From positions 1 through 48,634 of the IMG/VR virus record IMGVR_UViG_3300045988_068629: a DNA stretch of 48,634 bases; one strand, 5' to 3'. Within the stretch, counting starts at the first letter, position 1, and each line of letters starts with the position of its first letter. This DNA is from a virus. Both the position numbers and the translations under genes were made by a program. Of the stretch, positions 1 through 48,634 are shown one piece after another. Below the pieces are notes generated by a model that made no database searches, was not told the DNA's origin, and saw only the letters and a list, made by a program, of their open reading frames with translations.

Positions 1-55
1 AGCGCAATTTGCTTGATGTGTACAGCTACACATTGACGCTCGCAGATGTGGCGGA
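1..55. repeat. Terminal overlap, identical to 48580-48634 (circular closure or assembly k-mer overlap)
   Basis: Direct reading shows agcgcaatttgcttgatgtgtacagctacacattgacgctcgcagatgtggcgga at both ends. The reading frame is preserved across the junction. Confidence 0.95.
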
Positions 56-2603
56 GAGCAATGTCACAACGCGCGTTATCTCGGAGCTTGTAGACCTTGA
101 CAAGATTGCCACCGTCTATCAGCTTAAAGACCCAACGCGTGCGCGTGCAAATTGGCGCTCAACGCGTGAGGTCTTGGATATGGTATTTGACCCTGACGGG
201 GACTATTACACGGACAAAATCAAGCCCAATTCTGTTGACACCCTGGCGTTGTCAGTGGGTGCGAAGTCAATGCAGTTCGCCTTGCAAGACGTGGTGTTTG
301 AGCCGAACTATAACGGGAGGAAGAATGCCGTGCGCGTGTCCGCCGGCACGCTGACGCACTACGCCATTGAGGAGCAACCGCGCACGTGGAGGGTGGCGCA
401 GACGGTTACACAGCTTGGAGAAGACAGCGCACCTTACTACATCTTTGCTCGATGCCCAAGGGTCGGCAATGCCGCTACGATGGTATTTAGCAAGACACCA
501 GTCAAGGTAGAGCAGGAAGCGGGCGTTTATCACTTTTGGGTGGGTGTTGTCAATTCTGTTGATGCAACACTACAAGCGCGCTCAATGTCGCTCACTTATG
601 GCTTCTCGACAATCAACGGGCGATTTATCAAGACAGGGCGCATTGAGAGCGCCGACGGCTCTACGTACTTTGACCTTGATGATGGCGAGATTGGCGGGCG
701 CATTGTGTTTTCTTCCAACGGCAGACAAAAGACCCTTGCTGAACTTGCTGATGAATCTTCTGAAAGCAAGGACTTCATCAAAAACAAGTTGCCTGACTTG
801 CTTTCCGGCTTGCAGGAGCAAATAGATGGTCAGATAGAGCAGTTTTTCTACGACTACAACCCTGACAATTCCCGCGAGCCAACCAAGACATGGGTGCAAT
901 CAGACATGGCGGCTGGCAATAACAACGAGCGGGAGAAGCACACGGGGGACTTGTTTTATAACACAACGACGGGTAGGGTGTTCAGGTACGTGCGCCTAAG
1001 CGCTGGTGGTCGCTATAATTGGCAGTGGAAAGAGTTGTCAGATAATGAGGTGTCGCAGGCGCTGGCAGTAGCCAATGACGCCATTTCGCTTGCCAGGACG
1101 AAGAGACGGATATTTACCAATACTCCATACACGCCCTATGAGGTTGGCGACCTTTGGGTCGGCGGTGCGAATGGCGACATCATGAGATGCAAGACTTCGC
1201 GCGAAAGCGGGACATTCGTAAGGAGTGATTGGGAGCTTGCCTCAAAATATACCGATGATTCGGCGTTGGTGGACTTCAAGCGTACCTACGCTTTGCAACA
1301 AAGCGAGCTGGAGAAGCAGATTGACGGTAAAATTGAGACGTGGTTTCAGGCAACCGACCCTTCGGCATCGTGGACGACAGACGAGACCCGCGCAAAGCAT
1401 GTCGGGGACATGTGGTACAACGCTTCGGCGCGCGAGTTAAAGCACTACGCCAAGAATGGAGCAAGGTATGAATGGAGGTTGGTGGAGGATTCCAAGGCTC
1501 TTGCAGCCTATGATGCTGCAAGCCGCGCACAAGACACCGCCGACGGCAAGAGACAAGTGTTTGTTTCTACTCCAAAAACACCTTATGACATCGGGGACTT
1601 GTGGATTGACGGAAAGGTGCTTCGCCGTTGTGCCACGGCGCGCGCGTCGGGCGCTTATGTTGCAGGTGATTGGGTGCTTGGTGTTTCGTATGACAATACC
1701 AAGACAACCATTGATGGCGGGCTTGTTACATCGGGGACTATCCAGGTGGCGGGCAGTGCGTCTGCAATCCTTGCGGGTATGACGGGCTATGGCACAACCC
1801 CTGATGCTGTGCGCTTTTGGGCTGGTGCAACCTACGAAAACAGGGCTGACGCCCCATTTGTGGTGCATCAGGATGGCACAACAAAGATGAGCAAGGCTAA
1901 TGTATCAGGTATTATCGACGCCAAGGGTGGAAAGATTGGAGGCTTTGGTATAGCTGATGGGAGAATTGGCGCCGCTAATAGTTACAACCAATCAACGGGG
2001 CTTTCGCTGACAGACCGCAACATTCGCTTCCGCGGGGACACGGTGGGGACAACGGCGTTCGCGTCCATCGGCATCTTGAATTGGCTTGGGTATAGCAACG
2101 CGGGTATGTTTGAGCTATCAAGCAGTGATAATCACATCCTTGGCTCGGCGCTCTACGCTAAGTGTATGTCGGGGGATGGCTCGCTCGACCACTTTTACCC
2201 ACAGCGTGCTTTTGAGTACCTCGGCAACGTGTATGGCATTGGCAAGCATTGTGACTACTTCACAGGGTACATCGGCGAAGCGTATAGCGATACCCTTGTA
2301 CTTCACTTTGATACGACTAATAAGTTCCACTTCACGCGCGTTGGCACTGGTTACCTTGGCATGGATTTGCCGACAAAAACGATGATTGACAAGCATGCTG
2401 GCGGTAAGGATGTCTTCTTCAACCTTGAAATAGTGTGCGATAGGGAGATGTGGAACAAAATCAGAATCAAATCAAGGGCAGGCGCTCAGATGTACAACAA
2501 TGACGGTCTTGCTATTGATGGCATAGACGTGATGCGCGGAGATAGCTTGACTTTGCGATACTACAACGGCGCTTACCACATCGTGTGCAAGCAATTTACG
2601 TAG
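3..2603 (+). CDS. Tail-associated host-specificity / tail fibre protein, C-terminal part; continuation of the ORF starting at 47190
   Basis: The frame is open from nt 3, and nt 1-55 duplicate the window end. The joined ORF is 47190..48579 plus 1..2603, 3993 nt or 1330 aa. It contains two roughly 166-aa tandem repeats and lies just upstream of the lysis genes. Confidence 0.8.
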   Translation, partial: RNLLDVYSYTLTLADVAESNVTTRVISELVDLDKIATVYQLKDPTRARANWRSTREVLDMVFDPDGDYYTDKIKPNSVDTLALSVGAKSMQFALQDVVFEPNYNGRKNAVRVSAGTLTHYAIEEQPRTWRVAQTVTQLGEDSAPYYIFARCPRVGNAATMVFSKTPVKVEQEAGVYHFWVGVVNSVDATLQARSMSLTYGFSTINGRFIKTGRIESADGSTYFDLDDGEIGGRIVFSSNGRQKTLAELADESSESKDFIKNKLPDLLSGLQEQIDGQIEQFFYDYNPDNSREPTKTWVQSDMAAGNNNEREKHTGDLFYNTTTGRVFRYVRLSAGGRYNWQWKELSDNEVSQALAVANDAISLARTKRRIFTNTPYTPYEVGDLWVGGANGDIMRCKTSRESGTFVRSDWELASKYTDDSALVDFKRTYALQQSELEKQIDGKIETWFQATDPSASWTTDETRAKHVGDMWYNASARELKHYAKNGARYEWRLVEDSKALAAYDAASRAQDTADGKRQVFVSTPKTPYDIGDLWIDGKVLRRCATARASGAYVAGDWVLGVSYDNTKTTIDGGLVTSGTIQVAGSASAILAGMTGYGTTPDAVRFWAGATYENRADAPFVVHQDGTTKMSKANVSGIIDAKGGKIGGFGIADGRIGAANSYNQSTGLSLTDRNIRFRGDTVGTTAFASIGILNWLGYSNAGMFELSSSDNHILGSALYAKCMSGDGSLDHFYPQRAFEYLGNVYGIGKHCDYFTGYIGEAYSDTLVLHFDTTNKFHFTRVGTGYLGMDLPTKTMIDKHAGGKDVFFNLEIVCDREMWNKIRIKSRAGAQMYNNDGLAIDGIDVMRGDSLTLRYYNGAYHIVCKQFT
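816..1710 (+). repeat. Two tandem ~166-aa (498-nt period) diverged repeats within the tail fibre protein
   Basis: EQIDGQIEQFF..EREKHTGDLFYN..YNWQWKEL..TKRRIFTNTPYTPYEVGDLWV..DWELASKY aligns with KQIDGKIETWF..TRAKHVGDMWYN..YEWRLVED..GKRQVFVSTPKTPYDIGDLWI..DWVLGVSY. Confidence 0.8.
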
Positions 2604-2624
2604 TTGTAGTTTAGTTGCACACGT

Positions 2625-2657
2625 GTGTTTTATAGTGATATATAGTTAGTAAATTTG
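2625..2657 (+). promoter_or_regulatory. Conserved box GTGTTTTATAGTGATA followed by a TAaaTTTG -7 element
   Basis: The box is at 2625-2640 and TAAATTTG at 2650-2657, 19 nt upstream of the ATG at 2676. The arrangement matches 25143-25173. Confidence 0.5.
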
Positions 2658-2675
2658 TGTAATTAGTAATCGATT

Positions 2676-2951
2676 ATGGCAGAGACACGTTCAGGGGAGC
2701 AGACGTCGCAGCAAATAGGGGTCATGGGAGTAATTGAGGGCTTGCAAAACGGCTCTTTCTCCCTCCCTGACGGCGCTTGTTTCAATATCAAAAATGATGG
2801 GGCTTCAACCATTGAGCTATCTGTACAGCTTGTGGGGATGAAGGATGGTGATTTTATCACCACGCGGTTTGATTCAGGGTGGAATCCTGAAATAGTGAGA
2901 GTGGTGAAGCAGTCGCCACTTGCAGGCATTAACTTAAAGTGGGGGTATTAG
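2676..2951 (+). CDS. Hypothetical protein in the tail-fibre cluster
   Basis: 91-aa ORF directly abutting the next gene (its stop is 1 nt before the ATG at 2953). No motif recognised. Confidence 0.5.
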   Translation: MAETRSGEQTSQQIGVMGVIEGLQNGSFSLPDGACFNIKNDGASTIELSVQLVGMKDGDFITTRFDSGWNPEIVRVVKQSPLAGINLKWGY

Positions 2952-2952
2952 C

Positions 2953-4248
2953 ATGGGAATCGTCATAGGGGTAGGGCAAACTAAGCCCCAAATGCCGTAC
3001 GACCAATTTTACGGCATTGAGTGGGATGTAACCGTCAGTAATCCAAAGGCAAAGCGAATCGGGAAGCTGGAGTTGCACGCGTCATTACCCGTGCAGTCGC
3101 TGATGCGTCGCTGTGTGCTTCGTGACAATGGCGAAGTTGCCTACTACCTTGATGCAAACGACAGCACCAAGAAGGAGGGGGGCGCACCCGCCAAGCTTGA
3201 CGGCACAGATGGGCAGGTCATGGTTGAAATTCCCGCTTTTTACGTGAAGTTTGAGAGCGAGGGCAACAAGCGCAGATGCCTGATGTCACTGCATGCTCTC
3301 CCAGGATTCGCAAAGTGGGAGAAGCTCTACATTTCCGCCTATGAAGCCACCATACAGCGCTCAACAAACAAGCTGTCGTCAGTCGTAAATGCAACCGCTG
3401 ACTACCGCGGCGGCGACAACAACGCAAGCAAGGACGGCAAGTTTAACTCGCTTCTTGGTATTCCGGCGTCAAAATTCACTATTGAGGAGGCGCGAAGATT
3501 TGCACGCAATCGCGGGTCTGTTAACTGGAATTGCTATGTGTACCAGGCGCATGTTGAGTTGTTTTGGCTGTTTTCAGTTGAGTACGCGACATTTAACTCT
3601 CAGGATAGCTTTACAGCAGAGCTTGATGATAGCGGGTGCAGACAAGGAGGTCTTGGCGCTGGTTTGACAGATGTAGATTCTACGCTGTGGAGCAAGTACG
3701 AGTACTTTGCATTTGTGAAATGTGGTGTTACGAATTCCGTCGGCAATCAGTCAGCCGCTGTTGATGCTCGTATGGATGCCCCTGTCGGCTACCCTGGTGG
3801 GGCTGTTGTGGTAAAAGTGCCATCGTACAGAGGTGTTGAAAATCCCTTTGGTCACATCGCCAAGCTTCTTGACGGCGTCAAACTTGTTGTTGGTTCATCG
3901 GGAGAGATTCGCTCGTATGTGTATGTCTCCCCATCTGATTATGGCAGTCGCGGCGTTGAATTGTGTAGACCAGCCGGTGTGTATGTTAAAGAGGGAGGAT
4001 ATTTAAGGGACATTTCGCTTGGAAATAGCGGAGACATTACACCTATTGGAGTTGGCGCTGGGTCGTCGACATTCTTTTGCGACAAAGTTTTGTCCACTAA
4101 CGCGACGGGTGCGGAGTATGAAGCCTTTCTTGTTTTAGGGGGGTACTCGAACTCACGTGCGGACGCGGGAATGCTTTGCATTGAGTTGGTGTATGCTTGG
4201 AATCAAAAGCGTAATTATTCCGGCACGCGCCTTTGCTACCTACCATAA
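2953..4248 (+). CDS. Putative receptor-binding / tail fibre protein with FGE-sulfatase or C-type-lectin-like features
   Basis: 431 aa. The motifs PAFYVKF, YISAYEA, SYRGVENPFGHI and a C-terminal GGYSNSRADAGM..SGTRLCY resemble the RGxENxxGN..GGSW..GFR pattern of the FGE-like fold found in phage fibre proteins. Assignment is by eye only. Confidence 0.4.
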   Translation: MGIVIGVGQTKPQMPYDQFYGIEWDVTVSNPKAKRIGKLELHASLPVQSLMRRCVLRDNGEVAYYLDANDSTKKEGGAPAKLDGTDGQVMVEIPAFYVKFESEGNKRRCLMSLHALPGFAKWEKLYISAYEATIQRSTNKLSSVVNATADYRGGDNNASKDGKFNSLLGIPASKFTIEEARRFARNRGSVNWNCYVYQAHVELFWLFSVEYATFNSQDSFTAELDDSGCRQGGLGAGLTDVDSTLWSKYEYFAFVKCGVTNSVGNQSAAVDARMDAPVGYPGGAVVVKVPSYRGVENPFGHIAKLLDGVKLVVGSSGEIRSYVYVSPSDYGSRGVELCRPAGVYVKEGGYLRDISLGNSGDITPIGVGAGSSTFFCDKVLSTNATGAEYEAFLVLGGYSNSRADAGMLCIELVYAWNQKRNYSGTRLCYLP

Positions 4249-4267
4249 CCAAAAAACAGATATAGAT

Positions 4268-4912
4268 ATGAGATTGACTGAATTAGCGCCAAACGCGTTT
4301 TATGACGCGGTGGCTGGAGAGCCAGCGCGCTTGCAGAGAGATAACGATGGGTCACACCTATTTCGCTATAACGTCCAGCCGCGAATGGTGGCAAGCGAGG
4401 ATGGCGGAGAGGAGAAGCAAGACGGCTGGCAGTGTCGTGAGCTTCGTCTATTTGTTGAGCCAACGTGCGACAACATCAAGCATGCCATCATCAACAGCGT
4501 GTACAACGCAGATGCCCGCCTTGACCTGGTGAGCCGCTACAACGCCTATGTGTCAGCGATAAGCGATGATGATACCATCGCCGAGGAGTACAAGGGCTTC
4601 ATGCAATTCATGGGTGATGTCGATGAGCTGCTTGATTGTGACGGGAAGAAGCATACCAAGAACAAGGGTGTGCCACGCTTCGTAACGGCACGACAATTCC
4701 GCTTAGCTCTTATCGCCGGTGGTGTGAAGCTCGCTGATGTCACAAAGGCAATCAACGCGCTTCCTGATGCCTACAAGGAGCAGGCTCTTGTGTCGTGGGA
4801 GTACGCGCCAACCTTTGAGCGCAACAATCCATTCATCGCACAGTTGGCAAGCAAGTTCGGCTTCACTGATGAGAGCCTTGACCAGCTGTTTATCCAAGCT
4901 GATAAGCTGTGA
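4268..4912 (+). CDS. Hypothetical protein (tail fibre accessory?)
   Basis: The in-frame ATG at 4268 (MRLTELAPNAF..) avoids overlapping the preceding gene; the track start at 4157 does overlap it. Confidence 0.5.
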   Translation: MRLTELAPNAFYDAVAGEPARLQRDNDGSHLFRYNVQPRMVASEDGGEEKQDGWQCRELRLFVEPTCDNIKHAIINSVYNADARLDLVSRYNAYVSAISDDDTIAEEYKGFMQFMGDVDELLDCDGKKHTKNKGVPRFVTARQFRLALIAGGVKLADVTKAINALPDAYKEQALVSWEYAPTFERNNPFIAQLASKFGFTDESLDQLFIQADKL

Positions 4913-5262
4913 GGACGTTTGTCTTGGGCTTAGTCCTCTTCCTGGTGTCGGTGGCACTGCTTGTGCCACTGACACTTATAAACTTCGCCGTTGTGGCATC
5001 AAGGGGAAAGGCAAAGGGCTATTTCATGAGTACCGCCGTTAATCTTGACCGCTTCGGCAATTATGAGTTCCGCACGCTGTTCAACTCTACCCTTATACAC
5101 CGCGAAAGCGCGCACCGCTTTGGGGCTTTTGAAGAGACAATAAGCAGTGTACTTGGTAAGAATCAGCGTGCGGGCACTCTTTCACTTTGTGGTAAAATGC
5201 TCGCTGGTCTACTTGATAAGATAGACGAGGGGCATTGCATCAAATCAATTATAGATACATAG
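4909..5262 (+). CDS. Small membrane protein preceding the holin
   Basis: GTG start overlapping the upstream stop. N-terminal hydrophobic segment FVLGLVLFLVSVALLVPLTLINFAVV. Confidence 0.45.
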   Translation: MRTFVLGLVLFLVSVALLVPLTLINFAVVASRGKAKGYFMSTAVNLDRFGNYEFRTLFNSTLIHRESAHRFGAFEETISSVLGKNQRAGTLSLCGKMLAGLLDKIDEGHCIKSIIDT

Positions 5263-5263
5263 T

Positions 5264-5758
5264 ATGTGGGGATTAATAAAAGAGCTTCTGACCAACTTTG
5301 GGCGATACCTTCTTAGCCTGATGGGCATTGTGCTGGCTTTCCTTGAGCCAACAGCGCCTTTCGTCTTTATATGCACGCTGGCGGTCTTGTTTGACTGCTA
5401 CACGGCGTGGGCGCTTTCGCGCCGTGTCAAGAAGAAGTACCCAGGTGCAAATGATGGTAAGTTTAAGTCCAACTATGCCGGCAGGGTGTTTGGAACACTT
5501 ATCAAGGTGTACGCGCTGACCATCCTTGCCTACTTAGTGCAGATTCACGTCCTGGAAGGCTTGCCAATCAAGCTGCCCAACATTGTAGCCGCCGCAGTCT
5601 GCTTTTGGCAAGTGTGGTCGATGTTGGAAAATGAAAGCTCTTGCAATGATGCTAAATGGGCAAAGATTGCACAGCGCATCTTGGTAGACAAGACTGAAAG
5701 GCACTTTGAAATAGACCTTAGCGAACTAAAAGACAAGAAAGACAATGGCGAAAGTTGA
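5264..5758 (+). CDS. Holin (multi-TM phage holin family)
   Basis: 164 aa with 3-4 hydrophobic helices ([46 protein letters not shown]). It lies immediately upstream of the endolysin and overlaps it. Confidence 0.6.
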
Positions 5759-6323
5759 GCTGTTAGCTCCCTACATCAGAAAGTGGGAAGGGGGATTTGT
5801 GAATGACCCCGCGGATAGTGGAGGTGCAACCAACATGGGTGTCACGATGGGCACGTTTGAAGTCTATTGCCAAAAAAAGGGCTACCCGCGCCCAACGGTG
5901 GAGCGCCTGAAAAAGCTGACCACCGCGGAGTGGACGGATATCCTGAAGACCATGTATTGGGACAGATGGCAAGCCGATAGAATTAAGTCGCAGAAGGTTG
6001 CCAATATCCTTGTAGATTGGGTGTGGGGGTCAGGTGTCCATGGCATCAAGATTCCGCAACGCATCCTTGGTGTGGCTGTGGATGGCATTGTCGGTGAGAA
6101 GACGTTGCAGGCGCTCAATGCACAAGACCCCGACAAGCTCTTTCAGGCGATATACGAAGCCCGCCGAAAGTTCCTGCTTGACATCACGGAAGCGAGCATC
6201 AAGCGCTATGAAGCGAAGATTGGGCGAAAAGCCACCGAAGCAGAGCTATTGCGCCACACGAACAAGCGCTTTCTTCGTGGGTGGAACAACCGCCTTGAAG
6301 ATATAAAGGTCATATCACGATGA
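5745..6323 (+). CDS. Endolysin, GH108 N-acetylmuramidase domain plus PG_binding_3 domain
   Basis: [25 protein letters not shown] matches the GH108 EGGxxxxxxDxGGxTxxGI signature. The C-terminal [17 protein letters not shown] matches a peptidoglycan-binding motif. Confidence 0.85.
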
Positions 6324-6868
6324 AGCGCGCGGTCATTATGCTTGCGGTCGCCCTGGTGGCGTCATGCTCGCTCAAAAAGAAGAGCGTTGATACATCTGTT
6401 GTCAAGGTGGATTCAACGGCTGTGACCACCTCCAGCAGAGCCAAGGTTGAACGCTTGGTTGATACGACCACCACGACAACGGGGCGTATCGTCGTCACGG
6501 AGGTGGAGTTTGCAACAGATAGCAATGCCGGCACGATTGGAAGTGTTGTCTTTGGTGCGAGTGGCATTGAGGTGGCGGGCATCACGGGTCGCCCCGTTCG
6601 CTCAATCAAACAGCAGGTGATTGAGAGCGTCCATGAGCGCAAGGGAGAGAGCCAAGAGAGTGAGGAGGGCGAGGAGAGCAAGCAATCAGCATCTGTGCGG
6701 AGCGAAGTGTCGCGCGTGTCCAAGGTGCTTGCGCCAGCCCCCGACCCTTACAGATGGCGCTACATCTTCTACTTGGCGTTGATTGGCTGTGGCGTTGTAC
6801 TTTATGCTAAGCGTACGCCCTTCATAGGGTGGTTGCGTAGGATTCTTGCGGGTCTTATTAAGCGGTAG
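6320..6868 (+). CDS. Unimolecular-spanin-like protein with an N-terminal lipoprotein signal and a C-terminal TM anchor
   Basis: [16 protein letters not shown] carries a lipobox-like VASC. The C-terminal TM is [18 protein letters not shown]. The gene overlaps the endolysin stop and is the last gene of the lysis cassette. Confidence 0.5.
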
Positions 6869-6896
6869 CGCCAAGGCGCAACCATAATGAAACAAG

Positions 6897-6932
6897 AAAG
6901 CCCCACACCATAAGGTGCGGGGCTTTTCTTTT
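6897..6932. terminator. Bidirectional rho-independent terminator between convergent genes
   Basis: 13-bp stem aaagccccacacc / ggtgcggggcttt with one mismatch and loop ataa. It is flanked by an A-run on one side and a T-run on the other. Confidence 0.75.
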
Positions 6933-6944
6933 GTCTTGGCTGGA

Positions 6945-7430
6945 TTACAGCTTGATGTCCTCGGAGCTTACATTTAGCATTTGTGCGAGTGCCTCGCGGT
7001 TAAGCGTCTTGCCCTTTGCGTCTCCATACCCCTCGACGAATAGGACTATTGAGCCGTCGTTTACGTAGTAGTCGGCGGAGTACTCAATGAAAGTACCATC
7101 CTTGTAGTTTTCGCAGATATAGGCGGAGAGCTGACCGATTTCTGCATCCATACCGTATCTCTTTGAGCCGAGTTCAAGAAGCATAGCTTGGACAAGGTCA
7201 ATGAGATATTCGTGAGCATCTTCCCAGCTCTTTACGCCCTCTACGTAGTGACCGCTGATGTCTTCAAGGTACTCGCCGTAGGACTTGCCGTTGTTGATTT
7301 CAAGGCGAGCGCTTGCGATGTTGTAGTTGCCACCCTCGCCGTCACACCAATTGATGTCATACGCGATGTCATGGTCTGCTGGCGTTACGCCGTTTACTGC
7401 ATTGAAGTAGTAGGTCTTCTTCGTTTCCAT
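6945..7430 (-). CDS. Highly acidic hypothetical protein (moron-like accessory gene)
   Basis: 161 aa with about 29 D/E against about 12 K/R by hand count. It is a single minus-strand gene with its own promoter box and terminator, between the lysis and lysogeny modules. Confidence 0.55.
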   Translation of the reverse strand: METKKTYYFNAVNGVTPADHDIAYDINWCDGEGGNYNIASARLEINNGKSYGEYLEDISGHYVEGVKSWEDAHEYLIDLVQAMLLELGSKRYGMDAEIGQLSAYICENYKDGTFIEYSADYYVNDGSIVLFVEGYGDAKGKTLNREALAQMLNVSSEDIKL

Positions 7431-7505
7431 TGTCTTGTAGTATTTAGTTGTTACTGATAGTTTGTTTCTTTTGCTTCGGGGCTTTGTTGTTCCCCTTTCA
7501 CACTA

Positions 7506-7513
7506 CAAAGGTA
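7506..7513 (-). promoter_or_regulatory. Bacteroidota-type -7 box TAccTTTG (minus strand) for the acidic protein gene
   Basis: The plus strand reads caaaggta, whose reverse complement is tacctttg. It lies about 76 nt upstream of the ATG at 7430. Confidence 0.5.
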
Positions 7514-7520
7514 AGACATT

Positions 7521-7552
7521 ATTTTTACCCCACCAAATTTTAGGGTAAAAAT
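7521..7552. promoter_or_regulatory. Perfect 10-bp inverted repeat (ATTTTTACCC-N12-GGGTAAAAAT), candidate operator
   Basis: Read directly. It sits just upstream of the leftward -7 box in the divergent intergenic region. Confidence 0.45.
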
Positions 7553-7626
7553 TTTTGTTGTGGCGTTTCTTTATTGTTTGTTGGATGCCCTTTGATGTGG
7601 TGTTTTGCGGTGTCGGCTATTGTTTT

Positions 7627-7634
7627 TACCTTTG
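7627..7634 (+). promoter_or_regulatory. Bacteroidota-type -7 box TAccTTTG for the HTH gene at 7663
   Basis: tacctttg lies 29 nt upstream of the ATG, in an AT-rich context. Confidence 0.5.
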
Positions 7635-7662
7635 CGCTATAATAAGGTAAATATATATAGCT

Positions 7663-7992
7663 ATGAATGTGAAAGAGAGGCTTGACGCCATCAAGAGGCG
7701 CAAGGGCATTGAGAGTGATGCAGAGCTGGCGCGCTTGCTTGGAGTGTCAAAGCAGCGATTGTACGGGTGGAAGAGCCGCGACATAATCGACACCCCTACC
7801 ATTATGGCGGTCTTCCCTGAACTTCGCCCTGAGTGGGTAGAGCGCGGGGAGGGGGACATGTGTGACCAGCATGCAGAGCTATTGCGAAGGGTGGAGCAGT
7901 TGCAGGAGCTTGTTGAGGAGAAGGACGACATCATAAGCAAGCAAGCCGACCACATCAAGCGCCTCACAAAGGCACTGATGGGAGGATGGTAG
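7663..7992 (+). CDS. CI-repressor-type HTH DNA-binding protein with a coiled-coil C-terminus
   Basis: ESDAELARLLGVSKQRLYGWKSR...PEWVERGEGDM resembles the phage CI-repressor N-terminal HTH pattern (..W..R...WLL.GEG.M). Confidence 0.6.
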   Translation: MNVKERLDAIKRRKGIESDAELARLLGVSKQRLYGWKSRDIIDTPTIMAVFPELRPEWVERGEGDMCDQHAELLRRVEQLQELVEEKDDIISKQADHIKRLTKALMGGW

Positions 7993-8004
7993 TAGATGAA
8001 TGAA

Positions 8005-8037
8005 AAAGCCCCAAAATCGCATGAATTTTGGGGCTTT
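8005..8037. terminator. Rho-independent terminator hairpin
   Basis: Perfect 13-bp stem aaagccccaaaat / attttggggcttt with loop cgcatga, 13 nt after the stop at 7992. Confidence 0.75.
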
Positions 8038-8256
8038 CGTGTACTTATTCGTGTACTCGCTTTGTAAGTCCTTGAAAATCAAGGTTTATTGCGGAGAGAG
8101 AGGTAGTGCGACCTTGATGCCGTGTACTTTCAAAGCCTTTCATTTGCGTGCCTTGGCTAAATTCACAATACCACGGAGTGTCACGAAGCACCAAGATGGT
8201 ATGCTGTATTCGTGTACATTTCGTGTACGGCGTTGTAGGCGCTGAAAGTCGTGTAC
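8036..8256 (+). repeat. Six direct copies of (T)CGTGTAC, candidate integrase arm-type sites of attP
   Basis: Copies lie at 8038-8044, 8050-8056, 8121-8127, 8211-8217, 8222-8228 and 8250-8256, all in the same orientation. They are in the non-coding gap next to the integrase 3' end. Confidence 0.6.
8078..8118. other. Candidate attP core: 8-bp inverted repeat ATCAAGGT/ACCTTGAT flanking GCGGAGAGAGAGG
   Basis: Read directly. The reverse complement CCTCTCTCTCCGC resembles the 3' acceptor end of tRNA-Ser genes. Confidence 0.35.
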
Positions 8257-8264
8257 ATCGCACA

Positions 8265-9533
8265 TCATAGCTCGTCAAACTTTGTCATTGACCGCTCTTT
8301 TAGCTCGTCTACTATCTTGGCGTATGGCTTCATGGCGTTAAAGTTAGAGTGCCCCGTCCAACGCATGATGACCTCCACGGGGATGCCAAGCTGCAACGCC
8401 ATGACGACGAACGTGCGCCGTGCGACGTGTGTAGTAAGCAAGTGCCATTTGGGGTAGACCTCTTCATAGCGCGTGTTACCCTTAAAGTAGACTATACGGG
8501 TAGGCTCGTCCAGCCCTACCACCTGACCAAGCGTTTTAAGGTGCAAGTTCATATGCACATTGGAGATTATGGGCAATGCCCTATCACCGGGGAAGACGCA
8601 ACCGTTGTACTTATCAAGGATAGCTTGTGAGTGCCTATTTAGCTCTATCCTTAGCCCGTCAATGGTCTTCTTTGTAACAACGTGTACAACGCCCTTCTTG
8701 ATGTCGGAGCGGCGGAGCTTGGCTACATCGGAGTATCGTAGCCCCGTGAAGCACTGAAAGAGGAAGACATCGCGCACGCGTTCAAGAGCCTCTTGCATTG
8801 GCTGAAATTGAAAGTCCTGCAACTGCTTTATCTCCTCTTGTGAGAGGTAGATGATTTCCTTTGAATCAACGGAAATCCCCTTTAGTTTGGGCTTGAAGGT
8901 GTTGTGCAGGTCGCCATGGTAGTAGCCTTTTTGAGCTGACCACCGAAGCAGCCACCGGAGAAAAGAGAGGTGGCGCGATATGGTTGTATTGCGCTGGTCT
9001 TTCTTGTAGTAGTAGGCAATGAGGTCTTGCAGCTTCCCTTCTGTGAGGGTCTCAAAGGACAATCCAGGGTCAAAGGATTTCAGATGGTGGCGGAGCGTCC
9101 TGAACTTTTGATATGTCGACGGCGTCCATTGATTCTTCTCCCCGACCTGTGCCATGAACAAATCAATGACACCCCAAAGGTCTATTTTGCCGTCATCGTC
9201 CATGAGTGACGCGCGACCCACCATGTCATTGAAGAGGTCTTTTACCTCTTGTGGTGTCGGCACGCGCTTCTCCAGTAATTCATAGCGGGCAAAGACTTCG
9301 TTTATCTGTGCCTTGTACTCTTCTATGGTGCGGTTTATTTCAGCCGCCTCCCTTGTACCTGCAATAGCGCGCTCTGTCTTGGCATCCCATTGGTCTAAGT
9401 CTATTTTGCGACCTATGGGAAAGTCAAACGGGCGTTCCCCTCGTAGCGTCACGCGCATCCTTATTGCAAGGTCTGTCGTGTCGGTTGCTTTGCGCTTATG
9501 CAGGTTGAATTTGATGCTTCGCTTTATGAACAT
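8265..9533 (-). CDS. int: Tyrosine-type site-specific integrase
   Basis: The C-terminal LTTHVARRTFVVMALQLGIPVEVIMRWTGHSNFNAMKPYAKI carries the H-x-x-R, H and Y catalytic residues. An earlier GLRYSDV segment supplies the catalytic R. The start was chosen at MFIKRSIKFNL (9533), abutting the upstream gene. Confidence 0.9.
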   Translation of the reverse strand: MFIKRSIKFNLHKRKATDTTDLAIRMRVTLRGERPFDFPIGRKIDLDQWDAKTERAIAGTREAAEINRTIEEYKAQINEVFARYELLEKRVPTPQEVKDLFNDMVGRASLMDDDGKIDLWGVIDLFMAQVGEKNQWTPSTYQKFRTLRHHLKSFDPGLSFETLTEGKLQDLIAYYYKKDQRNTTISRHLSFLRWLLRWSAQKGYYHGDLHNTFKPKLKGISVDSKEIIYLSQEEIKQLQDFQFQPMQEALERVRDVFLFQCFTGLRYSDVAKLRRSDIKKGVVHVVTKKTIDGLRIELNRHSQAILDKYNGCVFPGDRALPIISNVHMNLHLKTLGQVVGLDEPTRIVYFKGNTRYEEVYPKWHLLTTHVARRTFVVMALQLGIPVEVIMRWTGHSNFNAMKPYAKIVDELKERSMTKFDEL

Positions 9534-9535
9534 AG

Positions 9536-9820
9536 CTACCTTATTTCTAATTCGCCACGACCAAGCAAGAGCCACGCGGGAGATACGCCAAAGTCACGGC
9601 ACACATACAGAAGCGCGTCAATGTCTATGGACTTGTAGTGCATTTCCTCAATGGGCTTGGACAGGTCGCCTTTTATTCGGTAGTACTTCACGCGGTTAAG
9701 GCTATGTTCCTCGCAAAAGGCTTTCAGCCCTGATGTCTTCCCCAAAGTCTTTGCCAGGTCTACCGCCTCAAAGAAGCGGCGCTGTATCTCCATGACCTGT
9801 GGATTGATAGACTTCTTCAT
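9536..9820 (-). CDS. CI-repressor-type HTH protein (regulator or possible recombination directionality factor)
   Basis: The C-terminal DIDALLYVCRDFGVSPAWLLLGRGEL fits the CI-type HTH tail. The gene is immediately upstream of the integrase and apparently co-transcribed with it. Confidence 0.5.
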   Translation of the reverse strand: MKKSINPQVMEIQRRFFEAVDLAKTLGKTSGLKAFCEEHSLNRVKYYRIKGDLSKPIEEMHYKSIDIDALLYVCRDFGVSPAWLLLGRGELEIR

Positions 9821-10002
9821 GACCTCTTTATCTTTTGCGTGTATGCTTCGTGCATTTCGTCAAGTAGAGCGCTATCTACTTCGGCGAACTCTTCGCCTTT
9901 GAGTGCCGATGCTTCAAGCGCGTCAAAGATGGCGCGTGGCATCACAGAGTAGTAGGTGGCAACGCCGTAGTAGTCGGCGACCTTGATTGCTGTTGTCTTC
10001 AT
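9817..10002 (-). CDS. Small hypothetical protein
   Basis: 61-aa ORF overlapping the downstream gene by 4 nt within the minus-strand lysogeny operon. Confidence 0.4.
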   Translation of the reverse strand: MKTTAIKVADYYGVATYYSVMPRAIFDALEASALKGEEFAEVDSALLDEMHEAYTQKIKRS

Positions 10003-10035
10003 CTTTCCTGATGTATATATATGTACGTGCGCGCA

Positions 10036-10410
10036 TTATACCTGCTTCTCTATGATGATGAGAAGGCGGTCAATCTGCTCTTGTGACTTTGCCACAAGCT
10101 TTCTTTGCTCTGCAATCTCGTCAATGAGCTTGTCGACGATGCCATTGTCTGTGCATCCTTCGCACTCTCCATAGTTGTTGGTGGTGGTGTTGGTGGTCGT
10201 GTTTGTACCGTTGATGTTGCTCTGCTCGCCACCAATGTAGAGCTGGGGGTTTAGAGATATTTCGTGCAAAATTTCCTGTTTGCTCTGCGGAATTGTCCCG
10301 CCAGCCTCCCAATTTTGCACCGTCCTGGTCGTGACGCCAAGTATTTTGGCGAATCTCTCCTGGGAAAGTCCAAATTTCTCCCTGATTTCTCTTGTCTCCA
10401 TTCCGTTCAT
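10036..10410 (-). CDS. XRE-family HTH repressor (cI-like) with a C-terminal coiled coil
   Basis: REIREKFGLSQERFAKILGVTTRTVQNWEAGGTIP is a classic HTH_3 motif. The gene is divergent from a small cro-like gene. The start is uncertain: 10410, 10401 or 10527. Confidence 0.75.
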   Translation of the reverse strand: MNGMETREIREKFGLSQERFAKILGVTTRTVQNWEAGGTIPQSKQEILHEISLNPQLYIGGEQSNINGTNTTTNTTTNNYGECEGCTDNGIVDKLIDEIAEQRKLVAKSQEQIDRLLIIIEKQV

Positions 10411-10612
10411 TATGAGTACGTTAGTAATGCCTTGTAGTTTTATGACCATAGATTGCGCGAAGAATTTCGTTGTAACGTTTGCACTTCGCGAAATCTTTCG
10501 TACCTTTGCAGATGTAAAGCAACGCAAGACGAAAGGACAAGCGAAAGCAATACAAATGTAACGAGCGAATGTACAACATTTCGCCGAAAGATGAATACAG
10601 AAAGGAAGAGAT
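10411..10612. promoter_or_regulatory. Lysis/lysogeny switch region with -7 boxes on both strands and repeated CGAAAG/CTTTCG half-sites
   Basis: TAccTTTG (+) is at 10501-10508 and TAcaTTTG (-) at 10553-10560. CTTTCG is at 10495-10500 and CGAAAG at 10530-10535, 10542-10547 and 10585-10590. The palindromes TTCGCGAA (10485-10492) and CGAAATCTTTCG (10489-10500) are also present. Confidence 0.5.
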
Positions 10613-10825
10613 ATGAATGAGTTTGGATTTAAGGCGGGCTTCTCTCAGGTGAAGCGAAAGGATGCCAAGGAGGTGCGCGAGCGAATCATGCAGGCTCTTG
10701 GTCTGACGACACGCGCAAGCTGGTATGCCCGCCTCAACGGCAATGTAGAACCGAAGGTGTCAGAAGCCCGCGCCATTGAAGAGGTGTTTGGCGAGTTCGG
10801 CATAAAGAATGTTTGGGGCGCTTGA
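10613..10825 (+). CDS. Small cro-like early regulator (hypothetical)
   Basis: 70 aa, first rightward gene, divergent from the XRE repressor. Confidence 0.4.
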   Translation: MNEFGFKAGFSQVKRKDAKEVRERIMQALGLTTRASWYARLNGNVEPKVSEARAIEEVFGEFGIKNVWGA

Positions 10826-11097
10826 TGGACACCGAAAAAAGAGTAATAGACATGACCGCTGGGGAGTTCGCGGAAGTCCTATACAGCGTGATGAAACGAC
10901 TATCAGGAAACGAAGAAGAAAAAGTAACAAATAAAAGGCTTGTGTACGGCATCGCAGGTATTGCACAGCTCTTCAACTGCTCCATGACCACGGCAAACAG
11001 AATCAAAGCGAGCGGGAAGATTGACAAAGCCATATCACAGACTGGGCGAATGATAACCGTTGATGCTGACCTCGCCTTACAACTAATGAAAATATAG
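10825..11097 (+). CDS. DUF3853-like / MerR-excisionase-type HTH protein
   Basis: VYGIAGIAQLFNCSMTTANRIKASGKIDKAISQTGRMITVDADLAL resembles the HTH_17/DUF3853 pattern common in Bacteroides mobile elements. The ATG overlaps the upstream stop (TGATG). Confidence 0.5.
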   Translation: MDTEKRVIDMTAGEFAEVLYSVMKRLSGNEEEKVTNKRLVYGIAGIAQLFNCSMTTANRIKASGKIDKAISQTGRMITVDADLALQLMKI

Positions 11098-11101
11098 AAC
11101 T

Positions 11102-11386
11102 ATGGAAGCTAAAATCTACAAGCAGTCAGGACGCGTGGCGCGTGTTAGCCCATCAAATGGCACGGACTTTACTCTTCGTGAGCTTCAGAGCATTGTCGGT
11201 GGCTACATCGAATTGGTGCGCCTCGGCAACGGCAATGTGATGGTGATAAACGAGGAGGCAAAGGGCAAAATCGGCACAGAAATCAACGTGTCCGCAACGC
11301 GAATGGCAAGAGAACATCAGGCAATTTGGGCGCATGACTGCATAGTCGGCAACGCGCTTGTTTGCCCCTCGGAAATGGTACGGTAA
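11102..11386 (+). CDS. DUF3846-like protein
   Basis: LRELQSIVGGYIELVRLGNGNVMVINEEAKGK...IVGNALVC resembles the DUF3846 consensus. Confidence 0.5.
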   Translation: MEAKIYKQSGRVARVSPSNGTDFTLRELQSIVGGYIELVRLGNGNVMVINEEAKGKIGTEINVSATRMAREHQAIWAHDCIVGNALVCPSEMVR

Positions 11387-11416
11387 TCACAACAAACAAC
11401 TAACAACTAACTACAA

Positions 11417-11773
11417 ATGACTATGAACAAAGAACAGAAAGAGGTGCTAACAGCATGGTGCAACAACCTACTTGTCACCTATAGGTTAGATTACTTCCGT
11501 GGGCGTGCCGTTTGGGGTATTGTGAAAACCATAGAATACGGAAGTGACTGGAACTTTTCTGTGGCAATTCAGTACTGTCAAGAGGCTGAACAGCTCGGAT
11601 TTAACGCAAGCATGAAGGACTATGCCGAACTACTCAAGGAGCTACGGCAGATAGCAAAGGAAGTGCCACTAAGCGACACAGCGCAGTACGCCATTACGCA
11701 CGCATTCGGCGGGGATTGGAAGGAGGCTATTGACGCCATTGAAGAACTCAAGAGCGAACGCAACGCACTCTAA
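11417..11773 (+). CDS. Hypothetical protein, paralogue of 22196..22555
   Basis: The shared N-terminus is MNKEQKEvLtAWC....R.DY.RG, and the two proteins are similar in length. Confidence 0.55.
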   Translation: MTMNKEQKEVLTAWCNNLLVTYRLDYFRGRAVWGIVKTIEYGSDWNFSVAIQYCQEAEQLGFNASMKDYAELLKELRQIAKEVPLSDTAQYAITHAFGGDWKEAIDAIEELKSERNAL

Positions 11774-11788
11774 CCAAAGCAACGAACA

Positions 11789-12385
11789 ATGGAAAACGAA
11801 ACAAACATCTACAACTGGGATAACATCGTGCCCCTTGCCTTACACACTCACAGCCGAGCTGTACGTAGAGGTTTCTGGAACGAACGACGACCTGGAAGAT
11901 GCCACGAATACCACTACATGGTGCAGGTGTTCGCCAAGATTGGTAAAGCTCTGGAATCCGACCGGATTAATAAGTGGGCAACTCTTTCCAGCAAAAGAAT
12001 CAAAAAGCTGGAGCAAATGGAGGGCGCGTCCTACGCTCAAATGTACGAGGGCGAGGTCAAGTACACCGTGGAGTATGAAATCACAAATGCTTGCATTCGC
12101 CTGCTTGACTACCTCGGTTCAATGACTAATGTAAGAGAAGTAATAGAAGCATTCGAATTACTCCCACCGCCATCTGGGTCAACGTTCCCAACGAATCTTT
12201 TTGACGTGATGAAATGGACTGGAAACCCGTTTCAAAAAGCAGAAACCGACAAGTCCAACACCACGCGCATCATTCGCATTTTGAGGACGATAGCCAAATG
12301 CTATGGATTCGACCTAATGAAGCACGTTGAGCTCCAGATGAAGTACAACGAAACCCGCCCTGCTTTGCACGGCAAGAAATACTAA
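11789..12385 (+). CDS. MazG-like nucleotide pyrophosphohydrolase-fold protein (possibly degenerate), paralogue of 22749..23314
   Basis: RRGFWNE.., VEYEITNACIRLLDYLGS and the C-terminal MKYNETRPALHGKKY parallel KGFWAV.., VPVELADVVIRLADLAGS and MKYNESRPALHNRRY in the second copy. Confidence 0.5.
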   Translation: MENETNIYNWDNIVPLALHTHSRAVRRGFWNERRPGRCHEYHYMVQVFAKIGKALESDRINKWATLSSKRIKKLEQMEGASYAQMYEGEVKYTVEYEITNACIRLLDYLGSMTNVREVIEAFELLPPPSGSTFPTNLFDVMKWTGNPFQKAETDKSNTTRIIRILRTIAKCYGFDLMKHVELQMKYNETRPALHGKKY

Positions 12386-12398
12386 TATAACTAACCAC

Positions 12399-12465
12399 GA
12401 GTGCGCCACGTTGGCGGGAGACCGCACGCGACACCTTCACGCGCCTGGGACGGCGTGGCGCACTC
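12399..12465. repeat. GC-rich 12-bp perfect inverted repeat (GAGTGCGCCACG ... CGTGGCGCACTC) with a 43-nt spacer
   Basis: Read directly in the 96-nt intergenic gap. It predicts a long stem-loop. Confidence 0.6.
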
Positions 12466-12481
12466 TATCACCACAACGAAT

Positions 12482-12760
12482 ATGACACGAGAGGAAATAG
12501 CAAATAGCCTCAAGCCGCTTGAGTGGCTACACGGGGAGGACTATTACGGCAATCCTATTATCTCAGCAGAACTTTTGACGAAGACTGCTTACATCAAGGA
12601 GCATGACGGGGGACATGTGACCCTGTTGTTTGGGCGCGACAACGGCAATAAGATTGATGTCATAAAGACGTATGGCGGAATCTCAATGTCGGTCGCAAAG
12701 GTTGTAGCCCGCGAGTGGCAGATAAGCGAAATGTGCAACTACTTCCAAATGAATGACTAA
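12482..12760 (+). CDS. Hypothetical protein, paralogue of 21876..22199
   Basis: Both begin MTREE....L.PLEW. The ATG at 12482 is preferred over the track's GTG at 12401, which would run through the hairpin region. Confidence 0.5.
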   Translation: MTREEIANSLKPLEWLHGEDYYGNPIISAELLTKTAYIKEHDGGHVTLLFGRDNGNKIDVIKTYGGISMSVAKVVAREWQISEMCNYFQMND

Positions 12761-12772
12761 CAACAACAAGCA

Positions 12773-14755
12773 ATGAAACGCATAATTCTAAAGGAGCTAA
12801 CTCTTGTAAATTGGAGAGGCTCAGATGCTACGCCCACGGAGTTTGACCCCGTATGCACCACGATAGCAGGCGCGAATGGGCTTGGCAAAAGCCGCCACTT
12901 TGATGCCTTTACGTGGTTGCTATTCGGTAAGGATAGCCAAGACCGCAAGGACTACAATATCAAGAGCATCAGGGAAGGAGACACAATGTGTCACTCTTCT
13001 ATCTGTGGCGTGAGAGGTGTATTTGAGGTTGACGGCGAGACGGTAGAGCTGAGGCGCAACTTTAAGGAAGAGTGGGTTAAGCCACGAGGGGCAACGGAGG
13101 AGGTCTTCAAGGGTAACAAGACAGAGTGCTTTTGGAACGACACGCCCGTCAGTGTAACGGAGTACGCAAAGCGCGTCAAGGACATCATTGATGATACCTT
13201 ATTCAAGATGCTCACAAATCCCGCCTACTTCCTTTCAATGCCCTGGAAAGACCAGCGTGAACAGCTCTTTGAAATGGCGGGAGCCGTTGAGGATAGCGAG
13301 GTAGCTACATGGAAGCCTGAATTTGCCGCTTTCCTTGACAAGCTGGCGGGCAAGCCAATGGCGGACTTTAAGAGAGAGCTTGCAGCGCGCAAGCGCCTTA
13401 TAAAGTCACAGCTTGACGAGGTGCAGCCACGCATTGACCAAACGTACAAGCTGATGCCCGAAAAGCAGGACTTTGCCGCGCTTGAAGCTGAAATGAAGAG
13501 CGTTGATGATGCACTTGTACAGGTGGATGGCGTTTTGTCAAGCGTTGCCGAGCGCTCACGAAAGCAGTACGAAGAGGTGCAGGCTCGCCAGGCTAAGATA
13601 AACGACCTAAAGGCGAAGCGCCAGCAGGTCATATTTGACGCAAAGAGCAAGGCTAACGAGGATGCCTACAAGGCAAATGAGGAGCTTCGTGATTTACGGG
13701 AGGAAGAGCGAAAGGTGCAGCGTGAAATGCAGGGCTATCAGGCAGACATTGACGCAGCAACCAAGGAGATTGCCCGCCTTGAAGCACGCAAGAAAGAGCT
13801 AACGAAACAGGCGGATGAGCTTCGCGAAGAGTGGTACAAGGTCAATGCAAGCGCCTACAACGGGGAGACAACATGCTCTTGTTGTGGTCAGGAGCTTCCA
13901 GCGGAAATGCAAGCGTCTGCAAAGGCTCACTTTGACACACATAAAGCGGACGCCCTGGCAAAGATAACAGAGCGCGGGAAGAGCATCAAGGAAGAGATTG
14001 TGCGAATCGACGCATGCGTTGTGGAGGTGCATGAGGACATTCCCCATGCCAACGAGGGTATTGCTCGCCAATCTTCGGAGCTGGAGAAGCTGAAAGCGCG
14101 CCTTGCAGGTGCATCAGAAGTCAAGCCCGAAGAGGTTAAGCCCGAAGACATCAAGGAGTACAACGACCTCACGGAGCAAATCACCGCACTTGAAGCAACG
14201 CTTGATGACGGCATTGAGAGCGAAGACACAACCGTCTACCAAGAGGAGAAGAGAAAGCTGACCGCCAAGCGCGATGAAATCAAAGACAAGCTGACCGACC
14301 GCAAGCGAATTGAGGAGCTTGAAAAGAGCATCAAGGAGCTGGAGGAAGAGGGGAGAAGCCTTGCACACCAGCTCGCAGAAGCGGAGCGCGAGGAGTACAC
14401 GATGCAGCAGTTTACGAAAGCGAAGATTGACGAGTGCGAGAAGCGCATCAACAACCTCTTCACGATGGTCACGTTCCAGCTCTTTGACTATACGATTGAG
14501 GATGCAAAAAAGGAGAATCCCATTGAGTGCTGCATCCCTCTAATCAATGGCGTTCCTGTGGGTACGACAAATACCGCCGCCAAGGTCAATGCAGGGCTTG
14601 ACATCATCAACGCGCTGTGTAAATTCTACGGAGTTACCGCGCCAATCTTCATCGACAACCGCGAGAGTATCAACGAGATAATCCCAACAGAAAGCCAAAT
14701 AATCAACCTAAAGGTAACAGATGACAAGAAGCTTGTCATCATGAAAGGAAAGTAA
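12773..14755 (+). CDS. SMC/SbcC/Rad50-like AAA ATPase with a long coiled-coil insert
   Basis: The N-terminal Walker A is IAGANGLGKS. A coiled coil of about 350 aa rich in E/K/A/L contains a CSCCGQ zinc-hook-like motif. The C-terminal APIFIDNRES is Walker-B-like. Confidence 0.65.
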   Translation: MKRIILKELTLVNWRGSDATPTEFDPVCTTIAGANGLGKSRHFDAFTWLLFGKDSQDRKDYNIKSIREGDTMCHSSICGVRGVFEVDGETVELRRNFKEEWVKPRGATEEVFKGNKTECFWNDTPVSVTEYAKRVKDIIDDTLFKMLTNPAYFLSMPWKDQREQLFEMAGAVEDSEVATWKPEFAAFLDKLAGKPMADFKRELAARKRLIKSQLDEVQPRIDQTYKLMPEKQDFAALEAEMKSVDDALVQVDGVLSSVAERSRKQYEEVQARQAKINDLKAKRQQVIFDAKSKANEDAYKANEELRDLREEERKVQREMQGYQADIDAATKEIARLEARKKELTKQADELREEWYKVNASAYNGETTCSCCGQELPAEMQASAKAHFDTHKADALAKITERGKSIKEEIVRIDACVVEVHEDIPHANEGIARQSSELEKLKARLAGASEVKPEEVKPEDIKEYNDLTEQITALEATLDDGIESEDTTVYQEEKRKLTAKRDEIKDKLTDRKRIEELEKSIKELEEEGRSLAHQLAEAEREEYTMQQFTKAKIDECEKRINNLFTMVTFQLFDYTIEDAKKENPIECCIPLINGVPVGTTNTAAKVNAGLDIINALCKFYGVTAPIFIDNRESINEIIPTESQIINLKVTDDKKLVIMKGK

Positions 14756-14783
14756 CGTATAACGACTAATAACGACTACGAAA

Positions 14784-15092
14784 ATGAAGTACACAACAAC
14801 CATTCAGACCGCGCAGACGGTGCTGACATCTATTCAGAGCGCCATTAGCAACGCCATCCAGGCAGTTGCATGGTGGCTCAAGGAGCGAAGAGAAGCAAAG
14901 GCAAAGGCAGAGACGGCAAGCATGGTGCGTGAATCATCAGAGCGCATCCAGCTGCAAGAGTTCATGGGCAAGGTTCATATCTCCATTGACGGCATCCCCC
15001 TTATGCCCGTGGATTCACTCCGAAAGGATGCTATCCCCGCCCTTGAAGAGGTACGTATGACCTATCGCAACTACGCAAATCAACTCAACTAA
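14784..15092 (+). CDS. Hypothetical protein
   Basis: 102-aa ORF between the ATPase and RecT genes. Confidence 0.45.
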   Translation: MKYTTTIQTAQTVLTSIQSAISNAIQAVAWWLKERREAKAKAETASMVRESSERIQLQEFMGKVHISIDGIPLMPVDSLRKDAIPALEEVRMTYRNYANQLN

Positions 15093-15104
15093 ACAGATAT
15101 AGCC

Positions 15105-15983
15105 ATGAATGAATTAGTGAAAGCCCCCCCCACAATGGGAGCAATCAACGTGCCACAGGTGGTCAATTTCTTTGACCCCGCGCAGTTTGAGGTGTTGCAG
15201 CGCATCTGCAAAATGTACGCTTATGCAGACCTTGTACCTGACGCATACAAAGCGAGCGAAAAGAACCCCATGGAGAAGGCTGTTGCCAACTGCATGATAG
15301 CTATTGAGGTGGCAAATCGCATCGGCACCACCCCCCTGATGGTCATGCAGAACATGGTGCCAATTTATGGTAAGCCGTCTTGGTCGGCGACCTTCCTAAT
15401 CGGCACGGTTAATGGGTGCGGACGCTTTGCACCGCTAAAGTATCGCTTCACGGAGAAAGGCATGCTTGGCATGGTGGAGTACACCGACTACGAGTACCAA
15501 GGAGGGCGCAAGACGGCTGTAAAGAAGCAGTTTGACGGAAAGAAGATAATGGACATCGAGTGCGTTGCCTACACTACCGCCAACGGGTCAGACCAGGTGC
15601 TTGAAAGCGCGCCGGTGTCAATTCGCCTCGCAATCCAAGAGGGGTGGTATACCAAGGCTGGCAGTAAGTGGCAGACCATGGCAAAGCAGATGTTGATGTA
15701 CCGCGCTGCATCCTGGTGGACGCGTACATACGCACCGGAGCTTTCCCTTGGCATGAAGACCATTGATGAGCAGCGGGACATCTACACGGAGTTTGAAGAG
15801 GTCAAGGATGTCAAGGAGCAGGTTGCAGCTGAAAAGGAAGCCAACGCCAATCAGACGACCATCCAAATAGGCCTTGGAGACGAAGCCCCTGCAACCGTTG
15901 ATGCACAGACGGGCGAAATCATCTTGGAAGAGGCAGCAGACACCACAACAGACACCACAACAGGTAATCTACCAGGCTTCTAA
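15105..15983 (+). CDS. recT: RecT-family single-strand annealing recombinase
   Basis: IEVANRIGTTPLMVMQNM..YGKPSWS and WQTMAKQMLMYRAASWWTRTYAPE resemble RecT core motifs. The C-terminal tail is acidic. Confidence 0.65.
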   Translation: MNELVKAPPTMGAINVPQVVNFFDPAQFEVLQRICKMYAYADLVPDAYKASEKNPMEKAVANCMIAIEVANRIGTTPLMVMQNMVPIYGKPSWSATFLIGTVNGCGRFAPLKYRFTEKGMLGMVEYTDYEYQGGRKTAVKKQFDGKKIMDIECVAYTTANGSDQVLESAPVSIRLAIQEGWYTKAGSKWQTMAKQMLMYRAASWWTRTYAPELSLGMKTIDEQRDIYTEFEEVKDVKEQVAAEKEANANQTTIQIGLGDEAPATVDAQTGEIILEEAADTTTDTTTGNLPGF

Positions 15984-15985
15984 TC

Positions 15986-16249
15986 ATGGCACAAGTAATC
16001 GACAACGCAAAGGGCTTCAAGGTCATTGAAATGAGCTTGCCCGAATCGGTCAAGGCGTTTGGAGGCATTGGGGTCTGTGATTCGTGCAATCGCGCAGCCT
16101 ACACGGCTTACTTCATCGCGGTGCTGAACGAGGCGTTTTGCCCCTACTGCTACGAGGAGTGGCAAAAGTACGCAACGCGCTACGAAGAGGATGCCGAGAT
16201 TGAGCAGCACAACTTTGAGGTTGCGAAAAACATGCTACGCATAAGATGA
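15986..16249 (+). CDS. Small zinc-ribbon-like protein
   Basis: Contains CDSC...(17 aa)...CPYC. Confidence 0.4.
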   Translation: MAQVIDNAKGFKVIEMSLPESVKAFGGIGVCDSCNRAAYTAYFIAVLNEAFCPYCYEEWQKYATRYEEDAEIEQHNFEVAKNMLRIR

Positions 16250-16986
16250 AGTTAACGATACTCGGGAGCAGCTCGGCGGGCAACTGCTATCTGCTTGACA
16301 ACGGAAAGGAGAGCTTGCTTGTAGAATGTGGATTGAGCTACAAGAGCATCACGAAAGTTCGCGACTTTGACGCTCGCCGTGTGAAAGGGTGCATAATCTC
16401 ACACGAGCATGGCGACCACGTCAAGGGTAGTGTAAAGGTGCTTGAAGCTTGCATACCTTGCTACATGTCAGCAGGCACAGCAAAAGCCCTGGGGCTGGAG
16501 GGTAACCACCTTGTGACGACCGTTCAGCCGATGAAGCCCTACCGTCTTGGTGGCTTTACAATACAGGGCTTTGATGTACAGCATGACGCCGCCGAGCCTC
16601 TCGGGTATCTAATTCACCACAAGGAGATAGGCACAACGCTCTTCGCAACTGATACGTACTACCTCAAATATAAGTTTGCAGGGCTGTCAAACATCCTGAT
16701 TGAGTGCAACTACCGGCATGACATCTTGGAGGACAATGTTGCGGCGGGTGTGGTTTCCAAAGCTCAATACAACCGCACTATCAAGAGCCACATGAGCCTT
16801 GAAACGTGCAAGGAAGTCTTGCTTGCAAATGACCTGTCAGCGGTAAACAACATCGTGCTTATACACCTGTCGCCGACGAACAGCCACGCAAGCGACTTTC
16901 AGCAGAGTATTAAGGAGCTGACCGGAAAGAATGTGGTCATCGCAGAAGCAGGATTGACCATTGATTTTGACAAGTCACCCTTTTAA
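16246..16986 (+). CDS. Metallo-beta-lactamase-fold hydrolase (probable recombination nuclease)
   Basis: Contains the SHEHGDH (HxHxDH) motif, LTILGSSSAGNCYLL at the N-terminus and a downstream D/H motif. Confidence 0.8.
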   Translation: MKLTILGSSSAGNCYLLDNGKESLLVECGLSYKSITKVRDFDARRVKGCIISHEHGDHVKGSVKVLEACIPCYMSAGTAKALGLEGNHLVTTVQPMKPYRLGGFTIQGFDVQHDAAEPLGYLIHHKEIGTTLFATDTYYLKYKFAGLSNILIECNYRHDILEDNVAAGVVSKAQYNRTIKSHMSLETCKEVLLANDLSAVNNIVLIHLSPTNSHASDFQQSIKELTGKNVVIAEAGLTIDFDKSPF

Positions 16987-16992
16987 CATTCA

Positions 16993-17008
16993 GTGTATCA
17001 CTATAAAA
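16993..17008 (+). promoter_or_regulatory. Conserved box GTGTATCACTATAAAA
   Basis: Lies 10 nt upstream of the ATG at 17019. It is one of six or more copies of this box. Confidence 0.5.
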
Positions 17009-17018
17009 GACAACTATC

Positions 17019-17447
17019 ATGAATTGGTATCAAGTAAAAGCGCGCCTGGAGCGCGTAGCAGACAACGGAGCAATCAAGGCAGATTCAGAAGTATTCCTTG
17101 TGAAGGCTAATTCGTTCGCCACCGCAGAGCGCGTCACAATGGAAGAGGTCGTGCAATACGCCACGGGTGGCGTTGATGTCGTCGCCATGGCGCGAAAGAA
17201 CTACAAGGAGGTGTTTGTTTCCAACGAGGCAAATGCAGACAAGTGGTTTAAGTGCAAGCTTAGCTTCCTGACCATCGACGAGAAGAGCGGAAAGGAGAAG
17301 AAGACCGCACACCTCTTCCTGGTCAAGGCGGTGTCCGCGCTGACGGCGCACCAGGCGGTGGATGCCTTTATGTCCACATCGCTATCTGACTATGTCATTG
17401 AGCAGGTGGAGGAGACCAAGATTATTGACGTAATAGAGTGCGCGTAA
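17019..17447 (+). CDS. DUF4494-like protein
   Basis: MNWYQVKARLERVADNGAIKADSEVFLVKANSFATAE resembles the Bacteroidota DUF4494 N-terminus. Confidence 0.45.
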   Translation: MNWYQVKARLERVADNGAIKADSEVFLVKANSFATAERVTMEEVVQYATGGVDVVAMARKNYKEVFVSNEANADKWFKCKLSFLTIDEKSGKEKKTAHLFLVKAVSALTAHQAVDAFMSTSLSDYVIEQVEETKIIDVIECA

Positions 17448-17461
17448 CAGCACCAAAGGCG

Positions 17462-18163
17462 ATGAAAGATACATACTACTTCCAGCACGACTACAACGCA
17501 CGCAATGACCCGAAGCTGCAAGAGGTGCTTTTGGAACATGGAGTTGCAGGTGTCGGTGTCTTTTGGTGTGTCATAGAGCAACTCTACGAGCAGGGCGGAA
17601 AGCTCCCACACAAGGCATGCAAAAGCATTGCATTTGCATTGCACGTGGACTGCAAGCTGGTTGAGAGCGTGGTCAAGGATTTTGACCTCTTCAAGCTGGA
17701 TGCCCGCCACTTTTGGTCAAAGTCTGTGATTGCCCGCCTTGATAGACGCAAAGAGATTTCCGACCGAAGGAAGACCGCCGCCGCATCAAGGTGGAAGCCA
17801 CGCCAGCAAGAGGTGCAAGTGCAAAGCAAAGATGATGCAATTGCATTGCAAGAGCTATCCAAAGGAAAGGAAAGGAAAGGAAAGGAAACAAAAGGAAATG
17901 ATATAGAAGAAGAGGAGGGTGCAAAGACCGCTAAGCGGTTTTGCCCACCCACCTTGGAAGAGGTGAAAGCGTATTGCAAAGAAAAGGAGTACACCATTGA
18001 TGCCGAGCGATTCATTGACTTCTATACATCCAAGGGGTGGTTTGTAGGAAAGAGCAAAATGAAGGATTGGCAAGCAGCCGTCAGGAATTGGCACAAGGGT
18101 AGCAAAACAGATGGAGGTGCGCGCACCACGAGCAACAACAACATAAATGACGAATGGCAATGA
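17462..18163 (+). CDS. Replication initiator-like protein (DUF4373 / Lin1244-type N-domain, DnaD-like C-terminal region)
   Basis: MKDTYYFQHDYNARNDPKLQEVLLEHGVAGVGVFWCVIEQLY fits DUF4373. The C-terminal EVKAYCKEKEYTIDAERFIDFYTSKGWFVGKSKMKDWQAAVRNW is present. The low-complexity KGKERKGKETKGN segment is encoded by AAAGG repeats. Confidence 0.65.
   Translation: MKDTYYFQHDYNARNDPKLQEVLLEHGVAGVGVFWCVIEQLYEQGGKLPHKACKSIAFALHVDCKLVESVVKDFDLFKLDARHFWSKSVIARLDRRKEISDRRKTAAASRWKPRQQEVQVQSKDDAIALQELSKGKERKGKETKGNDIEEEEGAKTAKRFCPPTLEEVKAYCKEKEYTIDAERFIDFYTSKGWFVGKSKMKDWQAAVRNWHKGSKTDGGARTTSNNNINDEWQ
17835..17889. repeat. ATGCAATTGCAT palindrome plus (AAAGG)5 tract inside the initiator gene; imperfect inverted copy of 35666-35728
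   Basis: The palindrome is at 17835-17846, and 17835-17850 equals the reverse complement of 35883-35898. The AAAGG tract is at 17861-17885. Confidence 0.7.
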
Positions 18164-18894
18164 GCAACGGCACTCAGACGAGCATAGCAAGTGTGCTTAA
18201 CTACATCAAGGAGCGTGGCGGCTTCGGTGGCTTTTGCAGGTACAGATACAACTACGACCTTGACCATGCCTTGCAGGTCGTGGAGGCTATCGGCAAGTCT
18301 CGCAATCCAAAGTTCGTCATCGACGATGAGAATAGGTTTGCTTACACCAACTTCGTCAAGTGGTGTCACGGGGACGAGACGATGAGGGCGCTGAATCCCT
18401 TGACGGGGCAGGAGCAAGCGGGAGACCTCAACCGGGGCATTTACATCGCTGGAAATACAGGGTCGGGCAAGTCCTGGTGCTTGGAAGTAATGCTTGCATA
18501 CTCGCAGGCTATGGGCTTTGCCATTAGCTTTGACGATGGCGCAAAGGAGGTGGACAGACCGCTGTATTGGGCTATCACAAGAGCCGACGAGGTGTGTCAG
18601 GCGTATGTTTCGGGTGGAGAGATACAAAAGTACAAGCAGCGCGCAATGATAGGCGTCCAAGACCTCGGACAAGAGCCAAAAGAGGTGCTATACATGGGCA
18701 ACCGCCTGAACGTTTTGCAACAGCTGTTAGAGTACCGCGGCGACCGCACCGACCAACTCACGCTAATCACATCCAATCTAAGGATTTCAAGTGATACGCT
18801 TAAACGCAACTACGGCGACAGAGTGCAATCGCGGCTTGTTGAAATGTGCAACTACTTTGAGATTAAGGGGCGAGACCGCCGTAAGGGCATCTAA
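18154..18894 (+). CDS. DnaC/IstB-like AAA+ ATPase (helicase loader)
   Basis: Walker A is IAGNTGSGKSW and Walker-B-like is IGVQDLGQE. LTLITSNL and DRVQSRLVEM..G.DRR follow the DnaC pattern. Confidence 0.7.
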   Translation: MAMSNGTQTSIASVLNYIKERGGFGGFCRYRYNYDLDHALQVVEAIGKSRNPKFVIDDENRFAYTNFVKWCHGDETMRALNPLTGQEQAGDLNRGIYIAGNTGSGKSWCLEVMLAYSQAMGFAISFDDGAKEVDRPLYWAITRADEVCQAYVSGGEIQKYKQRAMIGVQDLGQEPKEVLYMGNRLNVLQQLLEYRGDRTDQLTLITSNLRISSDTLKRNYGDRVQSRLVEMCNYFEIKGRDRRKGI

Positions 18895-18905
18895 AACGAA
18901 GAGCA

Positions 18906-19490
18906 ATGAAAGTGTACATCAGTGGTCAGATTAGCGGGCTTGAGTATGAAGATGCCCGCGCGCGCTTTGACAAAGCAGAGGACTTCCTTAAAGGTCTCGG
19001 AGTTGATACGGTCAATCCAATGGACAACGGTCTTCCCGAAGAATCAACATGGATTCAGCACTTGTGCAAAGACTTGGAGCTTCTACATGATTGTAGCCAC
19101 ATCTATATGATTGACGGCTGGCAGTTAAGTCGTGGTGCGTGCATTGAATATGACTTTGCCGTTCGCACCGGTAAGAGCGTGCTGTTTGAATCAAGCATCA
19201 TCAGATGTCAAGATATCGTGCTTCGCGTTACATCGGCTATCCACGAAGTCACGGGGCTAAAGCTTAGCGATTACAGAGCCAGCGGTAGAAAGATGGACGG
19301 CTTCTTTGCTCGCATGATGTTCGCGCACCATTGCCGTCTTGAGGGTATGACATTTTGGGACATCGGGAGATTCATCAACAGGGAGCGCACCTCGGTGATA
19401 CGCACCCTAAATGACTATGATAAAGAGTTCAAATACAACGCTTTCTTCCGCAGTATGGCGAAGAGGGTAGACGAGATATTAAGCCGGTAG
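18906..19490 (+). CDS. DUF4406 (nucleoside 2-deoxyribosyltransferase-like) domain fused to a DnaA C-terminal-type HTH domain
   Basis: N-terminus: MKVYISGQISG...IDGWQLSRGACIEYDFAVRTGKSV. C-terminus: LSDYRASGRKMDGFFARMMFAHHCRLEGMTFWDIGRFINRERTSVIRTL. Confidence 0.6.
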   Translation: MKVYISGQISGLEYEDARARFDKAEDFLKGLGVDTVNPMDNGLPEESTWIQHLCKDLELLHDCSHIYMIDGWQLSRGACIEYDFAVRTGKSVLFESSIIRCQDIVLRVTSAIHEVTGLKLSDYRASGRKMDGFFARMMFAHHCRLEGMTFWDIGRFINRERTSVIRTLNDYDKEFKYNAFFRSMAKRVDEILSR

Positions 19491-19526
19491 TGCGAATGAA
19501 GAAATAACTACTACTTTTGAGGTAAA

Positions 19527-19541
19527 TGTATCACTATAAAA
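19527..19541 (+). promoter_or_regulatory. Conserved box TGTATCACTATAAAA
   Basis: Lies 10 nt upstream of the ATG at 19552. Confidence 0.5.
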
Positions 19542-19551
19542 CAAAACGAGC

Positions 19552-19935
19552 ATGAACAAGACTAAGATGCTGGAATGGATAGGCACGCGCCATGTTGGCG
19601 TATCGTCAAGAACTATGTGGGTCGCCTTGATGGGCGTTGCACGCGGCGTGAATGATTTTAACGGTGGCTTTGACGTGCCGTATGATTGGGACGACTTTTC
19701 GCGATGCTATGACCTTGTCACGTATGGGGAGGTCACGAAAGAGGAGCTTCAAAAGGTCGTTGAGGCATTCCCGTTTTACAAGCCAATCATTGACCGCTGG
19801 GATGAGCTTGTTGAAGCCTATCTAAGTCCAGGTGGCAAGGGAGTGTACCGAATCCTTGACAGCGTGTATGATGAGGTTATGAGGCTTAGGGGCTACACCA
19901 ATCTTGGTGGCGGGCTTTACAGCAAACAGCTATAA
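19552..19935 (+). CDS. Hypothetical protein
   Basis: 127-aa ORF following the conserved box. Confidence 0.5.
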   Translation: MNKTKMLEWIGTRHVGVSSRTMWVALMGVARGVNDFNGGFDVPYDWDDFSRCYDLVTYGEVTKEELQKVVEAFPFYKPIIDRWDELVEAYLSPGGKGVYRILDSVYDEVMRLRGYTNLGGGLYSKQL

Positions 19936-19954
19936 CAACCAACAGAGAAAGAGC

Positions 19955-20209
19955 ATGAACATACATGAATTGTTAGACATCCTAATTGTCGCCACCGGCA
20001 CTTTTGTAGTGCTTCTCATGGCTGCAATCTCTGAGCTTATCAGAGAGCGCAAAGAGGCAAAGAGAACAGCGAGAAATCATCGCGAAGAAGTCGCAAGGCT
20101 TGAAGCAAGAGTTGGCAAGCTTCACGAAGGGTGGAAGAAGCAGAACAACGACAATGCGAGACTTCGCAGACAGCTGCACGAGCAGAGAATGAAGAATCTA
20201 CACAAGTAA
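19955..20209 (+). CDS. Small membrane-anchored coiled-coil protein
   Basis: MNIHELLDILIVATGTFVVLLMAAI is a TM segment, followed by a basic helical region. An internal ATG was preferred over the overlapping track start. Confidence 0.45.
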   Translation: MNIHELLDILIVATGTFVVLLMAAISELIRERKEAKRTARNHREEVARLEARVGKLHEGWKKQNNDNARLRRQLHEQRMKNLHK

Positions 20210-20216
20210 AAGAGCT

Positions 20217-20423
20217 ATGACAAAGAGAGAACAGATTGACGCCATTGTCGGTCATCTTGAATTGGTGATTGACGATGTTAAGGAGCTTATCAAAATCACA
20301 GAGGACGCTGGTAGCTGGCTTAATGGACGAGGCGCGCAGGTCAATGATGATGTAAACTACAAGCTTCGCGAGCTGAAAGACGTGCTTGTAGATTTATCAA
20401 TAGACATCGATGGGATGGACTGA
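20217..20423 (+). CDS. Small hypothetical acidic protein
   Basis: 68-aa ORF whose stop overlaps the methyltransferase start. Confidence 0.4.
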   Translation: MTKREQIDAIVGHLELVIDDVKELIKITEDAGSWLNGRGAQVNDDVNYKLRELKDVLVDLSIDIDGMD

Positions 20424-21607
20424 TGGCTACAGAATGTGCAAAAAAAATAAAGGTGCTATCACTCTTTGACGGAATGAGCTGCGGGCAGATAGCCTTGCGA
20501 GAGCTGGGCGTGCCTATTGAGCGCTACTACGCCAGCGAGATAGACAAGCACGCTATCAAGCAGACGCAGCTCAATTTCCCCGATACGATACAGCTCGGAG
20601 ACGTGGAGAAGTGGCGAGAGTGGGACATTGAGTGGTCGGAGATAGACCTCCTCCTCGCTGGCTCGCCCTGCCAAGGATTCAGCTTAGCTGGTAAAATGCT
20701 CGGTCACGACGACCCACGAAGCAGGCTGTATTGGGTGTTCCTCGACATCCTGCACCACGTGCAAAAGCTCAACCCTAACGCAAAGTACCTCCTTGAGAAT
20801 GTGCGGATGCGTCCATCAGACGAGCTGGGGATAAACGAAAGCCTCGGCATTAGACCCGTTGTTATTAACTCCGCCCTTGTGTCTGCACAGAATAGAGTGC
20901 GCCTATATTGGAGCAACATACAGACGAAGAGCGAGGGGCTATGGGGCGAGCTGCTCACAGATATACCCCAGCCAGCCGACAGAGGCATCTACATCGGAGA
21001 TATCCTTGACGATGAAGTAGACGAGAAATACTATATGCGCAATCTCTCTCTCAACGAGGATGCCCTTGAAAGCATAGCTCTTACGCAGGGCGGGAAGGCG
21101 TCAGACGTAGTCAAGCTCGACAAGAAGCTAAAGCCAAAGGCTAATCAAGAAAAGGCTTCTTGCCTAACTGCTGGAGGACATAGCGGAGGCAACCACTCCG
21201 ACATGGATATCTTGTATATGGGCATCTACCAGCGTGGGCGTGGCTATATACCCCCAAGTATAAAATTTGTCAAGTCACCAACCTTAACCTCAAACAGCTG
21301 GCAGGCAAATAATCCGCTAATTATCCCTGGCACTTGGCGAACGCACAAGGATGGTCAGGGCTTCCGCCCGACAGCTGGAGGCAAAGCCCCGTGCATCCCC
21401 GCAAGAGCGAGGAACGACGGCAGCGGACAGCCCGTAGCTAAAATAGGCTATATGCTCCGCCGCCTCACCCCTACCGAGTGCGCACGCTTGCAAACAATCC
21501 CCGACTGGTATAAGTGGGGGTGCTCCGACACCCAAGCCTACAAGATGCTCGGCAACGGGTGGACGGTTGAGGTGGTCAAACACATCTTATCGCACATCAT
21601 CAAATAG
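20423..21607 (+). CDS. DNA (cytosine-5)-methyltransferase
   Basis: Motif I is LSLFDGMSCG, motif IV GSPCQGFSLAG, motif VI LLENV. RLTPTECARLQTIPD and motif X MLGNGWTV are also present. Confidence 0.9.
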   Translation: MATECAKKIKVLSLFDGMSCGQIALRELGVPIERYYASEIDKHAIKQTQLNFPDTIQLGDVEKWREWDIEWSEIDLLLAGSPCQGFSLAGKMLGHDDPRSRLYWVFLDILHHVQKLNPNAKYLLENVRMRPSDELGINESLGIRPVVINSALVSAQNRVRLYWSNIQTKSEGLWGELLTDIPQPADRGIYIGDILDDEVDEKYYMRNLSLNEDALESIALTQGGKASDVVKLDKKLKPKANQEKASCLTAGGHSGGNHSDMDILYMGIYQRGRGYIPPSIKFVKSPTLTSNSWQANNPLIIPGTWRTHKDGQGFRPTAGGKAPCIPARARNDGSGQPVAKIGYMLRRLTPTECARLQTIPDWYKWGCSDTQAYKMLGNGWTVEVVKHILSHIIK

Positions 21608-21615
21608 CAACTACT

Positions 21616-21879
21616 ATGACACTCAACGACATCAAAGACTACATACAGAGCAACGTCACGTTGCACTTCGTGAAGTATGACCACACAGATGGGTGGTTTA
21701 CACAGACAGAGATAGGCTACTATGAGATAGAGCTTTCGGGAGGTGCTTACTCTATCATGACACCCGATGAAGACGACTTCACCGGCATGTACAGCGACCT
21801 TGAAAGCGCAAAGGACGCCTGCATAGAGTATCACAGAAACGCCCTTATCAAGGCGATAGAAGACGGAAGTAAGAAATGA
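21616..21879 (+). CDS. Hypothetical protein
   Basis: 87-aa ORF tightly packed in the operon. Confidence 0.45.
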   Translation: MTLNDIKDYIQSNVTLHFVKYDHTDGWFTQTEIGYYEIELSGGAYSIMTPDEDDFTGMYSDLESAKDACIEYHRNALIKAIEDGSKK

Positions 21880-22199
21880 CACGAGAAGAAGTAAAAGCTC
21901 AGCTGGCTAAATGCCCGCTGGAGTGGAGAGAAATCATGCATAGAAACAGCGGTCATCGGTCTCTCAAGGCTGAGATAAAGCGAGGCGACCTGAGCGCCGA
22001 GTACCGCATCCTCTATAAGTATGAGCGCTTCGAGCTTAAACGGGTGAGCCTCATGCTTGTGGCGATGGCTGACCACTGGGAGTGCGGCGAGTGCGTTCTC
22101 CGCAAGGTAGACAACTTCCCGACACTGGAGGAGGTAAAGGCTAAAGCTGAAGCCCACCGCGTCGACCTAATCTGCTTAATGCTCGGCATTAAAGAATGA
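21876..22199 (+). CDS. Hypothetical protein, paralogue of 12482..12760
   Basis: Its MTREEVKAQLAKCPLEWRE aligns with MTREEIANSLKPLEWLH. Confidence 0.5.
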   Translation: MTREEVKAQLAKCPLEWREIMHRNSGHRSLKAEIKRGDLSAEYRILYKYERFELKRVSLMLVAMADHWECGECVLRKVDNFPTLEEVKAKAEAHRVDLICLMLGIKE

Positions 22200-22555
22200 C
22201 AACCATGAATAAAGAACAAAAAGAAGCACTGCAAGCATGGTGCATGCAGACAATCGTAGACCATCGCATAGACTACATACGTGGTAGCATCCTTGTGTGT
22301 GTCGTGGACTACATCTGTGCCGGTGGCTCTCACCGCATACGACGGGCGAAGAATATGTGCAATGGTGCTATCAAGTTCAAGATAAGCGCCGAGATAGACG
22401 AATGCACTACGCTCTCAATGGCGCTTTCATCCATAGCAGGCAGAGTGCAACTGACGGAAGCCGAGAATGACGCCCTTCTGTGCATCCTGGGGTGCATGTG
22501 GAACGGTGCTATCAAAAAGATAGACAAGCTTCATCAGGAGCGTAACAACGGCTAA
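22196..22555 (+). CDS. Hypothetical protein, paralogue of 11417..11773
   Basis: Its MTTMNKEQKEALQAWCMQTIVDHRIDYIRG aligns with MTMNKEQKEVLTAWCNNLLVTYRLDYFRG. Confidence 0.55.
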   Translation: MTTMNKEQKEALQAWCMQTIVDHRIDYIRGSILVCVVDYICAGGSHRIRRAKNMCNGAIKFKISAEIDECTTLSMALSSIAGRVQLTEAENDALLCILGCMWNGAIKKIDKLHQERNNG

Positions 22556-22557
22556 CA

Positions 22558-22683
22558 ATGGAGGGATTTGTATTAGACCAGCTCCAAAGGGAGGAGCAGA
22601 TACAAAGCATCTGCATTTGGGCTATTATCATCGGTATTGCCTTTTTGGTGTTCGGAGTAATACACCTGTGCAGTAAAAGGTAA
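22558..22683 (+). CDS. Possible 41-aa single-TM peptide (not in the ORF track)
   Basis: Translates to MEGFVLDQLQREEQIQSICIWAIIIGIAFLVFGVIHLCSKR. It starts 2 nt after the upstream stop. Confidence 0.3.
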   Translation: MEGFVLDQLQREEQIQSICIWAIIIGIAFLVFGVIHLCSKR

Positions 22684-22748
22684 AGCAAAAGCCCATTTGC
22701 TTAACGCATCAAGAGAATAGGTTAAAGAAAACGCAAATACTTACACGT

Positions 22749-23314
22749 ATGACAAGAAACGAACTATCATTTAGAGCGCACCAAAACGCCGTAAATAAGG
22801 GATTTTGGGCGGTCAGAAGAAGCACGGAGCATTACATCATGCTTGTGCAAACGGAGATTTGTGAGCTGGTGCAAGCTGACAGAAAGGGCAAGACCCTCAG
22901 CAAGGCAAACGAACTCTCTACAAGGACATCATCAATCCTAAAACGCCCACCAAGGGAGCAACCGACAAGTGGGAGGAGACGTTTGAAATGTTCCTTGAAG
23001 GCACGGTGCCCGTGGAGCTTGCGGACGTTGTCATTCGCCTTGCCGACCTCGCAGGCTCGCTGGGCATAGACTTCAACAAGCTCAATCCCTGCAACTACAT
23101 TCGTGACTTCGCGAAATTTGAGGTGACGGAGAACGCGCTTGGTCTTGTCAAGGGGCTTGTGCGAAACGACATCTGCATTGAGCGCCGCATCCTCTTCGCA
23201 ATGGACTACTGCTTTGGCTGGGCAGCGGCTATGGGGATAGACCTATGGTTTTATATCGGGGAGAAGATGAAGTACAACGAATCACGTCCAGCCCTCCACA
23301 ACAGACGATACTAA
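22749..23314 (+). pseudogene. MazG-like pyrophosphohydrolase split by a frameshift near 22910-22920
   Basis: The frame-A N-terminus (KGFWAV..QTEICELVQADRKGK) and the frame-B C-terminus (YKDIINPK..VPVELADVVIRLADLAG..MKYNESRPALHNRRY) together align with the intact paralogue at 11789..12385. The junction falls in a ctctct run. Confidence 0.6.
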
Positions 23315-23316
23315 CC

Positions 23317-23901
23317 ATGGCAAAGGAAAGAGTGCCGGCAACCGCGCGTGAAGAGGTGTTGAGCGCCTTTATCAATGATGGCTTACCCATCATGACGGCG
23401 GTCAAAGCGGTTGCCGGCGATTATCCTGCATTCACGACAGAGCAGATATACAAAGCCGTCGCACACATGAAGGAATACAAAGCCCACCTTGCAAAGCTCG
23501 GAGGTCGCAATGTCATCCCCAATGATGCCGTCGACAGGGTCTTTGAAATCATACAACGTGATGGTGTCGGGATGGTAGCGGCAATACGCACGTACATCGC
23601 GGAGAGCGGTTGCCCCATGAAAGAAGAATCGATACGAAGCAAGATAAAGCGTGGTGGGGCGGTTGGAGAAGCAGCGCGGAACGCTGCTAAGATTAACGCC
23701 GCCAAAATCAATGCCGAATCATTGCGCGCAAAGGTGAAGCGTGATGCCCGCTATGAGTTAATCAAGGACGGGGGAAGACAACCAAAGGTCAACGGCTTCA
23801 ACGGCTACGATTGCCGCGAGTTTTGGGATATGTCGGAATGGATTAGGCGCGGGCTTATCAAAGCAGACGAAACGAAGAAATCAAAGAGCACATGTATTTA
23901 G
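23317..23901 (+). CDS. Hypothetical protein with two HTH-like internal repeats
   Basis: REEVLSAFINDGLPIMTAVKAV.. and VDRVFEIIQRDGVGMVAAIRTY.. form an internal repeat. The start was chosen at MAKERV. Confidence 0.45.
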   Translation: MAKERVPATAREEVLSAFINDGLPIMTAVKAVAGDYPAFTTEQIYKAVAHMKEYKAHLAKLGGRNVIPNDAVDRVFEIIQRDGVGMVAAIRTYIAESGCPMKEESIRSKIKRGGAVGEAARNAAKINAAKINAESLRAKVKRDARYELIKDGGRQPKVNGFNGYDCREFWDMSEWIRRGLIKADETKKSKSTCI

Positions 23902-24197
23902 AACAGACATCACAGATTCTTGGTGACGCCACTTGCTGGCTACAAGCTGTTGACATTCCTGATGGGATGACCCTTGAAGGTGCGGTTGATTGGATTGTCG
24001 GGATGAAGCGCAATGAATCGGGCATCATCAGGGCGACAAGAGCGCACAAGACTTATGACATCGCGAACTATTCAGACGGAGAAATCACAGAGGTTGATGA
24101 TGCCCTTATGGAGGAGTTCGGACACCTGGAAGTAAGCCGTATCAGAGCTAATGGCGGGTGGGGTCAAATGAACTATTATGTAGACTTTAAACGATAG
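23892..24197 (+). CDS. Hypothetical protein
   Basis: 101-aa ORF overlapping the upstream gene by 10 nt. Confidence 0.45.
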   Translation: MYLEQTSQILGDATCWLQAVDIPDGMTLEGAVDWIVGMKRNESGIIRATRAHKTYDIANYSDGEITEVDDALMEEFGHLEVSRIRANGGWGQMNYYVDFKR

Positions 24198-24203
24198 AGA
24201 GAA

Positions 24204-24608
24204 ATGTTAAAAGCAGAGTTAATCGGCAATCTCGGGAATGATGCCGAAATCAAGGAGTTTGGCGGTAAGAAGTATGTGGCGCTTAGTGTTGCCACCACGG
24301 AGTACGCCAAGGATGACCAAGGCAACCGCGCCGATGTCACTACGTGGGTCAATGTCCTGTGGTATGGTGACGGCGGAGGGCTGTTTGCCTACCTAAAAAG
24401 GGGGGCTAAGGTCTTTGTGCGTGGTAATCTTCGGGCAAAGATGTACGCCGACAGGCAGGGAGTGCAGCAGGTCTCAATCAATGTGAGTGCATCGGAGGTG
24501 CAGTTGTGTGGGAACAAGGCAGACGCAAGCCCGCAGCAGCCAGCACCAGCGCCACCACAGCCCACGCCCGCCCCTGTTCCACAAGTCGGTGACGGCTTAC
24601 CCTTTTAA
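24204..24608 (+). CDS. ssb: Single-stranded DNA-binding protein
   Basis: OB-fold pattern LIGNLGNDAEIK...TTWVNVLWYG..AKVFVRGNL. A Pro/Gln-rich linker leads to a C-terminal DGLPF tail. Confidence 0.85.
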   Translation: MLKAELIGNLGNDAEIKEFGGKKYVALSVATTEYAKDDQGNRADVTTWVNVLWYGDGGGLFAYLKRGAKVFVRGNLRAKMYADRQGVQQVSINVSASEVQLCGNKADASPQQPAPAPPQPTPAPVPQVGDGLPF

Positions 24609-24610
24609 TA

Positions 24611-25126
24611 ATGAAGAAGTATGATGTAATCATAGCGATAGACCCGGATGTTGAACATTCGGGCATCGCTATTTTACACCCATCCACCAGGGAACTTGAC
24701 GCAACAAGATTGGCTTTCCCACTCGCCGTTGACTACATACGCCAGCAGAAAGAGCGTTGCGAAGCATCGGGGATGTCGCTTATTGTTGTCGTGGAAGCCG
24801 CTTGGATGATAAAAGGAAATTGGCATATCGCCAAGACAGAGAGAAGAGCAAGGTCAGCATCCAAGGGGTATGATGTTGGGCGCAATCATGAGACAGGGTG
24901 CAAGCTGATTGAGATGTGCAACCACATGGGCGTGGAGACTTTTGCACATGTTCCTCTTCGCAAATGCTGGAAAGGTACTGATGGCAAGATAACGCGCCAG
25001 GAGCTTGCATACTTCACGAACTTCAACAAGAGAAGCAACCAAGATGAGCGTGACGCCGCTCTTCTCGCCTGGAACTTTGCAGGGCTTCCAATTCGTGTGA
25101 GTGTTGGGTGCGTAAATAAAGGGTAA
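24611..25126 (+). CDS. RuvC-like Holliday junction resolvase
   Basis: IIAIDPDVEHSGIAIL, VVVEAAW and DERDAALLAW match the acidic catalytic residues of the RuvC fold. Confidence 0.55.
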   Translation: MKKYDVIIAIDPDVEHSGIAILHPSTRELDATRLAFPLAVDYIRQQKERCEASGMSLIVVVEAAWMIKGNWHIAKTERRARSASKGYDVGRNHETGCKLIEMCNHMGVETFAHVPLRKCWKGTDGKITRQELAYFTNFNKRSNQDERDAALLAWNFAGLPIRVSVGCVNKG

Positions 25127-25142
25127 CTTTCTATGTGAAAGC

Positions 25143-25173
25143 GTGTTTTATAGTGATATAAAGAGTACCTTTG
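25143..25173 (+). promoter_or_regulatory. Conserved box GTGTTTTATAGTGATA followed by a TAccTTTG -7 element (start of the packaging/late module)
   Basis: The box is at 25143-25158 and TACCTTTG at 25166-25173. A second TAccTTTTG lies at 25192-25200, and the ATG is at 25205. Confidence 0.55.
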
Positions 25174-25204
25174 TATGATGCAAGATACAAGTACCTTTTG
25201 AGCT

Positions 25205-25660
25205 ATGAAGCCAATAGATTTCAAGCAGTCCACCAAGGTACTGCAAAGGTCGGCTGACATGACCAATGACGAGTGTTCCTCACTTCACGTATGGAGTGAC
25301 GGGATGCAGTGCGTATCTTGCTGGAAGCCATCTTTGAGTGAGCGGATTTCGCTTGTGTTTGGGGGTCAGGTGTGGTTGGGTGTTGCCTCAGGTAGCACCC
25401 AACCCCCTGTTTTCCTATCAGGCAAAAATGTATTCAAGGGGGCTTCTGCTTTCTCCCGTGTGAGGTCTTTTGCCTTCTACATGGTAGAGCGCACCAGGGG
25501 TGTTGTGCGAATGCTTGCACATGTCGATAGACACCCATACGACGAGTATAGATTTTCAGGAAAGATGGTCTATTCCCTGGTGGCTACTATCATCGGTTGC
25601 GTACTCGGCTCTCTTGCCTATTCCTTGGTTGCAAAGCTGTGGCGTATCATCATTCAGTAG
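25205..25660 (+). CDS. Hypothetical protein with a C-terminal TM segment
   Basis: The C-terminal segment is MVYSLVATIIGCVLGSLAYSLVA. Confidence 0.45.
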   Translation: MKPIDFKQSTKVLQRSADMTNDECSSLHVWSDGMQCVSCWKPSLSERISLVFGGQVWLGVASGSTQPPVFLSGKNVFKGASAFSRVRSFAFYMVERTRGVVRMLAHVDRHPYDEYRFSGKMVYSLVATIIGCVLGSLAYSLVAKLWRIIIQ

Positions 25661-25666
25661 ACCGCT

Positions 25667-26212
25667 ATGGCACGAATTGTAGAGACAAGCATTGAGCAGC
25701 TAATCCCCGACAACCATAACTTCAACAAGGGAACTCAGTATGGGGAGCACCTTATGGATGAGAGCCTACGAAAGTTCGGTCTTGGTCGCTCTATCCTGCT
25801 GGATAAAAACAACCGCATCATAGCCGGCAACAAGACCACCGAAAAGGCGGGGGAGCTGGGATTTGAGAAGGTCGTCATCGTGGAGACTGACGGGCATACG
25901 CTTGTTGCCGTCAAGCGCAATGATGTAGACCTTGACAGCCAAGTTGGGCGTGAACTCGCTCTTGCGGACAACGCCACAAGCAAAGCTAACCTTGCATGGG
26001 ACGAAGAGCAAATCAAGCTGTGCGCAGAGGGCTTTGACTTTGACCCTGAAGATTGGGGCGTCAACTTGTCCGAGATAGAAGAGGAGGAAGAAGAAGCCCC
26101 AAAGGACGATGAAGAAGCCCGCTTGATTGTATCAAGCAAAGACCTCACGAAGCTCTCAATGCTACTCAATGAGCTGGAGGGGAGGGGCTTTAAGTGTGAG
26201 ATAAAGGAGTAG
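25667..26212 (+). CDS. ParB-like nuclease (ParB N-terminal) domain protein
   Basis: IEQLIPDNHNFNKG...SLRKFGLGRSILLDKNNRIIAGNKT fits the ParBc pattern. The C-terminus is acidic (EEEEEEAPKDDEE). Confidence 0.6.
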   Translation: MARIVETSIEQLIPDNHNFNKGTQYGEHLMDESLRKFGLGRSILLDKNNRIIAGNKTTEKAGELGFEKVVIVETDGHTLVAVKRNDVDLDSQVGRELALADNATSKANLAWDEEQIKLCAEGFDFDPEDWGVNLSEIEEEEEEAPKDDEEARLIVSSKDLTKLSMLLNELEGRGFKCEIKE

Positions 26213-26260
26213 CCGTATTTGGGACTATTAGGACGAAAGCGCCTATAAAAGAGGGTAGCT

Positions 26261-26758
26261 ATGGCAAAGTATGGTAAAAAGGTCATTGAGCAGATTGTCG
26301 GGCTAATAAAGTCCGACACATACACCATTGTTGAGATTTGTAGCCAGGTCGGTATCTCGCTCTCAACCTTCCACCGATGGAAAGACGAGTACGAGGAGTT
26401 TAGACAAGCCGTTGAAGAGGCGCATGAAGCCCGAATGCAGTACTTCGTACAAGAGGCGAAGAAGTCGCTCTTGAAGAAGATACAGGGCTACGATGTGACG
26501 GAGACAAAGGTCGTGACCGTGCCAACCAAGGGTGACGAGAAGAAGCCCACCATCAAGGAGCAGACCACAACCAAGAAGCATATCCAGCCCGACACCGCTG
26601 CAATCATCTTCACGCTTGCCAATGGCGACCCCACGAGATGGAGAAATAGACAGACGATGGAGGTTGTCGGCAAGGATGGTAAGGAGCTGTTCAAGGGCAT
26701 GTCAGATGACGAGCTTGACAAGGAGATTGAGAAGCTGGAAAGCAATTTAAAGAAGTAG
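26261..26758 (+). CDS. terS: Terminase small subunit (HTH-type)
   Basis: The N-terminal HTH is IVEICSQVGISLSTFHRWKDEYEEFRQAVEEA. The gene lies upstream of the large terminase. Confidence 0.55.
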   Translation: MAKYGKKVIEQIVGLIKSDTYTIVEICSQVGISLSTFHRWKDEYEEFRQAVEEAHEARMQYFVQEAKKSLLKKIQGYDVTETKVVTVPTKGDEKKPTIKEQTTTKKHIQPDTAAIIFTLANGDPTRWRNRQTMEVVGKDGKELFKGMSDDELDKEIEKLESNLKK

Positions 26759-26762
26759 AGCG

Positions 26763-27113
26763 ATGAAGGTAGTACGAAGCAATATCATTCCTTTCAAGGG
26801 CTTTGAGGCACTCAACCTGTTTGGCGTGCTGTTCGTGAGGAAAGACCGCGTGTTTGAAAGTGAAGCAGCGTGGCAGGTGATGGTTAGACACGAGACCATC
26901 CACACCAAGCAGATGCAGGAGCTGGGGTATCTACCATTTTACCTGCTCTACGCTTTGGAGTGGCTGGTGCGCTGGATAGCCTGTGGCGATGCTACCAGGG
27001 CTTACTTTAACATCAGCTTTGAGCGGGAGGCATACGCCAATCAGTACACACCAGGCTACACAGAGTGGCGGCGACACTACACGTTTTTGCGATACTTGGT
27101 AAAGAGAGGCTGA
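26763..27113 (+). CDS. Small protein with an HExxH motif
   Basis: Contains VRHETIHTKQ and a downstream FEREAY. It sits between TerS and TerL. Confidence 0.35.
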   Translation: MKVVRSNIIPFKGFEALNLFGVLFVRKDRVFESEAAWQVMVRHETIHTKQMQELGYLPFYLLYALEWLVRWIACGDATRAYFNISFEREAYANQYTPGYTEWRRHYTFLRYLVKRG

Positions 27114-27114
27114 A

Positions 27115-28584
27115 ATGAGCCGAGACGAGAGGGTGAAATACATGCTTGCATTGAAGGAGAGGTTGGTGCGTGAATCACGCACTGACCTTTTGCGCTTTAC
27201 TCTCTCTACGATGCTTACCTTTGACCCCGCTGACTTCCATAGACGGTATTATGGGGTGCTTACGAGGTTTGCCCATAAGGAGATTAAGAAGCTTATGGTG
27301 TTCATGCCCCCTCAGCATGGGAAGAGCGAGGGGAGTACCCGCCGTTTGCCCTCTTTCATCCTTGGTGAGCGTCCTGACACGCGTATTGCCATTGTCAGCT
27401 ACAACGCACCCAAGGCGCGCAAGTTCAACAGAGAGATACAGCGTATCATCGACACCCCCGAATATCAAGAGATATTCCCCGAAACGCGACTAAATTCAAG
27501 CAACGTGACCACCGTTGCCGGCTCTTGGCTTCGCAACGCGGATGAGTGTGAGATTGTCGGGCATTTGGGGGGCTTCAAGACCGTTGGTGTGGGTGGGGCG
27601 CTCACGGGTGAGCCTGTGGATGTGCTTATCATGGACGACATCTACAAGGATGCCAAAACAGCGTGGTCATCTACGGTGCGTGAGGGCGTTTCTGATTGGT
27701 ACGACACCGTTGCAGAAACACGTCTGCACAACAATTCACAGCAGCTTATAGTGTTCACCCGCTGGCATGAAGATGACCTTGCAGGCACGTTGCTACGACA
27801 GCAGGGGGAGTACCACCCAACGGACAATCCCAACGGCTGGGTAGTGGTCATCTACCAAGCTATCAAGCAGGGTGCGCCAACGGACTACGACCCCCGACAA
27901 GAGGGAGAGGCGTTGTGGGAGGAGCGTCACAACATTGAGAAGCTGGAAGCCATCAGAAAGCGCAACCCCCATGTGTTTGACAGCCTATATCAGCAAGACC
28001 CCAAGCCAAGCGAGGGTCTTATGTATGATTCTGGATTTACAGAGTACAACATACGACCAGCCACGAAGTACTGCATACGAAAGGCGTATGTGGACACCGC
28101 CGACACAGGCGCGGACTACCTTTGCGCCATCATCTACGATGAGACAGAGATTGGCAACTACCTTGTTGATGTGCTGTACACGCAGAAGCCGATGGAGTAC
28201 ACAGAGCCAACTCTTGCAAGCATGCTGACGAAGCACCTTGTGCAGGAGTGTGTGGTGGAAAGCAACAACGGCGGTCGTGGCTTTCAGCGTTCGGTGGAGC
28301 GTCAGTGTAGGTTGCTGGGCAATGCCAAGACCAAGTTCAAGTGGTTTCATCAAAAGGACAACAAGGAGGTGCGCATCAACGTCAATTCAGCAGCGGTTCA
28401 GAACCTCACATTTATGCCCCTGGGGTGGACAAAGCTCTTCCCCGAATTCGCGTCAGCCATCAATGGCTACATGAAGGTGGGTAAGAACCCCCACGATGAC
28501 GCACCCGATGCCCTTACAGGAACTATTGAGAAGCGAAAAGCCAAGGCGACGACAGACAACGTGGCGGGCTTATTCGGTAGATAG
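27115..28584 (+). CDS. terL: Terminase large subunit
   Basis: Walker-A-like VFMPPQHGKSE and Walker B VLIMDDIYKD are present, with a coupling motif TRWHEDD. The C-terminal nuclease region includes YVDTADTG and HDDAPDAL. Confidence 0.88.
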   Translation: MSRDERVKYMLALKERLVRESRTDLLRFTLSTMLTFDPADFHRRYYGVLTRFAHKEIKKLMVFMPPQHGKSEGSTRRLPSFILGERPDTRIAIVSYNAPKARKFNREIQRIIDTPEYQEIFPETRLNSSNVTTVAGSWLRNADECEIVGHLGGFKTVGVGGALTGEPVDVLIMDDIYKDAKTAWSSTVREGVSDWYDTVAETRLHNNSQQLIVFTRWHEDDLAGTLLRQQGEYHPTDNPNGWVVVIYQAIKQGAPTDYDPRQEGEALWEERHNIEKLEAIRKRNPHVFDSLYQQDPKPSEGLMYDSGFTEYNIRPATKYCIRKAYVDTADTGADYLCAIIYDETEIGNYLVDVLYTQKPMEYTEPTLASMLTKHLVQECVVESNNGGRGFQRSVERQCRLLGNAKTKFKWFHQKDNKEVRINVNSAAVQNLTFMPLGWTKLFPEFASAINGYMKVGKNPHDDAPDALTGTIEKRKAKATTDNVAGLFGR

Positions 28585-28587
28585 ATA

Positions 28588-28600
28588 TGTCACTATAAAA
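28588..28600 (+). promoter_or_regulatory. Conserved box TGTCACTATAAAA
   Basis: Lies 12 nt upstream of the portal ATG at 28613. Confidence 0.45.
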
Positions 28601-28612
28601 AAAGAGCATGAT

Positions 28613-30070
28613 ATGCCATTAGAGGAGTTATTTGCTGGTAAGACGACTAACGAGATTATCAGCGAGCTAAAAAGCAAGCGTACCACGGCGCAGCCTGACG
28701 CAGAGCAGGCACGCAAAGCCATTGACCCGAAGCTGCATGACATCAACAACCAATTCTTGCGCCCTGACAAGATGGTGCGAGTGGACAATCCAGGCGATGG
28801 TGCAGACAAGGTAATTGACGCAGGTGCAGATGGAGGTTATACACGCATTGAGAAGGTTGCACGCGTGGCTGTTGCGTTGCAGAAGCTAATCATCAACCGC
28901 GCCGTATCGTTCACCTTCGGTAATCCCGTTGCCTACAACGCCACGCCCGAAGGCGAGGGGCAGGAAGCTGTGCTTAAAGCGGTCACACGCATTCTCTACG
29001 ACAACAAGACAACTTCACTCAACCGAAAGGTTGCGCGCAGCGTCTACGGCTTCAAAGAGGTCGCGGAGCTTTGGTATGCCCAAGAGAAGCCCAAGGCGCA
29101 TCAGTCCTACGGCTTCCCTACGAAGTTCAAGCTACGATGTGCGCTGTTTTCACCGATGTTCGGGGACACGCTGTACCCATACTTTGACACCACGGGTGAC
29201 CTTATCGCCTTCTCGCGCGCTTACACCCACGTTGCGTCAGACAAGCAGCGCTTTGACTACTTTGAGACATACACCGAAGATGAGCATTGGTTGTGGGTCA
29301 ATGGGTCGGGTGGCTATGAGGTGGTAGAGGGCTACCCCAAGCGCGTTGCCATTGGCAAGCTACCCATTGTGTACGGGTATCAAGACCACTTCGAGACCCA
29401 GGATGTGGACAGCTTGATTGACCGCCTGGAGAAGCTGCTATCAAACTTCGCAGACACCAACGACTACCACGCCAGCCCTAAGATTTTTGTCACCGGTCAG
29501 ATTAACGGCTGGAGCAAAAAGGGCGAAGCTGGAGCGGTCATTGAGGGCGAGGAGGGTGCTACCATGAACTACGTATCTTGGCAGAACGCCCCTGAAAGCG
29601 TCAAGCTGGAGATTGAAACACTCTTGCGCCTGATTTACACCATCTCGCAGACCCCTGATGTCAGCTTTGAGAACGTCAAGGGCATTGGCGCAATCAGTGG
29701 CACGGCGTTGAAGTTGCTCTTTATGGATGCCCACCTAAAGGTGCAGGACAAGAAGGAGGTCTTTGATGAGTATCTGCAACGCCGTGTGAACGTCATCAAG
29801 GCTTTTGTGGGTCAATTCAACACGACCTTGGAGAACGATGCAGATGCCCTTGAAATAGAGCCTGAAATCACGCCATACACGCTGACCAATGAGATTGACG
29901 AAATCAATATGTGGCTCTCAGCTAACGGCAACAAGCCTCTTGTGTCGCAAAAGGCAAGTGTGATGGGTGCAAATCTGACGCAAGACCCCGAAAAGGACTT
30001 TGAGCAGATACAAGAGGAGGCGAATGCAGACAATTCGTTTGTCATCGGCGAGCCTGTAATCGACGCATAA
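28613..30070 (+). CDS. Portal protein
   Basis: 485 aa, immediately after TerL. The ATG at 28613 (MPLEELFAG) follows the conserved box. The track start at 28496 overlaps TerL. Confidence 0.7.
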   Translation: MPLEELFAGKTTNEIISELKSKRTTAQPDAEQARKAIDPKLHDINNQFLRPDKMVRVDNPGDGADKVIDAGADGGYTRIEKVARVAVALQKLIINRAVSFTFGNPVAYNATPEGEGQEAVLKAVTRILYDNKTTSLNRKVARSVYGFKEVAELWYAQEKPKAHQSYGFPTKFKLRCALFSPMFGDTLYPYFDTTGDLIAFSRAYTHVASDKQRFDYFETYTEDEHWLWVNGSGGYEVVEGYPKRVAIGKLPIVYGYQDHFETQDVDSLIDRLEKLLSNFADTNDYHASPKIFVTGQINGWSKKGEAGAVIEGEEGATMNYVSWQNAPESVKLEIETLLRLIYTISQTPDVSFENVKGIGAISGTALKLLFMDAHLKVQDKKEVFDEYLQRRVNVIKAFVGQFNTTLENDADALEIEPEITPYTLTNEIDEINMWLSANGNKPLVSQKASVMGANLTQDPEKDFEQIQEEANADNSFVIGEPVIDA

Positions 30071-30267
30071 TGGCAAAGAGGGTAGCAAGGTTGTACGAAG
30101 CACCGCAGTACAGGTGCAGAGATTGCCAACATTCGTATGATTGGCAAGAGAAGAATTGGCAAGGGGAGCTTTTCATGTGCCGTTGCAAGTATCATCATGA
30201 GGGGCGGTTTATCAAGTTCCTCAAAGACCCCCAATGTGAGCATTTCACGCTAAGGAACAATGGCTAA
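30070..30267 (+). CDS. Small Cys/His-rich (zinc-binding-like) protein
   Basis: Contains CRDC...CRCKYHH...CEH. Confidence 0.4.
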   Translation: MAKRVARLYEAPQYRCRDCQHSYDWQEKNWQGELFMCRCKYHHEGRFIKFLKDPQCEHFTLRNNG

Positions 30268-32857
30268 AAGACAGAAGACAAAGGCGTTTTCGTTCCAGGG
30301 ATTTGACGCAGCGCACTACAAGACGACAACGGCATACACACGAGCCGTGAACGCCCTGTTTGACAAGGCAACGAGTGACATTGCAGAGGTCGCCCACAAG
30401 GAGACCTACAACCCTGACAAGCCGTTTGACTTTGACGACTACCCGAAAGCCAAGGCGCAACTGCAAAAGGTCGTCAAGGGGCTTGCAAGTCAGATGCAGG
30501 CGGTCATTGAAACAGGGTCACGCCGGCAGTGGCTCTTCGCTTGCCACAAGAACGATGAGTTTATAGCTTCCATCATTGACACGACGAAGCTAACCAAGGG
30601 GCGCTTGCAGAAGATGCAAGACCGCAACTTGGACGCTTTGCAGTCCTTTCAGGCTCGCAAGGTGGGTGGCATGAGCCTTGCTGAGCGCGTGTGGAAGTAC
30701 ACAGAGCAATACAAGGCGCAGATTGAGCTTGGTCTTGATGTTGGGCTTGGAGAGGGTCGGAGCGCGCAACAGCTTTCGCGTGACCTACGGCAGAATCTTC
30801 AAGACCCCAACCGTCTGTTTCGCCGTGTGCGTGACAAGCGCGGGAATTTGCAGTTGTCTAAGGCTGCAAAGGCTTTCCACCCTGGGCAAGGTGTGTACCG
30901 AAGTAGCTACAAGAATGCTATGAGGCTGACGCGCTCGGAGATTAACATGGCGTATCGCGAAGCAGACCACCTACGATGGCAACAGCTTGACTTTGTCGTT
31001 GGCTTTGAGGTGCACCGCTCTAATCACGAGCCTAAGTGCAAGTGTGACCTTTGTGAGCGTCTTGTCGGCAAGTACCCAAAGTACTTCAATTTCAAAGGGT
31101 GGCATCCTCAATGTCTATGTTACGCCACGGCTATCCTTATGGATGAAGACGACTTTGACAAGCAAGAGTTGTCTGACCTAAAGAGCGCACTTAAAGGCAC
31201 GGAGTACCGCAAGTTGTCCGCCAAGAACGAGGTCACGGAGCTTCCCGATGGCTTCAAGGATTGGGTGGCAGAGAAAGAGGCGAAGCAGGCTAATTGGGCA
31301 TCAACGCCCTATTTCATCAAGGACAACTTCGTTGATGGTGATTTATCGAAAGGATTGGTATACGTTAAGGAAGAGAAGCCTCTAACACTACTTGAAAAGG
31401 CGGCAATAAGGCATAAGAATCGTACCACTGAACAGGTGGAAGCCATTCAAAAGCGTTGGGAGGAAAGAAAACAAAAGCACGCTCTTATCAGACAAGAAGC
31501 GCAAGGAGTTCTTGATACAGCTAAGGATTATAGTGAGGTTGATTTTTCTGCATTACAAACCGCTATTGATGCAGGGGATATTGTCAAGATGCAATCTATT
31601 GCCAAGGAGGTTGAAAAGGTTATTGGGGAAATGCAGAAGCAGGAAGAAGCCCTTTCTAATCTTATCCCCAATGTACACGAATGGCACAAAAGGTTTACGC
31701 TTGATGAACTCAAAGGTGTATATAGTGCCGTTGAGAAGAAACTTGCTTCTTGGGATGGATTGACATTGCAAGAACAATCAAAGAAGTTGAAGTTTGAAGC
31801 GGAAGAGTACTTTGGCACAGACAAGTATGGCGCACAAACAAAATACAAGACTTGGGGCGTTGCGCAAGATGCCTACAAGATGCATCTTGATAAAGTTCAA
31901 TACAAGATTGATAAGCAAGAAATTGAAGCGAGTGTTAATCATTCATTCTCTTTTGCTCAAAAGACAAAGAGTGTAAAGGTAAAGCAGCTTGTATCTGAAC
32001 TTCAATCCCTACTTGGAAACAATGCAACGATAGCAGAGCTTCAAAGCAAGGCTGATGCACTAAATAACGAGGTATCAAAGCTGGAAGCTGCTAAACTTGC
32101 CCGCGATTTGAAGAAGTTAAGCAAGCTGGGCAATGGGTTTAGTCCTGATGCCTATGTGCAAGAACGCAAGGATAGAGCGGTGTGGGATAAAGGAAGCGGA
32201 AAGGTTGCTGATAAGACCCTTATTGATGTTGCGGCGAAGAATTGGATTGATTCAACGGAAGATGAAAAGGATAGGGTTTATGAATATACACACCATTATT
32301 GCAATGTGAACGAACCTTTGCAAGGTCGTAAATACCTAAGCCATCAGACAAGGGCAGATTTCGAGCATCGAGTAAACAACATTACTTCTTACATCAGTAA
32401 GAATGTATTGCCTGAAGATATGTGGTTTATGCGAGGTGATGACGGTCTTGGGGTGATTGCTTCACGAATAAAGTTTGCTGGGGGAGAAATGCCAAATGAC
32501 TTGCAAGACTTGGTTGGTATGACTATGCAAGAAGGCGGTTTTATGTCCACAGGTAGCCGCAAGGGCAAGGGGTTCAGTTATAAGCCTGTTGTTATCCATG
32601 TGTATGCGCCTAAGGGTACGCAAGCCGCTTATCTTGAGCCTATCAGTGCATATGGTAAAGGTGCGGGCAGAAAATGGGATGGAAAGCAGAGGTTTAGTAC
32701 ATTTAGCTCTGAACACGAAACGTTGTTCCAACGAGGTACACTAATGCGAATAACAAAAGTGTACCAAGTCGGTGGAAAAACGTTTATCGATTGTGAAGTG
32801 GTAGGGCAAGAGGTTAAGCCATTGTCCTATGTTCCTGATGGCAATATAGGCTATTGA
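30260..32857 (+). CDS. Minor head protein (SPP1 gp7 / Mu F-like domain) with a helical linker and a C-terminal ADP-ribosyltransferase (R-S-E, exoenzyme-type) domain
   Basis: Mu F-like region: RSEINMAYREAD..HEPKCKCDLCERLVGKY..GWHPQCLCYA. ART region from nt 32282 to the end: YTHHYCNVNEPLQGR, WFMRGD, GFMSTGS, VYAPKGTQAAYLEPIS, SEHETLFQRG. Confidence 0.75.
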   Translation: MAKRQKTKAFSFQGFDAAHYKTTTAYTRAVNALFDKATSDIAEVAHKETYNPDKPFDFDDYPKAKAQLQKVVKGLASQMQAVIETGSRRQWLFACHKNDEFIASIIDTTKLTKGRLQKMQDRNLDALQSFQARKVGGMSLAERVWKYTEQYKAQIELGLDVGLGEGRSAQQLSRDLRQNLQDPNRLFRRVRDKRGNLQLSKAAKAFHPGQGVYRSSYKNAMRLTRSEINMAYREADHLRWQQLDFVVGFEVHRSNHEPKCKCDLCERLVGKYPKYFNFKGWHPQCLCYATAILMDEDDFDKQELSDLKSALKGTEYRKLSAKNEVTELPDGFKDWVAEKEAKQANWASTPYFIKDNFVDGDLSKGLVYVKEEKPLTLLEKAAIRHKNRTTEQVEAIQKRWEERKQKHALIRQEAQGVLDTAKDYSEVDFSALQTAIDAGDIVKMQSIAKEVEKVIGEMQKQEEALSNLIPNVHEWHKRFTLDELKGVYSAVEKKLASWDGLTLQEQSKKLKFEAEEYFGTDKYGAQTKYKTWGVAQDAYKMHLDKVQYKIDKQEIEASVNHSFSFAQKTKSVKVKQLVSELQSLLGNNATIAELQSKADALNNEVSKLEAAKLARDLKKLSKLGNGFSPDAYVQERKDRAVWDKGSGKVADKTLIDVAAKNWIDSTEDEKDRVYEYTHHYCNVNEPLQGRKYLSHQTRADFEHRVNNITSYISKNVLPEDMWFMRGDDGLGVIASRIKFAGGEMPNDLQDLVGMTMQEGGFMSTGSRKGKGFSYKPVVIHVYAPKGTQAAYLEPISAYGKGAGRKWDGKQRFSTFSSEHETLFQRGTLMRITKVYQVGGKTFIDCEVVGQEVKPLSYVPDGNIGY

Positions 32858-33186
32858 CCGGGGATTTTATCTTCTGGACAATGGTCATTAGCTATGAACA
32901 AGTATTCATCCATCAGCTTGTAGAAGTTGTTGATACTATCCTTTATTGAATAGGCAGTCTTTCCCCACGAAGTGAACATTACCATAAGCAAATCAAACGG
33001 AATGCCCGGATAGGGTTTTCCGTTTATTTGTTTGTAGTAATCACGTTCCCCCGTGAATTGACCTTGTGAAGACACATACACGCGCTCCATATCCCAAAAC
33101 CAATCCATAGTAGCATCGTTGAAAGGGCTTGCTTCTTGACCGCTGTAATAGCGACATTTCCTTATAAGGGCTTGCTTGTTATCCAT
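32851..33186 (-). CDS. Hypothetical protein translationally coupled to the ADP-ribosylglycohydrolase
   Basis: 111 aa. Its ATG overlaps the ARH stop (ATGGATAA), and its own stop overlaps the stop of the convergent ART-containing gene by 7 nt. Confidence 0.55.
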   Translation of the reverse strand: MDNKQALIRKCRYYSGQEASPFNDATMDWFWDMERVYVSSQGQFTGERDYYKQINGKPYPGIPFDLLMVMFTSWGKTAYSIKDSINNFYKLMDEYLFIANDHCPEDKIPGQ

Positions 33187-33958
33187 ACTTCTGTTTGAAT
33201 TTAGTTACTACATCTTGCATCTCTTTAGGGAGATAGCCCCACGCCTTGTCTTGGATATGCTGAGGTATTCCGTAATAGGCTTCAGCAATACTACCCGTAA
33301 TGGCAGCTATTGTGTCGCTATCGCCACCTATTGACACAGCAAGGCGGATAGCACTTTCAAAGTCTGTGCTTTCAAGAAAGCAAACTATTGCTTGTGGCAC
33401 GGTTACTTGGCAAGTCTCATTAAAGGTGTTTGTGCGTCTGATTTCATCGGAGGTTTGTTGGATATTGTAGCCATACATTTCGGCTACTTCTCGCACTAAT
33501 TGCTTGCCATTCTCTTGATTTTTGCGAGAACACAAAGCCATTTTAATACAGCTTGCCACGCATTCAGCCCCCTTGATCCCTTCGGGGTGATTGTGTGTGC
33601 ACTCTGCGCTTTCCCGTGCAAACTTCATTACGTTATGAGCTTCTGTAATGTATCCACAAGGCGACACTCGCATTGCTGACCCATTACCAAAACTATTGTA
33701 TGGTTTAGGGTTAGGAGAATGAACCCATCGACCGAAAGAACCGCCATAAGCTCCCTTGGGATTTGGGTATTTTCTGCACCATTCAAGTAATGATTGTTCA
33801 AAACTCACTCCTCGCAAGATTGCATCTGCAACGGCAACCGTGCATATTGTGTCATCTGTGAAAGAGCATTCATTTGTGAACATCTCAAAATCTAATCTAT
33901 GTGTATTGTTGAACTCAAAACGAGAACCAACAATATCTCCTATTATTGCACCTAACAT
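33179..33958 (-). CDS. ADP-ribosylglycohydrolase family protein
   Basis: Carries MLGAIIGDIVGSRFEF, SFGNGSAMRVSP, THNHPEG and IGGDSDTIAAITGSIAEAYYG, all hallmark ARH/DraG-family motifs. Confidence 0.88.
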   Translation of the reverse strand: MLGAIIGDIVGSRFEFNNTHRLDFEMFTNECSFTDDTICTVAVADAILRGVSFEQSLLEWCRKYPNPKGAYGGSFGRWVHSPNPKPYNSFGNGSAMRVSPCGYITEAHNVMKFARESAECTHNHPEGIKGAECVASCIKMALCSRKNQENGKQLVREVAEMYGYNIQQTSDEIRRTNTFNETCQVTVPQAIVCFLESTDFESAIRLAVSIGGDSDTIAAITGSIAEAYYGIPQHIQDKAWGYLPKEMQDVVTKFKQKYG

Positions 33959-34004
33959 ATCTATTTCTTTTCTTTTCCCGATTTTGATAGATCTATGCGC
34001 TCCA

Positions 34005-34784
34005 TTACGCAACCCCTCCTTTCTGTTCAAACACCTGGTGCAAGAACCATCTACCGCGCTCTGTCCACACGGTTATGCTGTTCGTGCCTTGCGTGCCGTC
34101 TTGCTTGGTGTATGGGTGCGTGCGGGTCTTGGTGTAGTTTTGCCCGCAATACTTCGCTGCAAGCATCCATTGCCCGCTCTGGCGAATCATGATGCCCCAT
34201 GACTTCAAGAGCGCGTGCAGCTGTTCGGCGGTGCGCAAGTCCAACTCCTTTGCCATCTGTGTAGACGTGTAGGTGTTGGAGGCGTTAAGCACGTTGTCGG
34301 TGTATTCTACCTTGGGCGCTTGCTCTTTCAGCTGCTCGCTTTGGCTTGTGATGACCGCTTGCGCCGCTTGCAGTTGCCGTTGGCTCTTCTCAATGGTGGA
34401 TTGCGCCACCATCAAGGCGCGCGCCATGATAAGCTCGGGCGTGTCTTCGGGCTGTGTGGCGATGTAACCGCCTGTTTGCCTTATGGCTGGTAACACCTCT
34501 TCGCACACCCAATCCTGGAATTGTTCGGCTTCTACTTTGCGAGATTGGAAGATGCACCGGTACAGATTTGCTTCTGTAATGAAGTTAAGTTGCTGGATGC
34601 CTCCATTTGTAGGGGTGTCACTAATAGTTACCCCCTTTTGGCTTAATTGTGTTTTTACCTGTCTTGGATTTTTCAATCCAAGAGCCTTGCACACATCGAC
34701 AAGGCAAAACAGGGGGTCGCCGTTTTCGGTCTTGGATGTTCGCACCTGACCAAATTTGGCACTCTCAAATACTCTCACTTCCAT
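34005..34784 (-). CDS. BRO-N / KilAC-domain antirepressor-like protein
   Basis: N-terminus: VFESAKFGQVRTSKTENGDPLFCLVDVCKALGL (Bro-N). C-terminus: YTSTQMAKELDLRTAEQLHALLKSWGIMIRQSGQWMLAAKY (KilAC-like). Confidence 0.75.
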   Translation of the reverse strand: MEVRVFESAKFGQVRTSKTENGDPLFCLVDVCKALGLKNPRQVKTQLSQKGVTISDTPTNGGIQQLNFITEANLYRCIFQSRKVEAEQFQDWVCEEVLPAIRQTGGYIATQPEDTPELIMARALMVAQSTIEKSQRQLQAAQAVITSQSEQLKEQAPKVEYTDNVLNASNTYTSTQMAKELDLRTAEQLHALLKSWGIMIRQSGQWMLAAKYCGQNYTKTRTHPYTKQDGTQGTNSITVWTERGRWFLHQVFEQKGGVA

Positions 34785-35013
34785 TTGTAGAACGCTTTGA
34801 AAGATGGGCAATAAGAAACGGTATTGCCTTTCCCGTCGTTCTACACCTCAAAGGCAGTGGGTGCATTAACACGCCACACGGGGGTACAATACCGTTGTAT
34901 GTTTTGTTGGGGCAAAAAAATACCGCCAACGTGATGTCAAGCGGTCAATCCGCCTTTGAGGAAGTAGAACACTGCAAATGTAAGCATTCTTTTTGAATGT
35001 GCAAGCGCTTGTG

Positions 35014-35487
35014 TTACTTTGCGAGGTCTTCGCGTCTGAAAAAGATGCCCACGGCTAAGCCTGGTGCGTCTTCCGGCTTTTTGTCGTAGACAAGCACGGT
35101 CTTATCAGATTTCCAAATGTACTTATCTCCGTCTTGTTCTGCTCCTCCATATAGCCCCACAAGCTCGCTGAGGCACGCATCAATAAACGCTGGCTCAACA
35201 TAGAACAGGATGTTTCGTGCAGTGTAATCAACAAACTTCACTCGCACCCGTTTTAGATTCGCTGTATTCAAAACGCAGTAGTCCTCGCTTAGCAGGCATA
35301 GCGCGTTTCCCTTTTCCACTTTGCCGATTAGGTCTAACACGGTAAGGTGTTTGGTTATTGAATCGTTGAGCATGACGGGGTATATCCCACAGCGCTTGTC
35401 AAGATACCCAAGCTCCCCTTTCACCTGTGCATTGGCGAATAGCGTGGTGCAGGCTATTGCTATTACAGCAAGTATAAATCGCTTCAT
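35014..35487 (-). CDS. Secreted or lipoprotein-like hypothetical protein (lysogenic-conversion candidate)
   Basis: The signal peptide is MKRFILAVIAIACTTLFANAQ. The start at 35487 lies 30 nt downstream of a minus-strand TAccTTTG box. Confidence 0.55.
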   Translation of the reverse strand: MKRFILAVIAIACTTLFANAQVKGELGYLDKRCGIYPVMLNDSITKHLTVLDLIGKVEKGNALCLLSEDYCVLNTANLKRVRVKFVDYTARNILFYVEPAFIDACLSELVGLYGGAEQDGDKYIWKSDKTVLVYDKKPEDAPGLAVGIFFRREDLAK

Positions 35488-35517
35488 TGCTTCTCTGTGT
35501 TGGTTGTTTACTACCTG

Positions 35518-35525
35518 CAAAGGTA
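35518..35525 (-). promoter_or_regulatory. Bacteroidota-type -7 box TAccTTTG (minus strand)
   Basis: The plus strand reads caaaggta, upstream of the ATG at 35487. Confidence 0.5.
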
Positions 35526-35711
35526 GGTAAATCAATCAAAGTGCGTGCAACGCACATTCCCCCAAAACAAAGAAATTCATCGCCCTATGTGTGTCAAGAA
35601 ATCGGAGATTTCGCCCCAACACACATATACGAACGTTAGTGAGTATATGGGTGTATATATATATACTTTCCTTTCCTTTTCTTTTCTTTGGATACCAAAT
35701 GCACTGCAAAA

Positions 35712-35922
35712 GCTATGCAATTGCATAACATTTGCATTAAGTATCTGATAATCAGCATACATTTTTGGCGACTTCAATACGCATCACGCCTATTTGTGGG
35801 CTATCCAGGTGCGTGTTTTTGTGCTGTTTTTGGCAACTTTTGCCACCGTGAAAACATGTGTGCATTGCACCTGCTGTAACCTTGCAATGCAATTGCATTA
35901 CAAATGCTATGCAATTGCATAA
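35712..35922. repeat. Three copies of the 12-bp perfect palindrome ATGCAATTGCAT, two within the 17-mer GCTATGCAATTGCATAA
   Basis: The 17-mer occurs at 35712-35728 and 35906-35922. TGCAATGCAATTGCAT occurs at 35883-35898. A related GTGCATTGCAC is at 35859-35869. Confidence 0.85.
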
Positions 35923-35990
35923 GGCTACATCGTGGTCGCCTTGCAGGGTAATTGTGTGTAACTTAACTACAAAAGGGCTGGGCTATTGGC

Positions 35991-36019
35991 GTGTATCACT
36001 ATGAAACAAGCTATCTTTG
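35991..36019 (+). promoter_or_regulatory. Conserved box GTGTATCACTATGAAA followed by a TAtcTTTG -7 element (head gene promoter candidate)
   Basis: The box is at 35991-36006 and TATCTTTG at 36012-36019. The ATG is at 36049. Confidence 0.55.
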
Positions 36020-36048
36020 TAGTGATTTGTAATACAAACCAATTCAAG

Positions 36049-36735
36049 ATGAACTTTGAACAGATTCTTGCACTACTTGGCGCTAAGTTTCAAGGCGTGC
36101 GAAAGGATGGATTGGCGCAATTGGCGCGCGTTATGGCGCTACAATGCTCCAACGAAGAGGAAGCGAAAGCCCTTGTTGAGAAAGTGACCGAAGCGCAGGT
36201 AACTGATTTCGTCAAGGAGTATCGCAAGGTGGTAGATGCCGAGGTGTCCAATGCTGGAAAGAGCATTGAATCATCTCTACGCAAGAAGCTGGAAGCAGAA
36301 GCAGGTAAGCCCAAGGGCAATGAAGAGCAACCAGCTCCAACAGACCTCGCAGAAGCTATCAAGATGGCGGTGGCAAGTGCCGTACAGCCGTTGCAAGATG
36401 AGCTTACGAAGTACAAGCAGGGCGAAATTGGAAAGTCAAGGCTTCAAGCGCTGAATGACGCACTTTCAAAGTGCAAGGATGAAACGTTCAAGGCTCAAAC
36501 GTTGAAGGACTTTGGGCGTATGAGTTTCAACGACGACGCAGCGTTTAACGAATACTTGTCTGAAAAGGTAGCAGACATCAAGACCACCAACCAAAGTGTG
36601 TCAGATGCAGCTATGTCAGGAGGCGCTGGCGCGCCGCAGTTTGGTCAGAAGACCGAAGGTGGCGTTTCAAAGGCTGTCGCCGACTACGTTGCAAGTAAGT
36701 CCGATGCTGGCGCACTCACGGGCAAGGAACTTTAA
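36049..36735 (+). CDS. Scaffolding protein (putative)
   Basis: 228 aa, highly helical and charged, upstream of the capsid genes. The start was chosen at MNFEQIL, downstream of the promoter box. Confidence 0.5.
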   Translation: MNFEQILALLGAKFQGVRKDGLAQLARVMALQCSNEEEAKALVEKVTEAQVTDFVKEYRKVVDAEVSNAGKSIESSLRKKLEAEAGKPKGNEEQPAPTDLAEAIKMAVASAVQPLQDELTKYKQGEIGKSRLQALNDALSKCKDETFKAQTLKDFGRMSFNDDAAFNEYLSEKVADIKTTNQSVSDAAMSGGAGAPQFGQKTEGGVSKAVADYVASKSDAGALTGKEL

Positions 36736-36749
36736 CGAAAATCGCAAAG

Positions 36750-37316
36750 ATGGGATTTAAGATTGAGAGAGGTCGAGAGCAACGCACGGTTAAGTGCGTG
36801 CTTCATCGCGTTGCCGACATCCCCGGTGGTGTCGGTGTGGCTGTCGCCAACCTTGGTGGGCGTGTCCTCTACGAGGGTACACCGCTTGGCAAGGGTGCTG
36901 GCGACCTTTACGAGGTCTGCAAGACGGCAAAGGTGCTGACCAAGGCAGAAGCATCAGCAACGACCTACGAAGTTGCCAAGGGGCATCACTTTAAGGTGGG
37001 CGACCGCTTCGCCACGGCAGAATGCAACGGGCAGGAAATCGCGTCTATTGACCGCACTGACGCTGCAAAGGACATCATCACGGTCAAGACGTCGCTTGGC
37101 AAGGTGGTAGCCGCTGGCGCTTGTGCCTTTGAGAGTAAGGGTGCAGATACCAAGCTGAAAGTGACGCCTATTGCTGTTGCAGGGTCTGACCAGGATGTGA
37201 ATCCTGGTGACAACCTCTTTGTGTCTGCATGGGTCGTCGCTGTAGTCCGCGAAGCCAACGCACCAGCAGCGAATGACGCTATCAAGTCTGCACTAAAGTG
37301 CGTGGCGTACGTGTAA
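36750..37316 (+). CDS. Capsid-associated protein (decoration-like, putative)
   Basis: 188 aa, Gly/Ala/Val-rich, between the scaffold and major capsid genes, the position gpD holds before gpE in lambda. Confidence 0.35.
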   Translation: MGFKIERGREQRTVKCVLHRVADIPGGVGVAVANLGGRVLYEGTPLGKGAGDLYEVCKTAKVLTKAEASATTYEVAKGHHFKVGDRFATAECNGQEIASIDRTDAAKDIITVKTSLGKVVAAGACAFESKGADTKLKVTPIAVAGSDQDVNPGDNLFVSAWVVAVVREANAPAANDAIKSALKCVAYV

Positions 37317-37335
37317 CATCAAAAAGTAGTCAAAT

Positions 37336-38439
37336 ATGCTGAAATCACGAATGTTCGGGCTTGACGAGAGCAATCTCCAAGCCGTAATTCATACATACGA
37401 CCTTAAGGATTACTACTATCCCACGCTCTTCCCTATCAAGGAGACGGGGCGCCTTGATTGGAAGATGGTTGAGGCGCAGGCGGGTCTAAAGATTGCCGCT
37501 GACCTTGTTTCGCGAGGTGCGACAATCCCCAAGAAGACGCGTGAGGCTCTTGCGCGCATCCAGGGGGACATCCCTAAAATCGCTATCTCCCGTGAAAAGG
37601 ATGAAGAGGAGCTGACGGAGTATGAGCTGCTTGTGCTTCGCGCCACCAACAACCCTGACCTGAAAGCCCTGATTGACTTTTGGGCAGAGGACACTAAGTA
37701 TTGTTGGGACGCTGTCGCCAACCGCGTTGAGTGGGTGGCTCTTCGCCAAATCTCGCTTGGTAAGGTCACGTTCACCAACTCAAATAACGCGGCTGTTGCC
37801 ACGGAGTACAATGTGGATTATAGCATTCCAAGTGGTCAGAAGGTTGGCGTTGCTACCTCTTACACCGCTGGCACGGCTGGTAAGCCCCTTTCCGTGGACA
37901 TTCCCAAGGCTCTGAAAATCGGTAAGAGCGTCGGTGCGAACTACAAGTTCATGTTCATGAACCCCGACACGTTCCTCAAGTTCGCGTCGCAGGAAGAGGT
38001 TGTCAAGAAGTGCGCTACGCTTGTCGAGAATATGACGGGTGCGGCTGATGCACCTGACCTGCAAACGGTCAACGCCTATCTCGCGAAGAAGAAGGAGCAG
38101 TTTAAGGGTCTTCAGATTATCGTCATTGACCAGGATATCACCATTGAGACGGCTGATGGCGACCGTGCCACCAGCAATCCATTTGAAGATGATGTTATCC
38201 TCTTCTCGGAGAGCAAGGTGCTCGGCACGACCTATTGGAAGCGTCCTATCGACGCCAACAAGATTGCCGGCAGTGTCGCTGAGAAGGTCATGCACGGTCA
38301 TACGCTGATTAAGAAGTACTCTACGGAAAGCCCCGTCACGGAGGTCACAGAGGGTATTTCTAACGTGTTCCCCGCGTGGAATCTTGCTGGTCGTTCGGTA
38401 CTTATGCAGGTATCTGCAACGGCTTGGAATAAGAACTAA
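37336..38439 (+). CDS. Major capsid protein (lambda gpE-like family)
   Basis: 367 aa, in the expected position. The N-terminal pattern YYYPTLFPIKETGRLDWKMVEAQAGLKIAADLVSRGATIP resembles Phage_cap_E. Confidence 0.7.
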   Translation: MLKSRMFGLDESNLQAVIHTYDLKDYYYPTLFPIKETGRLDWKMVEAQAGLKIAADLVSRGATIPKKTREALARIQGDIPKIAISREKDEEELTEYELLVLRATNNPDLKALIDFWAEDTKYCWDAVANRVEWVALRQISLGKVTFTNSNNAAVATEYNVDYSIPSGQKVGVATSYTAGTAGKPLSVDIPKALKIGKSVGANYKFMFMNPDTFLKFASQEEVVKKCATLVENMTGAADAPDLQTVNAYLAKKKEQFKGLQIIVIDQDITIETADGDRATSNPFEDDVILFSESKVLGTTYWKRPIDANKIAGSVAEKVMHGHTLIKKYSTESPVTEVTEGISNVFPAWNLAGRSVLMQVSATAWNKN

Positions 38440-38502
38440 AATTGAGTGGTGCGGAGGGGGTGCAAGCCCTCTCCCCATCACATCAATCTACTATCAATCA
38501 AG

Positions 38503-38817
38503 ATGACGAACAAGCAGTATCTCACAAAGGCTCTTTCGAGCTTAAACATGGCGGAGGATGACATTGACATCATTCTTCTAAAGTCTGAGCTTGATGCAGA
38601 TGCAGATGTAGACGTTCGTAGTTGCGATATGGCTACCTACAACCGAATGTCGGTGTTGTTTAATGGCGTGTTGCAGAATGTTTCGGAAGGCGGTTATTCC
38701 GTCTCTTGGAACATGGACGCTGTCAAGCTCTTCTACAACGCTCTATGCAGCGAGTTGGGTGTTGAAAATGTACTGCTTGCACGCCCAAAAGTGCGTAGCC
38801 GCTCACATCTATGGTAA
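38503..38817 (+). CDS. Head-tail connector/adaptor (putative)
   Basis: 104 aa, first gene after the major capsid protein. The ATG at 38503 is preferred over the track start. Confidence 0.4.
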   Translation: MTNKQYLTKALSSLNMAEDDIDIILLKSELDADADVDVRSCDMATYNRMSVLFNGVLQNVSEGGYSVSWNMDAVKLFYNALCSELGVENVLLARPKVRSRSHLW

Positions 38818-39140
38818 AGCAATACCCTCACTACCTCTTTGCCGTCAAGACCTCTGAATCAAAGCAGGGGGAAGATGGCTATTGGAGTGACGGGGAAAGC
38901 TCCATTGAGCTTCTTTCCATGTGCCGTGAGGAGACTGACGGCAGGGGGGCAGAAGTTCAGACCGCAGATGGTACGTATCGCCGTTTCTCTTCGCTGATTC
39001 AGATACCCAAGGGTGCGTTGGTCATAGCCCCAGGCACTAATGTGGTCGTCTCGGAGGATGAAGCCGGCGAAGTGGTGCGCATTAAGGGTGTGGCGTTGAA
39101 GTTTGACAAGGGGCAATTACACTCGCGACTATGGGTATAG
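38811..39140 (+). CDS. Head closure / head-tail joining protein (putative)
   Basis: 109 aa, overlapping both neighbouring genes, as is typical of a connector gene cluster. Confidence 0.4.
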   Translation: MVKQYPHYLFAVKTSESKQGEDGYWSDGESSIELLSMCREETDGRGAEVQTADGTYRRFSSLIQIPKGALVIAPGTNVVVSEDEAGEVVRIKGVALKFDKGQLHSRLWV

Positions 39141-39592
39141 AGGCTCAATTCACGAAAGAGGAAGTCCAGGAGCGATATAGTGCGTTCGTTGGGCAGATTC
39201 AGCAGCAGCAAATCAAGCGTTTGCAGATGCTTGGGGAAATGTGTGTTAATCACGCACGCTCAGTACCCAAGGAAACGGGCTTTGAAGACCAAACGGGCAA
39301 CCTTCGCTCTTCTATTGGTTATGCCGTCTTCGTCGATGGCGTTGCCGTTCATTCAGCCTATGAGGAGGTGAAGGGTGGCGCAGCTGGTGCAAAGGCTGGC
39401 GCAGACCTCTCCCAGAAGATTGGAGAGCGCACGCATGGTGTTTGCCTTGTCGTGACGGCGGGTATGAACTACGCCCTATACGTTGAAGCCCGCGGGCGTG
39501 ATGTAATTGCGTCGGCGGAGCAGTTAGCGGAGAGAGAGTTGCCCAGGATGTTAGACCGATTGATTGAGAATATCAGAAGTGCCGCTGAATGA
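39131..39592 (+). CDS. HK97 gp10-like tail-completion/neck protein (putative)
   Basis: DQTGNLRSSIGYAV is gp10-like. Position supports the call. Confidence 0.45.
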   Translation: MGIEAQFTKEEVQERYSAFVGQIQQQQIKRLQMLGEMCVNHARSVPKETGFEDQTGNLRSSIGYAVFVDGVAVHSAYEEVKGGAAGAKAGADLSQKIGERTHGVCLVVTAGMNYALYVEARGRDVIASAEQLAERELPRMLDRLIENIRSAAE

Positions 39593-40005
39593 AGACATCA
39601 TTTGACATTGACAAGATTGTCTACAAGCTGTTGAGCGGGTCAAGCGAGCTTAAAAGTACCATCACAGGCGGTGTGTACTACTCAAACGACCGTCCCGACG
39701 GCTCAACCAAGGAGGATGTTGTGATAAACACCATAACGATGACGCAGGATTACTTGCCACAGCTGGCAACAAGCAATGTGAACATCTACGTGGCGGACAT
39801 CACGCGCCGAATTGACGGAGTTGAGCAGTCAAAGCCCAACCATGAGCGACTTGCCAAGCTGACAAAGATAGTCTTGGACGTGTTGCGAAGTGCGCAGATT
39901 GAGGGGTTGAAGATAATCCCCGAAAGTCAGTCAGTGCTTAATGACACGACAATCAAGCAGCACTTCTGTAACATACGCATTGCGTGGAACATACAAACAC
40001 ATTAG
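39589..40005 (+). CDS. Tail terminator / neck protein (putative)
   Basis: 138 aa, immediately upstream of the tail tube gene. Confidence 0.4.
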   Translation: MKTSFDIDKIVYKLLSGSSELKSTITGGVYYSNDRPDGSTKEDVVINTITMTQDYLPQLATSNVNIYVADITRRIDGVEQSKPNHERLAKLTKIVLDVLRSAQIEGLKIIPESQSVLNDTTIKQHFCNIRIAWNIQTH

Positions 40006-40017
40006 AGAGGTAGAGAT

Positions 40018-40527
40018 ATGGTAACATTAGGATTAGCAGAGATTCTTGTTGGTACGGCTTCGGAGGCTGGAACGATGCCAGCGGAGAGCGCAATGACCAA
40101 GCTTGGTAAGACCTACAAGGACACCGCCAAGTTCAGTCAGGAAGCATCAGAAGTAACGGAGCATTTTGAGGAGGGGCGCGCCGCTCCAGAGGTGCGAAAG
40201 AAGAGCAAGAAGATTCCAAAGCTGACGTTCAGCATCATGGATGCCGACATCGACGCGCTTGTCAAGTACGTTGGTGGCACGAAGGTCGCTAAGAGCGGGT
40301 CTACGAAGACGCGATGGGCTTTTGACGGCTCGGAGCTGGTAGACAACCGCGCTATTCTTGTCAAGACGGAGCAGGGACTTTATTTTGAAATGCCAAACGC
40401 CGACATTGAAGCCGTTGTAAACGCCGATATGTCCGCAAAGGGTATCTTCCTGGTAGAGTTCACGGTGACGCCCCTTGCAGTGAAAGATGGCAAGGCTCTT
40501 CGTGCGTACGACCCCAAGGAGGCATAG
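40018..40527 (+). CDS. Major tail (tube) protein (putative)
   Basis: 169 aa. It is followed by a strong hairpin, then the chaperone pair and the tape measure. Confidence 0.55.
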   Translation: MVTLGLAEILVGTASEAGTMPAESAMTKLGKTYKDTAKFSQEASEVTEHFEEGRAAPEVRKKSKKIPKLTFSIMDADIDALVKYVGGTKVAKSGSTKTRWAFDGSELVDNRAILVKTEQGLYFEMPNADIEAVVNADMSAKGIFLVEFTVTPLAVKDGKALRAYDPKEA

Positions 40528-40561
40528 TAAGTGTGCTTTTCATTGTTTAGTTGTTGTGTTG

Positions 40562-40600
40562 GAAGCCCTCAGACCCCGTGTTTGGGGGCTTCTTTCTTTC
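40562..40600 (+). terminator. Rho-independent terminator/attenuator after the tail tube gene
   Basis: The stem gaagccctcagac / gtgtttgggggcttc includes G-U pairs and is followed by tttctttc. Confidence 0.6.
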
Positions 40601-40607
40601 CACAGAT

Positions 40608-41180
40608 ATGAGTGACGAAAAGAAAGCATTGACCCAGGAGCGCTCAGAGCTGAATGCCCTAATCGGTAGGGGCGTTTCCTTTGAAGTTGAGGACGTGCAG
40701 GTGCAGAGTTCGCCGCGCTTCTTCGGTCTATTCGAGAAGAAGAGCATTGTGCCTGTGACGCGCACTTTCATCATCCAAGAGCCTACACTTGGCACGCTTG
40801 ACAGGCTTTCCGCAGAGTGGGTGGAAATGGCTATTGACGAAGAGGAGCTAAAGGGCGAAGATGCCATGTACCAGGCGCGACTATTAGCCAAGAAGCACGC
40901 GTTGCGATGTGCAAAGGTCATAGCCCTGGCGGTGATTGGGTCGGACTACCTTGTCCCAAAGGTCTTCAAGGGCGGTGTTGTTGGCTACGGACGCGACACG
41001 GAGCGCCTTGAAGAGCTGACCGCCCTATTTGCGCGAAGAATCAAGCCATCAGAGCTGTATCAGCTGTACACCTTGATTGGCGCAATGTGCAACTTCGGGG
41101 ATTTTTTGAACTCTATCAGATTGATGTCCGCCGACCGAACATCCAGCCCAATCAAGATAGAGGAAAACAGCGAGGTCTAA
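40608..41180 (+). CDS. Tail assembly chaperone (gpG-like, zero-frame product)
   Basis: 190 aa, directly upstream of the tape measure. It overlaps a -1 frame ORF. Confidence 0.65.
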   Translation: MSDEKKALTQERSELNALIGRGVSFEVEDVQVQSSPRFFGLFEKKSIVPVTRTFIIQEPTLGTLDRLSAEWVEMAIDEEELKGEDAMYQARLLAKKHALRCAKVIALAVIGSDYLVPKVFKGGVVGYGRDTERLEELTALFARRIKPSELYQLYTLIGAMCNFGDFLNSIRLMSADRTSSPIKIEENSEV

Positions 41181-41383
41181 GAAGTCCACACGGCAGGAGG
41201 GGGGCTATTTGCGCCCATTTCGGTTGGACGTTGGATTACTTGACGAATGGCATTGCTTGGTCTGTGGTGCAGAAGATGATGCTTGACGCACCAAGCTACG
41301 ACATGGGCGATGGCGAAGAGGAGCTTTCACTGACTGAGAGCAACCGCGATAGTATTATGGATTATGTGAACAGCTTAATGTAG
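40608..41383 (+). CDS. Tail assembly chaperone frameshift product (gpGT-like), -1 shift at 41102-41108
   Basis: The -1 ORF (41087..41383) overlaps the end of the chaperone gene and stops 4 nt before the tape measure ATG. This is the conserved G/GT arrangement of tailed phages. The predicted product is about 258 aa. Confidence 0.6.
41102..41108 (+). other. Candidate -1 programmed frameshift slippery heptamer T_TTT_TTG
   Basis: Zero-frame codons are GAT TTT TTG. The -1 frame stays open from here to 41383. Confidence 0.6.
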
Positions 41384-41386
41384 AGC

Positions 41387-44300
41387 ATGGCAAACATTGA
41401 TGGTGGTGCGCTTTCGTTCAAGTCGGTCATGGACAATGACCAGATGAATGAAGCTATTGAGGAGACGTTGCGCAGGGTGCAAGGCTTGTCAGATGCAACA
41501 GTTGCAGGTGGTAAGAAGATGGACAGCGCCTTTGTGCACACCGCTGACGGCATACGTCAGGCGATTTCGCAGATTGGTCAGGCTGTGGACATCCATGAAG
41601 CTAAGCTTGGGGAGCTGACGGGTCAATACGTCCAGCTTAGTGACAAGATTGGTGCAGCCATGGCGTCGGGTCGCACCGACGAAGCGCGCGCCATGAGGGA
41701 GACGCGAAATGCTATATCAGGAGAGATTGCCGTGCGCGAGAAGGCGATTGAAGAGGCGAAAGCCCTTGCCGCTGAGCTTGAAAAGGAGGCACAGAAGCGC
41801 GAGCAGGCAAACAAGCAGGTTGAGGCAAACGCGCAGGCACATCGGTCTTTGCGCGGTCAGATTCGCGCATTGAAAGAGGAGATGGCGCAGCTTGTCTCGC
41901 AGGGTATCGATGAGCAAAGCGAAGCTTACAAGGCGCTTGTAAATGAGCTTGGGAGACTGCAAGACATTCAGGGGGACATTGCCACGCAGGGCAGAATACT
42001 CGCGAACGACGAAGCTAAGTTCCAGGGCTTCATTCAAGGCGTTTCCGGCTTGTCAGGTGCATTTTCAGCCGCCACAGGTGCCGTTTCCTTGTTTGCAGGT
42101 GAGAACGAGAACTTGCAACGTGTGATGACGAAAGTGCAGAGCGTCATGGCTATTGCTATGGGCTTGCAATCAGTTGCACAGACCCTCAACAAGGACAGCG
42201 CTTTTCAGCTTGTCACGCTCAATGGCTTAAAGGAGTGGTGGGCAGGTATCGTAGCGAAGTCCACCGCGGCGGAGGTTGCCGAAACGACTGCAACGGTCGC
42301 CAATACGGCGGCGCGTCAGGCACAGACAGCCGCCACGGTGCAAGGAACGGTTGCACAGGGTGCTAATGCCGTTGCCCAGGGTGCGCAGACCACGGCAGCT
42401 GCAACAGGCACGGTTGCCAACCTCACTCTTGCGGGTGCATTCAGGGCTGTTGGTCTTGCTATTAAGTCAATCCCCGTATTCGGGTGGCTCTTAGCAGGCT
42501 TGTCGGCTATCGTGGCTATCTCTACGCACTTTGCAAGCAAGGCGCGTGAGGCACGCAAGGCGCAAGAGGAGTTTACAAAAGCGATGATTGAAGGGGCATA
42601 CAAGCCAATCGGCAAGCTTGAGGAGCTTTCAGCGAAGTACACCGCCCTTGGCAACAACATCAAGGAAAAGGAGCAGTTCATCAAGGACAACAGAAAGGCG
42701 TTTGACGAACTCGGCGTAGCTGTAACCAACGTTCGCGATGCCGAAAATCTACTTATCAACAACAAGGATGCTTTCATTTCGGCGCAGATTGCCAAGGCAA
42801 AGGCTATGGTGCTTGCTCAAAATGCCTCGGAGAAGATAAAGAAGCAGATGGAGTTGCAGGCTGAGGTGGAGAAGATGCCTGACAGAGTGACCGTTGCAAT
42901 GACCGGTGGTAGTGCGATGGGAGGTTACACGACATCCACGCTGAATAACACCATCAAGGAGAAGAAGCGCAAGGAGATTGAAGCCCTGCAAAAGGAGATT
43001 CGCGAGGACTTCAAGCGCGCAGCCGAAGAAGAAGCAAACGAGTACAACAAGCTCAAAAAGGCGGGTATCAAGAGTGCCGGCACATACGCGCAAGGCACGA
43101 TTGGCGCTATTGAGAAGGCTATTGCAGAGAAGCAGGAAGCCTTGAAGCATTTGAAGCCCAACACCACGGAGTGGAAGAAAGCAAACAAGGAGATTGAGGC
43201 ACTGCAAAAGCAGATAGAGAAGCCCACAAGAAAGCATGCAGGCTCTTCAAGGAAGGAGAAAGACCCCTTTATTGAGCAGCTGGACAAGCGAAAAGCAGAG
43301 TACGAGCGACACAAGAAGTGGCTCAATTCGGGTGATGACGTGCTTATAAAGTCTGCATCAACGGAGTTCAAGGGGCTACTTGCACAGGGTGCGACCTACA
43401 TTGACTATCTCAAAAAGCAACGTGATGAGATACTTTCCATCGATGCTGACAAGCGCACCAAGGAGCAAAACAAAAACCTGAGTGCGCTGAATGACCGCCT
43501 TGCCGAGGAGACAAAGAAGACGGTATTGGAAGCTTTCAATGAAGAGCTTTCAAAGCAGCTCGGCAATGCCAAGACGACGTTGGAAATGCTCAATATCATT
43601 GCACAGAAGCGCAAGGAGCTGGCAGACGATGACAGCGAGCTTGGTAGCGACAAGAAGAAGACGCTTGACGACGCTGATGTAAACGCTGTGCAGAAACAGC
43701 AGGAGGAGACGAAGAAGTTGCTTGAAGACTACGCTTCCTACCTTGACAAGAAGATACAGCTTGACTTGGAGTACAACAACGACCTCGCTCTCTTGGAGCG
43801 TGCGCGCGCCAAGGCAACCACCGATGAGGAGCGCAAGAAGATTGATGCAGCTATCGCCAACCGCGCGAAGCAGTATGCCAAGGATAGTAAGACCTCGGGT
43901 GATAGCGACTTTGACCAGCTGTTGCAGACTTACCGGAGCTTTGAGGAGAAGAAAGATGCCATCATTGAGGAGTTCAGCGAGAAGCGCGCGCGGGCTTTGG
44001 AGCATGGCAATACGGAGCTTGTCGAGCGCCTCAACAAGGCGCAAAACGAAGCATTGTCAAGACTTGCTATTGACGAAATGAAGCTATCCCCCGATTGGGA
44101 GAAGGTGTTTGGCGACCTTGACGAGGTCGGCACAAAGGAGCTGGAACGCCTGCTTGCTTCCATCGAGGGGAAGACCGCCATTCTTGGTGTGGAGCTATCC
44201 CCAGCGGACTTCAAGGCTATTCAGGACAAGGTAAAGGAGCTAAAGGACGAGATACGAGAGCGCAATCCTTTCAAGGCGCTTGCCAAGTCCTTTGGGGACT

Positions 44301-45475
44301 TCAAAAAGGCTACCACTGACGGCGAAGCTACCGCGGCATTGTCGGCGATGTTTGACAGCGCGGCGAAGTCAGGTCAGCAGTTAAAGGGTGTAATCTCTGA
44401 TGTGACAAGTACCCTGGAGGAATTAGGTGTAAAGGGTACAGAAGAAGTTGGTCATGTTATCCAGGCGCTGGAGGGGCTTGCTGACGGAGCGCAAAATGCC
44501 GTCATGGGCATTGTTTCGGGGAATCCCGTGCAAGTCGTGAGCGGAGCAATCAAGGCGGTCAGCTCTGTTGTCAAGTATTTCACGGGGGCAAACGACCGCC
44601 GTGCAGAGCGCTCTATCAAGCGACATCAGGCGAATGTAGCCGAACTCACGTCTGCTTACAAAGACCTTGAATGGCAAATCTCTAAGGCGCTGTCAGGTAG
44701 CAAGTACAAGCACCAGCAGGCGGCTATTGACAACATGAAGCAACAGCAAAAGGAGCTTCAAGGGATGATTGCCGCCGAGGGGAGCAAGAAGAAGAAGGAC
44801 AACGGCAAAGTCAATGAGTGGAAGGAGCAGATAAAGGAGATTGACAGAACGATAGCTGACACCATTGAGAGCATGAACAAGAGCTTGCTTGACACTGATG
44901 TCAAGAGCGTTGCATCGCAGCTTGGTGACGCTATTGTTGGTGCTTTTGAGAGTGGCAAGGATGCCGCCGTCGCTTGGGGTGAGAGCGTCAAGGGCATTGT
45001 GAACAACGTTGTCAAGAACTTGCTAATCCAAAAGGTACTGCAAGAGCCTATTGACAAGATTATAAGCAAGTACACATCAAAGTGGGTGGGCAAGGATGGC
45101 GCTTTTGTGGGCTTTGATGCCGTTGTGAGCGATGTGAGCAGCTTGTCAAGCGAGCTGACGGGGCTTTATCCTCAACTTGAGCAAGCCATTGGCGCGCTCA
45201 AAAACAAGCTCAACATCACAGCGCCGGAGAATGATACATCACTGACCGGTGCGGTCAAGGGCGTCACCGAAGAGACGGCGAGCATTGTTGCAGGTCAGAT
45301 GAATGCAATGAGAATTAACCAGGTGGAAGCGTCAGCCATCTTGCGTCAGCAGCTCACAGCGCTCAACTCTATTGTGCAAAATACGTCTTACAACCGCATG
45401 TTGGTGGAGATACACAAGGAGCTGAGAGCGATGAATGGAGGTGCAGACCCGTTGCGCTCCCAGGGGTTAGCATAA
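41387..45475 (+). CDS. Tape measure protein
   Basis: 1362 aa with extensive coiled coil. An Ala/Thr/Gln-rich region and a TM-like segment (IPVFGWLLAGLSAIVAISTHF) are present. The position is canonical. Confidence 0.9.
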   Translation: MANIDGGALSFKSVMDNDQMNEAIEETLRRVQGLSDATVAGGKKMDSAFVHTADGIRQAISQIGQAVDIHEAKLGELTGQYVQLSDKIGAAMASGRTDEARAMRETRNAISGEIAVREKAIEEAKALAAELEKEAQKREQANKQVEANAQAHRSLRGQIRALKEEMAQLVSQGIDEQSEAYKALVNELGRLQDIQGDIATQGRILANDEAKFQGFIQGVSGLSGAFSAATGAVSLFAGENENLQRVMTKVQSVMAIAMGLQSVAQTLNKDSAFQLVTLNGLKEWWAGIVAKSTAAEVAETTATVANTAARQAQTAATVQGTVAQGANAVAQGAQTTAAATGTVANLTLAGAFRAVGLAIKSIPVFGWLLAGLSAIVAISTHFASKAREARKAQEEFTKAMIEGAYKPIGKLEELSAKYTALGNNIKEKEQFIKDNRKAFDELGVAVTNVRDAENLLINNKDAFISAQIAKAKAMVLAQNASEKIKKQMELQAEVEKMPDRVTVAMTGGSAMGGYTTSTLNNTIKEKKRKEIEALQKEIREDFKRAAEEEANEYNKLKKAGIKSAGTYAQGTIGAIEKAIAEKQEALKHLKPNTTEWKKANKEIEALQKQIEKPTRKHAGSSRKEKDPFIEQLDKRKAEYERHKKWLNSGDDVLIKSASTEFKGLLAQGATYIDYLKKQRDEILSIDADKRTKEQNKNLSALNDRLAEETKKTVLEAFNEELSKQLGNAKTTLEMLNIIAQKRKELADDDSELGSDKKKTLDDADVNAVQKQQEETKKLLEDYASYLDKKIQLDLEYNNDLALLERARAKATTDEERKKIDAAIANRAKQYAKDSKTSGDSDFDQLLQTYRSFEEKKDAIIEEFSEKRARALEHGNTELVERLNKAQNEALSRLAIDEMKLSPDWEKVFGDLDEVGTKELERLLASIEGKTAILGVELSPADFKAIQDKVKELKDEIRERNPFKALAKSFGDFKKATTDGEATAALSAMFDSAAKSGQQLKGVISDVTSTLEELGVKGTEEVGHVIQALEGLADGAQNAVMGIVSGNPVQVVSGAIKAVSSVVKYFTGANDRRAERSIKRHQANVAELTSAYKDLEWQISKALSGSKYKHQQAAIDNMKQQQKELQGMIAAEGSKKKKDNGKVNEWKEQIKEIDRTIADTIESMNKSLLDTDVKSVASQLGDAIVGAFESGKDAAVAWGESVKGIVNNVVKNLLIQKVLQEPIDKIISKYTSKWVGKDGAFVGFDAVVSDVSSLSSELTGLYPQLEQAIGALKNKLNITAPENDTSLTGAVKGVTEETASIVAGQMNAMRINQVEASAILRQQLTALNSIVQNTSYNRMLVEIHKELRAMNGGADPLRSQGLA

Positions 45476-45485
45476 ACGAAGCGAT

Positions 45486-46001
45486 ATGAATGCAATAGCG
45501 AAGGAGCTTGCGAGGCAAGCCAAGAAAGCGGGCATCTGCGAGGAGTGGCACGGGCAGTTAAAGCTTCTTACAGACAAAGACGCGATGATAGACATGTACA
45601 TCAAGGGGATTGACTTCTGCTTGTCCAACGACTACCCAAGCAATGACTACATCAGGGAGCATTTCAAGGGCGCAATGGAGAAGAAGGGCATCTACCTTGA
45701 TGATGAGATAATGCTTAGCAATCCACGTAGGTGCGTGGCGCTCGGACGCACCGTGGGGAGCGTTGTTGTTGGTGGCTATGGCGTGTGCGAGGTCTTTGCA
45801 AAGCATGATTCTGTGCTGGTCATCAGTGCAAGCGGGAATGCCTTTGTGGAGATTGACATGTTTGATGCTTCGGAGGTGTCTGTACATACGACAGAGCGCG
45901 CCAAGGTGCATATCAACAGATATGGCGGTCGGCTGACCACCGACCAGCGAGGCGACAGCGTCATCAAGGTGGTTGAAAAGGATACAAAGACTTATCGATA
46001 G
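45486..46001 (+). CDS. Hypothetical tail/baseplate-associated protein
   Basis: 171 aa, between the tape measure and the Dit-like gene. Confidence 0.4.
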   Translation: MNAIAKELARQAKKAGICEEWHGQLKLLTDKDAMIDMYIKGIDFCLSNDYPSNDYIREHFKGAMEKKGIYLDDEIMLSNPRRCVALGRTVGSVVVGGYGVCEVFAKHDSVLVISASGNAFVEIDMFDASEVSVHTTERAKVHINRYGGRLTTDQRGDSVIKVVEKDTKTYR

Positions 46002-46002
46002 T

Positions 46003-47205
46003 ATGGGAGCAAGGGAACAGGACATCATTTTGAACGTGCCGTTTGACGAGAGCAGAGGTGCGTCAGTCGCCTATGATTACAGCGTCAAGCGTGCAGATAT
46101 ACAGCTTCACAACGCCTCTTTTTCGGCTGGTCGCAATGGCAACGCCGTGGAGTTCACGGGGGACGGCTACGGGGAGGTGGTGAAGCAGATATTTGACAAC
46201 CTCAATGGAGATTTCACGATAGACTTTTATGTACACTCGCTTGTAGATGGCACGGGCTTTACATGGTATCTGAACTTCAGCGGAGGGGAGGATAACCGCC
46301 TGGAAGTGCCAATCAGCGCGGGTGCAGGACGATGGACGAACGTAGCTCTTGTCCGCAAGGGCAGTTCATTCAGCTTCTACCAAGATGGGCAGCTGGTCGC
46401 CGAAGAGACGAAGGCAGACAACCTTCTCGGACTTGTCCTTAATCAAGACCTCTACGGGAGTGACTATGGCGTGTGCCTTGTCGACGACTTGAAGATTTAC
46501 AACACAGCATTAACCAAAGAAGAGCTTAAAGAAGTGGCAGGAGAAGATAAGCGCCAGGTATACACCCTTGACGGCGTTGATTTCAGGGAGTTTGGGGTGT
46601 TCGTATCTGATTCCGATGGCATCCTAAACAGACCCAAGTTGAAGACCCTCGCAAGTATCTCTTGGGACAATTACCATGGTGAGGATGTAGACCTCAACCA
46701 TAAGTACTACGAAGCGCGGGAAATCACTCTATCTTGCTTCATCAAGGCGAGTAACAAGATGGAGTTCATCAACCAAATGGCACGCTTTGAGCAGCTGTTT
46801 GACAAGCGCGGCTTACACCGCCTTGTTATCGATGTCCACCCGACCAAGCCCCTGATTTACGAGGTGTATTGCAAGGACGAAATCAGCGTCTCAAAGCGCT
46901 GGAGTGATACCTTGATGGTAGGCACGTTCAAACTCAAGCTAACAGAGCCACAGCCCGTCAAGCGCGTATTACGCCACGTTCGTGTGTCAGATGCTACGAA
47001 GACATGCACAATCACCCTGACGAGTAGCAAGCTTGTAAACATCTTTTGGGGTGACGGTGAAGTTCAAGAGGACATTTCAGGCAATAACGTGACAATTTCA
47101 CACACCTACAAGGAAGACGGCGAGTATTTCCCCGTCATCACAGGGTGCATTGACGAAATCGAAGCATTTACCACCAACGCCATTGTTGTATGGAACAAAT
47201 TGTAG
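46003..47205 (+). CDS. Distal tail protein (Dit-like) with an N-terminal LamG/concanavalin-like domain
   Basis: N-terminus: GRNGNAVEFTGDGYGEV..GDFTIDFYV..ALVRKGSSFSFYQDGQLV..DDLKIYNTALTKEEL (LamG_3 pattern). C-terminus: YTLDGVDFREFGVFVSDSDGILNRPKLK (siphovirus Dit-like). Confidence 0.5.
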   Translation: MGAREQDIILNVPFDESRGASVAYDYSVKRADIQLHNASFSAGRNGNAVEFTGDGYGEVVKQIFDNLNGDFTIDFYVHSLVDGTGFTWYLNFSGGEDNRLEVPISAGAGRWTNVALVRKGSSFSFYQDGQLVAEETKADNLLGLVLNQDLYGSDYGVCLVDDLKIYNTALTKEELKEVAGEDKRQVYTLDGVDFREFGVFVSDSDGILNRPKLKTLASISWDNYHGEDVDLNHKYYEAREITLSCFIKASNKMEFINQMARFEQLFDKRGLHRLVIDVHPTKPLIYEVYCKDEISVSKRWSDTLMVGTFKLKLTEPQPVKRVLRHVRVSDATKTCTITLTSSKLVNIFWGDGEVQEDISGNNVTISHTYKEDGEYFPVITGCIDEIEAFTTNAIVVWNKL

Positions 47206-48634
47206 TCACAAGAAAGGACGGCACGACCTACCCCCTTGCCGTCAAGAAAGACGCCACCGGAATCAAGCAGGCTACCCAATCATGGGGCTTGCTTGGTGAC
47301 GATGTGGTAAACATCACGGTGGAAAGCCCCTACCCGCAGACCTACGCAATAGGGGATAGCATCAGCGTGTTTGGGCGCACGTACCGACTTAATCAGTTGC
47401 CAAGGGTCAGACGCACGGGGGCGCATAAATACGCCTATGACCTGACCTTTGAGGGGGTGCAGTATGACCTTTTGCGGGCTTTCTACGATGTGACCATTGA
47501 GACGACCGGCAACACCTTGCAAGACGTGCATGGGGATGCCCTCACGGGGGATTTGAGACGCTTTGCCACCGTGCTTGTCTCCAATGCCAACCGCGTGTTT
47601 CCTGGAAAATGGCAGCTTGGCACGTGTCCCGCGACCATTGCAGACAAGACGCTGACTTTTGGCGATGGTGATAATTGCCTTGCCGTGTATCATAATCTGT
47701 GCAAGACCTTTGACGTGGAGGCGACTATCTCGGAGAGCGCAGGAGTGTACACCATTGACTTTGCCAAGAGGGTAGGTGTGACGCACCCATTTACCTTTGA
47801 GTTTGGCAAGGGTGGGGGGCTGTACGCCCTTGACAGGCAGAACGTTGACAGCTCAAACATCGTCACCCGCCTAAAGGTGTATGGGTCAAGCGACAACATC
47901 ACGAACAAGTACAGAGCGCAGCGCCTGTGTCTCCCTGGCAAGAGCAAGGCGCAGTCATTCATTGAGCAGGCGGATGCCGTGGCGCACTACGGAGTGCATG
48001 AAGCTCGCAAGGTGTTTGATGACATCAAGCCTACATTCAACGGTAAGATAACGGCGGTCGTTGCTGGAAGTGTCCTGCAGTTCCAGGATGCCGCCATGTT
48101 TGACTTAAACGCCAAGGAGGCTGACGGCAAGACAACGAAGTACCTTGTGGCGGGTGTGAGTGCCAAGATACACTTTAACACCGGCAACCTCGCTGGTTAC
48201 GAGTTTGACATCAGCAAGTATGACCACGCAACAAAGACTTTCACGCTCAAAAAGCTAACAGACGACCGTGGCGACGTCTTCCCGTCGGCAAGCTCTACGG
48301 CATTTCAGTTCGCCGTGGGAGACGAGTACAAGATACTTGATGTAACGCTCCCCGAACGCTACCAGCAGGAGGCGGAGCAGAAGTTGCAGGGGCGAGCCAC
48401 GGAGTACTACCGACAGAACAGCCAGCCAAAAGTGAAGTACGGGCTATCTGTTACAAAGTCCTACTTGCAGAAGCTGTTTAGAGGTGGAGAAGCAACGGGG
48501 CTTTTCTCCCCTGGCGACTACATCAACGTGAAGGATGAGAGCATCGGCGTAGATAAGGCTGTTCGCATTCAGAGCTTGGAGCGCAATTTGCTTGATGTGT
48601 ACAGCTACACATTGACGCTCGCAGATGTGGCGGA
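47190..48634 (+). CDS. Tal-like tail protein, N-terminal part; the ORF has no stop in the window and continues at nt 56
   Basis: The ATG at 47190 overlaps the upstream gene by 16 nt. I read the frame codon by codon to 48634 and found no stop. It is absent from the supplied ORF track. The N-terminus resembles a prophage tail endopeptidase / minor structural protein domain. Confidence 0.8.
   Translation, partial: MEQIVVTRKDGTTYPLAVKKDATGIKQATQSWGLLGDDVVNITVESPYPQTYAIGDSISVFGRTYRLNQLPRVRRTGAHKYAYDLTFEGVQYDLLRAFYDVTIETTGNTLQDVHGDALTGDLRRFATVLVSNANRVFPGKWQLGTCPATIADKTLTFGDGDNCLAVYHNLCKTFDVEATISESAGVYTIDFAKRVGVTHPFTFEFGKGGGLYALDRQNVDSSNIVTRLKVYGSSDNITNKYRAQRLCLPGKSKAQSFIEQADAVAHYGVHEARKVFDDIKPTFNGKITAVVAGSVLQFQDAAMFDLNAKEADGKTTKYLVAGVSAKIHFNTGNLAGYEFDISKYDHATKTFTLKKLTDDRGDVFPSASSTAFQFAVGDEYKILDVTLPERYQQEAEQKLQGRATEYYRQNSQPKVKYGLSVTKSYLQKLFRGGEATGLFSPGDYINVKDESIGVDKAVRIQSLERNLLDVYSYTLTLADVA
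48580..48634. repeat. Terminal overlap, identical to 1-55
   Basis: Same 55-mer as the window start. Confidence 0.95.

Follow-up and report, generated by a model that had tools for sequence, protein, structure and literature searches.

Does the ADP-ribosyltransferase (ART) domain predicted at the end of a phage minor head protein form an effector-antidote module with the ADP-ribosylglycohydrolase (ARH) encoded convergently beside it, and is such a module of a known type? The question is raised by a locus of the IMG/VR virus record IMGVR_UViG_3300045988_068629, analysed over a stretch of 48,634 nt (hereafter, the window). The locus is very probably a MuF polymorphic-toxin cassette of the Bxa family, carried by a temperate siphovirus whose host is one of the oral or gut Bacteroidales. 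The window contains genes of a temperate phage (an integrase, a repressor-like gene, terminase, portal, major head protein, and tape measure), and its closest relatives are those of Porphyromonas, Alloprevotella, and Prevotella. The three open reading frames of 865, 111, and 259 aa are as given in the preliminary description, and every peptide quoted there is found in the translations. The features of the locus are the following:

30260-32857, plus strand: MuF-ART fusion protein, 865 aa (ORF translation)
30260-31339, plus strand: MuF-like minor head (portal-associated) domain, aa 1-360 (PHROG, AF2/Foldseek, gene position)
31340-32224, plus strand: middle domain, aa ~361-655, a helical, Lys/Glu-rich linker that travels with the toxin domain
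32225-32857, plus strand: predicted C-terminal C3/VIP2-type mono-ART, i.e., Bxa-type toxin domain (Pfam, PHROG, residues)
32851-32857: 7-nt overlap of the convergent gene ends (read directly from the sequence)
32851-33186, minus strand: putative Bsi-like protein, 111 aa (ORF translation)
33179-33958, minus strand: predicted ARH, 259 aa counted from the ATG (a TTG start would lengthen it to 34030)
31340-34000: exchangeable toxin-immunity cassette comprising the middle domain, ART, Bsi-like, and ARH segments (homology breakpoints, G+C)
34005-34811, minus strand: Bro-N/KilAC anti-repressor-like gene (Pfam ANT 5e-26, Bro-N 7e-21)

The 865-aa gene lies directly 3' of the portal gene, and on sequence grounds its product can be considered to end in a C3/VIP2-type ART domain, the domain calls being far beyond chance. 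Pfam ADPrib_exo_Tox matches aa 660-837 (E 1.5e-22), the PHROG family phrog_16625, 'Bxa ADP-ribosyl transferase', matches the 865-aa protein (E 2.4e-138), and the PDB sequence matches of the domain are Lmo0066, the C3 exoenzymes, and Vip2. The R-S-E signature noticed initially is corroborated by the Pfam match and by the catalytic residues, R725, S763-T764, S766, and E818-x-E820 being invariant across 31 distinct homologues of 55-99% identity. The positions reported for the R725 codon (32432-32434) and for E818-H-E820 (32711-32719) stand, but the first residue of GGFMSTGS is aa 759, at nt 32534 and not at 32546, which is S763 of its STGS part.

The classification of the N-terminal part as a gp7/Mu F-type head protein holds for the PHROG families and the predicted fold, but Pfam Phage_Mu_F and NCBIfam gave no match to this part of the protein. 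Among the PHROG profiles it matches phrog_7625 (head morphogenesis, 5.8e-87) and phrog_115 (minor head protein, 1.5e-27), and a Foldseek search of its AF2 model (pLDDT 79) against BFVD returned 74 matches with E<=1e-3, mostly 'minor capsid / MuF-like / head morphogenesis', while the hhalign alignment with SPP1 gp7 is weak (E 0.023, 25 columns). The middle domain, whose counterpart in Bxa is termed 'MD', had no family match in the profile search.

A module of this composition has already been characterised. Alexei et al. (J Biol Chem 2024, PMC11699363) showed Bxa, a fusion of MuF and ART, to be lethal to bacteria and to be countered by two proteins, the hydrolase BAH, which is encoded next to it and has E15 as its catalytic residue, and the small binding protein Bsi; all three come from PhiBxa, a prophage of Bacteroides stercoris (Brown et al. 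2021, cited in PMC11699363). The experiments comprised E. coli toxicity, the E820A mutant, and Arg-ADPr for Bxa, E15-dependent rescue from Bxa toxicity for BAH, which is inactivated by the E15A mutation, and, for Bsi, co-purification as well as the mutants K89E and E92K (PMC11699363). The earlier statement that no adjacent writer-plus-eraser pair was known in a Bacteroidota phage is thus wrong; the effector-antidote reading itself is supported, experiments having shown it for the homologous Bxa/BAH pair and the catalytic residues being intact here. The triplet is also present in two deposited isolate phages, Bacteroides phage Versailles, whose fusion protein has 16/16 of the published Bxa interface and catalytic residues, and Porphyromonas phage phage005.

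Judged by homology, the module in the window is a diverged version of Bxa/Bsi/BAH. The fusion shares with Bxa the MuF N-domain, the middle domain, the C-terminal ART, the catalytic Glu at position 820, and the PHROG family, and the locus shares with PhiBxa the location after the portal gene and the convergent small immunity gene followed by an ARH with E15. It differs in the length of the fusion (865 aa vs 869 aa in Bxa), in the upstream neighbour (the Bro-N/KilAC anti-repressor vs the small helix-turn-helix RS09440 in PhiBxa), in the convergent genes, which overlap in the window and are separated by a terminator-like hairpin in the Bxa system, and in the likely host (Porphyromonas or Prevotella-type vs B. 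stercoris). Against the Versailles orthologues, identity is ~31% overall and 33% in the toxin domain (E 2e-37), and the Bsi-like protein reaches ~26% and the ARH 54%; since the toxin domain and the Bsi-like protein are this diverged, target range and immunity strength could differ from those of the characterised system.

The 259-aa protein is confirmed as an ADP-ribosylglycohydrolase by Pfam ADP_ribosyl_GH (E 6.2e-38) and also matches phrog_6572 (3e-81); E15, D35, D36, D213, D215, and T216 are invariant across 38 homologues. It is most plausibly a BAH-like ADP-ribosyl(arginine) hydrolase acting as the enzymatic immunity protein. Its arginine specificity is inherited solely via the identity to the BAH orthologue of Versailles, because the nearest solved structures by sequence are ARH3 and DraG, not ARH1, and in NCBIfam it scores far under the cut-offs of the DraG and Tri1 models (DraG, 56 bits vs an equivalog cut-off of 337). 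The 111-aa protein, previously listed as of unknown function, appears to be a remote Bsi homologue and second, non-enzymatic immunity protein: hhalign of its family with the Versailles Bsi orthologue gave a probability of 96.7% (E 3.7e-10, 89 columns), and the essential K89 of Bsi aligns with K76, invariant in the family. E92 of Bsi, essential in B. stercoris, is not conserved and aligns with Tyr79. The AF2 model (pLDDT 93.7) has five helices, matching the description of Bsi, and had no fold match in the PDB; the protein is a probable active-site blocker of the ART.

Several other systems are comparable in part. [quoted passage not shown] 2018), whereas in the window module binding and hydrolysis would be split over two. 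DraT/DraG, whose DraG model and structures match the window ARH, are likewise an Arg-ADP-ribose writer and eraser, but regulate nitrogenase reductase and do not constitute a toxin-immunity pair. The best solved-structure sequence match of the ART domain is Listeria Lmo0066 (PDB 8za7, E 2e-10), the partner chain of which matches the window ARH (E 3e-10); Lmo0066/Lmo0067, an ART and ARH-family pair solved together, is chromosomal, from Firmicutes, and without a MuF fusion. T4 Alt, too, is a head-associated ART, and T4 is not known to encode an ARH next to alt. According to a review (PMC9503650), packaging and injection of Alt are experimentally established, whereas for the window protein they are hypothesised; the fusion of an Alt/VIP2-family ART to MuF was explicitly described by Iyer et al. 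2022 (PMC9503650). Apk2/Aph1/Tis1 (Ahmad et al. 2023, PMC10083569) follows the same logic, a toxin fused to MuF and encoded among the head genes being accompanied by one enzymatic 'eraser' and one active-site-blocking immunity protein, but Apk2 is a (p)ppApp synthetase, making alarmones in place of ADP-ribosylation, and the toxin and immunity folds are unrelated.

The linkage of the three genes is strict. A Bsi-like gene lies downstream of the ART in 45/45 related loci spanning 6 ART clusters, and an ARH in 41/45; where MuF carries another C-terminus (14 loci), the corresponding counts are 0/14 and 1/14, so that the proposed co-occurrence of ART and ARH in related phages was found. Because four ART loci have no ARH, the enzyme is dispensable in some lineages. 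In close relatives, DNA identity is 90-92% as far as 31339 and is lost beyond, and against those bearing other C-terminal toxins the homology breakpoints at 31339 and 34001 are sharp. Reciprocally, a block at ~31376-33976 is common to four phages with unrelated backbones (L014, L016, L020, and L022; 81-86% nt identity). G+C is 0.43-0.44 across 31001-34000, compared with 0.50-0.53 in the adjoining head and tail genes. The middle domain, the ART, and both antidotes (~2.7 kb) are exchanged among phage backbones as a single cassette, and the MuF-like N-terminal domain is phage backbone, outside it. The Bro-N/KilAC gene, co-oriented with the ARH and 46 nt upstream of it, is not in the cassette either. 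It may be a promoter source for the immunity genes, which is only suggestive: the gap upstream of it contains, at 34982-34975, a -7 box of the Bacteroidetes type (TAcaTTTG), and the motif is not enriched across the window (28 found vs 24.9 expected).

It could be argued that the ARH works independently of the ART, as a housekeeping or anti-defence eraser directed, e.g., against a host ART-based defence, and is adjacent to the ART only incidentally. The 74.5%-identical ARH of P. gingivalis phage005 beside a sequence-unrelated MuF C-terminal domain, an orphan ARH persisting in one locus (L067) after toxin loss, and the four loci with toxin and no ARH favour this, but the ARH follows the ART in 41 of the 45 loci and lies inside the co-transferred cassette, 13 of the 14 loci with another MuF C-terminus have none, and the rescue by BAH depends on E15 (PMC11699363), which makes such independence most improbable. 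Almost as improbable is that the convergent overlap serves as a regulatory device, through antisense or transcriptional interference between the late and the immunity operon, a suggestion also made in the preliminary description. Its basis stands in the window: the stops (TGA at 32855-32857 on the plus strand, TAG at 32853-32851 on the minus strand) overlap by 7 nt as described, no canonical terminator was found between the convergent genes (5 terminator-like sites within 30000-36200 vs 6.6 expected), and the junction hairpin is modest (z -2.5). The arrangement, however, varies: the 7-nt overlap is kept only in the window's clade, the spacing elsewhere being -4, -32, or +36 to +44 nt, and the gaps of the two gapped relatives folded, L034 and Versailles, hold strong hairpins with A-tract, stem, and U-tract (z -3.1 and -3.5), so that antisense control is unlikely as a conserved component of the mechanism. 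On the minus strand, the end of the ARH gene shares 8 nt (33179-33186) with the beginning of the 111-aa gene.

Other rivals concern what the toxin is for. A few MuF-ART copies in the capsid could be injected into the new host along with the DNA, as T4 Alt is, and alter host proteins in favour of the phage or so as to steer its choice between lysis and lysogeny, with the ARH and the 111-aa protein limiting or timing the modification; this overlaps with the preferred explanation and differs in biological purpose only. The MuF-like fold, the gene position beside the portal, the 1-2 copies of gp7 per SPP1 capsid, and the injection hypothesised by Jamet et al. 2017 and Iyer et al. 2022 (PMC9503650) are in its favour, as are the antidotes, which could be expressed independently because they are encoded on the strand opposite the late operon. 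Yet the papers examined on Bxa-type proteins report neither virion proteomics nor injection data and give the 'capsid targeting domain' as a hypothesis, and Bxa acts on many proteins and is lethal to E. coli (PMC11699363), whereas a takeover factor would be expected to be narrowly tuned; we regard this purpose as possible, though rather unlikely. It is doubtful, too, that the ART is a fitness factor in the animal host, freed by lysing or induced lysogens to act on mammalian epithelium while the antidotes serve only to shield the producing cell until then. In B. stercoris, Bxa has the published role of modifying epithelial proteins and triggering inosine release, and the module is found in human-associated Bacteroidales phages; the toxin domain, however, is only ~33% identical to that of Bxa, the likely hosts are oral Porphyromonas or Prevotella-type bacteria and not B. 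stercoris, and the sequence reveals no secretion signal or release route.

As a Bxa-family polymorphic-toxin cassette, the locus would work as follows. The late head-gene operon would yield the 865-aa protein with its MuF-like, helical middle, and ART domains, the first of which is expected to associate with portal and procapsid; given the MuF fold and the gene position, the fusion may be packaged in the capsid and injected. By analogy with the characterised homologues, the ART, of the R-S-E, E-x-E type, would use NAD+ to ADP-ribosylate arginines on many proteins, with lethal effect in the producing cell, the Bsi-like protein would bind it and block the active site, and the BAH-like hydrolase would strip ADP-ribose off modified arginines. 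Delivery or release to bacteria or host epithelium is hypothesised, here as in the literature. Toxin domain and antidotes are inherited and swapped between phages as one ~2.7-kb cassette, and such mobility between backbones is what is expected of a polymorphic toxin.

The 865-aa protein encoded in the window and its two convergent neighbours are very probably best explained as a MuF toxin of the Bxa family accompanied by two adjacent antidotes. [quoted passage not shown] 2012 and Jamet et al. 2017 defined; Alt/VIP2 ARTs fused to MuF were also described by Iyer et al. 2022 (PMC9503650). The C-terminal ART domain of Bxa kills E. coli, the E820A mutant being inactive, and arginine on many proteins is ADP-ribosylated by the toxin (PMC11699363). 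Two adjacent genes, BAH and Bsi, neutralise it: BAH is an ADP-ribosylglycohydrolase (ARH) that removes the modification and is dead as the E15A mutant, and Bsi, small and helical, co-purifies with Bxa, was modelled in its active site and loses protection in the K89E and E92K mutants (PMC11699363). Homology to this experimentally dissected system supports the effector-antidote reading put forward in the preliminary description of this DNA; the accompanying statement that no ART/ARH pair was described in a Bacteroidota phage is refuted by Bxa/BAH, published in 2024 (PMC11699363). The genes of the window are arranged as follows:

Genes of the toxin-antidote locus in the window
30260-32857, plus strand, MuF-ART fusion, 865 aa
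32851-33186, minus strand, Bsi-like immunity gene, 111 aa
33179-33958, minus strand, ARH, 259 aa counted from the ATG

The ORF calls and the junction sequence agree with the three ORFs and the 7-nt convergent overlap reported previously. By direct reading, the plus strand of the junction is ...GGC TAT TGA, with the MuF-ART stop at 32855-32857, and the 111-aa gene, on the minus strand, stops with CTA (= TAG) at 32851-32853, giving an overlap of 7 nt between the converging genes. A further overlap, of 8 nt, joins the ARH stop to the start of the 111-aa gene.

Residue fingerprints of B. stercoris Bxa/Bsi had no match among 238 proteins or 67 loci, and the contig scan behind the related loci yielded Porphyromonas, Prevotella and Alloprevotella relatives only. 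Bacteroides phage Versailles (ON453897, host B. caecimuris) was used as a stand-in for the B. stercoris Bxa locus. Its 869-aa protein carries 16/16 of the Bxa residues from the published interface tables, and its gene is followed downstream by a convergent gene for 107 aa, one annotated as ADP-ribosylglycohydrolase and a further small one. The 107-aa protein, read by hand, matches 9/11 published Bsi interface residues, with the numbering shifted by 3 throughout.

Comparison of the window proteins with their Versailles orthologues (identity, E value)
Full-length MuF-ART, 31%, 5e-133
Toxin domain, 33%, 2e-37
111-aa protein, 26%, 1e-6 (BLASTP)
ARH, 54%, 6e-95

With identities of 26-54% across the triplet, the window locus is, judged by sequence, a diverged member of the Bxa family and distinct from the characterised locus.

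The ART domain is recognised by Pfam as ADPrib_exo_Tox (C3/VIP2-like; E 1.5e-22, aa 660-837), and the 865-aa protein matches phrog_16625, 'Bxa ADP-ribosyl transferase', with an E value of 2.4e-138. Like Bxa, it thus has a C-terminal ADPrib_exo_Tox domain with the R, S-T-S and E-x-E catalytic residues. Among 31 distinct ART domains (55-99% identical) R725, S763, S766, E818 and E820 are unchanged and T764 is altered once, in keeping with the R-S-E-type ART earlier assigned to this C-terminus. All the motifs listed at that time are present, R725 at 32432-32434 and E818-H-E820 at 32711-32719, but GGFMSTGS begins at nt 32534, the previously given position 32546 being that of its STGS part. The nearest solved sequences are those of Listeria Lmo0066, C3 exoenzymes and Vip2. 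Because of the E-x-E motif and the ARH identity to the BAH orthologue, arginine is the likely target.

The ARH assignment of the 259-aa protein also holds: ADP_ribosyl_GH is matched in Pfam with an E value of 6.2e-38, and E15, D35, D36, D213, D215 and T216 never vary across 38 ARH sequences (47-98% identical). The protein thus shares with BAH the ADP_ribosyl_GH fold, the catalytic Glu15, the metal-binding Asp clusters and a gene beside the toxin. Its nearest solved sequences are ARH3, DraG and Lmo0067, the last of which was solved together with Lmo0066 as its partner (PDB 8za7); a literature search on this entry found no paper. As the nearest solved relatives include both ARH3 and DraG, linkage specificity is not readable from the ARH sequence.

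The 111-aa protein, previously listed as unknown, is by sequence a probable second antidote of the Bsi type. Besides the BLASTP match, a 42-homologue profile aligns with the Versailles Bsi orthologue over 89 columns (hhalign probability 96.7%, E 3.7e-10), which establishes sequence homology to Bsi. Bsi K89 aligns to K76, invariant in 42 family members, and Bsi E92 to the non-acidic Tyr79. The AF2 model (pLDDT 93.7) is a five-helix globule, in agreement with the published description of Bsi; a fold search against the PDB gave no match at E<=0.001. As expected of a Bsi, this small all-helical globular protein is encoded convergently and directly downstream of the toxin, a position kept in all the loci compared below.

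The linkage of the three genes was assessed in loci retrieved with the 865-aa protein that have a Bxa-type ART and at least 1.3 kb of downstream DNA (n = 45, six ART clusters at 90% identity). A Bsi-like gene is convergent and immediately downstream of the ART in 45/45 of them and an ARH is present in 41/45, and 14 loci with a related MuF N-domain (up to 97% identical) but another C-terminus have the Bsi-like gene in 0/14 and the ARH in 1/14, all four counts being drawn from phylogenetically non-independent loci. Within that limit, the co-occurrence of ART and ARH in related phages that had been named as a check is observed. Relatives at first taken as 'ART-less' were rejected as negative controls, as they contain a different internal ART domain, missed by tblastn; what is linked to the antidotes is therefore the Bxa-type C-terminal ART, and not ART domains generally.

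The limits of the exchanged DNA are well marked. Close relatives are 90-92% identical to the window across the terminase, the portal and the MuF N-domain, the similarity ending at 31339 and homology resuming at 34001, and window ~31376-33976 recurs at 81-86% identity in phages whose portal and MuF N-domain differ. The exchanged unit therefore comprises the middle domain, the ART, the Bsi-like gene and the ARH; over this unit G+C dips to 0.43-0.44. The alternative cassettes have an internal ADPrib_exo_Tox domain of a different kind, in some cases with an added C-terminal glutamine deamidase domain; other small convergent ORFs (77 or 74 aa) follow, and there is no ARH. Cassette swapping at the MuF C-terminus, as read from these comparisons, marks this as a polymorphic toxin locus: a constant N-terminal trafficking domain is joined to variable C-terminal toxins exchanged together with their cognate immunity genes.

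Several natural variants of the locus are also worth mentioning. In six loci (L023, L024, L027, L029, L059 and L003) the same MuF N-domain is followed by a different ADPrib_exo_Tox domain (aa ~400-581) and then by a convergent 77-aa ORF, with neither an ARH nor a Bsi-like gene; L024 (MuF ORF 6001-8877) and L027 have an additional C-terminal Gln_amidase (glutamine deamidase) domain. Four others, L004, L040, L044 and L063, keep the Bxa-type ART and the Bsi-like gene and lack the ARH, whose place in the Prevotella-type ARH-less loci is taken by other small genes; these four loci suggest that a binding immunity protein alone can suffice. In L067 (5971-7941) the MuF gene breaks off after ~180 matching residues, directly beside an intact ARH gene (68% identical), without an ART or a Bsi-like gene, and next come two small ORFs, by eye a putative HicA/HicB pair; this locus is probably what a deletion left behind, with the eraser orphaned. 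The isolate P. gingivalis phage005b_ATCC49417 (phage005; L070, 5001-7846) encodes a 591-aa 'minor capsid protein' with an N-domain 69% identical to that of the window and a ~190-aa C-terminus that has no Pfam match and shows, by eye, R...S.T...E-Q-E spacing. The convergent 108-aa protein encoded downstream has only the N-terminal CR[YF]Y.G motif region in common with the 111-aa protein, and the ARH encoded after it is 74.5% identical to the window ARH.

The convergent junction varies among the clades. The 7-nt overlap without a terminator, as originally described, is true of the window clade; in other clades the genes overlap by 4 nt or, in phage005, by 32 nt, or stand 36-44 nt apart. Two gapped relatives were folded, L034 (gap at 8749-8785) and phage Versailles (L069; 6425-6464), and in both the gap contains a strong hairpin set between an A-tract and a U-tract (z -3.1 and -3.5), which looks like a bidirectional terminator; the window junction has a modest hairpin only (z -2.5). 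The window clade, in which the genes overlap, has lost the gap hairpin. Antisense control, or transcriptional interference, between the convergent genes had been offered as an option for the overlap. It was rejected as a conserved feature, since the junction varies by clade and strong hairpins stand in the L034 and Versailles gaps; it is therefore not a conserved part of the toxin-antidote system. Scans for sigma-70 promoters and terminators remained at chance level. A Bro-N/KilAC anti-repressor gene lies upstream of the immunity genes in the same orientation, with a Bacteroidetes-type -7 box in the gap before it; as the -7 motif is not enriched in the window, the box can be taken only tentatively as the promoter of the immunity genes.

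The assignment of the N-terminal part to the SPP1 gp7/Mu F type, made in the preliminary description, stands in part. Neither Pfam Phage_Mu_F nor NCBIfam matches it, even at E up to 10, and the hhalign match to SPP1 gp7 is marginal (E 0.023 over 25 columns). On the other side, the 865-aa protein has strong PHROG matches to head-morphogenesis and minor-head families, the AF2 model of the N-domain (pLDDT 79) matches 74 viral proteins in BFVD at E<=1e-3 (Foldseek), the majority annotated as minor capsid, MuF-like or head morphogenesis, the gene comes after the portal gene, and in isolate phages the closest homologues (those of Porphyromonas phage005 and Riemerella phages) bear minor capsid or head morphogenesis annotations. 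The predicted fold and synteny favour a MuF-like N-domain. From the MuF fusion we infer that the 865-aa protein may be capsid-borne; packaging and injection of MuF-fused toxins is stated as a hypothesis in the literature (Iyer et al. 2022, PMC9503650; Jamet et al. 2017). Demonstrated capsid packaging and injection with the DNA define an injected head ART of the T4 Alt type; for the 865-aa protein, the likely MuF fusion is indirect evidence of such a role.

The genome around the cassette is that of a complete temperate siphovirus of ~48.6 kb, encoding an integrase, a repressor-like gene, a DNA methyltransferase, a terminase, a portal, a major head protein, a tape measure and tail genes. The exact window proteins are on record under a 'Caudoviricetes sp.' metagenome assembly, in which the 865-aa protein is labelled 'VIP2'; megablast of the region against annotated phages found no near-identical DNA. 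A 65-aa Cys/His-rich ORF (30070-30267, plus strand) sits between the portal and MuF genes and overlaps each of them; it matches phrog_34745 (unknown function) with an E value of 4e-20 and is kept in most close relatives. On the other side of the cassette, a 157-aa ORF (35014-35487, minus strand), preceded by a TAccTTTG box 31 nt upstream of its ATG, begins with a hydrophobic signal-like segment, MKRFILAVIAIACTTLFANAQ, and has no family match. It is 97% conserved in L021, other signal-bearing ORFs being present instead in L023, L024 and L059, and probably represents a moron for a secreted protein or lipoprotein within the same variable island. The 450-nt gap separating this minus-strand island from the scaffold and major-head genes contains three copies of the perfect 12-bp palindrome ATGCAATTGCAT (35715-35726, 35887-35898 and 35909-35920), found once more at 17835-17846 (4 matches vs 0.21 expected); these may be operators bound by a factor that controls transcription of the late head genes.

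It is conceivable, if rather improbable, that the Bxa-type ART serves as a virion-delivered weapon or marker, the prophage immunity genes on the opposite strand deciding which cells survive infection by a related phage. The Bsi-like protein would then be the toxin-specific key, since it is kept in all 45 Bxa-type loci compared and its sequence differs where the toxin domain differs, as in phage005; the ARH would act as a general-purpose eraser open to exchange, being so similar beside the unrelated toxin domain of phage005 and lost in four lineages. If true, the phage would carry a system of kin discrimination or superinfection.

As for the Bxa-family toxin with its two antidotes, the conceptual addition is small, because a MuF head protein with this triad of ART, ARH and binding immunity was already reported, with experimental tests, in 2024. 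The window supplies a diverged family member from an oral-type Bacteroidales phage, and the cassette limits (~31340-34000) show the middle domain travelling with the toxin and both antidotes. The natural variants, namely ARH-less lineages, an ARH left without a toxin and the same ARH paired with another toxin, could guide work on which antidote is sufficient.

Follow-up and report, generated by a model that had tools for sequence, protein, structure and literature searches.

We identified an intergenic region, hereafter the hub, in a 48,634-nt stretch of DNA from an oral Bacteroidales phage (the window) that is probably a composite control region, with a core that, judged by sequence comparison, appears to be a second, inverted copy of the phage's own origin-type element. 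The hub has two divergent Bacteroidetes-type -7 boxes at its edges, the inverted element copy on the left and a double palindrome on the right. Within the left part (35586-35742), TGCAA sites and TATCCAAAG are accompanied by a purine/pyrimidine tract, an AT-rich stretch and a hairpin; the double palindrome occupies 35860-35922. We favour, with moderate confidence, a putative role as an oriR-like second initiator-binding or origin locus. An earlier note had seen a resemblance to a replication origin in iteron-like sites beside a meltable tract. This resemblance gains support from the inverted initiator-gene copy, from conservation, from recurrence in relatives and from a layout like that of the oriL/oriR pair of Bacillus phage SPP1, which has been studied by experiment.

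Among Bacteroidales phages, and that includes the Porphyromonas gingivalis phages recognised only recently, replication origins have yet to be described. The main paper on P. gingivalis phages does not contain the terms ‘origin of replication’, ‘replication initiation’, ‘intergenic’ or ‘palindrom’. The locus identified here offers a concrete candidate origin architecture (TGCAA sites, a purine tract, (TA)n, a hairpin and sometimes a DnaA box) that recurs across many uncultured phages. The module could yield a replicon or an initiator pair for Bacteroidales genetic tools.

Sequence elements of the hub

The hub follows a minor head gene (30260-32857) and a set of morons (32851-35487) and precedes a scaffold-like gene that starts at 36049. 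This gene order agrees with the placement in the earlier note, between a minus-strand accessory cassette and the head genes. Since the leftward gene most likely starts at ATG 35487, the gap extends from 35488 to 36048 (561 bp). It is the largest intergenic region of the genome, as had been claimed, once two unconserved GTG-start ORFs are discounted. Small ORFs within the hub shift in length and frame among relatives, and we thus regard none of them as a gene. The following features were identified, with strand given where one was assigned:

17813-17945, plus strand: partner element, in the part of the initiator gene that codes for the linker joining the Lin1244_N and C-terminal domains
35518-35525, minus strand: leftward Bacteroidetes-type -7 box TACCTTTG, from the TAnnTTTG scan
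35541-35555: 6-bp hairpin/dyad GTGCGT-GCA-ACGCAC, overlapping the -33 region of the leftward promoter
35586-35627: nested hairpin with a 9-bp outer and a 6-bp inner stem (-9.2 kcal/mol, z -4.0)
35654-35665: (TA)6 run, the longest TA run of the genome
35666-35689, plus strand: homopyrimidine tract of 24 nt, CTTTC-type, mirroring the purine tract at 17861-17888
35686-35694, minus strand: DnaA-box-like motif CTTTGGATA(C), equal to GTATCCAAAG when read from the minus strand and matching TTATCCACA at 7/9 positions
35696-35740: site 1, with ATGCAATTGCAT at 35715-35726 in a 32-nt extended dyad
35860-35870: small palindrome GTGCATTGCAC, built from the same TGCA-type half-sites
35881-35922: sites 2 and 3, with palindromes at 35887-35898 and 35909-35920, 22 bp apart
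35994-36009, plus strand: copy of the recurrent box TATCACTATrAAACAA, immediately 5' of the rightward -7 box
36012-36019, plus strand: rightward -7 box TATCTTTG, from the TAnnTTTG scan, for the scaffold, head-fibre and major capsid genes (ATG 36049)

Four exact copies of ATGCAATTGCAT are present in the 48.6 kb (35715, 35887, 35909 and 17835), against 0.01 expected, and none of 100 shuffled sequences contained four. The motif is confined to the hub (n = 3), where a perfect 12-bp palindrome had indeed been noted three times, and to the linker of the Lin1244_N initiator gene (n = 1). Two of the hub copies are embedded in the 17-mer GCTATGCAATTGCATAA (35712-35728 and 35906-35922), and the previously noted near-palindromic 20-mer is present at 35883-35902. 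GTGCATTGCAC is present as well, one base from where it had been placed. Genome-wide, TTGCAT/ATGCAA half-sites form clusters solely at 17.6-17.9 kb and 35.7-35.9 kb. Site 1 has additional outer TGCAA/TTGCA half-sites one helical turn from its palindrome. Regular spacing is limited to sites 2 and 3, which as single-stranded DNA could form a hairpin with a 12-bp stem (-13.6 kcal/mol, z -3.7).

Left of site 1, both the (TA)n tract and the pyrimidine tract of the earlier note were recovered, as (TA)6 and as an uninterrupted homopyrimidine run at 35666-35689. Only four purine or pyrimidine tracts of at least 18 nt exist in the genome; one is the hub tract and another adjoins the 17835 palindrome. 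The TA/pyrimidine stretch is the second or third least stable duplex segment genome-wide (top 0.02-0.04% of windows) and is a candidate DNA-unwinding element. The DnaA-box-like motif at its right end contains one of the two genomic occurrences of TTTGGATA, the other being at 17856. GTATCCAAA and CTATCCAAA each match TTATCCACA at 7/9 positions in our own comparison with the consensus; no perfect DnaA box was found in the window, and perfect boxes occur only in relatives.

Folding confirmed the two hairpins described in the earlier note. The 35541-35555 hairpin (-6.3 kcal/mol, z -3.8) is also terminator-like on the minus strand. The nested hairpin occupies the same position as the conserved hairpin of the in-gene module.

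A blastn search with the hub against 50,697 phage records gave no match, and a scan of the 40-nt core against genome contigs matched no isolate genome. No tRNA or tmRNA was found, and Rfam gave no match in the window at the gathering score; at E ≤ 1, the only matches were chance miRNA-like ones on the inverted repeat (E 0.26-0.93). Cumulative GC skew, proposed earlier as a check, rises monotonically with its sole dip over the minus-strand genes and carries no origin signal; this pattern makes it uninformative for origin mapping.

The partner element in the initiator gene

The initiator gene (17462-18163) encodes a Lin1244_N protein assigned to the PHROG ‘replication initiation protein’, and it is followed by a gene for a DnaC-like loader. 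The partner element in its linker-coding part consists, in order, of TGCAA repeats, the palindrome at 17835-17846, TATCCAAAG at 17856-17864, the purine tract at 17861-17888, GATATAG and a hairpin at 17921-17944. The hairpin (z -5.6) is maintained by covariation in six lineages, and the in-gene tract falls in the top 1% of least stable duplex.

The left half of the hub repeats the parts of the partner in the same order on the opposite strand. Its alignment with the reverse-complemented in-gene site scores 53, compared with a genome-wide null maximum of 31, and a second hub alignment with that site scores 43 against a null maximum of 35. In a genome search, 17814-17884 (minus strand) matches 35666-35726 (E 4e-8) and 35881-35919 (E 2e-5).

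By analogy with lambda ori and SPP1 oriL, the primary element is plausibly the linker-coding segment 17813-17945, an assignment that forms part of the overall reading we lean towards. Of the two loci, only this segment shares lambda ori's position in the linker-coding middle of an initiator gene; the hub is intergenic. The initiator has no lambda O Pfam match. Neither the initiator nor the phage DUF4406-DnaA-IV protein (18906-19490) gave a match in PDB sequence searches, and no literature connecting DUF4373 with replication was found.

Conservation and recurrence among relatives

The earlier note had proposed that a palindrome not conserved in related phages would speak against its interpretation. 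In 10 close relatives (82-93% identity), the sites are nearly invariant and the flanks variable: the fraction of variable columns is 0-8% in sites, tract and box versus 45-83% in the flanks. The site 1 region varies in 2/55 columns, and sites 2 and 3 in 0/18 and 1/14, respectively. The pyrimidine tract varies in 2/24 columns, with C/T changes exclusively, and the length of (TA)n differs among relatives. Both hairpins show compensatory changes. For 35541-35555, a T:A to C:G change is present in 2/8 sequences, and for the nested hairpin, both helices are retained in eight relatives with one U:A to A:U change.

These patterns bear on whether the hub could be a non-functional recombination scar, that is, a now decaying fragment of a replication module that was either acquired together with the moron cassette or recombined beside it, with palindromes that persist through recent duplication or gene conversion alone. 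In favour of a scar, the moron segment is mosaic among relatives and two distant relatives (L011 and L012) lack the hub insert. The absence from L011 and L012 also indicates that the insert is not essential for this phage type. A scar does not account for the site-specific contrast in conservation, the restriction of tract changes to transitions, the compensatory hairpin changes or the amplification of the palindrome to three copies, and we consider it quite unlikely.

Syntenic relatives with 45-77% protein identity contain the same four-part module of sites, purine tract, (TA)n and hairpin. It is found in the initiator gene (G007 and G009), next to ant (G012), in a hub 5' of the scaffold gene (L045) and in an immunity-region gap (G015, G017, G019 and G026). 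The module parts travel with the sites in at least six independent contexts, and the TGCAA/ATGCAATTGCAT motif occurs in 60 viral contigs.

About 100 nt 5' of the scaffold gene, relatives also carry TGCAA repeats or the palindrome, with a DnaA box alongside; for G007-G010, this box is a perfect TTATCCACA. The sequence comparison suggests that the right half of the hub is a doubled version of the site that relatives keep at this distance. The G005 provirus (L011/L016) has no ori-like copy common to its initiator gene and its scaffold-upstream gap; the two share the recurrent box only.

The palindrome is absent from P. gingivalis phage005b. The scaffold-upstream region of this phage instead matches its own initiator-gene linker over 50 nt at 90% identity (E 6e-14). 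The sequence in the hub slot thus differs from that of the window, yet it again copies the phage's own initiator-gene linker. The two phage005b loci have three 11-bp direct repeats besides the 50-nt identity. An ACAAA-type iteron common to both loci was also considered and dropped, as it showed no significant clustering. The phage005b copy takes in part of the sequence coding for the initiator C-terminal domain, as a gene fragment would, which is a point in favour of a scar. Against a scar, analogous copies are present in three lineages including SPP1, whose oriR binds gp38. The occupation of the same slot by a second origin-like copy in the Firmicutes phage SPP1 and in Bacteroidales phages with unrelated initiators suggests that the position before the scaffold gene is itself selected. 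Such selection could act on a theta-to-sigma switch, for example, or on the coupling of replication to head-gene expression, a model that is still a proposal even for SPP1.

Candidate functions of the hub

Promoters were called by scanning for the TAnnTTTG -7 motif; a sigma-70 promoter scan was discarded because it was at shuffle level and is not meaningful for a Bacteroidales host. The leftward -7 box is predicted to drive the moron cassette of the minus strand, which opens with the gene starting at ATG 35487. Close relatives have retained this box, and so have L011 and L012, which are distant. At the position of the rightward box, a TAnnTTTG box is also present in L006, L011 and L012. The recurrent box TATCACTATAAAACA, which is part of the hub, has 7 matches versus 0.54 expected, is retained in relatives and is likely regulatory.

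The earlier note had offered a late-gene regulatory hub as an alternative to an origin. This holds in part: the hub is bordered by two divergent promoters, and in relatives one site has been retained in the interval between the two. It is possible, if rather improbable, that the hub is purely a transcriptional control region whose palindromes are upstream transcription-factor sites coordinating the divergent moron/ant and head promoters. The factor could come from phage or host and might be the initiator itself; the in-gene copy would then be autoregulatory or incidental. The -7 boxes that flank the hub are conserved even in distant relatives, and the likely regulatory role of the recurrent box fits this interpretation. 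In G007-G010 and G026, a single palindrome lies midway between two promoters, at roughly -60 and -90, and other relatives have single palindromes 15-25 nt 5' of start codons at other module boundaries.

The arrangement in the window fits transcriptional control less well. The distance from a hub palindrome to its nearest -7 box is 91, 113 or about 190 nt, and none overlaps the core promoter of a flanking gene. The separate dyad at 35541-35555 is the sole one that overlaps the leftward -33 region. The immunity region (9-11.5 kb, with the HTH_3 repressor gene at 10036-10527) has no palindrome match at ≤2 mismatches, and the CI/Cro arrangement, in which the same operator lies between repressor and cro-like genes, is not found. 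Purely transcriptional control also leaves unexplained why the tract, (TA)n and hairpin travel with the sites, why DnaA boxes are adjacent and why phage005b has a copy of an unrelated initiator-gene segment in the same slot.

Similarity to the P22 immI region is limited. As in immI, an antirepressor gene (ant, encoding Bro-N and KilAC) is located in a separately controlled late-region cassette, with palindromes upstream. In contrast to immI operators, the palindromes do not overlap the leftward -7 box but lie about 190 nt from it, a small repressor gene of the Mnt/Arc type was not seen next to the hub, and the same palindrome is also present in the initiator gene.

Returning to the origin-type interpretation, Lin1244_N initiator dimers may bind the palindromes, and the adjacent box may be occupied by DnaA of the host or by the DUF4406-DnaA-domain-IV protein of the phage. 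The resulting complex could open the (TA)n/pyrimidine tract, whereupon the DnaC-like loader would load the host helicase and the hub would act as a second origin. Alternatively, the complex could form a tight nucleoprotein block. A gp38 block of this kind has been proposed at SPP1 oriR, where stalled forks would prompt the switch from theta to recombination-dependent concatemer replication. Because the hub lies between divergent promoters, the complex may also be coupled to moron and head-gene transcription.

Some observations count against an origin. The sites have palindromic symmetry, unlike the direct repeats found in SPP1 and in iteron plasmids. The cumulative GC skew lacks an origin signal, the DnaA-box likeness in the window stops at 7/9, and L011 and L012 do without the insert. 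Moreover, several relatives have single palindromes in promoter-upstream gaps, such as between the divergent promoters 5' of the scaffold gene or after a MazG-like gene, so that a transcription-factor site looks equally plausible there.

SPP1 provides the closest layout. Its oriL lies inside gene 38, and its oriR is part of the moron segment flanked by genes 7 (minor head) and 11 (scaffold); both contain repeats and an AT-rich unwinding element and are bound by gp38 (PMC6316719, PMC3485210). Used as a positive control for the self-similarity test applied to the window, SPP1 showed 60 nt at 85% identity between gene 38 and 4889-4948, so that the test recovered this pair. In both phages, an initiator-gene element is repeated at a distant late locus, and the second element is in a moron-bearing segment between minor head and scaffold genes. 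Both loci of each phage combine repeated sites with an AT-rich unwinding stretch, the initiator-site role being putative in the window. The gene order is also the same (small terminase, large terminase, SPP1-type portal, minor head, morons, scaffold and major capsid), with minor head, morons and scaffold corresponding to SPP1 genes 7, 8-10 and 11, and a RecT-type recombination module is present.

The SPP1 parallel is an analogy rather than membership because the initiators are not homologous: gp38 has a Phg_2220_C domain whereas the window's initiator has Lin1244_N (BLASTP E 0.96). The sites are 12-bp palindromes of TGCAA half-sites here and direct AB-box repeats in SPP1. The hub copy is inverted and follows the morons, whereas the SPP1 copy precedes them, and the hub adds the homopyrimidine tract, the DnaA-box-like motif and the hairpins. 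The hosts also differ (Bacteroidales versus Bacillus).

A more speculative and rather doubtful extension is that the TGCAA/ATGCAATTGCAT sites form a genome-wide network of one initiator-type protein in many oral and gut Bacteroidales phages, with the 34-nt double palindrome of the hub serving as a programmed hairpin or fork-barrier site. The 10-nt spacer between sites 2 and 3 (35899-35908) reads TACAAATGCT in the window, whereas some close relatives have it flipped to the reverse complement, AGCATTTGTA. Such flipping suggests that the palindrome pair has undergone inversion or template switching more than once. The phage's SbcC-like ATPase, nuclease and RecT module could process a stalled or hairpinned fork to a double-strand end, and such an end beside the head genes might bring about the theta-to-concatemer switch. 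If true, the fork-barrier network would be a version of the proposed SPP1 oriR model that is defined by sequence and that arose independently around an unrelated initiator.

The comparison with lambda ori concerns the partner, which is located mid-gene in the initiator linker, and its putative initiator sites are followed by an AT-rich, strand-asymmetric tract. Lambda O is a dimer (PMC7466680), and dyad-symmetric sites would, by analogy, fit binding by an initiator dimer. Unlike lambda ori, the hub lies outside any gene, the in-gene element has one full palindrome and half-sites instead of four 19-bp iterons, and the helicase loader is DnaC-like rather than lambda P.

Iteron-plasmid origins of the P1, F, pSC101 and RK2 type contain DnaA boxes. 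Similarly, the hub has a putative initiator-site cluster beside a DnaA-box-like motif and a candidate AT-rich unwinding region, and relatives have inverted-repeat versions of the sites near promoters. The hub differs in that it has no array of at least three direct repeats of 17-22 bp (its sites are palindromes), and its DnaA-box-like motif is a 7/9 match, perfect boxes occurring only in relatives. The window is also a phage rather than a plasmid, and the rep gene is not adjacent to the hub.

A packaging site, the other alternative of the earlier note, gained no support. It is highly improbable that the hub is a pac or cos site whose palindromes the small terminase subunit binds. Structured non-coding DNA of this size at the head-gene boundary would suit this role, and the small terminase subunit (26261-26758) has an HTH domain. 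However, about 9 kb separate the hub from the small terminase gene upstream of it, and pac is usually in or beside that gene, as in SPP1, where it is at gene 1. A packaging site also leaves the initiator-gene copy and the immunity-region copies of relatives unexplained. The terminal repeat of the record reflects circular assembly, and a tail gene crosses its ends.

Gene map and promoters around the hub

The window is a complete IMG/VR virus record of 48,634 bp. In gene order it is syntenic with Porphyromonas gingivalis phage005, and the major capsid proteins of the two are 80% identical; one replication protein of the window shares 88% identity with an Alloprevotella MAG protein. Together these matches identify the host as an oral Bacteroidales bacterium. 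Promoters of the Bacteroidetes type, with the -7 motif TAnnTTTG, are expected in such a host. The non-coding gap that we call the hub lies among the following features:

26261-26758, small terminase
27115-28584, large terminase
28496-30070, SPP1-type portal
30260-32857, minor head protein fused to an ADP-ribosyltransferase
32851-35487, minus strand, moron (accessory gene) cassette: unknown gene, ADP-ribosylglycohydrolase, Bro-N/KilAC antirepressor and 157-aa protein of unknown function
35518-35525, minus strand, leftward -7 box TACCTTTG at the gap edge
35742 down to 35586, read on the minus strand, left module, between the promoters
35860-35922, right cluster: a small palindrome, GTGCATTGCAC, and a pair of full ones at a 22-bp distance
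36012-36019, rightward -7 box TATCTTTG at the gap edge
36049 (start), scaffold-like gene, after the gap
36750-37316, head-fibre-like gene
37336-38439, major capsid gene

Both divergent -7 boxes are kept in distant relatives with short gaps (contigs L006, L011 and L012). For the leftward ORF at 35014-35535(-), the ATG at 35487 (MKRFILAVIAIACTTLFANA...) is the most likely start codon; the -7 box lies some 30 nt upstream of it. The product matched no PHROG or Pfam family, and its N-terminus resembles a signal peptide by eye.

A recurrent box, TATCACTATrAAACAA, has seven matches against 0.54 expected (2625-2640(-), 16996-17011, 19529-19544, 25143-25158(-), 28588-28603 and, just before the rightward -7 box, 35994-36009). 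It sits at module boundaries, variably placed and oriented relative to TAnnTTTG -7 boxes, and may be a regulator site or a 5'-leader element. Distant relatives carry related boxes; P. gingivalis phage005b has GTGTTTTAATATAAAACA three times.

Composition and conservation of the hub

All elements that the earlier note named are present in the window sequence. The palindrome ATGCAATTGCAT, described as occurring three times in the gap, does so in exact copies (sites 1, 2 and 3 at 35715, 35887 and 35909), and a fourth copy lies at 17835, giving four where 0.01 are expected. The (TA)n tract is (TA)6, the longest TA run of the genome; the pyrimidine tract spans 24 nt in a genome with only four R/Y tracts of at least 18 nt. 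The TA/pyrimidine stretch ranks second or third in duplex instability, and the two proposed hairpins fold with z about -4. Small ORFs within the gap are not conserved among relatives, searches of the window for Rfam families and tRNAs found none, and its GC skew is uninformative.

The gap is composite. In minus-strand order, the left module runs from site 1 through GTATCCAAAG, a purine tract and (TA)6 to the nested hairpin. In site 1 the palindrome is embedded in a 32-nt extended dyad whose outer TGCAA half-sites lie one helical turn off. As single-stranded DNA, the two full palindromes of the right cluster could form a hairpin with a 12-bp stem (-13.6 kcal/mol, z -3.7).

We compared ten hub versions from IMG/VR and metagenomes (82-93% identity). 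The palindromes are conserved, as the earlier note had required: variable columns number 0/18 in palindrome 2, 1/14 in palindrome 3 and 2/55 across the box and site 1. The tract has 2/24, whereas the stretches between conserved segments have 25/30, 53/119 and 43/71. This contrast between sites and flanks contradicts a decaying recombination scar, which is an improbable account of the hub. A putative pac site is less probable still, as the position of the hub lends it no support. The hub is a real, conserved and non-random feature.

In these close relatives the tract has changed only between C and T and so stays homopyrimidine. Each of the three hairpin helices persists, with two compensatory pairs; because the relatives are few and partly recombinant, this covariation support is modest. 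The 10-nt spacer separating palindromes 2 and 3 (35899-35908), compared with homologous positions in L007, L124, L125 and L130, occurs in both orientations, as TACAAATGCT or its reverse complement AGCATTTGTA. Orientation does not track overall similarity of the relatives, and the flipped spacer points to inversion or template switching that has recurred at a hairpin or cruciform.

A partner element in the initiator gene

Gene 17462-18163 encodes the initiator (Lin1244_N; PHROG 'replication initiation protein') and is followed by a gene for a DnaC-like helicase loader. The fourth palindrome lies inside the initiator gene, where the linker joining the two domains is encoded. CTATCCAAAGG comes next, then a 28-nt purine tract, then GATATAG and finally a strong hairpin (z -5.6); the parts are arranged as they are in the left module of the hub. 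Two local alignments between hub and in-gene segment reach scores of 53 and 43, where the genome-wide null maxima are 31 and 35, and a genome search recovers the same pair (E 4e-8 and 2e-5). TTTGGATA is confined to the hub and the in-gene element, as are half-site clusters. The relevant features are:

17921-17944, in-gene hairpin just after the purine tract, with homologues in G001, G004, G007, G009, G012, G013 and phage005b
18906-19490, DUF4406 (nucleoside deoxyribosyltransferase-like) domain fused to a DnaA domain IV-type DNA-binding domain, after initiator and loader

The in-gene hairpin is maintained in six lineages with differing stems (ACCGC/GCGGT, ACCGT/ACGGT, AACGC/GCGTT, AGCGG/CCGCT), and the encoded residues differ where this DNA fold is kept. 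The DUF4406-DnaA domain IV protein is conserved just after the loader in all syntenic relatives, with PF08299 recorded on most of its 96 homologues, and is a candidate for the protein that recognises the TATCCA-type box.

The part of the initiator gene coding for the N-terminal domain holds a second TTGCAT/ATGCAA half-site cluster at 17617-17645 (GCATGCAAAAGCATTGCATTTGCATTGCAC); L027 and L031 have a full palindrome at the homologous codons.

In phage005b we found no copy of ATGCAATTGCAT. Yet in the 200 nt that precede its scaffold gene, a purine-rich AT tract and a hairpin match its own initiator-gene linker at 90% identity over 50 nt (E 6e-14), and three 11-bp direct repeats lie beside this linker copy. 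Since phage005b copies its own, different linker, it too obeys the rule that an element of a phage's own initiator gene is duplicated before the scaffold gene, despite the different sequence. An annotated 69-aa 'hypothetical protein' (L013, PP754928.1, 30255-30464, minus strand) overlaps the repeats and linker copy; its translation is low-complexity, so this CDS is probably spurious.

Wider relatives and the dual-origin reading

Scanning IMG/VR for TTGCAATGCAATTGCAT gave 60 contigs; many are syntenic relatives, at 45-77% protein identity. The recurring sites are of two kinds. The full module has four parts: TGCAA sites, a purine tract, an AT-rich stretch such as (TA)n, and a hairpin. The window clade, G013 and L019 have it in the linker of the initiator gene, G012 next to the antirepressor gene, and L045 in a hub that precedes the scaffold gene. 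Four others, G015, G017, G019 and G026, have it in an immunity-region gap; the initiators of G015 and G026, the two examined, have a different C-terminal part without the in-gene module. The linkers of G007 and G009 carry direct repeats TGCAAaTGCAATGCAA, then ATATCCAAAGG and the tract. As the module also occurs in non-coding gaps, the tract travels with the sites, which rules out mere coding of a Lys/Glu-rich linker.

The minimal site lies between divergent promoters, about 100 nt ahead of the scaffold gene. Here the palindrome or a threefold TGCAA repeat adjoins an AT-rich stretch and a DnaA box (perfect TTATCCACA in G007-G010, 8/9 in G015). In G007-G010 (L084/L087/L089/L099), TTATCCACA lies 4-5 nt from the TGCAATGCAATTGCATTGCA palindrome, with a 40-nt AT-rich stretch adjacent, and the combination looks like a minimal origin-like unit. 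The right cluster of the hub corresponds to this site in doubled form. At a few further module boundaries, relatives carry single palindromes. An unrelated 74-kb viral contig (L052, G030) has five exact ATGCAATTGCAT and many near copies within 200 bp (43123-43320), an iteron-like array of the same motif.

Single sites between promoters in relatives favour a purely transcriptional role, which we consider unlikely: it leaves unexplained the cassette of tract, (TA)n and hairpin, the DnaA boxes and the phage005b copy. A CI-type operator is excluded because the window's immunity region contains no palindrome copy.

We lean, with slightly better than even confidence, towards a second origin or oriR-like barrier bound by the initiator and a DnaA-type protein. 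The palindromes would serve as binding sites for initiator dimers, and the adjacent box for DnaA or the phage DnaA-IV protein. The in-gene element would be the ancestral origin, lambda- or oriL-like; an origin in mid-initiator gene is the classical lambdoid arrangement (PMC7466680). The hub could then be a second origin, opening at 35654-35689 with helicase loaded via the DnaC-like protein, or an oriR-like nucleoprotein barrier. Lying between two promoters, it may also couple to moron and head-gene transcription.

By analogy, the hub would best be read as a variant of the SPP1-type dual-origin arrangement. In SPP1, oriL lies inside initiator gene 38, oriL and oriR both consist of repeats and an AT-rich unwinding element bound by gp38, and gp38 at oriR has been proposed to stall forks and so switch replication from theta to sigma (PMC6316719, PMC3485210). 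Our self-similarity test applied to SPP1 recovers this pair (gene 38 nt 383-441 versus 4889-4948; 60 nt, 85% identity). The SPP1 record runs portal (gene 6), minor head (gene 7), morons (genes 8-10), scaffold (gene 11) and major capsid (gene 13), and its oriR occupies the slot held by the hub in the window, between the minor head and scaffold genes. The initiators, however, are unrelated, and the likeness is thus a functional analogy rather than family membership. Relative to SPP1, the palindromic TGCAA sites, the unrelated initiator and the Bacteroidales host are new.

The window also encodes a recombination module (12773-16986: SbcC-like ATPase, RecT-like annealing protein and metallo-beta-lactamase-fold hydrolase), comparable in role to SPP1 genes 34.1 and 35 and relevant if the hub is a fork barrier or hairpin site.
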